DNA of 64,000 nucleotides, from assembly GCA_003971905.1 (NCBI GenBank), contig RSEE01000020.1, forward strand, positions 310,001 to 374,000. Reading direction: 5' to 3'. The notes beneath the pieces are model-generated. The model was given only the letters and a program-made list of their open reading frames with translations. It had not been told where the DNA came from and searched no databases. Positions 1 to 64,000 of the stretch are shown here, one piece after another (the first letter of the stretch is position 1; each line of letters begins with the position of its first letter). The position numbers and the translations under genes are program-made. The stretch is from Moniliella sp. 'wahieum'. Taxonomy: Eukaryota.

Positions 1-741
1 TTATCCTCGGCATATAGTCCTCGGCCAAGGTACACTTATTGAATGCCAGTGTTCCTATGCATGCCTCGCTATTTCAATCGGTAGAATTTGAGACTCTTAA
101 AGAGTTGCCATCTCACGGTTGTGGGTTCGAGTCCCACGTGGGGCGTATTTTTATTCGCTGTCTATCGCACAACCTGTTGACTAAATTAAGCAGGATGAAG
201 CCTCCCCAGATTCAAACACCTTCCCTAATGACTTCTGCGGAGGTGAAGATCCGGATGGCGATGCACTGCATCAAGAAAACGGCAAACTGCTCCGACAACT
301 ACTAAAGCTAAGCGGTCCGGAGCCTCGGATGCTGCTCTCGGGCAGTCGACTTTGTCCGACATGATCTCTTCCCGTATTCCTTCCGGGCAAGATACACTAG
401 ATGACATTTGGAAGTGTTCCATGTCCGAGCCATTTGAGGAGGAGCTCAACGTGATCTGTGAGGTACGTTCCTGCGTCACTCGGCAGTTTTGCTCGTTTTG
501 CTCCTCGGGTTTACGTGTCTTTCAGGCCAATGTGACTCCGGCATCAAACCCAGAGCGGCTTCCCTTGCTCATCAACTCGCTTCGCGCTGGATCCGATTCA
601 CTGGTCTCTATAAGTACAGACAGTATTTATTTGAGAGTCACAGGGTGTGAAGCACCAGCACGCCCCGCAGCTGGCTTTTCCTGGGGCCAAGACCGACACA
701 CCTCCCGTTTACCACATGGACATTGTCATATGGACCTGTGA
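1..741 (+). CDS. RSA3: Ribosome assembly protein 3 (Rsa3)-like, 5' partial; introns ~30-193 and 463-525; frameshifted
   Basis: Spliced peptide DDIWKCSMSEPFEEELNVICE|ANVTPASNPERLPLLINSLRAGSD resembles the Rsa3 motif (F.++L+.+R....+P+LI.+L..G). GTACGT..TTCAG intron is in frame. Confidence 0.5.
63..145 (+). tRNA. tRNA-Lys(CTT) with 10-nt intron (100-109)
   Basis: Acceptor stem GCCTCGC/GTGGGGC, D-arm, anticodon stem TGAGA/TCTCA with loop CT-CTT-A, intron AAGAGTTGCC after position 37, T-arm GTGGG-TTCGAGT-CCCAC, followed by a T-run (pol III terminator). Confidence 0.95.
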
Positions 742-893
742 ATGGAGCGGCCTTGCTCGAATGCTATGTATGATGCATCCCTTCTTGCACACCCATTCCG
801 TGCCGTAGACCATATAACAGAACCATTAATAACGCTAATTCCACAACCACCCTTCGAATGTTGACATGGTAAAACAACACCAGCACAAAGTTG

Positions 894-2528
894 CTACTGA
901 TGAACCTGAGCGGGTGGAGGAACGGGAATATCGGTCTCCAGTCTGGCCCGAACAGGGGCCAGCTTGAATTTGAGTCCTTGTACTCCCCGGCGCTTGATCG
1001 TACCGAAAAACCCGCCTGGAATGGCCGTGCGGCAGACGGGGCACGCTCCCACCAGGGGGTCCAACTCGTGGGCAAAGAGGCGGACACCCGAATGCGAATG
1101 CGGGTCACGCCTCCGTTGCAGATCCGCCCTTTGGGTTTGAGCGGCAAGCAAAAAGTGATCAAACGTTTGGCTCGTGTCCGTCAGGGCCCATAGGCAAGCA
1201 GACAAATGGTCCAGCACTTGGTCTACCGAGGAGGTAGCGGCTGAGGCCGACTCTAGCACTTGAATTGCCTGTTGGGCCTGGGCAACCTCCAGAACCGCTT
1301 CGATCCCATGAGGGTGAAGGGTTAGATCCAGATCCGGCGCGGCTCCCGTATTGATGATGGGTTCATGAAGCGACAGACGAGCGCCAGCCATCTTGAGTGC
1401 CTGGGAAAGAGTTGTTGCAGAAGCGAGGCGATCATATATCTTGGCTAGCTCTGCGCTGGCGTCACGAAAACAGGCCTGTATCGGAGCCAGAGGTCCAGAA
1501 GAGATGCTACCATCCCTTTCGGGACTGGCAGCACTAGCTGGGTCGCGGTGGGGAGTTTGGCCAAGGCATCAACAATTGCCTCCTCAACGGGCCCAGGCAG
1601 GGGACGTGAAGCACAATAAAAGAAGCCAAATCAGACGGTGAGATCACAGTCAAGAAAATTGCTGTCTCTCGGGAAAAAGCGGAGAACAATGCACCGTCCA
1701 CGTCCTCCGTGCACGCTACTCGAGTTCGAGCAGCCACGTCAATGAGATGGCACATAAGACGAAACCAAGGCTGATATGCACGCTCTCCTGGGTGGTTTCG
1801 CGCACCGTCGATGAGAGTTGAAAGCGCTTGCTGAGTTGCCGAACGGATTGCATCGTCCAGGATGACAGCGACCTGACTTGGAGTCAGAGAGAACGAGATG
1901 CGGCTTTGGATTGGGGTGCTGGGCCCTCCTAGCTCTGCCCGAGACGCCGACTCGGGAACACCACGAGCCATGTTGCACAGCACTGCCAAGCGCTGTTCCC
2001 TCTGGCGCGTTCTTGATTGCGCAGAGCCCCCATCCTAACAACAGAAAAAGAGGCATTCCCCGCACATCAAGTGGCCGCATGGCGTAGCCACTGCATTTTG
2101 AGGGGCATCGAGGCAGATAGGGCAGACAAAAGCAGCAAATAGCTGTGTGGCCTTTTGCTTTCCTTCAGGAAAACTGGAAGATACCTCGCTTTTTGTAGAA
2201 GCGTGATGGCCAGCATCCACCGTACTCGACTTGGCCCTCTTCAGAGGGGGGCCTGCATCGTGGTCCACGCAAGTCGCCAGCGAAGAGGCATCCGAGGGAG
2301 AACGGGGACGGACTATGACCAACACCGGCGAACGCCTGTCGGTCTGATTCGAGGCTGGGGCAAAGATCAGAGGCTGGCTGGAGCATTTCCACGGCAGCAT
2401 TTTCTTTACCGACAAAATCAGAACCAGACGTTTCCACCCCCTGTCTTTCCCTCCGTGTCTGCGTCCTGGCCCAAACTGTGATCCTGCCGTTCGGGCAAGA
2501 GGTGCATTGAGACGACAGGTTGACTCAT
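894..2528 (-). CDS. C3HC4 RING-finger protein (Slx8/Rfp-like E3 ligase) with large insertion inside the RING; several indels; 5'UTR intron ~2538-2683
   Basis: CPIC-LDAPQNAVATP-CGHLMCGEC at 2053-2124. The last Cys pair DPLVGACPVCR..IPGG..GVQGLKFKL lies at ~960-1060. ORFs 1534-1989 and 894-1391 lie between them on the same strand. Confidence 0.75.
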
Positions 2529-4176
2529 TGCGAGAAACTGCGTGAAATGGATGCGAGTTAGCAGTAGGCTCGGATCGCAGGCAAGCAAGGGCGCAGGCAG
2601 TTGGGACGGTGCCCAACGCCCAAGTGAGGGAATGCGGGGTAGAGCTTATTAGAGCCTGAAGCGCAAAAAGCAGGAGACGTACCTGCGCACAGCTTGGGTC
2701 AGCAGCGACGATCGGATGGCGGAGACGAGGGGGCGGATGGCGATGAAGGCCGGCGGAGTAGACAGTCTGGGCGGAGGTGGTGGTTGGCGCCTAGGAGGAA
2801 ACAGGGGGCGATGGTGGCAAACAGAAAGAGATGGAGGCCGGCGACCTGGGCAAGGGTGGCACGAGTCACCAGTGACGAGAACGACGAGTGGCCTAGTGAC
2901 TGGTGTGCGTGACTTGTGGCTGCATTCTGACTCGGCAGGCGAGGGAGGCACGACGCCACTGGAGCGGAGTTGCGGCCTGGGTGAGTCCGATAGCCGGTGA
3001 CCGGTGAGTACGGCGCACTGAGTATACTACCTGTTGAATGTTGCAATTGATTTGAGGCCTCGGCCCCCTAAGCGCTTAGCGCGCTGAGCATACCGCAGCA
3101 ATGCATCATCGAAACAACAGCAGCCCCCCAACAGAGTGGGATCGATGATTGGTGACCAGTGATTAATGATTCATCCCAGTCAGTCAATATACCAACAGCG
3201 AACCCATCGAGCTGCTGCATTCAGCGCCGCGGGGAAGAGCATCCTGGCATGCCCGGCACCTGCCCTCTTGGTGGGTGAGGGGAAGAGGAGATGGGCAAGA
3301 GTCGAGATACGACCACAACAAATGCATATGGAGGACACATTTCTTCTCTCGGCGGCATCATAACAGCAGAGAAACCGCGGAGGATTCACATCTGAATGAC
3401 TGTGTTGTGCGCAGCCGAGAGTCAAGCAGATTGGCTTTTGGGTCTTCCTTCATATATTCGTCCAAGTGGTGATGGATGATGGTGCGAGAGGCATTGGGCT
3501 GACGGATCATAGATCCGGTCCGCATAATTCCCTCTATGATTGGGCGGGTGGGAACGCATTCAGTGCCTGGGTGTCTTCCAGTTTTGCTCAAAGTAGCAGA
3601 CGCCATGACGAGACGCAAAAGAAAAAAAAGCCATCCACTGGTCAGTGAGTCAGCATACGTGCGGCGCAGGGATAACGGTATGGCGGCGGTTGTACGAGTT
3701 TTGTCTAAAGTGACGCTCACTCCCTATGCTCCACCGCTCAGAAGATTGCGTTATATGGAGCCCAGATCTGGTTCGATGCATTGGTTCAAGCACAGCCAGT
3801 ATCTTCTCAATATCCACTCAGTCCAGCCAGATGAATTCATGCATCTGAACTTCATTTGTATCTGCTTGGGGCCCAAATGACAGTCTGTTTACATCAACTG
3901 CCGTGGCCACGCTGATTGGGTCTCTCTCTCGGAAGGGTGGAGGAGCAACTTCAAATTTATACCAAAGATCGCATGCCACAGGGTCATCGACAACGAAGCA
4001 AATCCACATTACAGTTCCAAACACGGCCAAGAAGGAACTTAGCCTTGGGGCCAAGAAAGGAATGCGAGCATAAAGTGCAGCAGTATTGCTGCTGCAGATA
4101 ATACGATATCATTCCTGGTAATAGCAGGATCAGGGTGGATGGGGAGATAACGGGAGTCACATGTTCTGGATAGGCA

Positions 4177-5463
4177 CTAGTGGGAAGCGGCGGTGTTGTG
4201 CAGCAGGTGTTTAATACCGTCGACAAGGGAGTGGTGCCCTGATGTGTCGGTACTGGTAGTGCTACGATGGGTGTCAGTGGGGGCGAGAGAATTAGACTTA
4301 GCACTTGCGTCGTCGCTCGTGGGTACATTTTTCCCGCTGGAGGAGTGGAGGGACGTCAAGGGCGTCAGTGGAGAATGGCGCGAGGTGGAAGAGGCAGCAG
4401 TGGATGCACTCGGGTTTCGCGCAGGATGTGAACCGTCCTCCTCATCGGAGGAGACAAGCTCATGACAGGTAGTGCTGCGGCTGGAACATAAGCTAGGGGG
4501 GGGCATGGTTGGGGCGCGAGTCTTGGGGCGCGCCTGGTAGTTGTCCTTGAGCCCAGCCGCAATATTGGGTCGGCGATGGGATGGGGATGATGGGGCGTCG
4601 GCATTATGCAGGATCCAAGGGTGCTCCAGGGCTTGCTTTGCCGTTAGACGCTTGTCGGCATCGATGTTCATAAGCTCGCGGATAAAGTCCATGCCTTCTT
4701 GAGAAATTTGAGACCAGTACTTGCCAGTAAATTGGACGGGACCTGCGAGCATCTCGTCAAGCAAGTCATCCGGCGCTTGGCTCCGGTATGGCATGTGGCC
4801 CGAAAGCATTACATACGCCACTGCACCGAGAGACCACATGTCAACCTCCTTGCCGTATGGTTTGCGGGCCACTACCTCCGGTGCAGCGTACCCCAAACTA
4901 CCAGCAAGTTCGCGCAGTTTCTCTCCGTCAGAGTTGAGGTGCTGGGCCACACCAAAGTCGACGAGGACAATTCGGGCTTCAGGGTCTTCATCAGGCGAGG
5001 TGAGGTACATGATGTTCTCGGGTTTGATGTCGCGGTGAACGAAACCATGAGAGTGGATGTACTCGAGGGCGTCGGCCACCGACTTGACTACATGGGCAGC
5101 CTCATGCTCGGTGAGGTGACCGGTGTGGAGCACGCGCTCAAAGACTTCGCCGCCGAGAGCAGGTTGAAAGACGAGGTAAAATTTGTCCTTGGACTCAAAA
5201 TTGTCGTAGAGACGCACAATGTTGGGATGGCTCAACTCCTTGACGACGGCTGTCTCGGATTCGACGAGGTGCAGGTTGCCGTTGAGAATGCGTTTGGGAA
5301 TGACTTTGATACAGACCTGCTTAGAAGGGGAAGGCACGGTCCACGTAGCGAGGCGGACAATGCCAAATGTGCCCTCGCCGAGGACGCGGCCAACTCTGTA
5401 GTCCTTGCGACGGACGTAGGAGGGCGGGTGTTTGGCGAGCGGGTTGGAGAGATGAACGTGCAT
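4177..5463 (-). CDS. CMK1: Calcium/calmodulin-dependent protein kinase (CaMK1/Cmk1-like)
   Basis: Complete kinase domain: GEGTFG, VCIK, HRDIKPEN, DFG, GSLGYAAPE, DMWSLG. ATG at 5463 in CCACCATG context. Confidence 0.92.
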   Translation of the reverse strand: MHVHLSNPLAKHPPSYVRRKDYRVGRVLGEGTFGIVRLATWTVPSPSKQVCIKVIPKRILNGNLHLVESETAVVKELSHPNIVRLYDNFESKDKFYLVFQPALGGEVFERVLHTGHLTEHEAAHVVKSVADALEYIHSHGFVHRDIKPENIMYLTSPDEDPEARIVLVDFGVAQHLNSDGEKLRELAGSLGYAAPEVVARKPYGKEVDMWSLGAVAYVMLSGHMPYRSQAPDDLLDEMLAGPVQFTGKYWSQISQEGMDFIRELMNIDADKRLTAKQALEHPWILHNADAPSSPSHRRPNIAAGLKDNYQARPKTRAPTMPPPSLCSSRSTTCHELVSSDEEDGSHPARNPSASTAASSTSRHSPLTPLTSLHSSSGKNVPTSDDASAKSNSLAPTDTHRSTTSTDTSGHHSLVDGIKHLLHNTAASH

Positions 5464-6887
5464 GGTGGGAGGGGTCGGTAAGGTAGCGGGAGGATGGGTG
5501 CAAGGGTATACGGGCGCTTGGCAACCAAGGCGAGCCAGGTGGTTCGACTGAGATTGACGTAGCGGCTGCACACTGACTCCCCGCGGTTCTGCAGGGGATT
5601 AAAGGGGGTTCGCAACGACACGGCCTATAACGTCAGCAATGCACAGGCCTGGTGCCTGACCCCGGCTTGTAGTGATCAATCGCAGTCGGCTCATCTGCAG
5701 CCTGATGCTCAGGACCAGCTCTAAAAACAAACTCGATCTAACGTCCAATTCAAGTTCAACGTTCTAGACGTCCAAGACGTACGTGAGTGCGTCCAAGCTA
5801 CTGCTTCAAAGCTTCATGAGCGTAGTGAAACTAGTGAAACGAATTCCCCAATAAGAATGCCTCCCGCACTAGTCATTGTCTCTCCATCTCGGCTCCGCGC
5901 TCCCACCAACTCCCAGCCTCAGCTCCCAACCCCACAGCTCTCCTAGTCGCAAACAGAGCAAGGTGCACGTTCGCTATTAGGTAATCGCGGGGTCCGCGGC
6001 CCCACGCCCCCGCTCCCGCGGGGTTTGATCTAATCCCCACACGATTCGGGTGTGCGATGGATGACACATACCACTGGGTGATTGATTTGTTGTTGAAACG
6101 TTCAACGATCACTAGTGCCAATCAGTGCCAGCCTGTGCCGGCTCAGCCGGCCGGCAACGTCGGCGGCACGCACCGCGTCGCCTGGGTGGCCTCCATAGAG
6201 AGACTGGGTAAGTGCCAGATCGCCCACCCAGCCATTTGCACTGCCGCTGTGCTGGCTGGCATGCATTTCCGCTGTCGCCTCGTCGAGAGTGGATTGATGC
6301 GGGGTGGGCGGGATCGGCGCAGGGTAAGTGTCCTCGGCCGCCGATCAATGTGGCATTGTCTGCCGGCAAACACGGGCCGTGTGCGGGGGTGGGCGCTCGA
6401 GATTGCGAAACTGGCAGCGTGGGGTGGGTGGCTGCAGTGTGTGCCGGTGCTGAGACGCACGCAGCGCTCAGGCGCCCACACACTGCTAGGTACTAGCGGC
6501 GCATTGTCAGCACTGCCACTCGTGCTGAGCGCGCTGATTCCGATTAGGCTGTCGTGTAGCTTTGGCTCGGCAGCTGGGACCTGCTGGGACAGGCAGGGCA
6601 GCGCAGGGCAGCACAGCACAGCGCAGCACAGGCCAGCCGGCAGGGCCATCTGAGCTTCTCCACGCTCCTCCCGGCCGCTTGCAATGCACCACGGCAGCAG
6701 CACCGGCATTTGTGTCGGTCGTGCGCATGCATCAGGCACGCATCAGCACGATCGCATACTACTGCAGAAGACAGAACCCCCAACCGCAACACCGCAACCA
6801 CCACCACCTCCCTTCTCACCCTCACCCCCCCCCCCCACACACGTTCTCTGCTCCCCTCCCCACACACCGCTCTTTCAGCCTCTAGCG

Positions 6888-8693
6888 ATGCTCTTCCGTC
6901 GCTCTCACCAGGACGATCGTGCCCGGGCCCGCCGCTCGTGCTTTGCGCTGCTCGCCCCGCTCGCTGCTCTTGCTTTGGTCACAGCCGCCGCCGCTCAGGC
7001 TGCGGCCCCCCTCTCTCCGTTAGTTGTGCGCGACCCGGCTGCAGAGCACGCCGCTCAGGCTCATGCGCATGATCGTCGCCGTGCCCGCCTTTCACCATCT
7101 ACCCCCGCGCGTTGTCCGTGGGCCCCGCTCTCCCTCCGACGCTTTCAATGATGCTGACGAATTGGCGCGTCGCGATGCTTCTACTCTCATGTCTGGAGGG
7201 AACAACCCCGAAGGGGAGCTGCATACTCCGCTCACTGTTCCCAAGGGCGCCAGTCTCACGACCCTACCCGTCTTGGGTTCGAACCAAAACCAGATTGTCG
7301 TCTACTGGTCCCAACGGTCCAACAACCAGCTTGCTGAGCAAGCCTTTGTCATGATTCATGGTCGTATCCGGAATGGAAATGACTATTGGAAGACCATGGA
7401 GAGAGCCCTCGTTACGGCTGTCAAGGACAAATTCCCCGGCGCTAGCAGCAACTCGATTGTTACCGCCCCTGAATTCTTCTCAACCAAATACAACTCGGGC
7501 CAGTACAACTCCACCGAACTGGGTTGGGGTGACGTAAATGCGTGGCAAGCCGGAGAGATTGCGACCCACCCTGCGGGGACAAAGGCATCAGCGTTTGATG
7601 TCCTGGATGCGTTTGTCACCGAGTTTAGCAACAAGGCCAAGTACCCCAACCTCAAAAATATCACCCTCGTCGGCCATGGCGGCGGAGGACAATTGATGCA
7701 ACGCTATGCCGTTGTTGGTCGCGACCCTCCCTCCGGTGTGCACGTACGCTACATCTATGGTGATCCTTCGAGCTGCGTTTACTTTACCAAGAACCGACCA
7801 CAAGTTGATCCTTCCATTGCAGCCAAATCGAGCTGCCCCATGTACAACACATGGCGATATGGGTTTGACAACTTCACCGATGTTATGCCCACAGGTGGCA
7901 TGGCGCCTATTGATTACTTTGCTCGCTATGTCAAGCGGGATGTGGTTTCCATGATTGGGTATCAAGATGTTGACAACTCGGGCGACCAATATTGCATGGC
8001 TAAACTTCAGGGGGGTGATAAGCGGCGGGACCGCAACTTGGCTTACTGGAAGTATATCAACACCCTTGCCCGGACCAACTTTGACCTTACTGGCTTCAAC
8101 GCCACATACTCCAAACTTCCTGACTGGAGTAATGTGACCGGACACTCGATCGCACATCGTCTCATTGTCATTGAACAAGCTGATCACGACGCCAATTTGG
8201 TCTTTGGTTCGAGCGAAGGCCGAGCTGCTCTCTTTTCTTCGGGTGATCTCCCCACGGGGTGGCGCCCAGCCGGGTGGAATGCAGCTGGGACTGGAAGATA
8301 CCAGGTGGCTTCCCTGGCGCTGCTGCGCCACCTTCCCCTGTGGCCGGCACCACATCTGCTCCGCTCCCTGCGTCTTCCGCGCCTGCCCCCCCTCCTGCCG
8401 CCCCCTCCGCCCCCGGAGCTTCATCAGCTGCCTCGTTGGCTCCGGCGGCACCGCCCTCCCACCCCACCCAGTCTATCTCGGCATTTTCCTCTACGTTAGC
8501 CCCCAACTCGAGCTCAGATGAAGACGATGGGGATGTGGGTAGCTCTGTCGATGATGATGCCTCGTCCGGGTCGGGATCCAAGACGGCTGGGGCACATCAT
8601 CAATCCAATGCAAACCACACCTCGGGCTCAGCGGTGATCCGCGTCCCCGTCAGTCTTTTTGCTCTGGTATTGCTGAGCGTTGGCCTGCTTTGA
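6888..8693 (+). CDS. Secreted alpha/beta-hydrolase-fold protein with S/P-rich stalk and C-terminal GPI/TM anchor; frameshifts ~7090 and ~8300
   Basis: Hydrophobic N-terminal segment, FVMIHG..RN, SAFDVLD, ITLVGHGGGGQLMQRYA elbow, WRYG, A..QG..RR.R, hydrophobic C-terminus VPVSLFALVLLSVGLL. Confidence 0.8.
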
Positions 8694-9616
8694 TTGTCGC
8701 AAGGTGTACCCCTCCTCGTCGCACTGTCACCACCAGTTGTCACGGACCTTCCCCCCTCGCGTTTCAGGTTTTTCAGGCTCAATCCCGTCACATGGTAGGG
8801 CACCCTCTCGTGTGTAACATTTTCTTTCCAACGTTGGCCAGCGGCTGGGTCCGTCTCTCGTCCAATGATCAGAATCGTATTCATTTCCCCAGGTTACAAA
8901 TCAACTGAGCTGGAGGGAGACCAGTAGAAGTAACAGGGGTACTTTAGGCAGTGCCTCATCAGGAATATGTTTCTCTTTTTCGGTTCTGTGTTATCATCCT
9001 GCACTAATCTCTTCTCTTGTGGGGTGAAGCGGTGATATCCACCACACCCCTATACCCTTCTTCGACAACGCCTTGCATGGTATCAACGGCATGGAAGGGC
9101 TCGGAGCGCGGTCACGGCAAGATGGAGAACAGCTCTACGTCCATGAGGTGTGATGCAGCCAAGCGTTACTGTGGTTGCTCACGGTGGCATAGCAAACGCA
9201 GCAGCACTGCTATACGTATTGGCTCTCTATGGGGAGATGCCCGCTCACGGAGTGGTCTGCTAGTAGCGCCAGCAATGCACGCAAGCACCCTGCCCCTTCC
9301 ATCGAACAAAAGAGCCGTAAGCCGCAAGCCGCAAGCCGCTCGTTTATTATTGTCGGGTAACCGACCTCCAAAACATCTCGATGGCAACTCCCTTGCTATA
9401 AGTGCACCCTTCTCACCCCCATCCGTCAAGATGTGTGTGGTCATCCCGCAAGTCTCTGTGGATTAATGTGGTATAGTAATAAGGGTCCATGTAATTCGCC
9501 CGGGTTCTAAGTATCATAGGCCTGAGCGCTTCCATGGGGGAACACGAAAGCTTCAAACGAACATCAAGACAGGAACTAAGCTGAAGAGAATGGAACGAAC
9601 TCGCATCCGATCTGTT

Positions 9617-10486
9617 TCAGATGCCAGGGAACAAGAGCGCAAAGCGAGCCTGAAAAGCAGCCAATTCGGCACGGACGCACGCCAACTCGGATGCCATGGC
9701 CTCGTTGCTGGCTTGCAGCCGTGCGTTGTCCTCCTTCAACTTGGCCAGCTCCTCCGCCCTTCGTTTCCGCGAATGGCGAGCCGAGATGGTGTTCCTATGT
9801 CGCTTGGACAGAAGGGTCTCCACCTCCGGATCTGAAGGGGAGAGTGGAACCCCACTTGCCCCATTCGCCTCATTGGCTAGACCCAAGTCCCGACAAGACG
9901 TCCGGGTCTTGCCAAAGTAGGTGCGCTTCTGGATTGGCGCATCAACTGGCAAAAGCTCATAGGCCTCACGAGTCCGACGCCTTCGTTTTTCCCTCCGCAT
10001 GACGGGCACAGCCGTGGGAGAAATCGAAGTCCACTCGCTCCCTGTGATGGGCACTACCCCCACCTGTGATGGAGGGACAACAGGAACAAGTGATGTCCAG
10101 AGCTCAGTGGGGCCCGTCACCAAAGGCGGTGCCGGGTCAAACGGAGCACTGAGCGTCGGGGGCGCCGCGAGGGGACCGTTCACTGCGAAAGGGCGGGGGG
10201 GAGGAAGACTGCCGTCTGATACGGGCGCAACGGCAACGTCCACAAGGTTCAAAGCCGCTGGAGCGTCTGCAACCTTAGGGCTTGGATCAAAAGAAAAGTC
10301 GGACAAACCAAGAAAAAAGTCCTCCGCGTCAACCGTCGTAGCATACCCAGCACCTTCATTCTCACGAATGGGACAGGTATATTGGGAGGGAACGGCGGAA
10401 GAAGGAGGGATCGGAATGAGGTCAGGAATCGGTAACGCCGGAAGCATAACCGAGTTCAGTAGCTCATCAAGTTCGGTAATAGACAT
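9617..10486 (-). CDS. GCN4: Gcn4/CpcA-like bZIP transcription factor (cross-pathway control); possible N-terminal extension upstream
   Basis: C-terminal basic region KRHRNTISARHSRKRR plus zipper, preceded by LLPVDAPIQKRTY...TSCR, a motif typical of basidiomycete Gcn4. Acidic/hydrophobic activation patches and uORFs in the leader. Confidence 0.8.
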   Translation of the reverse strand: MSITELDELLNSVMLPALPIPDLIPIPPSSAVPSQYTCPIRENEGAGYATTVDAEDFFLGLSDFSFDPSPKVADAPAALNLVDVAVAPVSDGSLPPPRPFAVNGPLAAPPTLSAPFDPAPPLVTGPTELWTSLVPVVPPSQVGVVPITGSEWTSISPTAVPVMRREKRRRRTREAYELLPVDAPIQKRTYFGKTRTSCRDLGLANEANGASGVPLSPSDPEVETLLSKRHRNTISARHSRKRRAEELAKLKEDNARLQASNEAMASELACVRAELAAFQARFALLFPGI

Positions 10487-11130
10487 GTTTGGGGAGGAGA
10501 GTTTGGTGGGTTGTGTGGAAGATAGTAGAGAAGACAAGGACAGCGTCTTCGGTGACTGATCCAATGAATCGAATGAAAGCAAAGGAGCCAGTAGAGTGGT
10601 GGGAAAAGGTGCGATCTGGTGCACGGTGTATGGTGTGCGGATAAAGAAGACAAGGGTAGCGTCTTCCGTGACGGTTCCGATGATCCCACGACGGATGCAT
10701 CAGAGAAAAATGAGTAGTGCAACGTTGGAAAGGAACGTGCGCTTGAGTGTAAAGTATACTGGTATTTGAACGTTGGGGACGTTACAATACCTCGAATGGA
10801 TGCGTACGAGAACGGGATAATGGGCTTCTCTAGTCATCGAGGACTGTTGTGGTTCGGAGCAAAGAAGTTGCTTGAGTTCCAATAACGTCGGTACCAAAGA
10901 ATGGGCGGAATCGTTGCCCGTGATGAGCCGGACAGACTGGATGGAGGACCCAGCAGTGGTAAGCATGCCGAATGAGGCTGTTGGGCAAACGAAGAGGAGT
11001 AAAAGAGAGGGTTCCATGAACGGGAGACCAGCAGAGTCTCTCAGGAAGAGAAGAGACCCACAAGGGGGCGACCCGACACATGTGGCCAGGATGTATAGAT
11101 CTTACTGTGGAGACAACCATGATGGAGCTG

Positions 11131-11154
11131 TCACCAATCAGCGAAGAAAATCAT
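11131..11154 (-). promoter_or_regulatory. uORF1 (MIFFADW*) in GCN4 5' leader
   Basis: ATG ATT TTC TTC GCT GAT TGG TGA, followed 10 nt later by a second upstream ATG at 11120. Confidence 0.6.
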
Positions 11155-12019
11155 GTCGGAGCCACAGACTTGAAGGCCCCGGGGCAGAGAACGGAGAGGG
11201 ATCAGGAAGATCGAGATGGGCGAGGGAAGACGCAAGGCGACGAGCAGGTCGATAACTGAGACGAACCGACCTGCTCGTCGCCAATATACGAGGGTTGGGG
11301 GGTGAAAAGCGGAAGGTGGTGGGGTGGTGAGAAGGCTCTTGCCGCCGCCGGATGTGGGGCGTTGGCTTTATGGAGAGCTCGACGAAGGAATGAAGCGCAC
11401 AGACAGACAGGCGTGGTGCCTATAGGTGGGCGGGGGCGCTCGGAGAGAAAAGGTAGGGACAAGAGCAGTGTGTTTTAGTTGTGGGTGGCGTCGGGTATCG
11501 GACACCAACAAGGCCGCCTATTCAAGCTTCAAGCTTCAAGGTCGTAGGCCCCACAGGCAGTAGATGACTCAATTGAGTATATAGTGAGCGCAGAATGGCT
11601 TATCTTCCCACTCACATGTATATAGTGCGCCACATAGAACCCTTTTACAGCACCCTTTTGAACGCGTGCGGTCTCAAGCGTACACTGGTTAAGGAAATTA
11701 AGTACAGGTACACAGCGTGTGTATAGCCTGGGTAAGAGATATGTATCTGGACACTAAAATTTGCTCTACAACCCCCTCCACCGGATAGACGAAGATATAG
11801 GTACGGCGCCCCTTGTTGACATTTTGCTCCCTATACCCGATTGTGTGCTGGGGGCTGAACGCATCATATTGGCGTACACAGTGAACATAATGCAGTTATA
11901 TATTACGAAGAGGCACATACTTTTCAAGCTTTACCGGTTACCATTTAATCCCACATGTAAGAACGCCCCTGAGGTCTCCCTGAGGGGCCTGAGGCGCCTA
12001 CTGAGGACGTATTGAAGAC

Positions 12020-12061
12020 TCAAGCTTCAAGCTTCAAGCTTCAAGCTTCAAGCTTCAAGCT
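12020..12061. repeat. Heptamer tandem array (TCAAGCT)x6
   Basis: Read directly; a shorter array of about 3 units is at 11521-11540. Confidence 0.95.
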
Positions 12062-12430
12062 CAACGTTCACAAGTTGAACGTTCACGCGGTTCACAGCCT
12101 ATATAAACGTTGAACAATCCTGAGCGCCCTGAGCTGCCTACCTGGACTTTTGGGATCGGCCTAAAAAGCAAATTACAGAGACTATATCAACACCGTCTTC
12201 CCACAATCTATATCCCTTGGAGGCCGCTCAGCAGCACTAACGTTCGGCGCTCATTAAAAGCCCATTCACCGGTCAACTTTCTAGCTTTCAGCTTCAAAAG
12301 CTTCAACGACGGCCATCTGGATGTCAGCATGGCTGCGTCATCATGCCACATTCCATCCCCTCTGTTGGCTCTTCTCTCCCCTCTCCTTCTTCCGGCCCGC
12401 TCTCACAGAGCTGCTGGAATAATTCTGATG

Positions 12431-12660
12431 GTCCTCGAGGGTGATGCGGTATGGTGATAGTGGACTAAGCCAACCAAAAACACCTACAGACGAACTTCAA
12501 GCAGCCAGGCGCGACCAGGGGCTACCACTATAAGTTACGGGACAAGGAAAACAGAAGCGAGAAAACAACGGGACTGATGCTAGGCCTCAGTGACGCCGAC
12601 GGACTGAAGGGACGTTGGCCAAAACAAAGAAGCCACCCCCGCTGTGGATCAACAAGAAGT
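12431..12660 (+). repeat. Dispersed degenerate repeat family D, copy 1 (decayed ORF/TE remnant)
   Basis: Shares GGTCCTCGAGGGTGATGC, CTAAGCCAACCA, CCTACAGA, GAGAAAACAACGG and ACTGAAGGGA..TTGGCCAAA in the same order with 25500-25720. Confidence 0.75.
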
Positions 12661-13413
12661 ACTCAGGCACCTGCCCGTCACCAAAACAATGAGAGCTCCT
12701 TTTATCTAACAACATTCAGATTTCCAGTCTTCAACCCTTCCATTTCCCCTGCAGTTACTTCCGGCTTCCAAAAGCTAATACCTGACGGAGTGCTGTAACT
12801 GTCATGACTATTGTTGGGTGCCCCACATTCTCGACACACTAATGGTCATTTCACACAGAACTCCTCCCGTGGCAGATTCCAGTATCCCCCGTCATCGACG
12901 ATGTGACTATTGTGGCCATCTTCCCTATACCTAACGAGACGGCCGACTCGGATTAGCAGGTTCTTCTACACCAATCGACATGTCACCAGAAGGTGGGCTC
13001 AGCCCGTATGTTATGGACCCCATTTTCACAACTCTGTGTGTATACACCTCGGCTGCGGTCTAAATGCCATGAATAAACTTGCACTTTGGGGGTGGTATAT
13101 TGGGATCGAGCGCATCAATTGATGAATGAAACCCCAAGAAGGGTCAATTGAGGCTAGTTTTGCTTTCTTGCAGCAGAAGAATCCTGCCAAGTGCGGTTAA
13201 CGGCCCCTTCCCAGAGATGGGTAGCCCAATGGTAGCGCGATAGTGACAACTACTTCATACATAACTCCTGGACCGAGAGCATTCCTTACAGGGTGTCTGG
13301 AGACTGAGTGAGCACATAGTCTTTTTCTATCGCCCGAAGAGTGGTGGGACATGGATGGAAGGATTGGAGCAACGTATGCTCGGAGAAAACCACCGACGAA
13401 TCAATCAAATTGG

Positions 13414-13800
13414 TTATGAGCGGGGCCTGTCTTGTTCGAACTCCTTTTGAACCATCTCTTCGGCGAGCTGGTAGATCAAGCGTCCGGTGTCGTTCAGTGG
13501 TGTGTCCTTGGGGTCACGATGCGCTGCCAAGCCTTCAGGCTGAGGCGGTGGAGTCGGCTCCACATATTCTCCCTTACCAATCGCCTTTCGCTTTGCGGAA
13601 CTGTAGATCGAGAACGTCAGTTCGCTGAAGCATTGGAGCAAGCAGTGGGTGGCCATGAAAGACCCGAGACCGAACGAGCATACCTCGGACCTTTCCTTGG
13701 CGCTCCCGGCATACCAAAGAAGAAGGCCAACACCTCCAACACTAGCACCGGCGAGGCCCGTAACCAACGCCCGGTGGACGTAGTCAAAGACGTTAGGCAT
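13414..13800 (-). CDS. COX14: Cytochrome c oxidase assembly factor Cox14-like; intron 13601-13683
   Basis: MPNVFDYVHRALVTGLAGASVGGVGLLLW matches the D..HR..V..L + single TM pattern of fungal Cox14. GTATGC..CTGAC..CTACAG intron. The 3' end depends on one indel. Confidence 0.65.
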   Translation of the reverse strand: MPNVFDYVHRALVTGLAGASVGGVGLLLWYAGSAKERSEVCSFGLGSFMATHCLLQCFSELTFSIYSSAKRKAIGKGEYVEPTPPPQPEGLAAHRDPKDTPLNDTGRLIYQLAEEMVQKEFEQDRPRS

Positions 13801-15268
13801 GTTGGTAGTGAAAGTGGTGGTGGTATGCAATCGTCAGCGCTCAGCCTGAGCGCCATTCGGCCGGCAACCGCAACCGTTCCACTTCCTACCCAGTGTTACG
13901 TAATGAACATCCGATGCCGAATAATTTACCCCGTTTCAGACGTGTAGAAATAGCCGGGTGACATGTGACAGAAGAGTCCATTGGAGATACGACTCTCATC
14001 GACCTCACGGCTCCACACCAGGGTCCATAACCACGTCTCCATTTGTATCCACCCGCGCTACATCCTTTTTGGAAACGAGTGACAGGAGCCAGAAGGCCTC
14101 CCGACAACGTACAGTAACTCTGGGACCGCGCGTATAATATTATGGGAGAGAGAACTTGATTAGCGTGTGTTATATGGAGAAGAAAGCCGTGAGAGACGAT
14201 TTTGAGGACGCAGTATATTAAAACCCATAACAGGAGATGGAGGGATGGGGGAAAATGAGGATAGTAGATGGATTGGATACATCTAAGGACGGACTGGAGG
14301 TATATGTACCTCAGAAGGAAGGGGGCACAGCCGAGAGGTGAACACAGGATCTCCCAACTGATAGGAATCACGCCATAGTGTCCATACGGGCCTAGTGGGC
14401 CAAGGTCCCCCTAGGAGGGTGTGATTCTGACACCCAGGAAAAGCTACCCTATATACTGTAAGTGTGTGCCACTTATGAAGACTTTGTCAGTATTCAGTAC
14501 ACAGTCCAATGATGGCCACATGTGGTCTCTTGCCTTGGAACAACGCCTTTTTCTGGATCACCGTGTGGGGAGAGATACGAAAAAAATGAGCTCTTTTTGC
14601 CTAGCTTGATTACCCCCCCCCCAGCATTATACTCATTTACAGATGGATCTCCCCTTTACCGCTTGCTTTTCTCCCAAAGGTGGTAAATATAGGAAACTCT
14701 TTTGCCTTGTACCAACTCCATTTGTGCGTGCGTGTGTTTCCCACATCAAGACAGACAGCTATGGAAACAAAAAGTGTGGTTTATTGACTGAGAGACCCTT
14801 CTTTGCTGGTCGATCTGAACACAGCTATTCTGGTCCTGGACCATGAAGGAAAGGGAAGTTATATACAGCACTTTTCGAAAGCCCACCATTTTGGTCTTAA
14901 ATCTCGGGAGAGCTGATCGTGACCCCCAAAAGGGATACGTTGCTTGCAGCTATTATTGTCTCCATGCTGTTGTGCTTTGGCTGAAACCATCAGTCACATT
15001 GCTCAGTCTTTGATGAGCATATGAAGAGTCATGCGAGAGGAACCAATGTCTAGATAATGGTGGGGAATATACTAGCAACTGATTTTATTGATGGAGAGAT
15101 AAGGAAAAGCAAGATTGGAAGAAATGAACAAGGCAGAAAAGAGGAGATGTGCGACAGACATTTTTGGAAATGAGAGTGAGCTGAGGGGCTCGGAGGGGAT
15201 GCCGATTCAGCGAGGCCGTCTTTTTCGTCTTTCTCAGAGGTTTCTGTGCCTGGGCGGTTTTCGACTTC

Positions 15269-15423
15269 TCTATACTGCATCCATATCATTGACAGAGCTT
15301 AAGGCTGGGACAGGCAGAAACGCTACGCCTAAACCGACCACAGTTCATCTTGCGCGTGTTACTAGTACTTGGTAGCGCCATCCCTGCTAGGGAACCAGGG
15401 GAATCGCCAGGATATCAGGACCC
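15269..15423 (+). mobile_element. Dispersed ~155-bp repeat family H, copy 1 (possible non-autonomous Helitron 5' end)
   Basis: TCTATACTGCATCCATATCATTGACAGAGCT..TAAGGCTGGGAC..AAACGCTACGCCTAAACCGA..GGAACCAGGGGAATCG.CAGGATATCAGGACC recurs at 33928 (+) and 49364-49518 (-). The class assignment is tentative. Confidence 0.6.
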
Positions 15424-16574
15424 TCTGGTGCTCGCCATCCGGTCCCGTACCCGAGGTAGCGTGTGTGGACATGGGACACGGATGAACGTGTAGACATCTG
15501 AGCGAGGAACCATTTCCATTGAGACTCAGTCATAAATCGCTTCATGCATATGCCCTGAGGACCTGAGCCTCAGGCCTCAGGTCACGCGTCACGGTCACCG
15601 GTCATACATGCATGGTCGGCAGATCACCGGTAAGAGGTCAGATCTCAGATCTCAGACCCCTCAGCCTGAGGGTAACTGGTAACGAGGACTAGGCAAAGGG
15701 GCACTACTAAAGGGTGCTGGCTCTGGGGCGTGTGTGGCTTAGCAATACAAGACTAGGTACGACACGACGACATGTGCGCAGGTGATGCATGATGTATGAT
15801 GCACCAATGATTCTCAGGTCTCAGGCTGAGCCTCAACGCTGAGCCGCTGAGCCGCTGAGCCGCTGAGCGCTTAGTTGCTGAGGCGCCGTGGCCCAAAGCT
15901 GGGAAAATATTGGAGGGTGGACCCTGGCAGGCCTGGGCGGACTGCACCAGCCAGTTGTTTCTCGGGCAAGCCATCATTTGCTCCGTTTCGCCGAATTATT
16001 CGCAGGGAACTGGACAGGGGGGCAGTGTTCGGGCAAAAATCTGTTGGCCTGCTCTGCCTGCTGCCGGCTGCCTGGAAAATTTTCTGGGTTTACATGTGGC
16101 CAGCAAAAAAAGAGCGACAGAGGGTCGAATGGCGCTGTTCTGCAGGTGACTGAAGCACTCACGACTCGGTTGGCTGACAGCGCGGACACACGTTCAGTGC
16201 TTACAGTATCTGGCCACTAGTGACTAACTAGTGAGGGCGACCAAACCCTACCAAGGCGACCGACAGGTATACGTAGGAGAGAGAGCCAGCCCACAGGTTA
16301 CCTTTCTTCTTTTCTCTTCCACCAGTTCGCTTAATTCAGGAACTGGTGGAACCGCCTTCTTCTGCCCATGTCCGCTGACCTCGTCGAAAACACCCCGCCG
16401 GTACGTCCCCCCTCTCGAAGGTGGAAGCTGGAAGCAATCCTGCTTCTGTTGCTCCCATACCCGCAGCTTCGAGCCCACGCTCACGCGTTGTCTGCTGCTG
16501 GTAGGAAATTGCCGCGCTACCAGCCAACGAGCACATTATTCATGCTCCGGGTGTCCACACCCCACACCACCACC

Positions 16575-18554
16575 ATGGCCACTACCCGATCCCATCCACA
16601 GATGCCGCCGTCCATTCGGGCGGCGTATCAGTTGAGCCATCTGACCTGGAGCTTCATCCCAAGGGCTTAGACGAAATTCAAGAGAAACCCAGTTCCGCTT
16701 CTGGGAATCTAGCTGCGCAACCTGAGGAGCAGATCTCGGATCCGGCACCCACAGAGAAGCCTCCGAGTTACAACATTGGCGAGCCGGTGCACCGTCCCAA
16801 TGTTTTGCTGGAGAAGATTGGTCACTTTTTCCACACACGCTACTTTATTATCCTGCGTGATTTCCTCTCTTATTGGCCTTCTCCTGGGTATTTGGATTCC
16901 TTCAGTCGTGCGCAAGCAGCATCGTCATAAGTGGGTTATTACCACCATTCTCTCATGGTTCTTCATTGCCCTCATTCTCCTCCACAACTCCAAGTATATT
17001 CCCCAACGACCCTTCATCCGCCTAATGTCCTACACCTGGACGAAGTTTGTCGAGAAGCCGTGGTTCCGGTTGCCTTACTATTTCCGTCTCGCCTTCGGCT
17101 GGCTCTGCCTCGCGGCCCTTTACTTTGGTACTGCTTTCGGTATCAAGGCTACGCACGATGCACCTTATCGCCCCCGCGGGATTGCCATCTTCGGTATTTG
17201 TGTCAACTACTCGATTATTCCTTTTGAGCAAGAATTGGCGGGCAGTGCGGGCTTCGACGACTATCATCGGTCTCGGCTTACAGATGATCCTAGGTCTTCT
17301 GGTGTACAAGACGGGCGCTGGGTACAATCTTTTTGGTTGGATTTCCACCGCATTGACCGATCTCCTTGAACAAGGCCAGATTGGTGGGGCCACGTTCTTC
17401 TGGAATGCGCAGTTCGTTTCGTATGGTAAGTTGTACGTCATGCCTACTGTCTGGCGTCTGACTCTCGCTTTCTTCTAGGTTTCTTCTTTGTGAACACACT
17501 CAGTTCCATTCTCTTCTTTGTTCTTTGGCGACAATGCTTTTCTACGTGGGCGCCCTTGGATGGGCGATTTCCAAGTGTGCTTGGTTCTTTTACAAACTGT
17601 TTGGCATTTCGGGCGCCGAAGCGGTTGTGGCAGCTGCTTCGCCCTTCATTGGTCAAGGTGAAAACTGTGTCCTGACCCGCCCCTTTGTCCCCGAATTTAC
17701 CGAGAGCGAATTCCACCAAGTCTTGACCTCAGGATTTGGTATGTGCTTTCCTCGTCTTCCCTGTCGATACGTTTTTGCTATGATGGCGTCTGACCTATCG
17801 TTTCTATTCTTTGCAGCTACGATTAGTGGCTCGGTGTTCATTGCTACGTCAATTTGGGCATGTCGGGCCGTGACCTGCTTCTTTCGTCAATGATGTCTAT
17901 TCCTGGATCGATTGCCGCCAGTAAGATTCTCGTGCCCGAAACTCAACGTCCATGGACACTGGGTCGCGTTGTACTTTCGGTGGGTACGGAGGACTCGGAG
18001 GACGACGAGGAACGTTCGGCGAATGCGCTGCACGCATTGTCGAACGGCGCAGCGTTTGGTGTCAGGGTCGTCTGGCTCATTTGGGCCAATGTACTTTGCA
18101 TCTTGTCGCTTGTATACACCATTAATGGTATCTTGGCCTGGATTGGCGAGTTTTGGGGGATGAACCGGACCGGGGAGAGTCGCTGTCGCTCTATCTTATC
18201 GGAGGCTACATCCTCTACCCCTATGTCTGGCTGCTGGGCGTGGAAGGAACAGACTTGCTCAAGGTGTCTCGCATGATCGCCCACAAGATTGTCGCCAATG
18301 AGTTTGTTGCCTACAAGACCTTGCACGATAAGTTGCAGCAGGACCCCAACTATCTTACCCCGCACAACCTTCGGGTTTGTACACTGGCGCTTTGTGGTTT
18401 TGCCAACTTGGCCTCGATGGGCATTAGCATTGGCGTCATGTCCGCCATGGCACCCAAACGGGCTGACTCCATCATCCGTCTCACGCCGACTGCTTTGTTG
18501 ACCGGCGCAGCGGTCACTTGCATGACCGCCGCCATTGGCGGTATGATCAACTAA
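16575..18554 (+). CDS. CNT1: Concentrative nucleoside:cation symporter (CNT/SLC28/NupC family); introns ~17426-17478 and ~17739-17816; frameshifts
   Basis: Motifs GLGLQMILGLLV, SGAEAVVAAASPFIGQGE, SEFHQVLTSGF|ATISGSV, SMMSIPGSIAASK, KIVANEFVAY, ALCGFANLASMGI. Confidence 0.93.
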
Positions 18555-19955
18555 CCTCCCCCCCTCCTCCCCAATCCCCTCACACACATACTGCTCTCAC
18601 AAAAACTGCTCTTCGCAGAGCACATCGCATCCTCTTCATTTTTGGGTGATGATCCAGCGATAACCTGCATGTAGCCCGACTGCGGACATCCTTGCATGTC
18701 TCCCATTCTATCACATCAAAAGCATAAACCCCTCTCACGCTTAATGCACGCATCCTTACTATACATCTCCATCCTCTCCTTCCTTAGTATCGCTCAGGTC
18801 ACTCGTAAATTCTCTCACCAAGGCCCCACTGCATCAGGCTTCAGGTTTACTAGTAGAATTCACTGAGTTCAAGCCTTCTATCACAACACCACCCCATCGT
18901 CCTCTTTGCCTCCCGGCCCCTCCCTTTCCGGAAGGAAACTGCTGATGCATCTGCGCGTGGCTGGTTTGGTCCGTCGCTAATCTTCATGGCAGAACAGAAG
19001 CTTCGGTTCGAGCGGATTCTCGGATATCGCTCCCTTCGCTGAACGAGAGAACGTTCTAAAGATGATGCTGCAGACTGGAGCCGGGAGAGCGTCGTTCCCA
19101 TGTATAGCCTTCGTTTGGAACTTTTACGACCAGAACCACTAAGGCTTTACCGTGACCTGGCATCCTCTCTCTCGTAAGTACCAAGTGCTCCACCTGTGCT
19201 ACCGATGGCACCAATCTGAACCGGGATCTCGGTGGTTCAAGTCAATCGGCCAAGCCTGGAGACCACTGGAGATCAATGTGACAGACGCGCCGGCTGTGGT
19301 CGTCGTCTCTCCTAACGCCTTTGGCATGAACGACAAGGTCGGCCTAGAAGGCATAGCATGGTTATTGGCCCTCCGCCGAGTGAGGTACAGACTTATCGAA
19401 AGGAAGTTCGGTGGCATAATGGTAGACTAGAAGCAAAGGGCGCGGGGACCAGAAAGACAGGTTTTTATAAGCATAGGAACCTTACGCTTATTCAGGGTAA
19501 CGTGGCGTTAGCAAGTACGGAAAGGTCATGCAAACAAAGGATGAAAGTCAAGGAAAATGTTTTGAGAAGAACAAGACAAACAATCCTTTTCCAGGACACT
19601 AGAGGGAAAACATGGGCGGTCAAGCGCTAAGGCCACACCGCTGCGATAAACCACACTGCTCGAACCCAACCCATTCAAAAAACGATGCATGGCTCCCAAA
19701 AGGTTTTGGGAGAAACCAGACGGGTACAGATTGGGCTCGAGAAATGGGTTGAGAACGGACAAGGAGGTGGGATCAGAGTCACCCGGACTGAGAGCGAGGA
19801 AAGGGGCACTCGTCTTCCTGTCTTGGGGACAGGGGAAGTGGTCGGGGCTGTCGCTCGAAAGAGGGGGGTGAAACGAGGATCCTGGTGGAAGCCAAATGGG
19901 CCCTTGAAGGGTTATTATCAAGTTGAGTCGTCCGCTCGCGTGGGGAGTAAGAGAA

Positions 19956-22900
19956 TTAGAGCGCCAAAGCTGGGTCAAAGGCGTCGTGGAGTAGGTTTTC
20001 CAATTCGCGCAGGTGGTGCTTCTTGATACCCGTAGCGACCGAGGCCGAAGGAGGACGCGAGGCGCACCGTGGGAACGTGTCCCGGTGGTGCTTTGAGTGA
20101 ACGGCGGCCGTACGCAGACGCGGGCCCACGTAGAACCAGCAACCATTGTTCAGCGGCTCCTCCTGTACCCAGGCCAGGTCCGCATTCGGGTACTTGTCCA
20201 GGTGAGGCGTCAACTCGTCATAAGGGAAGGGCGAAATTTGCTCCAGACGCTGATTGCCACGTCCTTGATGCCTTGCTCGCGACGACGCTTCAGGAGCTCG
20301 TAGTACACTTGGCCCGTGCAGATAATATGCCGACGAATTTGGTCAGGCGCAACCAGCGCGTCTTCACCTTCTGCTTCATGGGGCTCAGCAATGTACTTCT
20401 TGAACCCACCTGCACCAGGGAGGAAGTCTTTGAGCTCCGAACGGGCCATGGGATGACGAAGAAGTGACTTGGACATAAAGTGGATCAAGGGCTTGCGGAA
20501 GTCACGGTGGACTTGGCGGCGGAGCACGTGGAAGTAGTTCGCCGGTGTGGTGGTGTAGACCAGTTGCATATTGCAGTCCTGGTGCTGACGGTTCATCTCG
20601 GCCGGGGTGGGGAAATGGAAGGGGGTGTCATCACAGAGCTGGAGGAAGCGTTCAATACGAGCCGAGAATGTTCGGGGCCCTGGCCGTCATACCCGTGGGG
20701 CAAACTGAGCACCAAACCGGTACGTTGAAGCCACTTGCGCTCACCCGAAGCAATGAACTGATCGATGATGCACTGGGCGGTGTTAGCAAAGTCACCGAAT
20801 TGTGCCCCCACATTGTCAGGTTCTTGGGGTCGACGAGCGAGAAACCAAGCTCAAACCCGAGCGTGCCGTACTCTGAAAGCGACGAGTTGCAAATCTTGAA
20901 TGGCGCCTGGTGAGCATCAATATGCTCGATGGGGGTGTATGTCTCCTCCGTCTTTTGGTCATGGAGGACGGCATGACGCTGGGAGAACGTGCCACGCTCG
21001 ACATCTTCACCGCTCACGCGGATAGTACCTTCCTTGACGAGGGAACCAAATGCCATAGCCTCACCTGTCGACATGTCGATACCCTCACCCGTTTCAACCG
21101 TCTTCATGCGGTTACGGAGAATACGGCCAAGGTTGCTGTGCACGTTAAAGCCTTCAGGATAGGACGATACCGTCTTTCCGATGTGAAGCAAAAGGTCCTT
21201 GTCCACACCCGTTTCCTTGTGGTCAAGAATCTTCTCTTAAGCTCCTTGGGCGATGGGAAGCCCTCCCAGGCGGACGAAAGCCATTCGCGCTCACCAGGGT
21301 TGTAGTCCTTGGCCTTGACAGCCGACTCTTCCAGCAAGCCCCATACCCACTTTTCGTGCTCGTCAACTTGCTGTTTGGTAAAGGTGCCTTCCTTGATCAG
21401 CTCTTCGGCGTAGAGCTTGAGCGTCGTAGGCTTCTTGGCAATCGCAGCATACATACGAGGTTGAGTGAACGAAGGTTGATCCGTCTCATTGTGTCCATAA
21501 CGACGGTAGCACACCAAGTCAATTACGACATCCTTCTTGAACTTGTACCGCCAGTCAGCCGCCAGTTGGCACACGAACGTGACCGCCTCGGCATCGTCAC
21601 CGTTGACGTGGAAGATGGGTGCGTCAATGGCCTTGGCCAGGTCGGAGGGGTATGGGGTCGACCGGGAGAAGCGAGGGTCAGTGGTAAAGCCAATCTGGTT
21701 GTTAACAATGATGTGGATCGTGCCACCCGTCGAGTAGTTAGGCAAGTTGTACATGCCCATCGTCTCGTACACCACACCTTGGCCAGCAAAGGCCGCGTCA
21801 CCGTGAAGCAAGAGAGCAACCGATGTCTTTGGTCCTTGTCTCCGGCAAAGTCTTGCAAAGCACGAGTCTTGCCCGTCACGACGGGGTCTTCGGCCTCAAG
21901 GTGCGAAGGATTGGCACCAGCGAGAGGCAACTTACGGCCACTGGGGGGGGACGAACATAGTTGGCACCCAAGTGGTACTTGACGTCTCCGCCTCCATCTG
22001 AGCCATCATCGGCACCCTTGAATTGGTTCAGATACCTTCGACGGGACGGCGAATGACATTGGCCAGAACATTCAGACGACCACGGTGGGGCATACCAATC
22101 GTCACGCTGCTAGCACCTTGGTCAACCAAACGGTCAATCAGAGCCTTGACACCGGGAATGAGCGATTCACCGCCTCAAGACCAAAGCGCTTGTCGGTGGG
22201 AACTTGCTGGCAATGAAACGCTCGAAGTTGTCCGACCAGATGAGACGATCAAGGATGCGCTTTTCTCCTCAGTCGAGTACTTGTAGGGATCGGGGCGCTC
22301 GATCCGAGCACGGAGCCAGTCACAGCGCTCACGATCAGGGATGTGCATATACTGGTAACCAATCGAACCACAGTAGATCTTCTTGCATGCGTCAATCAGC
22401 TCACCAATGGTCATCTCTGACTTGGCGCTGGTAAAGTTGGGCAGCAGGCCTGGCTAACCTTGATCGTTTGCCCAAATCGGCTTCGCTGAGGCCGTAGTAC
22501 TCGAGTGTGAGTTCTTCTGGCACAGAGTTACGAGGGGTGATGCCAAGGGGATCCAAATCAGCGAGCCGGTGACCGCGGACTTGGAACGCACGGACAAGCA
22601 GCTGGACCTGCAGCGGGGGCGGGTGGTGGGGAATAGCGTCAGCAGGGAAGAAGGGAACCAGCAAGCAAACACACCTTGAGCTGGGCGTCAACGCCCTGGA
22701 CTTGAGCCGATGTGAGGGGCGCCTGGACAAGAGAGCTGTCACTGAGCGCTGGCGGCAGCACAACGGCGTCTTGGGAGCGGAGACCCTTGTTGAGGCCAGA
22801 AAAGTAGGCGTTCCAGCTGGCATGAACCGAGGACGGGTCCTGCTTCCACTGGCGGTGCATCTCCTAGTAGTAGGCATTGTTGGAGGTGAGGAACTTGTCG

Positions 22901-23061
22901 TTGGCCGACGGCGGGTCGGCGGGGGTGGCCTGGCGCGGAGCGGCGGACGTGGCGAGTTGACGAGCAGCGGCAGGCGAGGCGAGGCGCGCAGCCAAGAGGG
23001 CGGAGGAGAGGGGGCGCACGGGCGTGCGCGTGGGCGCCGAGCGGAGGAGAGAGGAGAGCAT
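19956..23061 (-). CDS. KGD1: 2-oxoglutarate dehydrogenase E1 component, mitochondrial; intron ~22608-22674; many indels
   Basis: Presequence [84 protein letters not shown]. Confidence 0.97.
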
Positions 23062-23778
23062 GGCCAGAGCAGAGCCCAGCGGGGGTGGTGGGCAGCAGCG
23101 AAGCGAAGAAGGCCGCAAGGGGGAAGAGAAGCAGGCTGGCTCAGCGCTTGGGCGAGGCACGGGGTGACTGGAGCCATCACCGGCCAGCAGCAGTTCGGTG
23201 AAGATGTGCCCGTGCGTCGCCAGCGCATGGCGGCCTGCAGGGGAAGGAGGGTAGGGTTGCGCTGTCGCAGGTTGTGGCTGCTGTGGCACCGTGGGGGGGC
23301 TGCAGGGAGGCTGCAGGGGGGCTGCAGGCGGCCTGGCGCCGGGCGCCACCAAGCATCATGCATGCGTCCGCCCGATGGCTGACCCAGCATGCGCTTGGCG
23401 CTGCTTTCTCCCCAGCTGGTCAGCCGGGGTTACGTTTTCCTTGCCACATTGACCGACTCTGCCCGCGGCTGCTTGGAGCCAGTGTCTGGTGTTCCACCAT
23501 GCTTGTTTGCATTGCGGCTGCGCTTCGTGGAGATTCGATGCAGCCCCAGAACCCAAGCCCACACCAACCCAGCGCGGGGAACAGCGGCGCTGGGGCAGCT
23601 GTGACCATCAATCCCCACACCCTGCGCCCGGATCAATGAATTGGCCGATCGCTGTGGCAGGCTGTGGCGCGGCAGGCACTGCTGTGGCTCAGCCCGCCAC
23701 GTGGCCGCAAAGGCGGACATTTGTCCCAATTAATCAGCCGCCGTCTGTCACAACAGCTGCTACGCAGTCACGTGTGGC

Positions 23779-23802
23779 TGACTAGTGACTAGTGACTAGT
23801 GA
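23779..23802. repeat. Heptamer tandem array (TGACTAG)x3-TGA upstream of KGD1
   Basis: Read directly. Confidence 0.9.
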
Positions 23803-25215
23803 CTACCACTCGCTCAGCCAGCGCCGCAGCTATGACCATGTCGGTTAGTTTTGGTGCAATTTATTGTCACACAGTGTCAGCCGCAGAGAAAGCACACTGG
23901 CAAAGAGCCAAGATGATGCGTGTTGCGGCCCCTGGGGCAAACTCCTTCCCACGGTTTCTTCCACATGCCAACGTGTTGACCAAAGGGTATGTCAGGGGGC
24001 GACGATTTGACAAGTCGCCTTGTGACATGTGACACTAAGGGCGAGCCACCTCCGAGGTCACTCTTACCCTCTTACACATCCGGGCACCACACCAGCATCC
24101 CTATTCTCTCTAGTAGCCTTGTGTGTCACATGTCACTAGCTTCACTCCTCTCCTCCTTCTCCTTCTCCTTCCTTTTTCCTCAGTCCAACCCAGCTCCTGT
24201 CTTTTGCATAACTGCACTTCGGACTTCGCTGGGTAAGTCCATAATATAGGGGTAATAGTGCGAAGAGAGTGGCATAGTGAAGGGGCATAAACAAAACATA
24301 CAATAAGAGGCACACGAATATCATACCCCAAACAGAGAGAGGAAAACGGTGTGTAGAGGGAACAAAAAGTGGACTGCTGCGTTTGTATCCCGACGGGCAG
24401 AGTGTAACGCTGCGGCTGAAGAACGGCCCCCTGTGTTTTCGGTTAAGGTGCGTTCTTCCACAAAAATACGATAGTATAGACGCTCCCAACTTTTCACGTT
24501 CTGTTGTTCCGGTGTCAGATCTCAGAGATCCATCAGTGGTGCCTATGCCCATAGGTGTGAATGGTTGCCCGGCTCTGGACTACTCCCAATACTGACATGC
24601 GATTGTTTTGCCATGATCATTTAACCCCAGAGCGATATATAATTGCCTTTTTCATCTCATCACGATGACTCCAAAGGGAGAGTCGATCTTCGAACAGCGC
24701 GAGCACATCATACACAGAAAAAAAGCGACTCGACACCCCTATCACTCTCATCTTCTTATCAATTTGATCAACGTCATCAACCCCTCTCCATCATCTCCCA
24801 ATCGTCCCCTGGGCGTTTCTTCGTCAGGTACTGGCTCAACAGTATTTAGTGCCAACCGCAAGAATTGCCTATCCACATTGCTCATTATGATCCCGTGTCA
24901 CTACCTTATTCGAAATATGGTATGTGGAGGAGCACCATTGGACACCGTGGCGACAGCCATTTTGCCTATGCATCCTTCAAGAGGCGCCGACTTGCGTCTC
25001 GTCTCTGGTTATTGTTACAGGAGATGGGCAACTGGAGATTTACGATGACAAAAAGGAGACAGTCATGATGATGAAAGCTTTGGTGGCATTATCTTTCAAC
25101 AGTGGTCCCAGTGCCGCCTGCTTCTTACATCCGTAGTTACAATGACATATGAAATCCGATACGACATTCACTGTACTGCACATACCAGAAAGGGCCCTCT
25201 GTGCACCACGAAGAA

Positions 25216-25320
25216 AATGGTACTCCCATTTTCCTCAATGGTACTCCCATTTTCCTCAATGGTACTCCCATTTTCCTCAATGGTACTCCCATTTTCCTCA
25301 ATGGTACTCCCATTTTCCTC
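25216..25320. repeat. Perfect 21-bp minisatellite x5 (AATGGTACTCCCATTTTCCTC)
   Basis: Five identical contiguous units with no spacers. Confidence 0.97.
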
Positions 25321-25499
25321 ATATCCAGCAGCCTCCTCCCTCGCGTTGCCTCCGTTCTTCGGGCTTGTCTCCGTTCCCTGCTCACAAGAGGGCAATTATT
25401 GGGATTCGAGACACTGGATGTCGTATCGCAACTCCCCACGGAAGAATCTCAATAAGAGGTAATCATTATCCTGATGATGATGAAACCTGGAGTCCGGAA

Positions 25500-25720
25500 G
25501 GTCCTCGAGGGTGATGCAATCGCACTGGTGGTGGTGGTGGTGGTCTAAGCCAACCAGCAACGCCTACAGAGGAACATCAAGAAGCGAGTCGCCACTAGGA
25601 GCGGGCTAAGCTGCGGAACGAGGAAAAACAGGAGAGAGAAAACAACGGAACTCCCAGGCCCGAGGAGGAACTGAAGGGAAATTGGCCAAACCATGAGCCA
25701 CCCGATGGCTCAACAGATGA
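25500..25720 (+). repeat. Dispersed degenerate repeat family D, copy 2
   Basis: Collinear blocks shared with 12431-12660. The translations share LSQP.TPT.E, KQ.RENNGT and LKG.WP, with in-frame stops. Confidence 0.75.
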
Positions 25721-26044
25721 ACCAGCCTATGAAGTGTGATGCGCCTAATAAGGCTGAAGGTGTAATACAGACTCCTATCATTGACCACCTCTGGACAAAA
25801 TGGTCTGTGTCTGGGTTGATCGCATATGCAAATTGGACCTACAGCCCCATGCCATATGGGTTTGTCCCCTACACCCGAGGGAAAACAGGGGAGAAGGGGA
25901 TGTTTTGGATGCTCGTGTCCCAAACACGAGCTGGTGCTGGCCAAGGCCAGTGGGAGGCCCATAACGGATGTAGGCTAGACCAGGAGCAGAAACGGCACTT
26001 ATGATGATCCTGTCCGCCGACATGGGAAACGAGGAGGCGCATAT

Positions 26045-26628
26045 TTAGATGAGACCAATCTGGTTGGACACATCCAGCGCATCCTGGTCCTTGTGGAGAC
26101 GGATGTAAGCCTTCTTCTTGCCATCAGCGGGGATGAGGGTGTTGATCTTGGCCGCCTCGACAGAGTAGGCCTTCTTGAGAGCAGCCTTGATCTGGTGCTT
26201 GTTGGCACGGCGGTCCACAATGAAGACGAGAGTGTTAAACTCCTCAATCTTCTTCATCGCCGACTCGGTGTTGAGAGGGAACTGCAGCACCTGGTAGGCG
26301 TCCATGCGGGGAGCCGAGGGAATGCTCTTCCGCAAGTACTTGGGCTTGCGGGGAAGCGCCAGGGTCTTGGGGCGGTGGAAGGTGACATTGCGGCGCACCT
26401 TCTTGACGCGGGTGCCCTGTTGGCCCTTGAGGGCAGCCTTCTTGGCAGCAAGAGCCACCGACTTCTTCTCGGCTGTACAGACAGGGACAAGTTAGCATTC
26501 GTACTTCACGAGGTTGAAGAGGTGCAAACGACCGATAGCAGGAAAGACAACAACGCCAAAGATCACCACAGGGCGCCGCAGTCTTCCCCTCGGCCAATGT
26601 TAGCGCACTCACTCTTGACGATCGCCAT
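26045..26628 (-). CDS. RPL25: 60S ribosomal protein L25/L23a (uL23); intron 26473-26612
   Basis: Spliced [66 protein letters not shown]. Confidence 0.97.
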
Positions 26629-26816
26629 TTTGTCCAGGTTGGTGTGGTGAAGGGCCTGGATGAGGGCTGTGCAGATCGGCTTGCTCAACCAGCCGGGAGG
26701 CGCAGATGGCGAACGGGCAGTGTTGTCATACTTCGCACTATACCGCTGTTGGCCGCAGCCTTGCGCCACCACTCAGCCAGGGGGCAGTATAACATGGGAT
26801 GATTTTAGACTAGGTT

Positions 26817-26842
26817 AGTAGGGTTACGATGACAACCCTACT
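26817..26842. promoter_or_regulatory. Inverted telomere-like (Tbf1/telo-box-type) site in the shared RPL25/RPL17 promoter
   Basis: AGTAGGGTT-N8-AACCCTACT, a perfect 9-bp inverted repeat. TAGGGTT also recurs upstream of RPS24. Confidence 0.55.
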
Positions 26843-26926
26843 GCCCCGTTGTTTCCCGCCTTCTCCGCCCTGGGCGACATTGTCTGCTCTGCCGCCTACC
26901 TGACCGTCACCGCCAAGCCGTTCGCC

Positions 26927-27676
26927 ATGGTTGTGCGTATACACACTCGTCCCTGCGTTGTTACATGCCCGCTGCTTTTTCCCACTATGGCCTAGGCTGG
27001 CACCCTGCGTGTTGTGTTTTCGGGCAGTGACCTCGCCTTGTGGGGAAATGGCCAGGGCGGGCTAACGCAATGCCGTGCGGATCTGCTAACCCTCCTTACT
27101 TTAGCAATACGCTATCCGTGACTCGGACCTTGCCGAAAAGAGCGCCAAGAGCCGTGGGGACTACCTGCGTGTTCACTACAAGAACACGCGCGAGACCGCG
27201 GCCACGATCCAGGGCATGAAGCTCTCGAAGGCCTACTCATTCCTCGCCGACGTGCAGGAGAGAAGAAGCAGTGTGTGCCATTCCGGCGGCACAACAAGCA
27301 CGTTGGCCGCACGGCGCAGGCCAAGCAGTGGGGGTCTGTTACCCAGGGTCGCTGGCCCACCAAGAGCGCCAAGTTCCTTGTCGCCCTGCTTAAGAACGCC
27401 GAGTCGAACGCCGACCAGAAGGGCCTGGAGGTGGAGAACCTGCTGATCAAGCACATCGTCATCCACCGTGCCCCGCACACCTACCGGCGCACCTACCGTG
27501 CCCACGGCCGCATCAACCCCTACAAGGGCTCCCCTTGCCACGTTGAGATCCACCTCGTTGAGCAGGGCTCGGCTGTGCCCAAGACGGTTGAGGTGGCGGC
27601 CCCCCGCCTTAACAAGCGCCAACTCGCCATTCGCCGCAACGCCGCCGCCCAGGCCAAGGCTGTCGCTTCCGCCTAA
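26927..27676 (+). CDS. RPL17: 60S ribosomal protein L17 (uL22); intron 26933-27104; one indel ~27265
   Basis: [58 protein letters not shown]. Confidence 0.97.
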
Positions 27677-29513
27677 TGTGCCGGGCTTGCGCTTGTTCCT
27701 TTGCAATATGGTGGTTGCCATCGCCCTCCTTCCCCCTCGTGACGATCGCCTTGGTGCTTGTGGTTTGGCCCCCCTTTGACGGTGCGGGGCCACTGTCATG
27801 ATTCCGATTGCCTGCTCTCATGGCGGCTTTCCCTTCTGCACGTGTACTTCTGTACACATTGCTCCCGTCCAGCAATATTGCTGGGCGGAAACAAAATGTA
27901 CGCATGGCCATATGTCCTCACCATCGTCCCTTTAATAGAGTCTTAGCTGCCCTTCCTCCGGTTGTATCAAACCGGCCACGACGCTATTCGTATAGCCAGG
28001 ACTGTGGGTACACGCATCCCTGCAACAACATCCTTGTGACTCAAGAGCCACCAGGATGGTGCCTAAATCAATGAAGAACAACATTTTACCTGTTACAACC
28101 TTTTTAGGAGCATCGCAAGTGACATCCTACTCAAGACCTCAAGTCCCGATGCGATGCGCTGTTTGTTTTCCATCGAGAAGGCCTTCAAGCTCAGGATGAG
28201 GCATTTGTTTGGGTTGCTGCCACTCGAAGCTACTCCTCTTCCGCAACCACTTGCATACGCCGCTCCCAGTCCCTCGGGCCGGCCGGTGAAGGTTAAACGT
28301 TAAAATTGAAATCCAACAACGCGTCAAGGGTTGCATATTGCACGTTCCGGTGTTGAACAGATGAACTTTAAGCTTCAAGAGAAGCTTCAACGTCTTGAAC
28401 GTTGAAGTGAATATTGACTGTCGATCTCTACCAGATCTTGCAGAATGGTTTTATCACCATCAGGCGCTGAGAGATGTTGGGAACACGACTGGCGTTGGGT
28501 CATGGTATTGGGGGTTGGGGGTTGGGGGCTCAGGCTCAGCGTGGCTGGAACCAAGACGTTGAGCTGAACTGGGCCAGCTGTGTCCCACCAGCCCTATCTC
28601 AGCTAGGAGCACGGCGGGAGCTGGGCACACAGACGAGTGGAGAAGGACCCAAGATGGCGAAAGGCGGAGTGGGCGGAGGCCAGTCAGTACTAGCGAGAGG
28701 CGCCGAGAGACGCAGTATCCGCAGGCCTCATGCGGGGTGCGGGCCAGGGGCAATAGGCATCGAGGCGTGGAAGGGCAGGGCGTGGCGACGTGGTAACAAC
28801 ATGAACCCCCAGCAGGCCAAACGCGCGCCGTCTCAGCACGGCGGTCTCTGTCTGGCGCCGTGCGCTGCGCTGCGCGGCAGGCAGCCTGCTAGCGCGCAGC
28901 CCAGTCGAGGCACTGCAGGGCAGGCCGGGCATCGCCTGAAGCAGTCACCGCATGCACCGCCCAGTGATGCTAGTGACGCCGGCCACCACAGGGTGCTCGC
29001 GCTCGTCCAAGACGCGCGCCGTGACTGCCATGGCGGGGGCTGGCTTGGTGGCGCGCGCATGATGTATGGGCGCATGAGGCCAGTGTCATTGCCATCGACC
29101 ATCCTGCAACCTCTCTATGCTCGGTATATGTCGTGTTTGTCAGAGGGGACGGGGCAGTGTGCTGCTCTCCCACAGGCTCAGAGCCTGCAGGGGCTGCAAG
29201 CCTCACGCGTCATGACCACCGGGAGGCAAGGCAGGGAACGCACTGGCCCACACGATGGATGATGATCAGCACGACCGATGACTGATGACATGCATGATCT
29301 GGCCATTGCCATCCGCATCATCGTCATCAATGAGATCATCGATCCCCATCCTCAGCCGCGTACCACGTTCAACGTTCAGTACGTTCAACGTTCAACTCAA
29401 CGTTCAGCCACCCCCACCACCTCCACCTCCCCCCCACCACCTCCACCCCCACCTCCCCCGCCTTCCCTACTACCCCCACCTCCGCCCTTCGGCCCCCTGC
29501 TCTGCTGCCCACC

Positions 29514-32500
29514 ATGCCCGAAAAACTCGTCGTCATGGTCGGGCCAGACCGCTTCAATATGGAGGTCGCCCGCCTCAACGACGTCGAGCACCCGCACGAG
29601 ATCCGCTCCGAACACTTTGCGGTCGCGTCCTTGTCCGCATCTTGAATGCTCCCGGCGGCCACCTGGCGAGCCCGGGTACGAGTACTTTCGAGATCGTTCC
29701 CGCCGATTCGCCATCCAGATCGAAGGCCGCTTCACCCGCCCCTGGAGGGGGCTCTGAGATTATCTTTGGCACCCCTTGATCGCCTGATCGACTTTCCGCG
29801 CCGCCCTTCAATGCTGGCATGGCCGTGGCGCACATGATCGACCCCTGTGTGACTACGAGGAGCATCCGCCTTCCGGGCGCCCGTTTCATATGTCACCCTA
29901 CTGTGCTTGTGTCAACACACTGTGTGCGTGGCCTGCCCGCCCGTGCCCACGATGCTGTCGTTGTCCTCCAAAGCGCTGATACAGCCTCGGGATCAGCTTC
30001 TAACACCCACTCTCGCCGCACCAGCATCGATTCTACCCAACCTACTGGAAGCAGCGCCATCTCTCTCGCTCCTCCTGGCGAGCAGAGGGTGCGTCTCGTC
30101 CTCATCCCGACGAAGTGGACGGTGATGTGGTGCCTCTTCAAGCCCTGGATAGAACACCATCGATGTTCCTAAGAAGAAGCGCGGCTGGTTCTCTTTGGGG
30201 GGATCGAAGGACGAACGCAGGACAAAAAGCTACTGGCGCTTCTTAGGCTTCATGCAAGACCCACGTGTCCGTGCTTATCTATCCGCCACCACACCTCTCT
30301 CGACGCTTGGGCCATCAACCCAGCCACCACCTGCATCCCCACCCATCCTCCCCGCAAGAAAGTCATCCTAGTTCCAGTGTCGGATCCCTGCAGCCAACGC
30401 AATCTTCTCTCTCCCCCTCTCATCGGGCCAGGTTGGTGACCAGCAGCGGCGTGTGTCCAGCCTTGGCGACTCGGATTCCGGACCAGCTGTTAATGTTGTG
30501 TCGGCAACAGCACCTTCGGATGGCTCTCAGCCACTCGTATCAGTTCCTTCCGAGGACGCCAACTCGTCTCGTCTCTCCAACAGCTTGGTTTGGGCGCACA
30601 CGAGGCGGGCGGACAAACGCCGGACCCAGTCAAGATGCTTTCCCGGTCGCAGAGCGAGCTGTACCGGCGCTTGTCCGCCTCGATAGGAACGGGGGGCAAC
30701 AACACGCTGCACGAGATTGATGAGAAGAGCTGGATGCACTTTTGATGACCACTGCACCATCTACTCCTTTCCAATCGTTCGAAGACGTATCCCACATCCC
30801 CATGAAGCAACCCACTTTACCAGAGGAACCAGGGGAAACCCCGCTCAGCACGTCTTCAGCCGCCGCCACTCCTACACCAACGCAAATGGCATCCTCTGTC
30901 ACTGGCAACCCTTCTATTGCTAATATCCCAAAGTACGACGAACAGCCCATTCCCGAACCCGCTTCGTCCTCTCGACCCAGTCCTGTTGTACATATCGAAG
31001 AGCCCGGTGACCACGAGAAGACGGCACAGGAGAAGCGCAGAAAGCGCGGGTCCAAGATGATGCGTCGACTTAGCATGGGAGGCAAAGACAAGGACAAGGA
31101 CAAGGATCATGACACTGAGAAGGTCCGGTCGCCTTCACGTTCGCGCGATCGCATGGGTATGGGCCGATCGTTCGATCTATCGCGGGCATGTTGGACCCCA
31201 GGCACTCTCCCGTTGCCCCCGCTGATGATCATGGAGATGAATTGGCCCAGATCTTGGAGCAACGCGATGCGCCCAACCCGGCTCGCAAGTCGATCACGCA
31301 ATCCTTGTCTTCATCGTTAGGATTCTCGCGTGTACGAGGTTCGATGGACCTCCCTCGGCAGCCTAGTTTACCTTCCGGACAGGGGGCGCCCCTGGCCACT
31401 GTGGAGAGCGTGGAGCCGGGAGCAATGAAGGATCAAGTTCGTCGGCGCTTGACACTCTTGCTGTTCCCTCTATGACCAAGATGGAGCAAGCATCTCAATC
31501 GAACTCAAACAGTTTGGCAGTGTCAGAGCCTGCTTCTGGCAAGGATTCCAAGGACAAGCGGTCGTCCTACACTGGCAACATATTGAAGCGAATGAACCCG
31601 CTTAATCTGTTGAGCGGCGACAAGGATGGCAAGGATGGGAATGCGCATGAAGCTGGGGGGTCTTCTATTTCGGAGGCCCCACCTCGATGCAGGGCGAGGG
31701 AGAAAAGTCCGACTCGGGGCTGGATCGGATGAAGAGCAAGAACCATTCCAAGCGGCATTCGAAGTCTCGGCATACGCACGGATACGGCCCGCGTTGTTCA
31801 GCCAAAGATCAAGACCCTACTTCTCATCATCATCATCATCATCATCACCATGGTGATGGAGAGACTGAGGAGATGCCGGGTTCAGAAGGGGAGGCCAATC
31901 CGCACCTCCATGAGCTCAAGAAGAGCGGGGAGAAAACGCGTCAAGGGTGAGTTCACTGGCCCACAAGGTCGTCTTGCCTGGTCGAATGTTGGTGGACGGA
32001 GTGTCTTCGATTCCTGCACTCCCTTCCCGCGATCTCAGGGCACTTCTCCTCATCCCGAGTCTGAGGAGGAACCGGAGGCAGTACGGGTCAAGCCCAAAAA
32101 TCGTCTCTCGATGGTGTTACAGAGGGAGCCCAAGGAGGCTAAAGACGACGCCACCGCCGAGCCTAAACGCCGCTTTTCGACTCGCCTTGGCCGACCCTCG
32201 CGTTCCAGCACAAACCCCAGGCGGTCTTTGTCGGTCGATTTGCGATTTCGGAAGCAGAGCCCGCGGCCTCAGTCTCCTCAGCCGTTATCTACATATTTGG
32301 GCCCCCCCAATCGACCTGCGCCGTTGAGCACGTCCCCTCTGCCTTTGGTCTCTGACGAGGGCAAACCCGACTCTACGCCTGCCGGATCTGAGGCGAGAGC
32401 ATCGACCCTTCCATCTCCCCCACCTCCCTCGTCGGCTGTGGTTGCTGCTCCAACACCTCTACTTGTTCATCCTAAGCCCCGGCAGGCCCCTCTCCAGCTC

Positions 32501-33571
32501 GGGATCCACTCTGATGACGAGGACGAAGATCACTTGAACCCCTCGACTCCAGCCAGCTCACGAGGACATACCTTGCCTGCCCCCGGCTCTGACCGAGGCA
32601 AGCCCAAACCTGCTTCGTCCACTGCGGAGACCACTTCCTTCAGCGCCCCACAGTCGCCGCCTCGCATCTCTACTGAGCCTCCTCGTTCGGGCTCGGCCGC
32701 AGAGATCTACCATACTCACCCCTGGCTAACAGGGGGAAGCGAATTGCAACCAGTCACGTCGGGCTCGGGCCTGGTGCAAACGATGAAAGACGAGGGCAAG
32801 GGCGATGGGAAGGAAGTCTTCCGCCTGGCCGATCGGGTGCCTCGGATCTTTCGCAAACGCCAGTGTCGATGCACCAGCGGGTTCGGCGAACAGGACCAAC
32901 AGCCTGCGACATCGAACCATCGCACGCAGTCCTTCTGCCCCTCCCCTCTCTGCTTCGCGCCGCGAGGTAGGACGGGACCCGGTACCGTCGACCGTGACTG
33001 TGCCGAAGCATTCAGGCGCATCGCAGATCTCGCTGGGCCCGCAGGGGAGTACAAGGAAGGCGGACCTAGCTAAGAGGAAGCCGACACAGCCGCCCAAGCC
33101 TTCGGTCGCAGAGCGCTTGGCCCACGAGTCGGCGGAAAACTGGCGCCCGACGTTGGATGGCGAGCTGGGACCGTGGCGGTTCACCGATCCATCGGTGGAC
33201 ATGATTGAGGACAACACATTTGTCCTCCTCAATAAGTCGATGACTGTTCCCGAGCGGAGGAAGTACTTTGGTTCCTCGCAGCATCAGGAAGAGTTTGTCT
33301 ACGACCCGGACGTGGTGTATTCAACTGCCTTTTTCTAACATGATGGATGTACGTTGGCTTCCTCCCTGTTGGCGATGCACATCATACTGACTTTCCCTTC
33401 CCTCTCCGTCACCAGTTCAATACGTTTGACTTGGCCATCGGGATCGTGCGGATGAACCTGCGCCGGTTTTTCGGTGCCGGGATGCCTATCCGGTACACCC
33501 TCCGTGCCAAAGAAGACGAGGACATCTGCATGGCTACCATCTCTTTCCAGATCGTTCAAGAAGACGATTGA
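29514..33571 (+). CDS. DUF1769-family protein split by a ~1000-aa low-complexity insert; intron near 33349-33414; many indels
   Basis: N-part: IRSEHF.GRVLVRI, EYFRDRSRRFAIQIEGRF, IIFG, AHMIDP. C-part: ERRKYF, FVYDPDVVYS..FF, FNTFDL, MPIRYTLR. Confidence 0.75.
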
Positions 33572-33927
33572 TCCCCTTTTTTGTGGCGGTACCCCATTCT
33601 CCTCCCCCTCGCTTCTCTCGCGCATGTGATACGGCGCTAGTATCTGTCCCTGAATCCCCCCTCATACCCTACCACACTCTTTTATTTCCTTCCCCGTTAT
33701 TTCCTATTGGGCACTAGCCACACTCGCTTTGTCATCCCCTGCTCGCCCTCACATTGGCAGATAGCCGCATTCGCTCACTTGATCTCCCTCCTTTTGTGGT
33801 CATGCTCAGCGGGCTCCCCTGCTTCTTGGCGTTTTCACCTCGTTTCCCTGTTCCTGAACTAATGATGTTTCCTTTTTAATCTGCACTTGCCTTTGCTAGT
33901 AGTCTACCTCTTATGTGGGGTCTTGTC

Positions 33928-34035
33928 TCTAGACCACGTCCATTTCATTGACATAGCTTAAGGCTGGGACCGGGGGAACGATACATCTAAACCTAACCGT
34001 TCATCTTGCGGGGGTTACTTGGGGTGGCGTTGCCC
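33928..34035 (+). mobile_element. Dispersed repeat family H, copy 2 (truncated, more diverged)
   Basis: TCATTGACATAGCTTAAGGCTGGGAC..CTAAACCTAACCGTTCATCTTGCG..GTTAC matches copies 1 and 3. Confidence 0.6.
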
Positions 34036-34613
34036 AGTGAAGTAGACATCAGTGGCAGTGGCACGCCCTCCATGCTCGCTCAGCGCGGGAACCTTGGTGT
34101 ATTGTTCTTAGAGGCGGGAAACAGTGCTCGCTTACAATGCTGCTGATCGCCAAAGCAAACTGCAGTGGCCAAAGAGAAATGAGACTGTCTGCCTGCCTGC
34201 CCTTACAACGCAAGTTCCAGTGGCTCCAACTTCACCGTCCCACTACGATCCCCGGCCCAGAACTCCATAAGATGGGGCTCACCGTGGCCAATAAAGAAAT
34301 CCAACTACAGCCATACCTGCCCAAAGAAAAGCCTAAGCAGGGGTTGGTTTCATTGCCATGAGAGTGCTTGCAAAGCGGGGGCGAGGGGAAAGCCGAGCGT
34401 GGCCACATGATGGGCAATATGGTTGAAGAGGAAAGTCCAGCAACGCTATCGGACAAACAGAAGTCGTCCCCGCATAACAGCGGATAGATTTTGGTGCTTC
34501 GTGGCCCGAGAAAACCCCAGGGAAAGAAGCATGGGGGTGACAAACAAGCGGAACAAGGAGGGGGTCCCATGACATGCCAATCACGGTCATGGCGACAAGC
34601 CACAGTATTCCAT

Positions 34614-35165
34614 TTACTTCTTCTTGTTGTCCGATGCCTTGTTCTTGGCGGTGCCGAAGAACTTCTTGGCGCGTTCTTGCGCTCCTTCCTGAGCTTGCGA
34701 CCGGCGCCCTCAACCTTCTCGGCGAGACCCGAGCGGACGAGGCGGAACTTGGGCTCGAACTTCTTCTGGGCCTCGGCCGAGTCGTAGATCAGAGCAAAGC
34801 CAGTGGTGCGGCCGCCACCAAAGTGGGTGCGCAGGCCAAAGGTAACCACCTGCTCAGCGGGCGCCTTGTATAGCGCGCCAAGCTTCTCCGACAGCTCAGC
34901 ACGGCTCACGTTCGGGCGAGCGGGGTGGATGACCTCGAGGACGCACTGGCGGCGCTGGAGGAGAGCGTTACGCATAAACTTGCGCGTGCGCAGCGTCACT
35001 GGAGAGTTGGGGTCCTGGGAGCCCAAATTGTCAGTCATCCGCTCCATCCTGCTGTCTCTGTGGAGAGCCGGGCAACAGAAGGTCCGGGAACACGAGAGCA
35101 TCGCGCGCGCGACGTTCCGACATGGGTGCCCTCGACGCAGACCGACTGGGCATGCAACGTACCAT
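34614..35165 (-). CDS. RPS24: 40S ribosomal protein S24 (eS24); intron 35015-35162; indel near the 3' end
   Basis: [60 protein letters not shown]. Confidence 0.97.
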
Positions 35166-35525
35166 CTTGAGTGCTTGGTGGAGACAGGCCGGTGCTACGA
35201 GAGGCCGAAGCGGTGGCCATGCCTGGGCAAGTCTAGGGTTCAACGCTTATTCTAAAAAACTCGCCGCAGCCACCTCTAGTTAGGGTTGCCCTACCGCCAG
35301 CTGTCACATGTCAGGGTTATCCAATACGTTGTCTCTCGCATCAACCAGCGGCTCACGTGATGCGTGCGCGTGATCCAACGCTACAAAGACAGAATGCAGG
35401 CACCGGTGGCGATGTCCTTGTCCCTGCCACAGCAATCTAGCTACCGCCATTCACATCACTAGTCATTGCCCAGCCGCTCAACCTCGCGCTTTCATCCCGG
35501 TATGGTACAAATGGACCCAAAAGGG

Positions 35526-36334
35526 CTAGACAAACTTGACACCTTCTCCGCCCGACAAGCCCTGATCGGCAGTAAAAATCTGCGCACGCCCCGATTTAGT
35601 CAAGTCGTTCAGTGCGGCGCGCAGCAGCGGCAGGGGAAGGTTGCGATGTTCTGTGAGCAACCAAGCAGTCAGTACGGATGAGCCAGCAGAGGATGAGGGC
35701 AGAGACGGCGGCTTTGGACTTACCAGTGGTCTGGACATGTGGCCCCTCCGTGAGCTCAAAAAGAGTCATGATCGACTTGTTTTGGCCAGTTTCCTTTACC
35801 TGCCGGGGCGAGACCAAGCGAAGCGGGTCAGCAACAAGGGTAGAAAATGGTAGCAGTGACAGAAGACGTACCCAGTTGTAGATGATCTCCCCCCACTCTT
35901 CTGGTCGGCGCCAGAAGATCCAGAAGCGGGTAGCATCGTCCTTGGCCTTCTTTCCGGTAAGAATCGGGCCGCGGCCGTCATCCCACGCGGCCTGACCTGA
36001 CTGAACCAGATGGGCAGCAATGACGCGGGCAAATGCCGGGTTAATACGGCGGTTGATGGTCTGGTTGAAGAACAAGTCCGATCCAAGCGTCAGACCGCCT
36101 TGTCGCTGTTCGTTTTCAGCAGGAGGTGCCTCGGTCAAGTTCCACGTAAAAGGCGCGGTGCTGTCGCGCATAACTCAAGATCAAGTTGGTCCAGGCATCG
36201 AGTTGAGCGCTCGCCGTTTCAACGTGGGGCTGAGGAGTGAAAAAAGGAGGGAAAGAGTAGAGGCTGGGCCAGACAAAGCTCGAGGGGCCGGTGGGGGCGG
36301 CAACACGCGGGAAAGCAACAGATGGTTGGGACAT
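35526..36334 (-). CDS. VPS25: ESCRT-II subunit Vps25; two introns in the 3' half; indel ~36125
   Basis: FVWPSLYSFPPFFTPQP (PPxF/Y motifs), W..LILSY, LFFNQTINRR, IFWRRPEEW..IYNWV.ETGQ..SIMTLFEL, C-terminal GVKF. Confidence 0.93.
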
Positions 36335-36350
36335 CCGAATCGTAAGCTGA

Positions 36351-36533
36351 TCAGGGACGGGAGGCAGGTGGGAACCCGAGTGCGGCTCTGCGACGGGGGG
36401 ATGAGAGTAGAGCAATGGTTACGCACGACACGACAAAGGTGACGAAGCGGAAGAAGGCACGGCGAGACACGGCACGTTCCTCCTCAAGCGTACGGGCTGC
36501 GCTGAATATGCGCCGCAAGTTGGGGAAGGCCAT
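36351..36533 (-). CDS. 60-aa single-TM microprotein immediately upstream of VPS25
   Basis: MAFPNLRRIFSAARTLEEERAVSRRAFFRFVTFVVSCVTIALLS has an amphipathic basic N-terminus, a charged helix and a hydrophobic segment. It resembles small fungal proteins I recall but cannot name. Confidence 0.55.
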   Translation of the reverse strand: MAFPNLRRIFSAARTLEEERAVSRRAFFRFVTFVVSCVTIALLSSPRRRAALGFPPASRP

Positions 36534-36964
36534 ACGCTTGGCCCTGTGGGCGATACAGACGATGTGCGAACGGCGGGCGATGGAGCAGCCGCAGAGCGAG
36601 TGGTAGGCGCAGGAGGCGCTTTGGCTACCTCGCTCCCCCAAGATAAGGGGGGCCTGCCAGGGCCTGCCTCCTAAGGCCCAAGGGCGCTCGCTGCCCATTC
36701 CGCCATTCCGCCCCGCGGCAGGCCAAGGGCAGGCTTTCTGAAATGGACGAACCGGGGGGAGGCCCTGAAAAGACATGGCCGTATTCATTTCCTCTTTCTT
36801 CTATCGTCAGCTCTGGGAGAAACAACAGATGGCATTCGTCTCTACCTCTCGATGGGCCACAACAGTAAAGGGAGACGTCATGGATGATGGGAAGATGGGT
36901 TGGCAAACGCAGGGCTAAAACACGGAGGACATCACACGATGACACGGCCAGATGTTCTCGTCCA

Positions 36965-39900
36965 TCAACGTTTGGAATGGAGGAAAATGCACATGCGATG
37001 CCTGCTCTGTTCCTGCTCAAGGCAAAAGCCGCCGGAGCGATTCAGAAGCGGTGGAAGATCGACTAGCTGGCACAGTCGGCGTAGGCCGCTTGAAGGCCAA
37101 TCCGCCCTGTGCCGCGGCAAGGTGGGAGACCGATGAACGACACTGCTCTCCCCCTCATTCGAAGGGCGATTTTCCTCGGCTTCCCATTGTGGCCCAAGCT
37201 CCTGTCCTTCTTGTGGGGTGGCCAAGCCGGGACCGGCAAAGGGGGTGCTGCTAGCCAGCCCATAGTTCTCTGCTGCAATCGCCGATCCAGAGACCGATGT
37301 TGCCGGACCCGAGACCGATGCCAAGGCCAATTGAGCAGCCGCTCTGGGACCCTTGGCAGAGATGGAAACTACGCTGTGCGCCGCACTTGCCGTCGAACGT
37401 CCCGAATGGGAACGAGCGCCAAAGGAGCCTGGGGTACTCCCTGGGTTGGACAGCTTCCGCTTGCTCTGCTTCGACCGACTGTGCGGGTGCACGACATGGG
37501 ATGGGACTGGGGACCCCGACGGCACACCTGCCGTTCCTGTCTCTGTTACTGCCGCGCTTAGGGCCTCGCCTCCCGAAGCGAGCACGCCAATTTGAGGGGA
37601 AGGCAAGGACCCCGACTGTGGGGCCCGACCGAGTGTACCCATGTTCAACGATCTCGGCCTCGATCCCAAACCAAGAGGAGAGGCAGATACGCCCACATCC
37701 GACACAGCTGGCGGCAGTGCTGAAGCTGGCGACGACGAGAAAGGGTTGGTGACATCAGCTGGGATGGAGCTCACCCTGGCGCGACGGGGGATCGGGACGG
37801 CTACTGCGGCGGTGGCGCCATCAGGTGCGAATCGCACCGAGGGAGACCGGTTCTGGCGGCAATCAAAAGCTGCTAGTGGGGCAGAGACAGGGCGCAAAGA
37901 AGGGGGCGGCCCACGGTGTCCAGAATCCCGCCACTGGAAGTGCCACCACCTTGGTTTGCCGCTATGGCTGCTCCCGGCGAGGTACCGGCGCTCCTCGAAC
38001 CAGGCGAGGAGGCTCTCAGGCCCACTGCGCCCACTCCTGCAGGATTGGTGAATCTTCTGGACAAGTTGGGATGTACCTCCGCGCGCGAGTCATCCATGGG
38101 CGCACTCGCCACGGGTGTAACAGGATCCGGGATTTTGGGCTCCAGTTCAGGTGTGGAGACGACATGGGACAGTGGCTGGGGGGGAAGTAGCGGGCTGAGG
38201 AGGAGGAGCCACCCGGGATCCCAAAGGTGGTGTCGTTCGTGGTCGAGGCGGTGGGCTTGCGCGTGTCGCCTGCCCCGGTGCTGAAGGAATAGAGGGGGTA
38301 GACGGTAATGCAGTGGCTGGATTCGATGGGGCGTGGTACTCCACCGCATCCAGAACATAGTATGTAAGCCCTATCGGGAGACGGAAGGGGTTCGTCATAA
38401 CTGTCTCGAAGTCGTCAGGATGAGTGGGGGATGCATGGGATGCGGCCGAGTCGTCGTTGGCGGGTACCACCACCAGAGGCTCGGCCGAGCCAGCAGTATA
38501 GACTGCCACTCGGGTCACGCGCGCCACAAGCCAATGTTTCCCATGGACGAGGGAGGCCGTGTGCGCGGCACTTTCTTCCGGCCCAGCTGAGAACTGGGGA
38601 GGCAGGGTGTTCAAAAAGTGGTGCGGCGCGGAGACGTTAAACGCAGCCCAGGACGGAGCCGTGGAGGGCGGCCCGCCCGTGTTAGAGTCACGCGTAGGAA
38701 GAAGAGAGCCAAATCACCGGGAAGGAACGAGGTAAAAGCTAGATGATCGCCATCTGGCCGAGTGAAAAACGGTCGAGCATGAGCAGGAAGCGCATGCACA
38801 AGGGCCCGACTCGATGAGATGGGCTGGGGAATGGATGTCGTGGGAGGCGGTAGGGAAGTACCGGCGCCCGCGGCACCCAAGTTACCTAATGGCGTGGTAG
38901 CGGCTGCCCCACTACGTGTGCGCACGCGGTCGAGATTGTCCTTGACCGAACGGTAGGCCTTCGTCCACTTCTTTACTACTCGCACCAGGCTCTCTAGCTT
39001 GACCTTTGCCTCAGAGGAGATAGTCGACGGAGTAAAGACAGCGTACACATGTCCCAGCGCCAACTCGAGATCGAGCAAATCTTGATCCATAGCGCCAAAG
39101 TCCAAGTGCCCGTCCCCTAACACACGGTCAGGGGCAGTCATCACGCTAGCCTTGTCCACTGATTCGGTGTCCCACCGATCTTTTTCATATGTCCGTCCTC
39201 GAGATGGCGAAGATAGGGGCTTGCGTTCATCCGAATGTGTGGCAGCCAAAGACTTTGCACCAACCGGCCTTCGACCGGTTTCGGGAGTAGAGAGAACCCT
39301 GAACCGGGGATGGCCGTCAACGTAGCAGAGGTAAACGGTTGGTGCGTGACTGGGACCGACCTCGGCGAGAATGCGGGAGAGCTATGTTTACCCAAGGAAG
39401 CAGGCCCACCAGTGTTGTGGTTCCGGCGAGAAACATCCGCCGCCGATTTGGAGCGTGGGCCACAACCAACGAGGTATCCTTCGCGGGCATAGTCTGAGCA
39501 GCAGCTGGCACGCCATCTTGGGTGCAAGGGCCACCAAGGCTGTAATTAACTCCTGTGACGCCGCGTCCTGAGCGTGATCTAGCTTGGCGTCCTCTCCGCT
39601 TGAGGGCGCGCCAGATGTGGAAACCAGACCATCTCGCGATGGAGAGGTTGCTGTGGACGCTGGGGCCATAGAGGAATGCGCTGAGGCCCGACTCGCCAGC
39701 GCGGGCATGGCCAAGAGTGCTGCTCGGACAGCTAGGAGAGAATGTGCCCACTGAGCTGATGCTGATAGCAGCGCTATGTACCGTTCATTTGCCGTTGCCG
39801 CCGCCGTATCTGCAGCCTGCCTTGCCCGCTCGGCAGAGTCTACGCGGCGAGTTAACTGGACATGGTCTTCGTCGGCAGCCGAAAGTTGCGCCCTCAAAGC

Positions 39901-42636
39901 GGCCAATGCCTCTGTCAAAGCATCAGCGTCTGCCGCGGCGGCACGAGCTGCTCGGCGTGCCGAACCCAGGTCGCGCGTGGCCGAGTCCACATCCACCTGT
40001 AGTCTGGCAACCAAGGCAGCGTCAGCATCCGCCTCAGCCCGGGCTGACCGCTTGATCCGTTCTTTCTCATGCTCAGTTCCTTGTAGCCTCTTGCTGCCGG
40101 ATAAGTTGGGCACGGAGAGACACCACTTCTGCGCGGAGCTCGGCCGCCTCAGTCTGGGCGGCAACCAACTCAGCACGATGCAGAGGTGACCTCGGGAACC
40201 TGCTTAGCCTTGGCTTCCGCCGCAGCTTGGGCGGCCTGAGCGGCAGCGACCAGATCGACCTGATTTGCACCTCGTGCTGGGCTGCGGCGAGCGACTCTTC
40301 CAGTTCAGAAATGCGTAGCGCATCGTCTTCGGCGGCTTGATGGGCTCGCGATCGGCGCGGCGGAGTGACTCAAGCTCCTTCTGCTGAGCCTTCATGACAT
40401 CGGACAAATTCAGATAATGTTGTTGCGCAGTGTCCGCTTGGGCACGAAGATGGCGCACGGTTGCTTGGAGCTCCTCCATCTCGGCCGCTTTGCGATGTGC
40501 TTCTCCTCGGTCGCGGGTTACTGTTTCCAAGGCATCATCCCGCTCTTCCCGCATCGACTGTAAAGCCGCCCGGTGCTCTTTACGCTCTTGTAGCAAAAGC
40601 CGCTTGAGCGCCCGAGGGCGAGCAGGCAATTCTTCTTCATTCGTTTTATTGTGCGCCTCCAACAGGTCCGACCTCTCTTCAGGATCGGCCCCGTCCGTAT
40701 AAGTGGAGGTGGAGGAGACATCGCTGGCGTCTTCCCCCAGAAGGTGCGCCTCGACTAGGTGCTCAAAATGCTCTGATACCCCATCCAGCTCGACCAGAAG
40801 CTCATTTAAGAGCTCGCGTGTTGCTTGGGTGGGACTCGGGCTCGTCCCGGCAATGACAGATTGTTGGGTATCAGATGAGGGGTTTTGAAAGTCGCTACTG
40901 GTGGCATCAGGGACAGTGACAACGTTGAATTATACTCATTGCCCAGGCCTGGCGGAGAGGTGTGAGGGGCGGGCCATACCCAAGAGTTTGATCAATGTGG
41001 TCAAGGAGGTCCAAAAGTTCATAAATGTGTTGTCGACTGGGCCGGGTACTGGGCGGCTCAGATTCGGTGCGCTCTGTCTTGATGTGCAAGCTGGGTGGGG
41101 GCTTGTCCAGACCACGGATTTCCCAGGGTAAGTGTTTGCGATGGTCGTGGTCGTACTTTTTGCGCTTTCGATGATCATCCATACTGAAGTCGACCATTAG
41201 CTGAGCAAAGGCGGTGGAGTGGTCCAGGAACGCCTGGGTAAACTCGGCACGACGAACCCGTTCCGCGATTGTGGCACCATACGCAGGTAGGATGGAGACA
41301 AGCCGTTGGAGGTAGCGAAAGTATTCTACCTTGGTTGGTCCGTCAGGCGTAGGGGGGATGGGAAGTGTATCTTGAGCAATCGCGATTTCACCACCATAGT
41401 CAGCATAAACGCTTTGCAGATGAGAAATATCAGAAAGGTGATGGACCGCAGCAGTACGAGCCGTATTCAGCTCGGCGGTGAGACGGCGGATGGCGTCGCG
41501 AGCCACCTCGTCACAAAGGAGTAGCTCGTCGGTTGCCATAGCCAAGGACCCGAGCTCGGCATCACTCAGCTTATCTGCCACGGGCCATCCATTCTGGTCG
41601 GGCGAAGCAACCCCAAACATATACTGCGCCAACTCTTGTGTCCGCCCCGATGCTTGAACTGCCTCATCTCTGGAGTCACTTGCAAACTGCGTCGAGGCGG
41701 GGCCCGCCTCCTCTTGCAAAGCGGTCATGGTAGCTTGGTGTTGTTTCCCATTTTCCTCAATCACCTCGATCTGGTGCAACATTTTATCGTACACAGCTTG
41801 ACCTTGTGCCGCCACGCTACGCATGCGGTCCTTGTTAATCCAACTGCTGAGCGTACGCGTCGGGGGAGGGGACTGAAATGAGCTTTCAGTGCTGCTAGAG
41901 CCAGCCCCGTGGGAAGAAACAGACACAAGAAGCAGCTCGGGGCGAACGCTGACGAGGTCCAAGGCAGCCAAGGCACCCTCATAGGCATCAAGCAAGGCAC
42001 GCATCCGAGCGAGCTCGAGACGACAGGAGCTCTGCAGAGCATTGGACGCTTGCTGAATGCTTTCGGCGTGTTGGATCAAGTTGTATAAAGCAACCTGAGA
42101 ACCCTTGCGGACAACATCCATGCTGTTGAACAAGGCCTGAGCTCGCTCAGCATGAACAACAATGATGGCCACAGCACGTTCCGCATATGCCAGTAGCTCT
42201 TGTAGTGAGTTTGGTGTTGGAGGGCGGGCAACTTGCATCGCTGGGCACAAAGGCAAGGGGGGGTCAGTTTGTCAGTTTATTGAGCATGGAAGCAGACAAC
42301 ATACCTCCGAGAGCCGGTTCGAGAACAAGGGGCTCCTGGAGCGACGGGGCGACATGATCGGGTTCGGCTGACAAGATGTCGCGAGAAAGACAAAGAGATC
42401 GGGGTCGGAGCGGAGAGAGGGCACCTGCTGAGATGCAGCAGGGGATAGATCGGTGAGCTGGGCAAGGAGGTCATCGGTGAGCTGGGCCCCGTCGTCGGTG
42501 ATTATAATGACGGCATCGGCAACGATGCCAGTGACGAGCGACACCACGTCGGCCAGTGCATTGACAGAACCAAAGGCGCGCAGGGGCTGGTCGAGCTCGT
42601 GGACGACGACGCCATCGTGGCGCTGTAGACGTGCAT
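36965..42636 (-). CDS. ATG11: Autophagy scaffold Atg11; intron 42241-42304; many indels; 3' end uncertain (36965-37070)
   Basis: Ubiquitin-like N-terminus (MHVYSA.DG..TGI..DAVI..DG.QL), Atg17-like helical region (P.YGATIAE.VRR.EF), coiled coil, and C-terminal claw (LAF.SF.PGDLALF, WLVARV, NPFRLP.G..YY). Confidence 0.9.
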
Positions 42637-43158
42637 GCTGCACCAGGGCAGGCGTCGTGTCGTCACACACACGCCGCACTTGGATGAAGGGTGGGGGGAG
42701 GGGAGGGGGTGGGAAACGCGGAGTCGTAGGGGCGCCCGATGGAGGGGGGATGGGAGGGGCGATGGGGGGCGATAGAGGCGGCGGTGGAGGTGGCGTCGGA
42801 GGTGGGGGTGGGGGAGGGTGGCACGGGCGCAGGTTGAACGTTGAACGTACCGAATCCATTACTCGACGAGACTGAGTACCAGAGAGCAGTCTGATAGCCG
42901 TCACGTGATGCCACCGCCCAATTCCGCGGGGTCACCTGTTATCAACTTCCGTTCCGCCTGGCGCGTCAACTGACGACTGAGACTGACATGTGACATGCAT
43001 GCGCTGACAGGCCGTGTTGCAATTTGAAATGCGCAGGCGGGCTTCTGCGGCTCTCAAGAGGTGGGCATCACCCACCGGGTGGCATCACACATCGTCCATG
43101 GCCCAGCGTGCTTTTTTTTGGTCTGCTCGTCCGGGCCACCGCGGGCGGTGAAGGGACG

Positions 43159-45165
43159 ATGAGGGCTGCCGCACGCAGCCAGCTGGGCCACCACCACTTC
43201 TTCTGCCCCGCCTCGCGTCCGCTCCGCCAGAGGGTGTTTGGCCCGCACCGACTTCTCCCCACGCTTGCCCGCCCCGCCGCCGCCGTCCGCCCCATCACCA
43301 GCATGCGTCCCGCCGCCACCAGCCTGGCCCCTCCCCAGCCTCCTCAGCCCCCGTCCTCTCTCCCTGCGCTGCCTGGGTTTGTCCAGGTCGCCTCCCTCGA
43401 TGCCCTGCACGAGTCAGCACGCCATCATATCACCCTCCGCCACCGCGGAACAGGCGAATACCACAACCTCCTTCTCTTCACCTTCCCCCCCGCTGCCGGC
43501 TCCGCATCTTCTACGCCGCGTCTCTACTGCATGGAAGCCGCCTGTCCGCATGTGGGTGCGCCGCTGGAGAATGCGCACGTCCATCCCGCCGATCCCGATT
43601 CTGATGTCGAGTCCCCTAGTCTTGAACTGGCTGATGTGGAGGACATGGTAGTTGTCTGTCCCTGGCACGAGTACGACTTTAACCTGCGCACAGGCGAAAG
43701 CAGCCATGGGCTGAACGCATGCGTATACGACGTCAAAACAGTAGTCTCGCCGCAAGGAAGCAGCATTTGGATTCAAACGCCCAAGCCTCACGATACGGCT
43801 GCTGCCGTCCAGGATGACGATTGGGAGCTGATCGAGCGGAGACCCGTGAGTGAGTCCTTCTCACACCAATTTGCTGCTGTACAATCTCGCGTGGACCCGG
43901 CCGAGGCAATGGACAAGCTGGCCATCGATACCCAAGAGCCCGTCCCGACACATCTCCAACCAGCTTTGCTGCTGAGGTAGCAGCGGTGCCCAGCCCCGAT
44001 CCATCCCCCACTACGTTGGTCGAATGGGCCTGCCTTGTCCTCCGCTCGCCCGAGCCCGCGCGCAAGGTCGCCTACACTCAGCAAGCGGTGCGCGAATTTC
44101 GCGACGGCACAATTCGCAGTATCGGCGGAGGTCTCCCTCGTTCCCGTCCTTCCGACGAACAAGGTCCTGTCTATCGGCCTCATTCCAAGTTTCTGATGGC
44201 CAAGGCTGGATGCCTCCGCTGCCCGACCGGGACGCGGAGATTAACCAAGCTTACGAACAACAATGGGAATGGCGCCGTCCTCCGAGCCAAGTTCCCCCTC
44301 ACACCCCACCAAGGGAAGATACAACCCAAATGATGGACCCGACTCAGATGGCGCGTAGGGGAAAGGGGGGGTCCCAAGGTAGTCGGATCAAGATGCTGCA
44401 CAGCCTGGCCAACATCGAACTTTGGGCCATCGACCTGGCGTGGGACATTATTGCACGAGGACAAGAACTAGCACATCGCCACTCATTCGCATATTTCCAC
44501 CCGCTTGGGGGAGAAAAGGCGCCCAAACTACCATCCCAGTTCTTTGCTGATTTTGCCAAGGTCGCTGAGGACGAAGCCAAGCACTTTAGTCTGCTTCAAG
44601 AACGGCTTTGGGCACTGGACAGGATCCGTTTTGGCCAATTGCCGATCCACGCCTCCCTCTGGGATAGTGCGTTGGAAACATGTCATTCCCTTACCGCCCG
44701 TCTGTCGATCATCCACCTTGTCCACGAGGCTCGAGGGCTGGACGTCAACCCACAAACGATTGCTAAATTTGAGCGGGCTCAAGACATGCCAAGCACCGAG
44801 GTGCTTCGTATTATCCACATGGATGAGGTCACCCATGTGGCTGCGGGCCATCGTTGGCTCACGTGGCTCTGCCACAACGCCTCTTCCCCCACCTTAAACC
44901 CAGTGCAAGTGTTCCGCGACGAAGTCAAGTACAATTTTGTAGGCCGTCTCAAAGGACCGTTTAATGGCCCTGACCGTGCAAAGGCAGGCTTGGTACGTCT
45001 CCCGCGTCCCCATCGCATGATGATTCCCACTGACTCCTCTTTCTTTCACAGGCAAAGGACTGGTATGAGGGCCTTTACGGTGAGAAACCCCCACGGGCTA
45101 AGGATGCTCCGATCGTGGGCGTCCGGCGCGCTGAGGTATCCCATGGCGAACGGATTGAGACTTAG
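43159..45165 (+). CDS. Rieske [2Fe-2S] domain fused to DUF455 ferritin-like diiron domain; putative mitochondrial presequence; intron 44993-45051
   Basis: Rieske ligands CPH(VG) and CPWH(EYDF). Ferritin-like ligands LHSLANIE, DEAKHF, HEARGLD, DEVTHV. Confidence 0.88.
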
Positions 45166-45604
45166 ATCCGGAGGCTGGACGGAGTTTAGCCTACCCCATT
45201 TGTTCTCGACCTATCTTGATCTTTGCCCGCTATCACTTCCTGTCTGCATTACCAAAAATTGGACGCCACATCTGTACGAAATGTGTATTGAGGCCATGAA
45301 GCCTGAGGTTAGCCTAATTAGATCCAAGAGAGCATCAGGACAATAAAACAAAGTTAAAGTACCGGGCGGGTGGTCAGCTCGCAGAGGACCGCTCCGGTGA
45401 CCCCCCCAGTGACCACATGGAGCGGCCCCCCGCTTTGTGCTGACTTTTGGCTGACAAATTTCCCCGCATTCCCTTTTCTTCGCCATAACTAGTAACTGAA
45501 AAGGCGGTTCTTCATTGGCCCGTTTTCTTTCGCCCATCGTCCGTTACTGCACCCACTCCAAAGGGCATAATACCTCCCAGATGATATATAGACCTGCAGG
45601 CGTA

Positions 45605-45615
45605 ACCCCGAAGGT
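45605..45615 (+). promoter_or_regulatory. Candidate zinc-responsive element (Zap1/ZafA type)
   Basis: ACCCCGAAGGT fits ACCYYNAAGGT and lies ~900 bp upstream of a COG0523 gene. Confidence 0.4.
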
Positions 45616-46514
45616 GCACCCCAGGCTGAAGCTAGCAAGTACTACTTATTTTATTGGGGTGATGGTGTAGGGCGCTACTTCTTGCGGTGCTAATAGTAGT
45701 ATTACTGCACCGTGTGAGTGTTGCTCCGAACTGACCTTTGGCGTCACAGAATTTATCGAAGAAAGAGGGGGGTCCTGGCCTGCTGGCCCGAAGGCCTCTT
45801 GGTTGCGTTGGCCCTGGCGATACAGATAGAAGGACTCCAGATGCGCGAGCCTGCTGCTTTGTCCCCCCATGTTTCACACGTTCTGCAAATGCTATACGGA
45901 TTCAGAAGAAATGGTGCATATTTTCTTCTATGGGAGGTGCAGAATGAGAGTGTGGGCATAATGTGGGAAGGGAAAACGGTCAATGACGCCAGTCACGGCT
46001 ACTAGTAGTCAGCGGCGAGAGACCATGCGTGCTCGCAGATGTGGAGAGTTCTCTATGTCTCCATAGGCTTAAACACATCTACTTCTGTGTCACGGTACCG
46101 ATCGCGGTATATAGCCCCTCCCGTGAGACGTACTGCATGAAAGGTACAACTCGGAAATCGTTCAAACGAGAGGGGGGCAGGGGCCTGTTGTACATATATC
46201 CTTGGTGGTACCTAACCATTCGGGTACTCTTTTTTATCGACCTACTGCCCAGCAGCCGGCGCCATATGCTCCAGCACGACCACGCACGCGATAGAAAGAA
46301 GAATGAACGACCAAGCTCTCACCCTGTCGCTAACAAGGCGAGCCACCTCATCACAGCAGCACGCACGGCGGAGTATTGCAAACTGGCTGCCGTTTATTCT
46401 TCTTTTTTTCTCGCTTCAGGTGTGCATCTCTATATAAAGAGGCACAATCTGCCACTTCTTCTGGTGTAAGTTATCCCACCCATCACATTCGGGCACGCCT
46501 CTACTCGAAGCGCA

Positions 46515-48513
46515 ATGGCCCCGGCTGCAACACGTGCCACGGCCAAGACCCAGGATAAGGCAACCAAGCTTAATTCCCAAGCTTTACCAGTCTACGGGGA
46601 AGATGGAGAACGCCAACTTCCCGTGACACTCCTCAGCGGTTTCCTCGGCGCAGGAAAGAGTACGTTGCTCGAACACATTCTACGCAGCAAGGACCACGGT
46701 CTCAAGGTTGCGGTGATTGTCAACGACATGGGTGAGCTTAACATCGATGCAGCCCTGTTGGCGAACCACAACGTTGCACAAAAGCAAGAGAGGGTGGTGG
46801 AGATGCAAAACGGGTGTATTTGCTGTACTCTTCGCGGTGATCTACTGGAAGAAGTAGCGGATCTGGCCAAAAACTGCAACGTGGACTACTACTGATCGAG
46901 TCATCGGGGGTATCTGAACCAATGCAGGTTGCCGAATCCTTCTCCCCCGAATTTGCTGATATGCATGTTCAAGCTGGCCACGACCTCGAAGAGGAACTCG
47001 CAAGCACGGACGACATGGAGATGCGCAAATCCAACCAGCGCGTTGCCCAGATCCTACGCAATGGTGGACTGTCGAAAATTTCCCGGCTTGACACATGCGT
47101 TACGGTGGTGGATGCAGTAAATGTGCTCAACGACTTCGAAACTGCCGACTTTCTCATTGACCGCCATGATCGAGGCGTCGTTCCTGAAGAAGACGACCGC
47201 AGTCTGAGCGACCTGATGACGGACCAACTCGAATTTTCGTATGTATCTACCTTTATCCCCACCCCCCTCTCTTGCTACACCTAACACACGCAACCCATTT
47301 CTGACACATTTTTGCCCCACCTCAGCAATGTAGTTATTGTCAATAAGACGGACCTGGTCAGTCCGACTGAGTTGAGCAAAATCAAGCAGTTGATTCACGT
47401 TCTTAATCCCTCGGCCCGGGTGGTAGAGGCGCGATATGGCAAAATTGACCCAAAAAGTGTGCTTGATACCAAGCTATTCAACTATGAAAAGGCCACTCTC
47501 AGCGCGGGCTGGCTTCAAAGCTTGCAGGAAAAGCATACACCCGAAACCATCGAATATGACATTGCCAGTTGTACGTTTTGTGCCTCCCTGTGCTTTTCAT
47601 TTTTTTTCTCCTATGTGTGGTTTCTTGCCCGCCATATGGCCCTAATACGGAAACGGCATGGACGTTTGTTGACACCCAGCTCTCTCTCTATCTTTTCACA
47701 GTCGTGTACCGTGCCCGTCGTCCGTTTCACCCCAAGCGCCTTTGGCAGATGATCCGCAAAGTCTTTGTCGTCATCCAAGATGAATTGATTGATGATGGCA
47801 TTGATGACCCCGAAGAAGGGAAGAAGACCGGTGTCGAAGATGAAGAGGTCGATGACCATAATAATGACACAAATTCGGACCCGGATGGTGAACGAACAGC
47901 AATTGGCACGGATGACGAAGAGGGCGATGAGGATGACGTTGAAACAGACCAAGATGATGCGGAGCAGACCCAGTCAGAGAATGATGAAGAGGAAGAAGAA
48001 GATGAACCGCAGCCCCAACTCAACCCGAAAGCGCGTCTGGCCGAGAAGAAGGCAAGTCCAACGTTTGGCCCATTGCTCCGCTCCAAGGGATTTGTTTGGC
48101 TCGCTACTCGGCCGCTCATGTTTGGGGAGTGGTCCCAGGCCGGAGTGATGCTGACCCTTTCCGGGGGGTCGAGATGGCGCTGTGAGGTACCGCGTTCTGA
48201 ATGGGGGGATGACAAGGATGTTGTAAAAGCCATCCTGGACGACTTTCAAGCTCCTTATGGCGATCGACGCCAAGAGCTCGTTTTGATTGGGCACCAGATG
48301 AAGGCAAATGAACCGCGGCTTCGTCTGGAGTTGGACAAATGCCTTCTTGACGACGAAGAGATGGCAATCTTTAGCCAGATCATGCTCTCAAAATCCAAAA
48401 AGTTGCGCTCCATGGCCGCTAAGCAAACGGCTCTGGAAGAGCGCTTCGAAGATGGATTCGAGGACTGGTTTGATGATTTGGACCCCGAGCTCCATGCTGG
48501 TCACTACCATTAA
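46515..48513 (+). CDS. COG0523/CobW-family zinc metallochaperone GTPase (Zng1-like); introns ~47239-47325 and ~47571-47700
   Basis: SGFLGAGKST, VIVND, GCICC, IESSGVSEP, NKTD; CobW_C domain (RARRPFHPKRL, LLRSKGFVWLATR, GDRRQELVLIG) with an acidic insert. Confidence 0.93.
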
Positions 48514-49363
48514 CAAGCGGTCCCCCCCAGATCAAATGTTCACCCAGCCCTGGCACGTTATCTGTTACTTTGCTCAACATGACAGGTTGTGACAACTGGT
48601 TGCAGGCTAGCTGGAGAGGATTGGTAAAAGAGTACATATCTTCTCATCTATTCGCTATATATACCGCCAAAAGAGGGCGAATGAGTGGTTAGTAGGTATA
48701 TTATAGTAGTGCAGCAGGAGCTTCTAAGTACTCAACTATGCTATACTACTATTCCTAGGCTGCTGTAGTAGGGACGTCTCTTTACCAGATGTGGTAGGCC
48801 ACATACTCTGTTCCTGAGCCTGCACCTTCTTCTACTCCGGAGACACCTGCTCAACTCGGGACAGAACCTGCTACCTAAAACCCCGCCACCTAACCACCTC
48901 GGAGCCTGTTATTCATTGAGAAGCTGAAGAAGAGGGAAGGAGCGAGACACTACTCAGGACAAAGAAATTTTGGAAATGGAAGCGAAATCAGCCAAACAAT
49001 GACACCTGTTTTCAAGCATATGCTAGTACAAGTTGGTAGAAGATGATTTGCTGGAACTCTGGTTAGGATGGCTGGGACGGTTTTATTCCGTTGACCCTCG
49101 TGTCAGCTCCGGGCTTATATAGTTGAGACAGAAGATGGCTTTTCTCTGGATCTAGGCTGTTACCATTTCCAGCTCTGATGTGGTTGGCATTTGGACAAAA
49201 TCTCATTTGATGATTCTTCGTGTGACAGAGGCCTGTGCAGAGTATGCATAGTATAGGTAGGAAAAGAGCTTACCAGTATGGTAATCAACTATGGATTCGA
49301 GCCCCACAAAGGGGAGGGGGAGGCGATGTGATGAGTCGAGATGGTTGTCCGCTTATTGGAGGT

Positions 49364-49518
49364 CCTGATATCCTGTCGATTCCCCTGGTTCCTTAACATT
49401 AGTTGGTTGCGCTACCACGTAACTCACGCAAAAGATGAACGGTTCGGTTTAGGCGTAGCGTTTCCCTGTCCCAGCCTTAAGCGCGTCAGCTCTGTCAATG
49501 ATATGGATGCAGTATAGA
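49364..49518 (-). mobile_element. Dispersed repeat family H, copy 3 (inverted)
   Basis: The reverse complement matches 15269-15423, and the first ~31 nt are identical. Confidence 0.65.
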
Positions 49519-50599
49519 TTGGCCGGAGCATCGCTCGTTCGGATCAATGATCGCAGCGATGAGGGTGGGGGCAGAAGCGAACGATATACGGCCCACATGA
49601 TTCGGTCGCCACGAGGTTACTGCTTGGTTACTGTTGCAGCCCCTTCCGAGTTGAACGTTTGAGTATTGAGCCTGAGGATATTGATGTGTTGACGAATTAT
49701 TACTAGTTACTGATGCATGATGCCCCGGCGGGATAGATGTTCGTCTGCCCGAGTGGCGTTTGGGCTGGGGTGGAAGCTGCAGACTCCACGGCACAACGAG
49801 GGGGTTTTTAATCTGTGGCTGGCCGAGTGTGATGTGTGATGTATGTGACAGAAATGTGTGACATGCATGTGACATGGGACACATGGCCATGCACTATCTA
49901 TGATCTATGGCGGGTGATGCATATGCGATGCATGATGGCCGATGATCGAGATCATCGGGATGTGGAGACCACAGACGGCAGAGTGGTGCAGTGCTCCCAC
50001 GTGAAGCAGCTGAGACTAGGCACAGCCACGGTGACATGTGTGTCATAGCGCGTGTGTGATGCATGAGGGGAAGCGAGTGCTTAGCGCTTAGCCTGCTCTA
50101 GCGCCTAGCATCAGGCGTTGAACGTTCAAGCTGCGCGGCGGAGGACGGAGGACCAAGTCCCAAGTGCTGAGGCTGCGGCTGCGATGCGAACGTTGGACTG
50201 TTCCGCTGCAGATACTGGTCCTGAGCCTGACGTACTGCCCGTACGGAGGAACAGGGGCCAGGCCCAGCAGCACCTCCGGGCACCCCGCCAGCCCCAGCCC
50301 ATGGAACAAACAACGGCCCTCTCCCGTCTCCCATCTCCCACTGGGGTGGTCATCGATCACTCGCACTGGCGAGTGGCTCAGCGCAGGCGATGCATGATGC
50401 ATGACGCATCAGTCTGATTCCATAATCCATAATCCATGCACATGTGAATCATCCATCGATCGAGCGCCCTCGGAGCTTTCTACTTTCGGGGTGGGACGTC
50501 GGGACGGGGTTGGGAGCAGGATGGGGGCCGCCTATCGGTGCCAGCCCCCTGAGCATCTCACTACTACCACCACCACCACACACACGCCAGGCCCCGACG

Positions 50600-52559
50600 A
50601 TGCGTGCTGTTCTCGTCGCTGGAGCAGCCGCATGTGCTGCGCTTGGTGCCCTCGGTCTGCCCGCAGCCCCGCTCCAAGCCCACATCGTCCCAAGGTCTCC
50701 TTCTTCCACACTCGCCGTCCCCCGCCGATGCTGCGAACCCCGCCACGACTTTTCCCCTTTTATGGGCTCTTCCCCGTTCTTGGATGCCAATGCTTCTCTC
50801 TCCATGTCTAGCGACACAACCAACACCAGTGTCACCACAACATCACCACCAGCACCGCCGATGGGAGCACGGGCTCAAACATGGGCAGCGCAGGCTCTAG
50901 CTCTTCCGACAGTGGGAGCAATAGTGCTTCCGATAACGATGATTTGCCCTTCATGGCAGACCAAATGTGGAATGCGTCCGTGTATGCCATGGATCTGTAC
51001 ATACCCGGTGCCACTATCCCTGGGGCTCGCGCCCAGGACTCGGACAACCAAACAGCCATTACTGCGTACGGGGGCATGGACGACATGAGTCAAGCCCCGC
51101 ACTGTTCAACCGTTTTTGTCGGGAACGCCGTGAATAATGGAAGCTTTTTGACCGGATGGACTGCCTTGCCCAATGTACTTGGCTTTGATTTGATGCGAGA
51201 CGTGCGGGTCGCGGTGCCGGACCAAGTGCCGTGCCTGCTACCAGCTCGGACGAAGCCGACCCGGACAATTACGACTCGGACAGCGAGGACTCGAGCGATG
51301 CGGCTGCCAATGTGGCGGCTAAGGGTGCCATCTTTCCTTACTACATCGAGCACGGCAAGAACATGTCCTTGGTCAAGCGCGCCATCGTGGTTATTCCCGG
51401 TGTGCCTCGCAATCCATGGCAGACAGTCAACGAGGTGCGCAACTCGCTCCTGTGTGCCGCCTTTTCCAACAGCTCGGAATTGGATCTGTCAGAGGTATTG
51501 ATCCTTGGCCCCGCCTGGCTGACGCAAGACGATATTAATGCCGGTGCTGGCGGTCCAGAAGACATTTTTTGGCCCGCAGGCAATGACTGGGGCAACGGGA
51601 TCCCCTCGGCGGGGCCGGGCAATGTGAGCATCAGTGCGTTCAGCGCGCTTGACGCGCTGGTGGACATGTTGTTTTCCAACTCCAACTTCCCCAGCCTTAA
51701 TAGCGTGGTCATTGCAGGGCACTCCTTGGGTGCAGCGCTGGCTCAGCGGTACGCCAGTATCCGCGCCCCAACCGACGACGATGATGACCTGATCTACTTT
51801 GCCGCCAACCCCTCCGTCTATACTTGGCCCTCTCCCGAACGACCCCGACCACATGCTGGTGGAGGGTGTAACGGGACTCGCAACGAGTGGCCGTATGGCT
51901 ATGACTTGAGTCGCAACAACTTGTCTTTGGCTTATGCACCTCTTCCTTCGACCAATCGCTCGGAGCGTGCAGTGACGGAACAGTCACTTCGTTCCCAATA
52001 CCTCGGCCGCCAGGTCAACTTTGCCTGTGGGTTGGCGGATAATCTGACTGGCTCGACGCAGTGCCAGGCCATGTATCAAGGCCTCACACACCTTACCAGG
52101 TGCCTACACATGGAGGCCCAAGTTAAAGCCTTCAATGTTTCGACGAACAATACGTGGGTCTATGTGGATGGCGTGGGCCACAACGAATATCTGGTGCGTT
52201 CCCCCCCTCCTCCTCCCCCGCTCCCCCGCCCGTTCCACCCAGTTGGTTGTTATAGTTTGCTAAACCGGTACGGATGATAGATGTTCTCGTCGGTTGAAAC
52301 ACAGCAACGACTCTTCATCGACACGCTCAACGTCCGCAAGTCGGCATTCCGATCTACCAACTCATCCAACTCTTCCGGCACTGGCCTGACGGGAAACGTT
52401 AGTGTGTCTGCTAAGCCGGCTGCGCTGCCCACCAGCACTGGTGTTTCCGACGGGACTCCAACATCCAGCGATGCATCGGGTTTTGCCTCCCTAGCTCTCG
52501 GACAAGTAACCATCGCGCTGCTTGTTTCTGTGGTGGCAGGACTCGCGACTGTGGCGTAA
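50600..52559 (+). CDS. Secreted alpha/beta-hydrolase with signal peptide and C-terminal GPI/TM anchor (paralog of 6888-8693); intron 52194-52280; indels
   Basis: Signal MRAVLVAGAAACAALGALG, RAIVVIPG.PRN, ISAFSALD, VVIAGHSLGAALAQRYA, WPYG, A..QG..HL.R, GVGH, hydrophobic tail. Confidence 0.82.
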
Positions 52560-53573
52560 CTCTTCCTTTTCTCTCTCTTTTTTTCTTCTCACACCGGTTA
52601 TCAACTTGCTTCACGCGTTATGTCTTCGTTGCACTTTTGTCAATCCACCAGCTCTTTCATCTTCGCCCAACTATGTGTCGGCGGTGTCCCTACTTTCTCT
52701 TTCCATCTCCTCTATTTGCTCGCTCCACCTCGCACGGCCCTGCTCTCTCATCGACGCTGGGGCTTGTTCTGGGGTGGTAGTAATCTTTTTTTGCCTTCAC
52801 AGCGCATTGTTCTGTCACGGTCTCCATGCATTGCATACCATGAAATTGCCACGGGGCTTTGATCATGAAGTACCCACCCTCGGGACTTTAGCTATGACTG
52901 AAAACGCTGCAGCTCAGCTAGGTGGAGTCGTCTCGAGATCACAATGATTGCAATGGCCAACAGCCAACCATCGCAGAGCACCTCGGGCGAGTAACGAGAT
53001 GCTTCGTTCTGTTTTCTCGTGGGATTTAATTTCAGTTGCGTTGGCGGGGCCCTCAGCGTACTGAGTCAGTACTTAGACTGAGCCTCAGGCCTGATCGCAC
53101 GGAGCACTCAGGACCATTATGCAATCAGAGAGCGATACCTACTTGTAAAGCCGTCCATGATCACACGCATGTTACCGCGGTGGGGGGGGGGGGGGGAGTG
53201 TGTGCTGGTGGCAAATAGAAAGCAACAGCTCGATAACAAAAGATACAATATCTAGAGGCGACTATGGCAATGGGGAGAGTTGCATAGAGTGTTGCATCCA
53301 GTATACTAGTAACAACGCCCTTCTCTCAGGAGTCTCTCCTTTTCCTGTGACATGTGGCATATGACATCATACAACGCCAACGGCGGCTCCACCACAGTGG
53401 GCAGCACAACCAGGGCCCCACCTTTTTCACAACAGTCGCTCGCTCAAGCTATTTTACCACCCTCGGACCCTCCGAACTTTGCTGGCAACATCTGTTTTAA
53501 ACCATGCCGGTTCTCCTCTCTTGTGGCAGTTTCCATCCTCATTTTCACTGCTATCCTGGAAGCCTCGTGTGCC

Positions 53574-55005
53574 ATGTCCAAGACCGAATCCAAGTTTGGC
53601 CTTGCCACCCTCCTCCGCCCCATTCATGGAAGGAGAGCCAGCTCTTTTTCGCGGGCGCCTTCCTCCCCCTCATCGCGCAAAGGGCGGAAAGAAGAACGGG
53701 AAGACGGTACCTATCCCACCCCCATCTCGCTCACCACGTTTCGCCCTTTGCCTTACGGGTTGGAACGTAATGTGGCCATTGCCTTGGGCGAAGATGCAAA
53801 GCACGGCTTGTGGGCAGCGAGCCAACGGTACGGGGTCAGAACAATCAATTTCTCTATCGCGACTTTGCAGGTGCGTATACCTCGATACCTTTTCCCCCGA
53901 CCACCCTGTCCCGTCTTCGTCCATTTGCTCACCTAAACGGGATATCTTCTTTGGCCATTTCAGAGCGCAACGAGTTCCGCCAGCTGCTGGATCCCTTGAC
54001 TCCGTCAGCCGAGGGAGACCGGTCGGGCAGAAGTGATGAGCAATTTTCTCCTTTGCCCAACTCGGCGCTTGCACCACTATCCAACAGCCAACCCGGATCG
54101 TGTCAGGAGGATGCAGCCCTCCTGCCTTTGGTGGATCCTTTACCTTCTCGGGTATACCATACGTGCCTCGGAGGGCCAGCATGCCCCCGCCGCCCCTTAC
54201 TTTTGACGACGCCTTCCTTCCCCTTTCTACTTCTGACCTAGACCAGCTCCCGACGTCACGTCCATTGCGATCTCTCTCTTCTTCTAGCCTCCCCGACAAG
54301 GAAGATTGCCGATCCCTACCTTTGGTACACTCATCGTTGTTGGACACCTCCAACCAGAAGAGGAGGGACCAAGGGCCGACCACGGCCCAGCGCGGCGCTG
54401 GTGAACTTCAATTCCGAGGGAGGCGGGTGCGGCGTGTAGGTGCAGATGGGGATGAGGATGGGGATGGGTGTGGGAGGGTGAAACCAATGCTTGCGGGAGT
54501 AGCTGATACCCTTCCACAATACATGATTGATGCCTTGATGGCGTGCTCCATGAGCGAGCCCACTGTGTTGTCGGCTGAATCGCCTCCTCCCTTATTCCTG
54601 TCAGGAAGAGGAGTTGAACAACACGAGTGACCAGCACCCTGGATCAGTTCGGTTCTTCGACCAGACCAACAGCGATGGTGCCCTCCGCCACTCACAACCC
54701 ACTCTGGCTCCACCTCGGCATCATGTGCCTTCGCAGCAATACGCACCCACCTCGGACCCGGAGAGGAATCATGGTGAAACCGAGGGATCCTTGACGAATG
54801 CGCCGATATGTTTCCCTCCTACCTCGCTTCTCGCCGAGCACGACCTCGATTAGCAGAAGGGACATCTTACCTTCCGTCTTCTTCGTCCCCTTCCCATTTT
54901 GGCGGACGCGGCCGTCAGCCCTGCAGTCCGACCAGGACCGACACAGTCTCCCCACTGCTTCGTGCCTTCGGCCATGGTGACCCTCAATGGGTATGCCTTG
55001 CTATG
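53574..55005 (+). CDS. Hypothetical protein; intron ~53871-53963; frameshifted, end uncertain
   Basis: GCCATG start, a 99-codon first exon ending at CAG|GTGCGT, CTAAA..TTTCAG acceptor, and chained downstream ORFs. No family recognised. Confidence 0.4.
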
Positions 55006-55399
55006 AGGAACGCGCATTCTACCTCCTTAAGCTATCGACGGCAAGCCACGTTTAACTGCATGTGGTCTACAAGACGCCGTGTACCACCCACACACACTCT
55101 CTGAACTAGTAATAATGAGACCGCCACATATCACAGGTACCGTTTTGGGTCTCTCTGCGGACGCTGGTTGGACAGGAAGACAGAGGTGTTGCATTTTGTG
55201 CCGTATAGAAGGATCACCCTGGTTGATCTCCTCTGCCACCTACAGACTGGGTGGAACGGGGGTAGGGCGAAGGTAAGGGCGGTGCAAGTAAGCGGGAGAT
55301 ATATATACACGTAGCAATGAACGTCACACATCATCCGATGTCGAACGCAATCGGTAACGTTTCAATTTATCATTCATCAGCGCATCAGCAATCCTCAAG

Positions 55400-56808
55400 T
55401 GTTGGCCTAGGGAGCCGGACGGGCAGAAGGATGAGGAGAAGGTGATGGATTGGAGCCAGAGTTGGGTCTGGGTACAGAGGCATCTATATAGGAGGCTGGA
55501 CTAGGCACAGGGACAGTGAGTCACACAGGAGAGAGTGCAGGGCACAGGGACAGTGACACGCAGGGACGTCAGCGTGGAAGCCGATGGAACCGAGGCGAAC
55601 CTGGTCTACCGACTGGGAGCCAGAGGATCACAGTCAACACCCCCGCTGGCCAGGGAACCCGGAGACATCGGTTGTGGATGAGCTCCTGCCAGTGGATAGA
55701 GAGGGAGGGACTTGAGTGGCAACCGGGACGAATGGCCTGGAGTTGTGCATGGCCACACGACTGGCCTACACCCCCGCTGTCCAGGATGACACCTGAACGA
55801 GCCGAGCGCTTGTGGTTGGTGTATTGTGCGACCGCCAGATGCTTGTAGAAGTCTTAGAAGTAAAAGTAGTAGGGGTTGCGCCCCGAAGCGATTTGGTGGG
55901 CAAAAGTAAAAAGCACCAGTTATAGGTGTAGTGAAAGAAAATTGGAAACTTGGAGTAAATGCGGTCCAAGGTCGTTTGGCATCAAAATTGGATGCGTTTG
56001 GTAGTTGTTTGGTTCCGCATGCCTGGTGCCAGTGGGGTCCATTGGGCATGGGAAATGAACGGGCGCTATGCGTCAACCGTCTTGATCTGTTTGGGTTCTC
56101 TTTGTTGTTGAAAAAGAGGAGTGGAAGAAGTTGGGTGACCACCCCCCCCATCCTTTCCCAGGTGCCCCGGATGAATTGGCAATCCGGGCGTGTAGCCGTG
56201 GGTGGGGCACTTGATGAGCAGCCACCCCGCTTTCTGCGATTCGCCTGCGCCGTTTGTCGTTGGAGGAATTTCGTCTCGTTGACGATACCCGACACGTTTT
56301 GTTCCGTCGTGTGTTGTCCTAAAAATCATTGCCCATCTGTGGGGGACGAGTGTGCCGATTGTGGCGGTAGTATGCCGATTGTGGCGGTAGTATGCCGATT
56401 GTGGCGGTAGTATGCCGATTGTGGCGGTAAGGTGCCGATTGTGGCGGTGGTGTTGTTGGGCGGGAGGACGGGTGTGTCTTGTGGGCTTGGCGGCTTAGCT
56501 TGGGCTTGTAGGCTTGGGGGTGGGCTTGCTTGAAGAGCGCTCCCCTTCCGGGGGGATCAGATGTAGCTCTGTTGGCCTAGGGAGCCGGACGGGCAGAAGG
56601 ATGAGGAGAAGGTGATGGATTGGAGCCAGAGTTGGGTCTGGGTACAGAGGCATCTATATAGGAGCTGGACTAGGACAGGGACAGTGAGTCACAACAGGAG
56701 AGAGTGCAGGGCACAGGGACAGTGACACGCAGGGACGTCAGCGTGGAAGCCGATGGAACCGAGGCGAACCTGGTCTACCGACTGGGAGCCAGAGGATCAC
56801 AGTCAACA
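55400..56808 (-). mobile_element. Intact non-autonomous LTR retroelement (TRIM-like), 1409 bp, TSD TCAAG
   Basis: LTRs 55400-55639 and 56570-56808 differ only by a few 1-nt indels and have TGTTG...CAACA termini. TCAAG at 55395-55399 and 56809-56813. GCGGGGG tract abuts the left LTR on the minus strand. No gag/pol motifs inside. Confidence 0.93.
56353..56448. repeat. 20-bp tandem repeat x~5 (TGCCGATTGTGGCGGTAGTA) inside the LTR element
   Basis: Units start at 56353, 56373, 56393, 56413 and 56433. Confidence 0.95.
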
Positions 56809-59224
56809 TCAAGGCCAGTAGGTATCCGCGCTGGGTCGAGGCCCGCCGAGCTTAGGGAGTGGCGTGGGGAGTGTAGCAAGCTCAGGTGTAGCCCCGACAA
56901 GCGCACCGCGCTGTGCCTCGGTCGAGGCGCCTGCCGGTGCCAACGCCCAATACGATCCACCACCCATCCTCCCCCTTCCCTCTTTCTGGACGGCTACAAG
57001 GCACGTAGGCGCATCCCCGCACTGGCAGCTGCCAAGCCAGCCACCACTGCATCCTCCACACTCTTCCGCCCGCGCCACGGCGCGGGCACCAAGCCTTCCG
57101 GTACGCCGCGCAGCTCCACCGCGACAGCCAACGTGTCCCCTGCTAGCGCCAGCACGGTCCCCCATCCGTCGCCTCGTTTCCTTTGCGAGGCCCATCCATG
57201 CCGGGACGAGTGCCAAGGCTGCGAATCTGGTGGGTTAGTGTGGTCAGGCGGTCCGGCTCGGTCGGTCAGCATGCCAAAACCCGCTCGGCCCCCACAAGCA
57301 AATCCAATTTCTCTGACGCACCCAATACTGCTTCGCTCGGCTTTCTCCCCCATTCGTGCACGCTGTGCGCGAGCCACTTGGTGCCCTCGCTCCGGCCCTG
57401 GGCTCGCCGATGTAAATGCAAATGCAGCATCAGCCCAGCCACAGTCAACCCCAGTGCGGCTACCTCCAACACCTCGGCGCCAAGCCAGCTGCTCTCCGAC
57501 CCAGTCCAACCAGGACTCCGTGTCCTCCTCGTTTTTTTCACCCGGTGCATCGGCGTCTTTGTGGCCAGAGCGAGCGTGCCGCGCCTGCTCCACCCACTCT
57601 GCCACTACAAGTGACATGCGCAGTGTCGCCACCGCATGGGCGGAGGAGAGCAGCGCCAGCCCACTTGTCGCCTCACAGCCTTGGCTGTGCCTCGTCCAGG
57701 GGGCACGAGTTTCCCGCACGAATGGCCAAGCGAGAGCAGCGGCAGGAAGGAGCACAAGTGCGTTGGCACGCGCTTCGGGGGACAAGGCGGCGAGAGGGCA
57801 AGTAGGGTGCGCCGGCGGAGGGGTGGAGCAGGGCCCTGGGCGGCAGCGGCGGCTCCTCGGACGTGTGCCGTGCGGCAGAGAGCGCTGGGGCAAGCGAAGG
57901 CTGGGCAGGGGTCATGGTGCAGGGCGGGCATGCACACGGGCAGGTGGTGGTGGTGGCGGTGGTGGGAATGAGAGCAAGGCGCGGTGGGATGGGGTACTCG
58001 GGGGTGAAGCGTGAAGGGGAAGGGGGACAGTAGCGCGGAAAAGCTTGAAGGCGAGACAAAGCAAGCAGCGGGAAACGGAGCGAGGGGCAGCCAGCTGCGA
58101 TACTGGTGATTGCGACACGCGCACCAGCGTGGGCGCTTGGGCACATATAAGTCCCACCCAAATGGGCCTGCGCTGGCGCTGGCGCGCTTACCGCTTACCG
58201 GCTGGTGACGGTACATACACGGATTGAATATGAACATTGCACATTGATTTGCTCCGTAACCGGGTAACCCTACCCAAACGCGTAACGGGTAACCCCTCTT
58301 GCTGTAAGGCCTGTGAAAGCCAGTGGGCGTAGGTGCAGTCCTCAGAATCGCACCATCCCCCCACCACAACATTCCACCACGGGTAGCACCAGTGCGAACG
58401 AGGGGGGCACAGGGAAGAGCGTGGACTGAAGGGGCACGTGGGCCAAAAAGAATATCCAGAAAAAAGGGGAGTGTGTAGTACAATAAGCTGTAGCTCAGGT
58501 GCCCACACGCCCTTGCGGTGCTGGGATGTATATACCCATCAAGCTGTTGTGAGCATGAAGATAGAGAGGAGCGCGAGCTGTTTGCCACCTTATTCCAGAG
58601 GTGATGCCAACTCCTCAATCACGTCTCGCAGCACTCACGGTGCCTGCCTCTCAGTCGGTACTGCCACAGCTTCAGCTCCGGCTGCAGCAATCTCTGTTGC
58701 GCTCACGTACCTGCGGCTTCGTCCTCTCCAGCTTCGTCGCCGGCCGAAGAAGCGATTCATGTGTGGCGCAGGCGCAAAACGTAATACTTGGTCAGATCTG
58801 GCATCATGAGTTTACACGAGCGCAAGACGACGGTGGAGCCGACGTCTGGTCTGGGAGCTTGGCCTTCCCCCTAGTCGTCAGGGCCCCCTCTGGCGCATGC
58901 ACTTTCAGAAACACAGGAGCAGTAAAGGGAGTAATGCACAACATATAGGGCGTACGATGTTGGGGAATGAAACGCAAGATTGTGAGTTTCTGCGATAGGT
59001 CTATGGGGCCAGGGGAAAGACAGGGCGACACGCGTGACGGTAGAGCACCGCACTCGCCATAGCAGGGACAGCGTCAACCATCAGACTTGGCTGTGGCGGC
59101 CCTGTGGGTGGTGATGAGGCACGTCATGTGGGAGGCGAGAATGGATGGGATGTGTAGCAGAGCACCAGAGCCATTTCCTAAGGCTTATATTAGGGATCAG
59201 GGATGGGTAATATACAGCGGCGGC

Positions 59225-59620
59225 GCTCTATCAAGCAGGATGCGATCGACGGTGGTGAGATCGCCGTGGACAACGAAGCCTTGGCGTGCATCGAGGCAAG
59301 AGTGCGAAGCACTTGCTTCATGATAGATTGGATGTATTGGAGCTACATGCGGTCGTGGTTGATCAATGATCTCATCAAGCTGTCCTGGTGCTCAAATACC
59401 AGGCAGAGTCGCGTGCCGTTACAGAGAAAAACTTGCAATTGCACCCAACCAATCGCGTTTGCCTTGCCGACGGTCTGCAAGTTCCCGGCCTGACGGAACG
59501 CCTCGTAACGCATGGTCTTGTCTGTGCCTCTCACCTTGATCGCAACCGGCTCTGGTTAGTCACCGTGGCCAGCGTCTTGAATGTGTCCTCAGTTGCACTT
59601 GCCATGACGGCCGGTAATCT
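59225..59620 (-). pseudogene. Degenerate CMGC (DYRK/CLK-like) protein kinase fragment
   Basis: Read across frames: EPVAIKV..RLCLVFE..IQSIMKQVLRTLASMH..VVHGDL..ILL. In-frame TAG at ~59343; no KPEN, DFG or APE seen. Confidence 0.55.
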
Positions 59621-61627
59621 TGCACCAGAACAACGTGTGTCCAAGTCCACCCCTTTGATATGTGCCTGACCAGGACCAGGAAGCCATTAATGCCGACAAG
59701 GTAGTTCAATTTCAACGGCTCGCTATGCTTCATCTGCCAAGGAGACTGCACACTTCAAAGTCAGCTGGCCTAGTATGTTAACATTGAATGGGAGTAGTGG
59801 ACATGTGGTATCATGTAGTCCGTGGGGGTGGCGATGCAGTTGGGACCAACAAACAAGGCAAAGCACCGGACTATAGATGGGGTTAGGATTGGTCGCCAAA
59901 CACAAAGCCGACATGGCTCGCGTGGTGCCGTTTGACCGCAGGTTCGCCTGCGTCAGTTCCCGCCATATCGCTGTCGCGTTCGCGCCGCTCAGAGAGACAA
60001 GTGTGGTGTGGGGGTGATGGAAGTGGTGAGCGAAGGCGACCGAAAGGCATCTGGCATTGTGATGGGCACCGCTACTGCTACTGGCGCGGCAGCGGTATGA
60101 TACGGCACGCGAGATGACGACAGAGAGGGCGGAGGAGGAGGAGGAGGAGGACGCGACTGGGATAAAGGTGAGTATGGCTGAGTGCGTCGATGGCAATCGT
60201 ATAAAAGGGTTTTTGTGCGGTAGTAGGGCGATCTTTTGATGTGGTTGTGTCGGAGGATCGGGTGGGCGCGGATGGCGGCGCGAGGGAGGATTCGGATGAA
60301 GTGCGGCGTGGAGAAAGAGTGTGGCAGCGCCATTGTCGACGTGGAGGGGGAAGGGATGAGGTGGTGTGAGAAGAAGTAATCCGCCTCGACGGCGTTGCTC
60401 ACAGACACGTCGAGAGCACCGCGGCGTGGAGGGGTATTTGGTGTTTTAAGCTCCGATCCATCAACCAGCCCCAACACGAAACTACTGGGAGTCGTCCTTC
60501 GGTTCCCTAAGGGATTGTATCCCCAAACCGTAGGGACCTCCCTGGCGCCCGCCCGTGACACGGAGCTTCGACAGCAGTTGCGGTGGCAGCCGGTCTGATT
60601 AATCCTGCGTTGAATATGGACCCTCCTTCCCCGCCGTAGACGTCAGCAAAACGAGGCAAAGGCACTATGAACTGAGTTGAGTCGGGTGGTGCCGCAGCGC
60701 GTGACATGCATGACAGCGCCGTGTGATGCATGTGACATGTGACATGTGACACCCGTAACATGTAACACGTGACATGCAACATTCCTGCGACGATCATATA
60801 CGCGCTACGAAGCGAGAGGCCGACGCTTGCCCCTCGCGCTGGCCGATCTGGTCCTGCTGAGCCCTGCCGCGCTGTTGGGTTCCCTTGTGGGGCGCCAGTG
60901 TGCAGAGGGGCGGGCACGTGGGGACCGGTGGCAGCAGGTGGCAGCAGGTGGCTGCCCAGGAGCGGCCGCCTGCCGGCCTAGTGGCGCCTGCAATGATCGA
61001 CACTGCGACACTGCTCCTGTGCCGAGAGTCTACACCGCTCCCCAAGCTGGCGCCATGCGAGCAGCCGAGGGCCGCAAAGGAACACTGGCCGGAGGGGAGC
61101 CCTCCGCTTGGGGTCCATCCTGCGCCGCCGAGCCAAACGTAGCACGCGCGCAACTCCGCCCCGCTGGTGGGCACGGGGTCAGTGCTGCATCTGGTCCCCA
61201 CCGGCCGCACGGGGCAGCGCTGGGCGCTGGCGGCGCACGGCAGCACTCTGGCTGCTCTGGCTTGGCGGCGCTTGTGCACGCTTCTGCTGGCTGGTGCGTG
61301 CTGGTGCGCACGACGCTTGCTCTGGCTTGCGGGGTGGCTGCGTACGTACGCACCCTCCAGCTCGGCGGCTGGCAGCAGAGAGCAGAGAGCGCAGGCAGAT
61401 CGCTGCCCACCGTCCCCTTCTCCTCCTCCCCGCCCCGTCCCCGCTGTCCTTGCGTGTGCGCTGCGCATTCAACCCAGCCTTGCTGCCACCCTGTCTGGCC
61501 GGCCCAGCCCATCCCACTCTTTTGCCCACCGCCCACACCTCCTCCCCACCACCCCACCCCCGTTGCGCCGCGCACACCCAACCGACTCTCTCCCCTCCTT
61601 TCCCGCTCCTGCCCCCCGCTCCCCACC

Positions 61628-63448
61628 ATGGACGCCCTCAACCAGCTTCACGCCCACCGCCAGCGCCGGTACACTCACGCTCGCCCGGCCCCTCGCCGCG
61701 AGGCAGCGGCTGCTGCCGATCCCCCGTCCTCGGACCCCCTCCCGGATCCGTCCTCCCGCCCTGTCGCCTCCGACAAGCCGTCACCCTCGGCCACCTCGGC
61801 CCCCCATGCGTCGAAGGACCCGGCCTCCTCACCCCCCCCGGCTCCTTCGTCCCACGCCCCCTCAACAGAGGATCCCGGTATGTCGTTACGCCTTGCTCCT
61901 CGCTCCTGGCGTGAGGCCGTCAACGGCCCCGCCGTATCCGTTTTGCACCAATGATGACTGATCCATTTCCTTTTTATTCGTCCAGCTTCAACTCCCCCAG
62001 TTGCTTCCTCCAAGTCTGATGCCAGTCCCAGCCATGATGGCTCTAGTACGGGTGCGAGTGCAAGCGCGAGTGCAATCCCAAGTCCCAGCGCGAGCGACAA
62101 CCCATCCAGCCTGCCTGTACCAAGCATCAGCTTACCCTCCAGCCTCCCGGTTTCGGACTCCCTCAGCAATTTCTTGCCCCCTCTGTCCAGCTCTCTTCTA
62201 TTCTTGCCATCTCCTCCACGCTAACTTCAAGCGTGCTCCCGACCTCCAGTTCGTCATTGCTTGCCTCATCCAGCAGCATGCCCACCAGTTCCTCGCTTCC
62301 TTTGAGTCTGACACCCTTTTCGTCCGACATTCCAAGTTCGCTTCCGTCGTCTGCCTCGTTGGTCTCCTTCTCGGCGCCCAGCATTCACACTGTCACGACA
62401 GGTGCAGAGGCTTCATCTTCGTCGGCCTTGCCTTCCGCCACCTCTACCAACAATCATACGCCTTGGGTGTTGGGCCCATTGTCGGAATTGCCGTCGGTGG
62501 GCAGTGGGGCTGGTTGCCGTGATTGCGATCCTAGCTTGTCTCCTGCGTCGGTCCAAGCGCGAACGGGATGCCAACAATCCCTTTGACAATCCCTTTGACA
62601 AAGACCTTCTCCGTCGTCAGAGCGCACGCCTGCCCGACACTTTCCTCGATGACACGGATGCGTCGCCCGAGATGATGCAACACAACCTGCAAGACCCAGC
62701 AGGCCGCACAGACGAGTACGGCCGTCAAGATGAGTACGGCCACATGGACGAGTACGGCCACCCAATCCAGGCGACCGAGCAGGGCTATGGAGGTTACCCG
62801 CAGTACCCGCAGGCAGCCTATGGTTCCGACCTCGCTTCGGGCCCTGAAACGTTGGGTGCACACAATGTGAATATGGCGGATCCTTATGCCCATTTGGACC
62901 GTGCCCGCGGGAACGACGCATACGACTCGAGTGGCGGCTACGACTATACCGGCCGCCGTGGCAACCAAGAGTACGGTTCAAATGCGGGTCAGGACTATGG
63001 GGCGCAGTACTCCAACGCCGACCATGGGTACGGGGCGTACGGTTCGAGTGCTGCCCTGGCCCCAGCTGCCACCTCGGGCAACCTCGCACGGAGCCGGTCA
63101 GATGCCTCCCAAAGTTCAGGCACCAAGCCCACCAACTCCTCTGAGCGCGACTCAGCTGCGTGGGACGGGATGATGACGGATGGTCCGATGCCCAACCCGT
63201 TTGATCGGTACGACGATGGTCCGCAACAACAGTCGTACGAGTACGACTACTCGTACAACCCGCATGCTACGTTCCCGCATGGGAATGCATTCGGACGATG
63301 CGTACGGACACTGATCGTCCCCACTCCCCTCCTTTCCTCTTGCCTTTGTTCCTCCTTTTTCATCCACTTGCCCCTCGCTATATCCTTTCCTCCTTTTTTC
63401 CATTTTGTTGCCTCCCACCAGCCTGCAGCTCGGATGCTCTGTCGCTAG
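61628..63448 (+). CDS. Single-pass membrane protein with S/T/P-rich ectodomain (Mid2/Wsc-like sensor); intron 61878-61985; end uncertain
   Basis: CCACCATG start, long Ser/Pro-rich tract, TM GIAV..VGLVAVIAILACLL followed by RRSKR, and a Tyr-rich tail with NPFD motifs. Confidence 0.65.
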
Positions 63449-64000
63449 ATGATACCCCAACCTAGCGTCATTCCTCGTTCTTTAAATCCCTCCCCCTTCC
63501 CCGCCTTGCTCTTTCCACATACCTTTTCCATATTGATTTTTTTGTCTCAGACCCCCCCCCCCCCCCCACCCACCTTTCGGCCCGGGCTCTTCTCTGATTG
63601 ATGCTCCTATCCTTGGCTGCTGGTGGCCGTTGCTCACGTCGCGCCTCCTCGTTGCCTTGCGCTTTTTGTGAGGGAGGGGTGGAGCCCCGGTTCCGCCCCT
63701 CTCCCGTCCTCCGTTTCTTGGATCGCATTCACCCACCTCTCCATCCGGTCATGGCTCGTGGGTTCCTGCCGATTTCTTGTTCTTCCCTGCCGACCTACTA
63801 TTGCGTGTTGGCTTGGTAACATATAAAAACCCCTTGAAAAGGTACACGTCACGCCAGCGCCCTTGCCTGTAGTGATGATGGGAAGGGCAGGACAACCAAG
63901 CCATGGGTGCTGCTCGCATGGTGGAGGGACTCCGATTCGGGTGTAGCCAGATAGGCCTGTCCTGGGAGGGGTAGCACAGAACTGCCGCCTGTATAACGAC

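Follow-up and report, generated by a model that had tools for sequence, protein, structure and literature searches.

Introduction

DNA transposons of the hAT, Transib and MULE groups, as well as the RAG recombinase, excise by way of hairpins formed on the flanking DNA, which are opened by host enzymes such as Artemis (passages of PMC5499845). In yeasts, the footprints left by Ac/Ds are marked by palindromic P insertions, the Artemis relative Pso2 matters there, and the palindromes centre on the complement of the base adjoining the element; for Candida, 28 footprint types are given among 128 events (all from sections of PMC5873905). Basidiomycete DNA transposons with 7-bp duplications include hAT7 in rusts and Kyakuja in Laccaria, and CACTA/EnSpm and Transib are grouped together as clade CMCT (excerpts of PMC12730594). 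Two other elements, CNIRT6 of Cryptococcus with 3-bp duplications and KDZ1 with 8-bp duplications, were considered and neither serves as a model for the sequences described below.

The flank hairpin made by RAG and Transib is perfect, and Artemis opens hairpins at an offset. Transib and RAG-like transposons generate 5-bp target duplications and carry CACAGTG-like element ends. The target-site duplication of hAT elements is 8 bp long, or 7 bp in hAT7, the target is nTnnnnAn, and the hAT element Hermes prefers nucleosome-free 5' regions. Footprints of Tc1/mariner and PIF/Harbinger elements contain filler that stems from the ends of the element itself and is constant per family.

Here we describe a repeated ten-letter intergenic pattern in a 64-kb stretch of DNA, referred to as the window, from the fungal subphylum Ustilaginomycotina. 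The pattern is real and very strong, and its rule is T-N-A, a 4-bp palindrome, and T-N-A again with the identical N. We interpret the decamers as scars of a stereotyped break-and-repair event. Most likely, a cut-and-paste transposon left them on insertion and excision; it would target T-N-A strictly, duplicate 7 bp and form perfect hairpins on its flanks. We favour this interpretation with moderate confidence. The observations are of relevance to the fields of mobile DNA and DNA repair.

Window and gene content

The window has a G+C content of 56% and is basidiomycete DNA of Ustilaginomycotina. A DUF455/Rieske protein, with its gene at 44024-45343, shares 57-63% identity with proteins from Tilletiaria, Melanopsichium, Sporisorium, Ustilago and Violaceomyces, and its closest matches, with 80-88% identity, are found on contigs of relatives. 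A rough gene map, made of ORFs and Pfam matches and not of transcripts, was obtained by running Pfam on 206 stop-to-stop ORFs of at least 110 aa. It includes a kinase, a bZIP protein, a nucleoside transporter, 2-oxoglutarate dehydrogenase, ATG11, CobW and the ribosomal proteins L23A, L17 and S24; several of the mapped genes are split by introns.

Sequence pattern

A scan of the whole window for decamers of the form TSA-N4-TSA (S being C or G) returned 101 matches, 45 of which have a self-complementary core. All 27 start coordinates listed by the first-pass annotation fall within these 45, and the four variants that it placed side by side at 15570-15654 are present in the sequence as described. 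When any base is allowed in the centre of the anchor, provided that it is the same in both (TNA-pal4-TNA), the 64-kb window holds 49 matches at 32 loci. In 200 dinucleotide-preserving shuffles the mean was 2.33 and the maximum 6, in agreement with the earlier rough estimate of 2-3 chance occurrences per 64 kb. The specificity for palindromic cores, for which the same annotation had named a test, is borne out: TNA-N4-TNA decamers with a non-palindromic core are at background, with 43 observed and 39.0 expected from dinucleotide shuffles. Among the 16 palindromic tetramers 14 are used as cores, AATT and GTAC being absent.

The decamer had first been formulated with TSA anchors. Its palindromic design stands, but the anchor is wider than proposed, as TTA and TAA are enriched too. 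Every trinucleotide XYZ was counted in XYZ-N4-XYZ with palindromic and with non-palindromic cores. The respective counts were 24 and 12 for TCA, 18 and 21 for TGA, 4 and 5 for TTA, and 3 and 5 for TAA, whereas the remaining 60 trinucleotides, pooled, had a palindromic core in 77 of 1511 cases (5.1%), which is the chance level, and none of them showed an enrichment. Because the enrichment is confined to the four T-N-A trinucleotides, the anchor is T-N-A. A preference for C or G in its centre was dropped: S is the centre base in 33 of 40 chains, and TSA makes up 69% of the TNA sites in non-ORF DNA (p=0.085 against site availability). When the first T was not prescribed, hexamer palindromes of the form A-....-T accounted for 60 matches, against 3, 3 and 0 for C....G, G....C and T....A, and a T precedes 53 of these 60; both the T and the A are therefore required. 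Sites with mixed anchors (TCA/TGA or TAA/TTA), located at 3069, 12076, 50119 and 53085, form a separate, rarer class. Near-matches that satisfy eight of the nine constraints add a further 34 loci where 8.4 are expected, so that older or variant events exist too.

The spacing is equally restricted. At spacers of 2 and of 5-10 nt the palindromic-spacer excess is nothing comparable to that at 4 nt, and an excess at 3 nt consists mostly of TCA/TGA triplet repeats. Exact period-7 runs with at least seven matches number 29, compared with 3.45 expected (20 shuffles), and period-8 runs number 6, compared with 0.75 expected from shuffles. Heptamer repeats without any T-N-A are present in the window as well, for example TTGGGGG, CGGAGGA and AGCAGAG. 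A comparison with other genomes gave no look-alike stretches.

Structure of the minimal insertion

Each of the 40 chains was extended to its maximal exact period-7 run. The modal run length is 12-13 nt and not 14 nt or more. The minimal unit is thus a 7-bp insertion that converts xyTNApq into xyTNA-pq-q'p'-TNA-pq, or the mirror image of this, and not a duplicated heptamer; the seven inserted nucleotides comprise five in direct copy and two in inverse copy. Removal of one TNA together with the core gives a plausible ancestor, xy-TNA-pq.

Two types can be distinguished by their flanks. In the L type the 2 nt past the last TNA equal the first two of the core (TNA-pq-q'p'-TNA-pq), and in the R type the 2 nt preceding the first TNA equal its last two (xy-TNA-y'x'xy-TNA). 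This flank rule is obeyed by 29 of the 40 chains, where chance would give 12% (p=1.5e-18): 16 chains are of type L, 7 of type R and 6 of both. The difference between 16 L and 7 R on the plus strand is not significant. Two of the loci that obey neither form, 20759 and 29203, sit inside real or long ORFs. Exact 12-mers TNApq-q'p'-TNApq occur at 31 positions and their mirror 12-mers at 22, compared with 0.14 and 0.18 expected (200 shuffles in each case), and nine non-TNA anchors (ANT, CNG, GNC etc.) gave 0-2 matches in the exact 12-mer test. An assembly or sequencing artefact is hardly credible as the source of such a pattern, since it would neither avoid ORFs nor be tied to T-N-A, nor would it obey reverse-complement flank rules.

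Pre-event sites, as reconstructed from the scars, have a weak symmetric preference for G-T-N-A-C, with 45% G at position -2 (symmetrised, n=29 sites). T and A are placed symmetrically around N, as expected for a dimeric enzyme that cuts 7 bp apart. Four of the five arrays with at least three anchors start at the first T or 1 nt earlier and end 2-4 nt past the last A, and these phase-locked edges fit growth out of an L-type founder.

The run lengths bear directly on replication slippage. Among the rule-obeying two-anchor loci the run is 12-13 nt long, which is under two whole units, in 15 of 24 cases and at least 14 nt long in 9 of 24; the 15 shorter ones are therefore not tandem duplications. 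It had been suggested that repeats of this kind might arise in open promoter DNA by a mutational process consisting of template switching plus slippage. The mutational nature of the process and its location in non-coding DNA on the 5' side of genes are upheld by the present data, but the named mechanism does not fit the anatomy, given the 15 loci under two units and the P nucleotides. In its general form, this explanation invokes micro- or minisatellite dynamics, in which near-self-complementary heptamers (a 6-bp palindrome plus one base) would form slipped-strand hairpins and be born and expanded by slippage. It could draw on the general excess of period-7 runs, on arrays that reach six units, on the nine two-anchor loci with at least two whole units and on the heptamer repeats that lack T-N-A. 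We nevertheless regard it as distinctly unlikely for the origin of the decamers: the modal product of 12-13 periodic nucleotides involves no duplication of pre-existing sequence, the array edges are locked to TNA whereas slippage edges have an arbitrary phase, only A....T hexamer palindromes take part, palindrome-based periods of 5, 9 and 11 are without comparable excess, and the two product classes with reverse-complement spacers described in the next section are not predicted. Slippage of hairpin-prone heptamers may still lengthen arrays once they exist.

Related product classes

Besides the decamers, designated class I, several rarer products were recognized. Class II consists of a whole 7-mer, two P nucleotides and the whole 7-mer again (7+2+7) and is represented at three loci (5824, 11979, 12119), compared with 0.02 expected. 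At 5824..5839 the scar reads AGTGAAA + CT + AGTGAAA, with a spacer that is the reverse complement of the first two bases of the 7-mer. The scar at 12119..12134 reads CCTGAGC + GC + CCTGAGC, and its spacer is the reverse complement of the last two. The third, CCTGAGG + GG + CCTGAGG, extends over 11979..11994, and a further copy of CCTGAGG starts at 11968, 11 nt upstream of it. Class III, a 7-mer followed by both P dinucleotides and the 7-mer (7+4+7), is found at one locus compared with 0.0 expected, namely TGTGACA + TG + CA + TGTGACA at 49857..49874, where the P dinucleotides derive from both ends. From the 7+2+7 class it follows that the duplicated unit is 7 bp long and not 5 bp.

In the long-P class, P tracts of 4-5 nt complement the middle base; four loci belong here, compared with 0.33 expected, and all four (3069, 12076, 50119 and 53085) obey the flank rule. 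They include three mixed TCA/TGA sites from the original list. The scar GT-TGA-ACGT-TCA at 12074..12085 has the middle base complemented in one copy, and the other long-P scars lie at 3069-3080, 50117-50128 and 53083-53094.

Three other constructions were considered. A 5-bp duplication with P nucleotides on both ends (TNA-pal4-N'A-TNA) has only two matches, and 7 bp is preferred in view of the 7+2+7 products. Exact 7-mer duplications with a non-palindromic joint (class 0) were counted at four loci, but other anchors give 2-10, and the class is unspecific. A class with a hairpin offset of one nucleotide comprises 2-3 loci compared with 0.3 expected, one of which is an ordinary tandem repeat.

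Location relative to genes

The first-pass annotation had described the decamers as intergenic, and the ORF map agrees: 25 of the 32 loci lie outside stop-to-stop ORFs of at least 150 aa (p=3e-6, with such ORFs taking up 63% of the window). On the rough gene map, loci are present in nine of the ten spacers bordered by the 5' end of one or more genes, and absent from the two convergent 3'-3' spacers, 18597-19528 and 33336-34234. The sole 5'-end spacer that lacks them is the 474-bp divergent spacer between the genes for L23A and L17 (26648-27121). Loci are clustered at 11.5-12.3 kb, 15.5-15.9 kb, 23.8-24.5 kb and 49.7-50.4 kb.

This location is also an argument for a regulatory reading, according to which the decamers would form a promoter grammar: a general factor with a preference for symmetry would bind to pairs of TSA half-sites spaced by 7 bp, and these sites would be under selection. 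Some of the cores, ACGT and CATG, moreover resemble known motif cores. The composition of the sites makes the reading very improbable, and it is not maintained. Since 14 of the 16 palindromes can serve as core, there is no fixed sequence to be read. The two anchors are in direct and not inverted orientation, with 49 same-N matches versus four loci with complementary N. The palindrome can be predicted from the flank in 29 of the 40 chains, which speaks for a copying or repair event and which a binding code would have no reason to obey; the flank rule and the sibling product classes have no bearing on binding. The divergent promoter spacer of the two ribosomal protein genes, finally, holds no decamer. 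Arrays of the heptamer ATTCACG in Ustilago promoters had been named as a possible parallel, and a full-text literature search gave nothing of that kind.

Proposed origin

From the products described above we infer a transposon, hairpins on both flanks, a nuclease offset and a joining step. Integration at a 7-bp target xy-T-N-A-pq would duplicate these 7 bp, and excision would leave both flanks as perfect, non-offset hairpins. A host nuclease would then open each hairpin 2 (or 3) nt past its tip, so that each flank carries a self-complementary 3' overhang of 4 nt, with the sequence pq-q'p' at the left and y'x'-xy at the right. End joining that retains one overhang and drops the other would yield xyTNA-pqq'p'-TNApq (L) or xyTNA-y'x'xy-TNApq (R), always with a net gain of 7 bp. 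Opening at an offset of j=2 would produce the core pqq'p' or y'x'xy, and the product of j=3 would be identical because the target is T-N-A; with j=4-5 the middle base would appear complemented. Blunt joining after fill-in predicts the 7+2+7 and 7+4+7 products with their reverse-complement spacers. Since a palindromic unit would regenerate itself whichever overhang is kept, repeated events, perhaps together with slippage, would build up the heptamer arrays.

Where two inverted bases abut an intact flank, they are P nucleotides, the mark of a DNA hairpin that has been opened. To our knowledge, no process other than the insertion and subsequent excision of a cut-and-paste transposon brings together a target-site duplication, a symmetric target motif and P nucleotides. 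Several observations weigh against the transposon. About 47 events within 64 kb would imply very intense activity of an element that does not appear in the window. A search for inverted ends placed between 7-bp direct repeats at distances of 40-12000 bp, and for short remnants at 8-400 bp, found no TNA-centred pair in the window, the best score of 10/14 being within background. None of the 206 stop-to-stop ORFs of at least 110 aa has a Pfam match to a transposase family, and paralogous segments inside the window offer no informative 7-bp indel. The non-significant excess of L over R on the plus strand is an imbalance that a symmetric model does not predict, and 11 of the 40 chains do not follow the flank rule where chance alone would account for about 2.3 loci. 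Runs of at least 14 nt, present at 9 of 24 two-anchor loci, are likewise more frequent than the approximately 1 in 8 that targets palindromic by chance would account for; a contribution therefore also comes from slippage or from a bias towards palindromic targets.

A related explanation dispenses with the transposon and ascribes the scars to site-specific break and repair by an endogenous nuclease, such as a domesticated transposase, which would attack T-N-A sites in open chromatin and leave either staggered cuts or breaks capped by hairpins; repair would then add 7 bp in one step. The same anatomy and statistics fit this explanation, which would also account for the element missing from the window and for the uniformity of the product. 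It is unlikely, although less so than slippage, because we know of no endogenous process that yields a target-site-like duplication plus P nucleotides, the products in which P nucleotides separate two whole 7-mers resemble classical target duplications, and the ORFs scanned include no candidate nuclease gene.

If the scars do stem from insertion and excision, a regulatory-looking promoter grammar in fungi is a mutational record, and caution is called for in motif discovery. Transposon traffic alone, and not slippage, could then create and lengthen tandem repeats beside genes and supply potential cis-regulatory DNA. From the scars one could learn which target an unseen element prefers, how long a duplication it makes, what geometry its hairpins have and how the breaks are repaired. 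The genome would preserve thousands of hairpin-repair events as a natural archive, and would thereby offer a natural dataset on hairpin opening and joining in a basidiomycete.

Comparison with described systems

The coding joints of V(D)J recombination, and those of RAG and Transib, share with the scars an even palindrome located right next to a flank end that is unaltered (pq|q'p'); an arm of 2 nt, as seen here, corresponds to opening 2 nt beyond the hairpin tip. Such even P-nucleotide palindromes at an intact end are found here at the 31 plus 22 positions of the exact 12-mers, where about 0.15 are expected. The systems differ in the duplication, which is 5 bp in RAG and Transib, whereas here the joint lies between 7-bp copies centred on T-N-A. 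A RAG/Transib-type joint with a 5-bp duplication was accordingly rejected, as the 7+2+7 products give 7 bp and the two-sided 5-bp product was seen only twice. No RSS-like or CACAGTG-like element ends were found in the window.

Elements of the hAT superfamily, including hAT7, resemble the present case in that both copies of the target duplication are retained and short palindromic insertions mark the joint. The 7-bp unit kept on both sides of the joint fits hAT7 and not classical hAT. In Ac/Ds footprints the palindrome is centred on the complement of the edge base, whereas the present palindromes leave the edge base unchanged and have their axis past it, which points to perfect hairpins and not to the Ac type. 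An Ac-type offset hairpin predicts odd palindromes and a period-6 form TNA-p-q'-p'-TNA; the palindromes are even, and the period-6 form, at most weakly enriched, shows no clear enrichment after removal of TCA/TGA triplet repeats. The hAT target nTnnnnAn also differs from the nnTnAnn observed here, and experimental hAT footprints are heterogeneous, whereas the scars are far more uniform. Neither a hAT transposase nor hAT-type terminal inverted repeats were found in the 64-kb window.

Tc1/mariner and PIF/Harbinger footprints are similar in having a short duplicated anchor (TA or TWA) with few bases between the copies, and their filler may be palindromic since the element ends are inverted. Footprints of this type were rejected, as the filler here comprises 14 different tetramers and is made up of the flank and its reverse complement. 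Promoter microsatellites share the short-period arrays in 5' intergenic DNA and a likely variability in length, but here the founding event is not a whole-unit duplication, and the units have a sequence rule and a fixed phase in common.

The combination of 7 bp, nnTNAnn and even P nucleotides matches no described superfamily known to us. A full-text literature search gave no account of palindromic heptamers anchored on T-N-A, nor of arrays that had been built up by excision footprints. An undescribed cut-and-paste transposon, or a transposase-derived nuclease, of Ustilaginomycotina that unites a 7-bp duplication, strict T-N-A specificity and RAG/Transib-like perfect hairpins, and whose uniform scars, left by very frequent visits to promoters, wrote approximately 1-2% of the non-coding DNA, is a candidate, to which we would assign slightly less than an even chance.

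Description of individual loci

At 15567..15604 three single events are adjacent to each other: CC-TCA-GGCC-TCA-GG, which has a palindromic target, TCA-CGCG-TCA-CG of type L and GG-TCA-CCGG-TCA of type R. Removal of one TNA and core per event returns this cluster to the ancestral sequence ...CCTCAGGTCACGGTCATAC.... The neighbouring array TCA-GATC-TCA-GATC-TCA-GA (15638..15656) has three anchors, equivalent to two events; its first nucleotide is the T of the first TNA, it ends 2 nt past the last TNA, and its 19 nt correspond to 7n+5. A minimal L-type scar of 12 nt, TGA-TGCA-TGA-TG, is located at 15783..15794.

Further arrays are distributed over the window. Two complete units TCA-AGCT followed by TCA-AG form an L-type array at 11521..11540, and the longest array, (TCAAGCT)x6 with six anchors, occupies 12020..12061, its left edge coinciding exactly with the first T. 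The L-type array (TGACTAG)x3 + TGA-CTA at 23779..23805 has four anchors and is situated about 380 bp upstream of the ORFs for 2-oxoglutarate dehydrogenase, which are on the minus strand. At 60729..60767, CATG-TGA-CATG-TGA-CATG-TGA-CA is followed by TAA-CATG-TAA-CA.

Two groups combine separate scars within one region. The group at 2994..3171, upstream of a minus-strand RING-finger ORF, contains the class I scars 2998 (R) and 3160 (L) and the long-P scar 3069. The class I cluster at 49700..50404, with scars at 49700, 49711, 50057, 50081, 50350 and 50395, occupies the spacer upstream of a hydrolase-like ORF. A period-8 array, (GCTGAGCC)n, extends over 15837..15886; it is built on the odd palindrome GC-TGA-GC plus one extra base and possibly reflects the same process with one added nucleotide.

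Repeats and duplicated segments

Three dispersed copies of a repeat roughly 160 bp long occur in the window, at 15267-15425 (+), 49361-49518 (-) and, as a partial copy, 33926-34010 (+), with blocks that are 83-100% identical. The three copies gave no tRNA or Rfam match, and neither a target duplication nor inverted ends were obvious. The copies may be genes for a family of small non-coding RNAs, or the repeat may be SINE-like. Two of the three copies are no more than a few hundred bp away from clusters of scars (T-N-A, a 4-bp palindrome and T-N-A, read as traces of one stereotyped break-and-repair event). Counting both strands, the 9-mer TCAGGCTCA is present five times in the window (7055, 8773, 28530, 49667 and 50222), and more broadly the words C-TCA-G and C-TGA-G are common near the scar clusters.

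In the period-8 array (GCTGAGCC)n at 15837-15886, each unit consists of the odd palindrome GC-TGA-GC with a single additional C; the array may be a product of the process behind the T-N-A heptamer scars with one added base. A perfect tandem repeat of five 21-bp units (AATGGTACTCCCATTTTCCTC) at 25216-25321 occupies part of the intergenic spacer that separates the 2-oxoglutarate dehydrogenase gene from the L23A gene.

Blocks of 95 nt and 115 nt are 100% identical between 55400-55639 and 56570-56808 (spacing 1169-1170 bp), which marks them as a very recent local duplication; a minisatellite of five 20-bp units (56349-56448) lies between them. The paralogous segments 12452-12575 and 25532-25652 share 80-89% identity across approximately 120-300 bp, and scar clusters adjoin both.

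Genes

The adjacent forward-strand ORFs for Rieske (42994-43977) and DUF455 (43976-45343) are probably one gene interrupted by an intron or a change of frame, since most protein-search matches from relatives carry both Pfam domains, PF00355 and PF04305, in a single protein. An 85-nt tRNA-Leu gene (anticodon TAA) was identified by both ARAGORN and Rfam at 62-146 (+).

What the first reader, a model, noticed from the sequence alone, without database searches (positions are those of the whole stretch)
36334..36533. Microprotein ORF 16 nt upstream of VPS25: candidate bicistronic mRNA or conserved-peptide uORF
Seen: a 60-codon ORF with a protein-like helix plus TM segment stops at 36351, and the VPS25 ATG is at 36334 on the same strand, leaving no room for a terminator and promoter. 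Established: polycistronic transcripts have been reported in basidiomycetes, and peptide uORFs can couple translation. Inference: an unannotated small membrane or mitochondrial protein co-expressed with, or regulating, the ESCRT-II subunit.
Basis: partly seen in the sequence, partly recalled or inferred. Interest (0 to 1): 0.7.

Follow-up and report, generated by a model that had tools for sequence, protein, structure and literature searches.

The report
Known EMR1 gene abutting VPS25
The small reading frame is this fungus's EMR1/MCO6 gene, a known mitochondrial outer-membrane microprotein, and it ends only 16 bases before the unrelated VPS25 gene, so the two probably share one transcript, though no RNA was available to show it.

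Summary
A 60-codon ORF (36533-36351, minus strand) stops 16 nt before the VPS25 ATG, with an identical spacer in a second collinear genomic copy. The peptide is not new: it is Emr1/Mco6 (Pfam PF17237, 69 bits against a cut-off of 25), the only EMR1 found per copy, so a real gene and not a mere regulatory uORF. The gap is too short for two separate transcripts. The first TGTA 3'-end motif after EMR1 lies behind VPS25, which modestly favours read-through to a shared end. Whether VPS25 is translated from that mRNA or from a start site nested in EMR1 is open; no RNA run was listed. Leaky-scanning signs are mixed: the EMR1 AUG has C at -3 (10 of 10 control starts have a purine) and sits in an 11-bp stem, but the VPS25 AUG is equally weak and the lack of internal ATGs is expected by chance. 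The pairing was not seen elsewhere: none in 55 distant VPS25 loci, and another neighbour is annotated in Kalmanozyma; close relatives could not be tested. Verdict: a plausible lineage-limited bicistronic locus of two known genes.

The parts
36351..36533 (-). EMR1/MCO6 orthologue, 60 aa, no intron; helix plus TM (about residues 26-44) plus basic tail; C at -3 of the AUG
   Evidence: Pfam PF17237 69.2 bits, cut-off 25; homologues 67-96% identical; only two genomic hits, C20 and C22; context
36335..36350 (-). 16-nt spacer between the EMR1 stop and the VPS25 ATG
   Evidence: identical in the C22 copy
35872..36334 (-). VPS25 exon 1; one extra base near 36140 shifts the frame in this copy only (probable assembly error); C at -3 of the AUG
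   Evidence: Pfam PF05871 on both pieces; tblastn with P0132 changes frame here; C22 copy open through this point
35800..35871 (-). VPS25 intron 1, 72 nt (GTACGT ... CTGAC ... CAG)
   Evidence: sequence; inferred, no cDNA
35724..35799 (-). VPS25 exon 2
   Evidence: aligns with the KETGQNKSIMTLFEL block of P0132
35651..35723 (-). VPS25 intron 2, 73 nt (GTAAGT ... CTGAC ... CAG)
   Evidence: sequence; inferred, no cDNA
35526..35650 (-). VPS25 exon 3 with TAG stop; ends in GVKFV
   Evidence: C-terminus resembles the GVKFF of P0133 and P0134
35506..35509 (-). First TGTA motif downstream of the EMR1 stop (about 840 nt on); candidate shared 3'-end signal
36485..36540 (-). Predicted 11-bp stem (36540-36530 pairing with 36495-36485, one G-U) that buries the EMR1 AUG and its -3 base
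   Evidence: noticed after the fact; no covariation data
36534..36964 (-). Presumed promoter and 5' leader shared by both ORFs (at least 430 nt after the upstream gene)
   Evidence: low coding score; start site not mapped; inference

Best explanation
EMR1 and VPS25 form one transcription unit in this lineage. A promoter upstream of 36533 makes an mRNA that carries EMR1, runs through VPS25 and ends behind the VPS25 stop. Ribosomes that start at the weak EMR1 AUG make the 60-aa mitochondrial outer-membrane protein. Those that scan past it meet no other AUG until the VPS25 AUG 199 nt on. The two proteins act separately (ERMES/SAM at mitochondria, ESCRT-II at endosomes); the link is one of expression, probably left by a local rearrangement or deletion. 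Shown here: both ORFs, their identity, the 16-nt gap in two copies, the AUG contexts. Inferred: the shared mRNA, leaky scanning, and the protein's location.
For: The 16-nt gap compares with median leaders and 3' UTRs of 105 and 127 nt in Cryptococcus (PMC7049704) and 68 and 141 nt in Coprinopsis (PMC12230235), so any EMR1 mRNA almost surely contains the VPS25 AUG. TGTA lies within 200 nt after the stop in 8 of 9 control genes, against 1249 of 4100 random windows (P about 5e-4). It is absent after the EMR1 stop until 16 nt past the VPS25 stop, in both copies. The EMR1 AUG has C at -3, whereas 10 of 10 control starts have a purine (background 53.5%, P about 0.002). There is no ATG between the two starts. 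The layout (short first ORF, mitochondrial product, short spacer) matches algal bicistronic loci (PMC11291117).
Against: There are no RNA data for or against. The lack of an internal ATG is expected by chance: 65 of 303 coding windows lack one, as do 14832 of 20000 synonymous recodings. The VPS25 AUG also has C at -3. A pyrimidine at -3 is implied for 10 of 21 callable Emr1 homologues, so the weak context is not specific to this linkage. Lack of TGTA is normal for coding DNA (43 of 303 windows have one), and the upstream gene has none within 400 nt of its presumed stop either. In mushroom fungi, genes on polycistronic RNAs are also transcribed on their own (PMC4503453). The linkage was not found in other fungi.
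Confidence: 0.45

Rival explanations
1. Nested, 3'-coterminal transcripts. The long mRNA spans both ORFs but yields only Emr1. VPS25 is made from a second start site inside the EMR1 coding sequence, whose pyrimidine-rich 3' half acts as its leader.
For: Fits the gap and the shared TGTA equally well. The EMR1 3' half and the VPS25 start are 67-72% pyrimidine. Downstream genes of Agaricomycete polycistronic units are also transcribed independently (PMC4503453).
Against: Needs a promoter inside a strongly conserved ORF (25 invariant columns in 9 sequences). Does not explain the weak, stem-buried EMR1 AUG. TM-coding DNA is pyrimidine-rich anyway.
Confidence: 0.3
2. Two overlapping monocistronic mRNAs. 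EMR1 is polyadenylated inside VPS25 exon 1, and VPS25 starts inside EMR1.
For: Exon 1 of VPS25 has a U-rich stretch near 36260-36230. One of 9 control genes has no TGTA near its stop.
Against: No TGTA or TGCA in the 200 nt after the EMR1 stop in either copy. Same-strand UTR overlaps are uncommon in Coprinopsis: 1517 of 1738 overlaps are convergent (PMC12230235).
Confidence: 0.12
3. Reinitiation or peptide-uORF control. Ribosomes finish Emr1 and restart 16 nt later, or the nascent Emr1 peptide gates VPS25 translation.
For: Very short spacer and UGA stop. 80S reinitiation on bicistronic mRNA can be selected in yeast (PMC11952965 abstract).
Against: The peptide's conservation is explained by its own mitochondrial role (PMC7822926). 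It is not found beside VPS25 in 55 other loci, and it is annotated next to another gene in Kalmanozyma. Reinitiation after 60 codons is usually poor (recalled).
Confidence: 0.07
4. Alternative splicing. A cryptic intron (GTACGC at 36493 to CAG ending 36388) removes the EMR1 core and, by my count, puts the EMR1 AUG in frame with VPS25.
For: The sites exist and the frame would fit in the window copy.
Against: GTACGC is not followed by consensus branch points more often than random sites (CTGAC 0.024 vs 0.023), unlike GTACGT (0.142). The only branch candidate is CTCAT (0.049 vs 0.028). An in-frame fit has a 1-in-3 chance.
Confidence: 0.03
5. Assembly artefact. A lost stretch or indels create the short gap, or the true sequence is one fused ORF.
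For: The assembly has many one-base indels (158 gap bases in one 10-kb block between the copies).
Against: Both copies share stop, spacer and ATG. No Emr1-VPS25 fusion among 116 representatives (43-178 aa) or 3 longer hits. The closest homologue is also 60 aa.
Confidence: 0.03

Closest known systems
Emr1 of Schizosaccharomyces pombe (SPAC8C9.19) / Mco6 of Saccharomyces cerevisiae (YJL127C-B), Pfam PF17237
   Same: About 60 aa with one central TM (S. pombe 21-43, here about 26-44) and a short C-tail; Pfam score far above cut-off; MDM10 and MMM1 family genes are present in this genome.
   Different: Neither paper's passages that I read mention a bicistronic arrangement. This copy has no intron, whereas several fungal homologues appear to (insertions in P0020, P0036, P0125; my reading). 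Location and function were not tested here.
Green-algal bicistronic loci read by leaky scanning (TOM22-SDHAF3, OST4, PET100 examples; PMC11291117)
   Same: Short first ORF, often mitochondrial; short spacer (medians 183 and 40 nt); weak first AUG; no AUG before ORF 2.
   Different: Those are shown by long reads and ribosome profiling and many are conserved. Here there is no RNA evidence, the second AUG is also weak, the AUG depletion is not significant, and conservation was not found.
Polycistronic transcription units of Agaricomycetes (PMC4503453)
   Same: Basidiomycete tandem genes on read-through RNAs; the first ORF lacks 3'-end signals.
   Different: There the ORFs are of similar size (256 vs 277 aa), 364 nt apart on average, and are also transcribed independently. 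Here ORF 1 is 60 aa and 16 nt away.
Conserved-peptide uORFs such as CPA1/arg-2 AAP (mentioned in PMC8573964, and PMC12230235)
   Same: A conserved short ORF just upstream of a main ORF.
   Different: A CPuORF stays with its main ORF and acts in cis. Emr1 is conserved without VPS25 and has a trans function.

Membership tests
Emr1/Mco6 (PF17237) | Profile score above the curated cut-off | tested here: met
   69.2 bits vs 25, E 2.8e-19, model 1-42 of 44
Emr1/Mco6 (PF17237) | About 7 kDa with one central TM segment and a short C-terminal tail | tested here: met
   60 aa; hydropathy peak at residues 26-44; S. pombe TM 21-43
Emr1/Mco6 (PF17237) | Sole orthologue in a genome that has ERMES genes | tested here: met
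   2 matches of 3 candidates, one per collinear copy; MDM10 and MMM1 family hits; only best candidates are scored
Emr1/Mco6 (PF17237) | Mitochondrial outer-membrane location; binds ERMES or SAM/Mdm10 | not testable with these tools
   Known for the yeast proteins only
VPS25 (PF05871) | ESCRT-II subunit profile with the PPFFT-Q motif over the full length | tested here: met
   55.7 and 73.5 bits vs 27 on the two frameshifted pieces; about 220 aa by my exon count, U. maydis 232 aa
Bicistronic mRNA read by leaky scanning | One mRNA covering both complete ORFs | not testable with these tools
   Needs RNA reads; only the indirect TGTA pattern is available
Bicistronic mRNA read by leaky scanning | No independent transcript of ORF 2 | not testable with these tools
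   Needs 5'-end mapping
Bicistronic mRNA read by leaky scanning | Weak ORF 1 start context | tested here: met
   C at -3 vs purine in 10 of 10 control starts; but also common in Emr1 homologues, 10 of 21
Bicistronic mRNA read by leaky scanning | AUG depletion before ORF 2 | tested here: inconclusive
   None present, but chance is 21-74% depending on the null
Bicistronic mRNA read by leaky scanning | Conserved pairing in relatives | tested here: inconclusive
   Absent in 55 distant loci, none above 59% identity; different annotated neighbour in Kalmanozyma; no DNA of close relatives
Conserved-peptide uORF | Peptide conserved together with the same downstream ORF | tested here: not met
   Emr1 is conserved across fungi but was not found beside VPS25 in any of 55 other loci
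Conserved-peptide uORF | Sequence-dependent control in cis | not testable with these tools
   Needs a reporter assay

The most novel reading that the evidence does not exclude
An obligate fungal bicistron. VPS25 has no promoter of its own here and depends on ribosomes bypassing a weak, stem-buried EMR1 AUG, so a mitochondria-ER contact regulator and an ESCRT-II subunit are made in a fixed or switchable ratio. More boldly, EMR1 may serve as a first cistron for different partners in different smut-related lineages, as the fused Kalmanozyma gene model hints.
Probability: 0.25. Interest if true: 0.65.

Novelty: new member of a known kind. Interest (0 to 1): 0.36.

Why it matters
Fungal polycistronic RNAs described so far are mostly read-through products of genes that also have their own promoters. 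A pair of ancient housekeeping genes 16 nt apart would be a natural candidate for an obligate, algal-style bicistron in a basidiomycete, and a simple test case for leaky scanning in fungi. It also matters for annotation: gene finders are likely to miss this ORF or merge it with a neighbour, as the 820-aa Kalmanozyma model suggests. The protein itself is not new.

Tried and rejected
RNA: the run search for 35450-36800 listed none, so no reads were laid; this is 'none listed', not evidence.

First metagenome scan with the Emr1 alignment: 288 pattern matches, none confirmed.

VPS25 search for named close relatives, to compare locus tags: 4 hits of 42 candidates, none a named smut-related species, so synteny in Tilletia, Meira or Ceraceosorus could not be read.

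The 17-residue N-terminal extension of P0137 (a relative's VPS25) looked as if it might encode an Emr1 tail in the shifted frame. It scores no better than chance: P 0.38-0.69 at DNA level and 0.22-0.63 against four Emr1 tails. Rejected.

One weak Emr1 hit near a VPS25 locus (L022, E 0.011) lies inside another long ORF on the opposite strand. Rejected.

Unsupervised estimate of the start context from 464 kb gave only 12 doubtful starts and no usable consensus; replaced by hand-picked small genes.

Cryptic intron: not supported. Rfam over 35000-37700: 0 matches. The spacer region folds no better than shuffles (z 0.40). dN/dS was not computed: the two copies differ by one synonymous change in the core and one replacement in the tail (my reading), and no homologue DNA was available. 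No complex or structure prediction was run; nothing suggested that the two proteins bind.

Earlier findings of the scan: nothing on this protein or on such pairs.

Full report
Observation. On the minus strand an ATG at 36533 opens a 60-codon frame ending in TGA at 36351. Sixteen bases later, at 36334, an ATG opens VPS25 (Pfam PF05871). A relative's VPS25 (P0132) starts at the equivalent Met. VPS25 has two introns with consensus sites, 35871-35800 and 35723-35651, and stops at 35526. The window copy carries a one-base frameshift near 36140 that a second copy on contig C22 lacks. That second copy is collinear over about 40 kb, mostly at 91-97% identity, and has the same stop, spacer and ATG. Both copies have scattered one-base indels, so single letters are uncertain, but neither fuses the two frames (199 and 197 nt from ATG to ATG).

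What the small ORF is. It is Emr1/Mco6: 69.2 bits against a cut-off of 25. The first homologue search gave 9 proteins of 10 candidates at 67-96% identity, the named ones from Tilletia, Ceraceosorus, Meira and Violaceomyces. A profile search gave 116 representatives of 43-178 aa. The genome search finds two matches among three candidates, one per copy, and MDM10 and MMM1 family genes are present. In S. pombe, Emr1 is a mitochondrial outer-membrane protein with a TM at 21-43 that binds Mdm12 and Mdm34, and budding-yeast Mco6 rescues its loss (PMC7822926, passages). Mco6 also joins the SAM complex with Mdm10 (10.1101/2023.02.03.527057, abstract). So the ORF is the organism's ordinary EMR1 gene; its function here is inferred from the family.

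Is the gap unusual? Yes. VPS25 to RPS24 is 360 nt. The upstream gene (ATG17-like domain; ATG11 by my reading of its C-terminal motifs, recalled) ends at least 430 nt before EMR1. I scanned ORFs of 85 codons or more downstream of 10 other small-gene loci (81 frames). A same-strand gene was identified in 2 of 10, at about 467 nt (PET100 to an OST3/6 gene) and about 620 nt or more (LYRM2-like to BCAS2). One had a convergent gene, and 7 had none that Pfam named. Median leaders and 3' UTRs are 105 and 127 nt in Cryptococcus (PMC7049704, passages) and 68 and 141 nt in Coprinopsis (PMC12230235, passages). Two non-overlapping mRNAs therefore do not fit.

One mRNA? No run was available, so this is indirect. 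TGTA (a 3'-end motif, role recalled) occurs within 200 nt after the stop in 8 of 9 control genes, against 1249 of 4100 random windows (P about 5e-4). I placed the stops by eye and left out three genes whose stops I could not fix. After the EMR1 stop the first TGTA lies behind VPS25 in both copies. Against this: only 43 of 303 coding windows hold TGTA, so its absence in VPS25 exon 1 is the default, and the upstream gene has none near its presumed stop. I weigh this as a modest push towards read-through.

How would VPS25 be translated? For leaky scanning: the EMR1 AUG has C at -3, whereas 10 of 10 control starts have a purine (OST4, PET100, PET117, two TOM7, three LYR genes, MIM2, RPS24). I chose these starts by eye and dropped a second MIM2 whose start was ambiguous, plus duplicate copies. 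A purine at -3 marks the Cryptococcus consensus, and leaky scanning is widespread there. The EMR1 AUG also sits in a predicted 11-bp stem: 13 of 4000 random ATGs reach 10 Watson-Crick pairs, 69 of 4000 reach 11 pairs with G-U, and no control start exceeds 7. The whole-window energy is less striking (8.8% of GC-matched windows fold as well), and the feature was noticed after the fact. Against: the VPS25 AUG also has C at -3. The absence of internal ATGs is no signal (65 of 303 coding windows; 14832 of 20000 recodings). Among 130 homologues, 28 had a residue before the start Met; one was misparsed, 6 were ambiguous, 11 imply a purine and 10 a pyrimidine at -3. That sample is biased towards extended gene models. 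A start site nested in EMR1 explains the geometry about as well, and in Agaricomycetes the genes of polycistronic units are also transcribed independently (PMC4503453, passages).

Conservation of the pairing. A metagenome scan gave 55 VPS25 loci of 570 pattern matches, none above 59% identity; they look mostly ascomycete by my reading. Of these, 44 hold more than 500 nt upstream of the match. An Emr1 profile found no credible hit in any of the 55 (best E 0.011, inside another ORF). All 24 spiked exon-sized fragments were detected, but they came from proteins used to build the profile, so sensitivity is overstated. Among longer proteins, 3 hits of 8000 scored candidates appeared. One is a Kalmanozyma brasiliensis model that fuses Emr1 to a metallopeptidase-jacalin protein, whose homologues lie on other contigs here. 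This suggests a different downstream neighbour there; the distance is unknown. No DNA of close relatives was reachable, and a hint from the N-terminal extension of P0137 failed its tests. The linkage is thus not pan-fungal, and its depth within smut-related fungi is unknown. This is what sinks the conserved-peptide uORF reading.

Comparison with what is known. The locus works like the algal bicistrons, where ORF 1 is short, often mitochondrial, has a weak AUG and lies a median 40-183 nt from ORF 2 (PMC11291117, abstract and sections 6 and 16). Membership is not shown, since the defining RNA features were untestable. Reinitiation on bicistronic mRNA can be selected in yeast (PMC11952965, abstract). 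I found no report of an EMR1-VPS25 pair. 'Mco6' with 'bicistronic' gave 0 papers. The listings showed none. The main text of the yeast bicistron survey has no VPS25 or MCO6 (PMC8573964, passages), and the Vps25 family paper's passages discuss animal synteny only (PMC1579232). I opened no supplements, and the library lacks most subscription papers.

Verdict. Two known genes are packed 16 nt apart. A shared mRNA read by leaky scanning is the most likely mechanism (0.45), nested transcripts come next (0.30), and overlap, reinitiation, splicing and artefact trail. New member of a known kind; interest 0.36.

Noticed in passing
window 36540-36485 (-): An 11-bp inverted repeat pairs the EMR1 leader and AUG with codons 13-16; rare among ATGs (13 of 4000). 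It could damp initiation, or be chance.
   Followed up: partly
window 36533-36351 (-): EMR1 has no intron here. Several fungal homologues show insertions after the LRRIF block or after the AFF block that look like unspliced introns (P0020, P0036, P0125, P0062).
   Followed up: no
window 36788, 36776, 36698 (-): Three upstream ATGs with G at -3 are in frame with EMR1 in this copy (a 145-aa ORF). Homologues start at 36533, so these probably lie upstream of the start site.
   Followed up: partly
window about 42900-34300 (-): Four genes in tandem on one strand: ATG11-like, EMR1, VPS25, RPS24. No TGTA lies between 37700 and 36557, so the ATG11-like transcript may also run long.
   Followed up: partly
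window 35165-35020 (-): RPS24 appears to start with an ATG directly followed by a GTACGT intron; telo-box-like AACCCT motifs lie upstream (label recalled).
   Followed up: no
P0011 (Kalmanozyma brasiliensis PSEUBRA_002801): The public 820-aa model joins a complete Emr1 to a metallopeptidase-jacalin protein; probably a merged annotation of two tandem genes.
   Followed up: partly
G000 C32, C4, C51, C125, C43, C16 (TOM7); C2 twice, C94, C130, C138, C50 (MIM2): TOM7 and MIM2 each give six matches, whereas EMR1, OST4 and PET100 give two. This suggests extra paralogues or more than two genome copies in the assembly.
   Followed up: no
L002 (C22) EMR1 tail and VPS25 exons: The second copy has its own one-base deletions in EMR1 codons 47-58 and in VPS25, at other places than the window, consistent with unpolished long-read errors.
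   Followed up: yes
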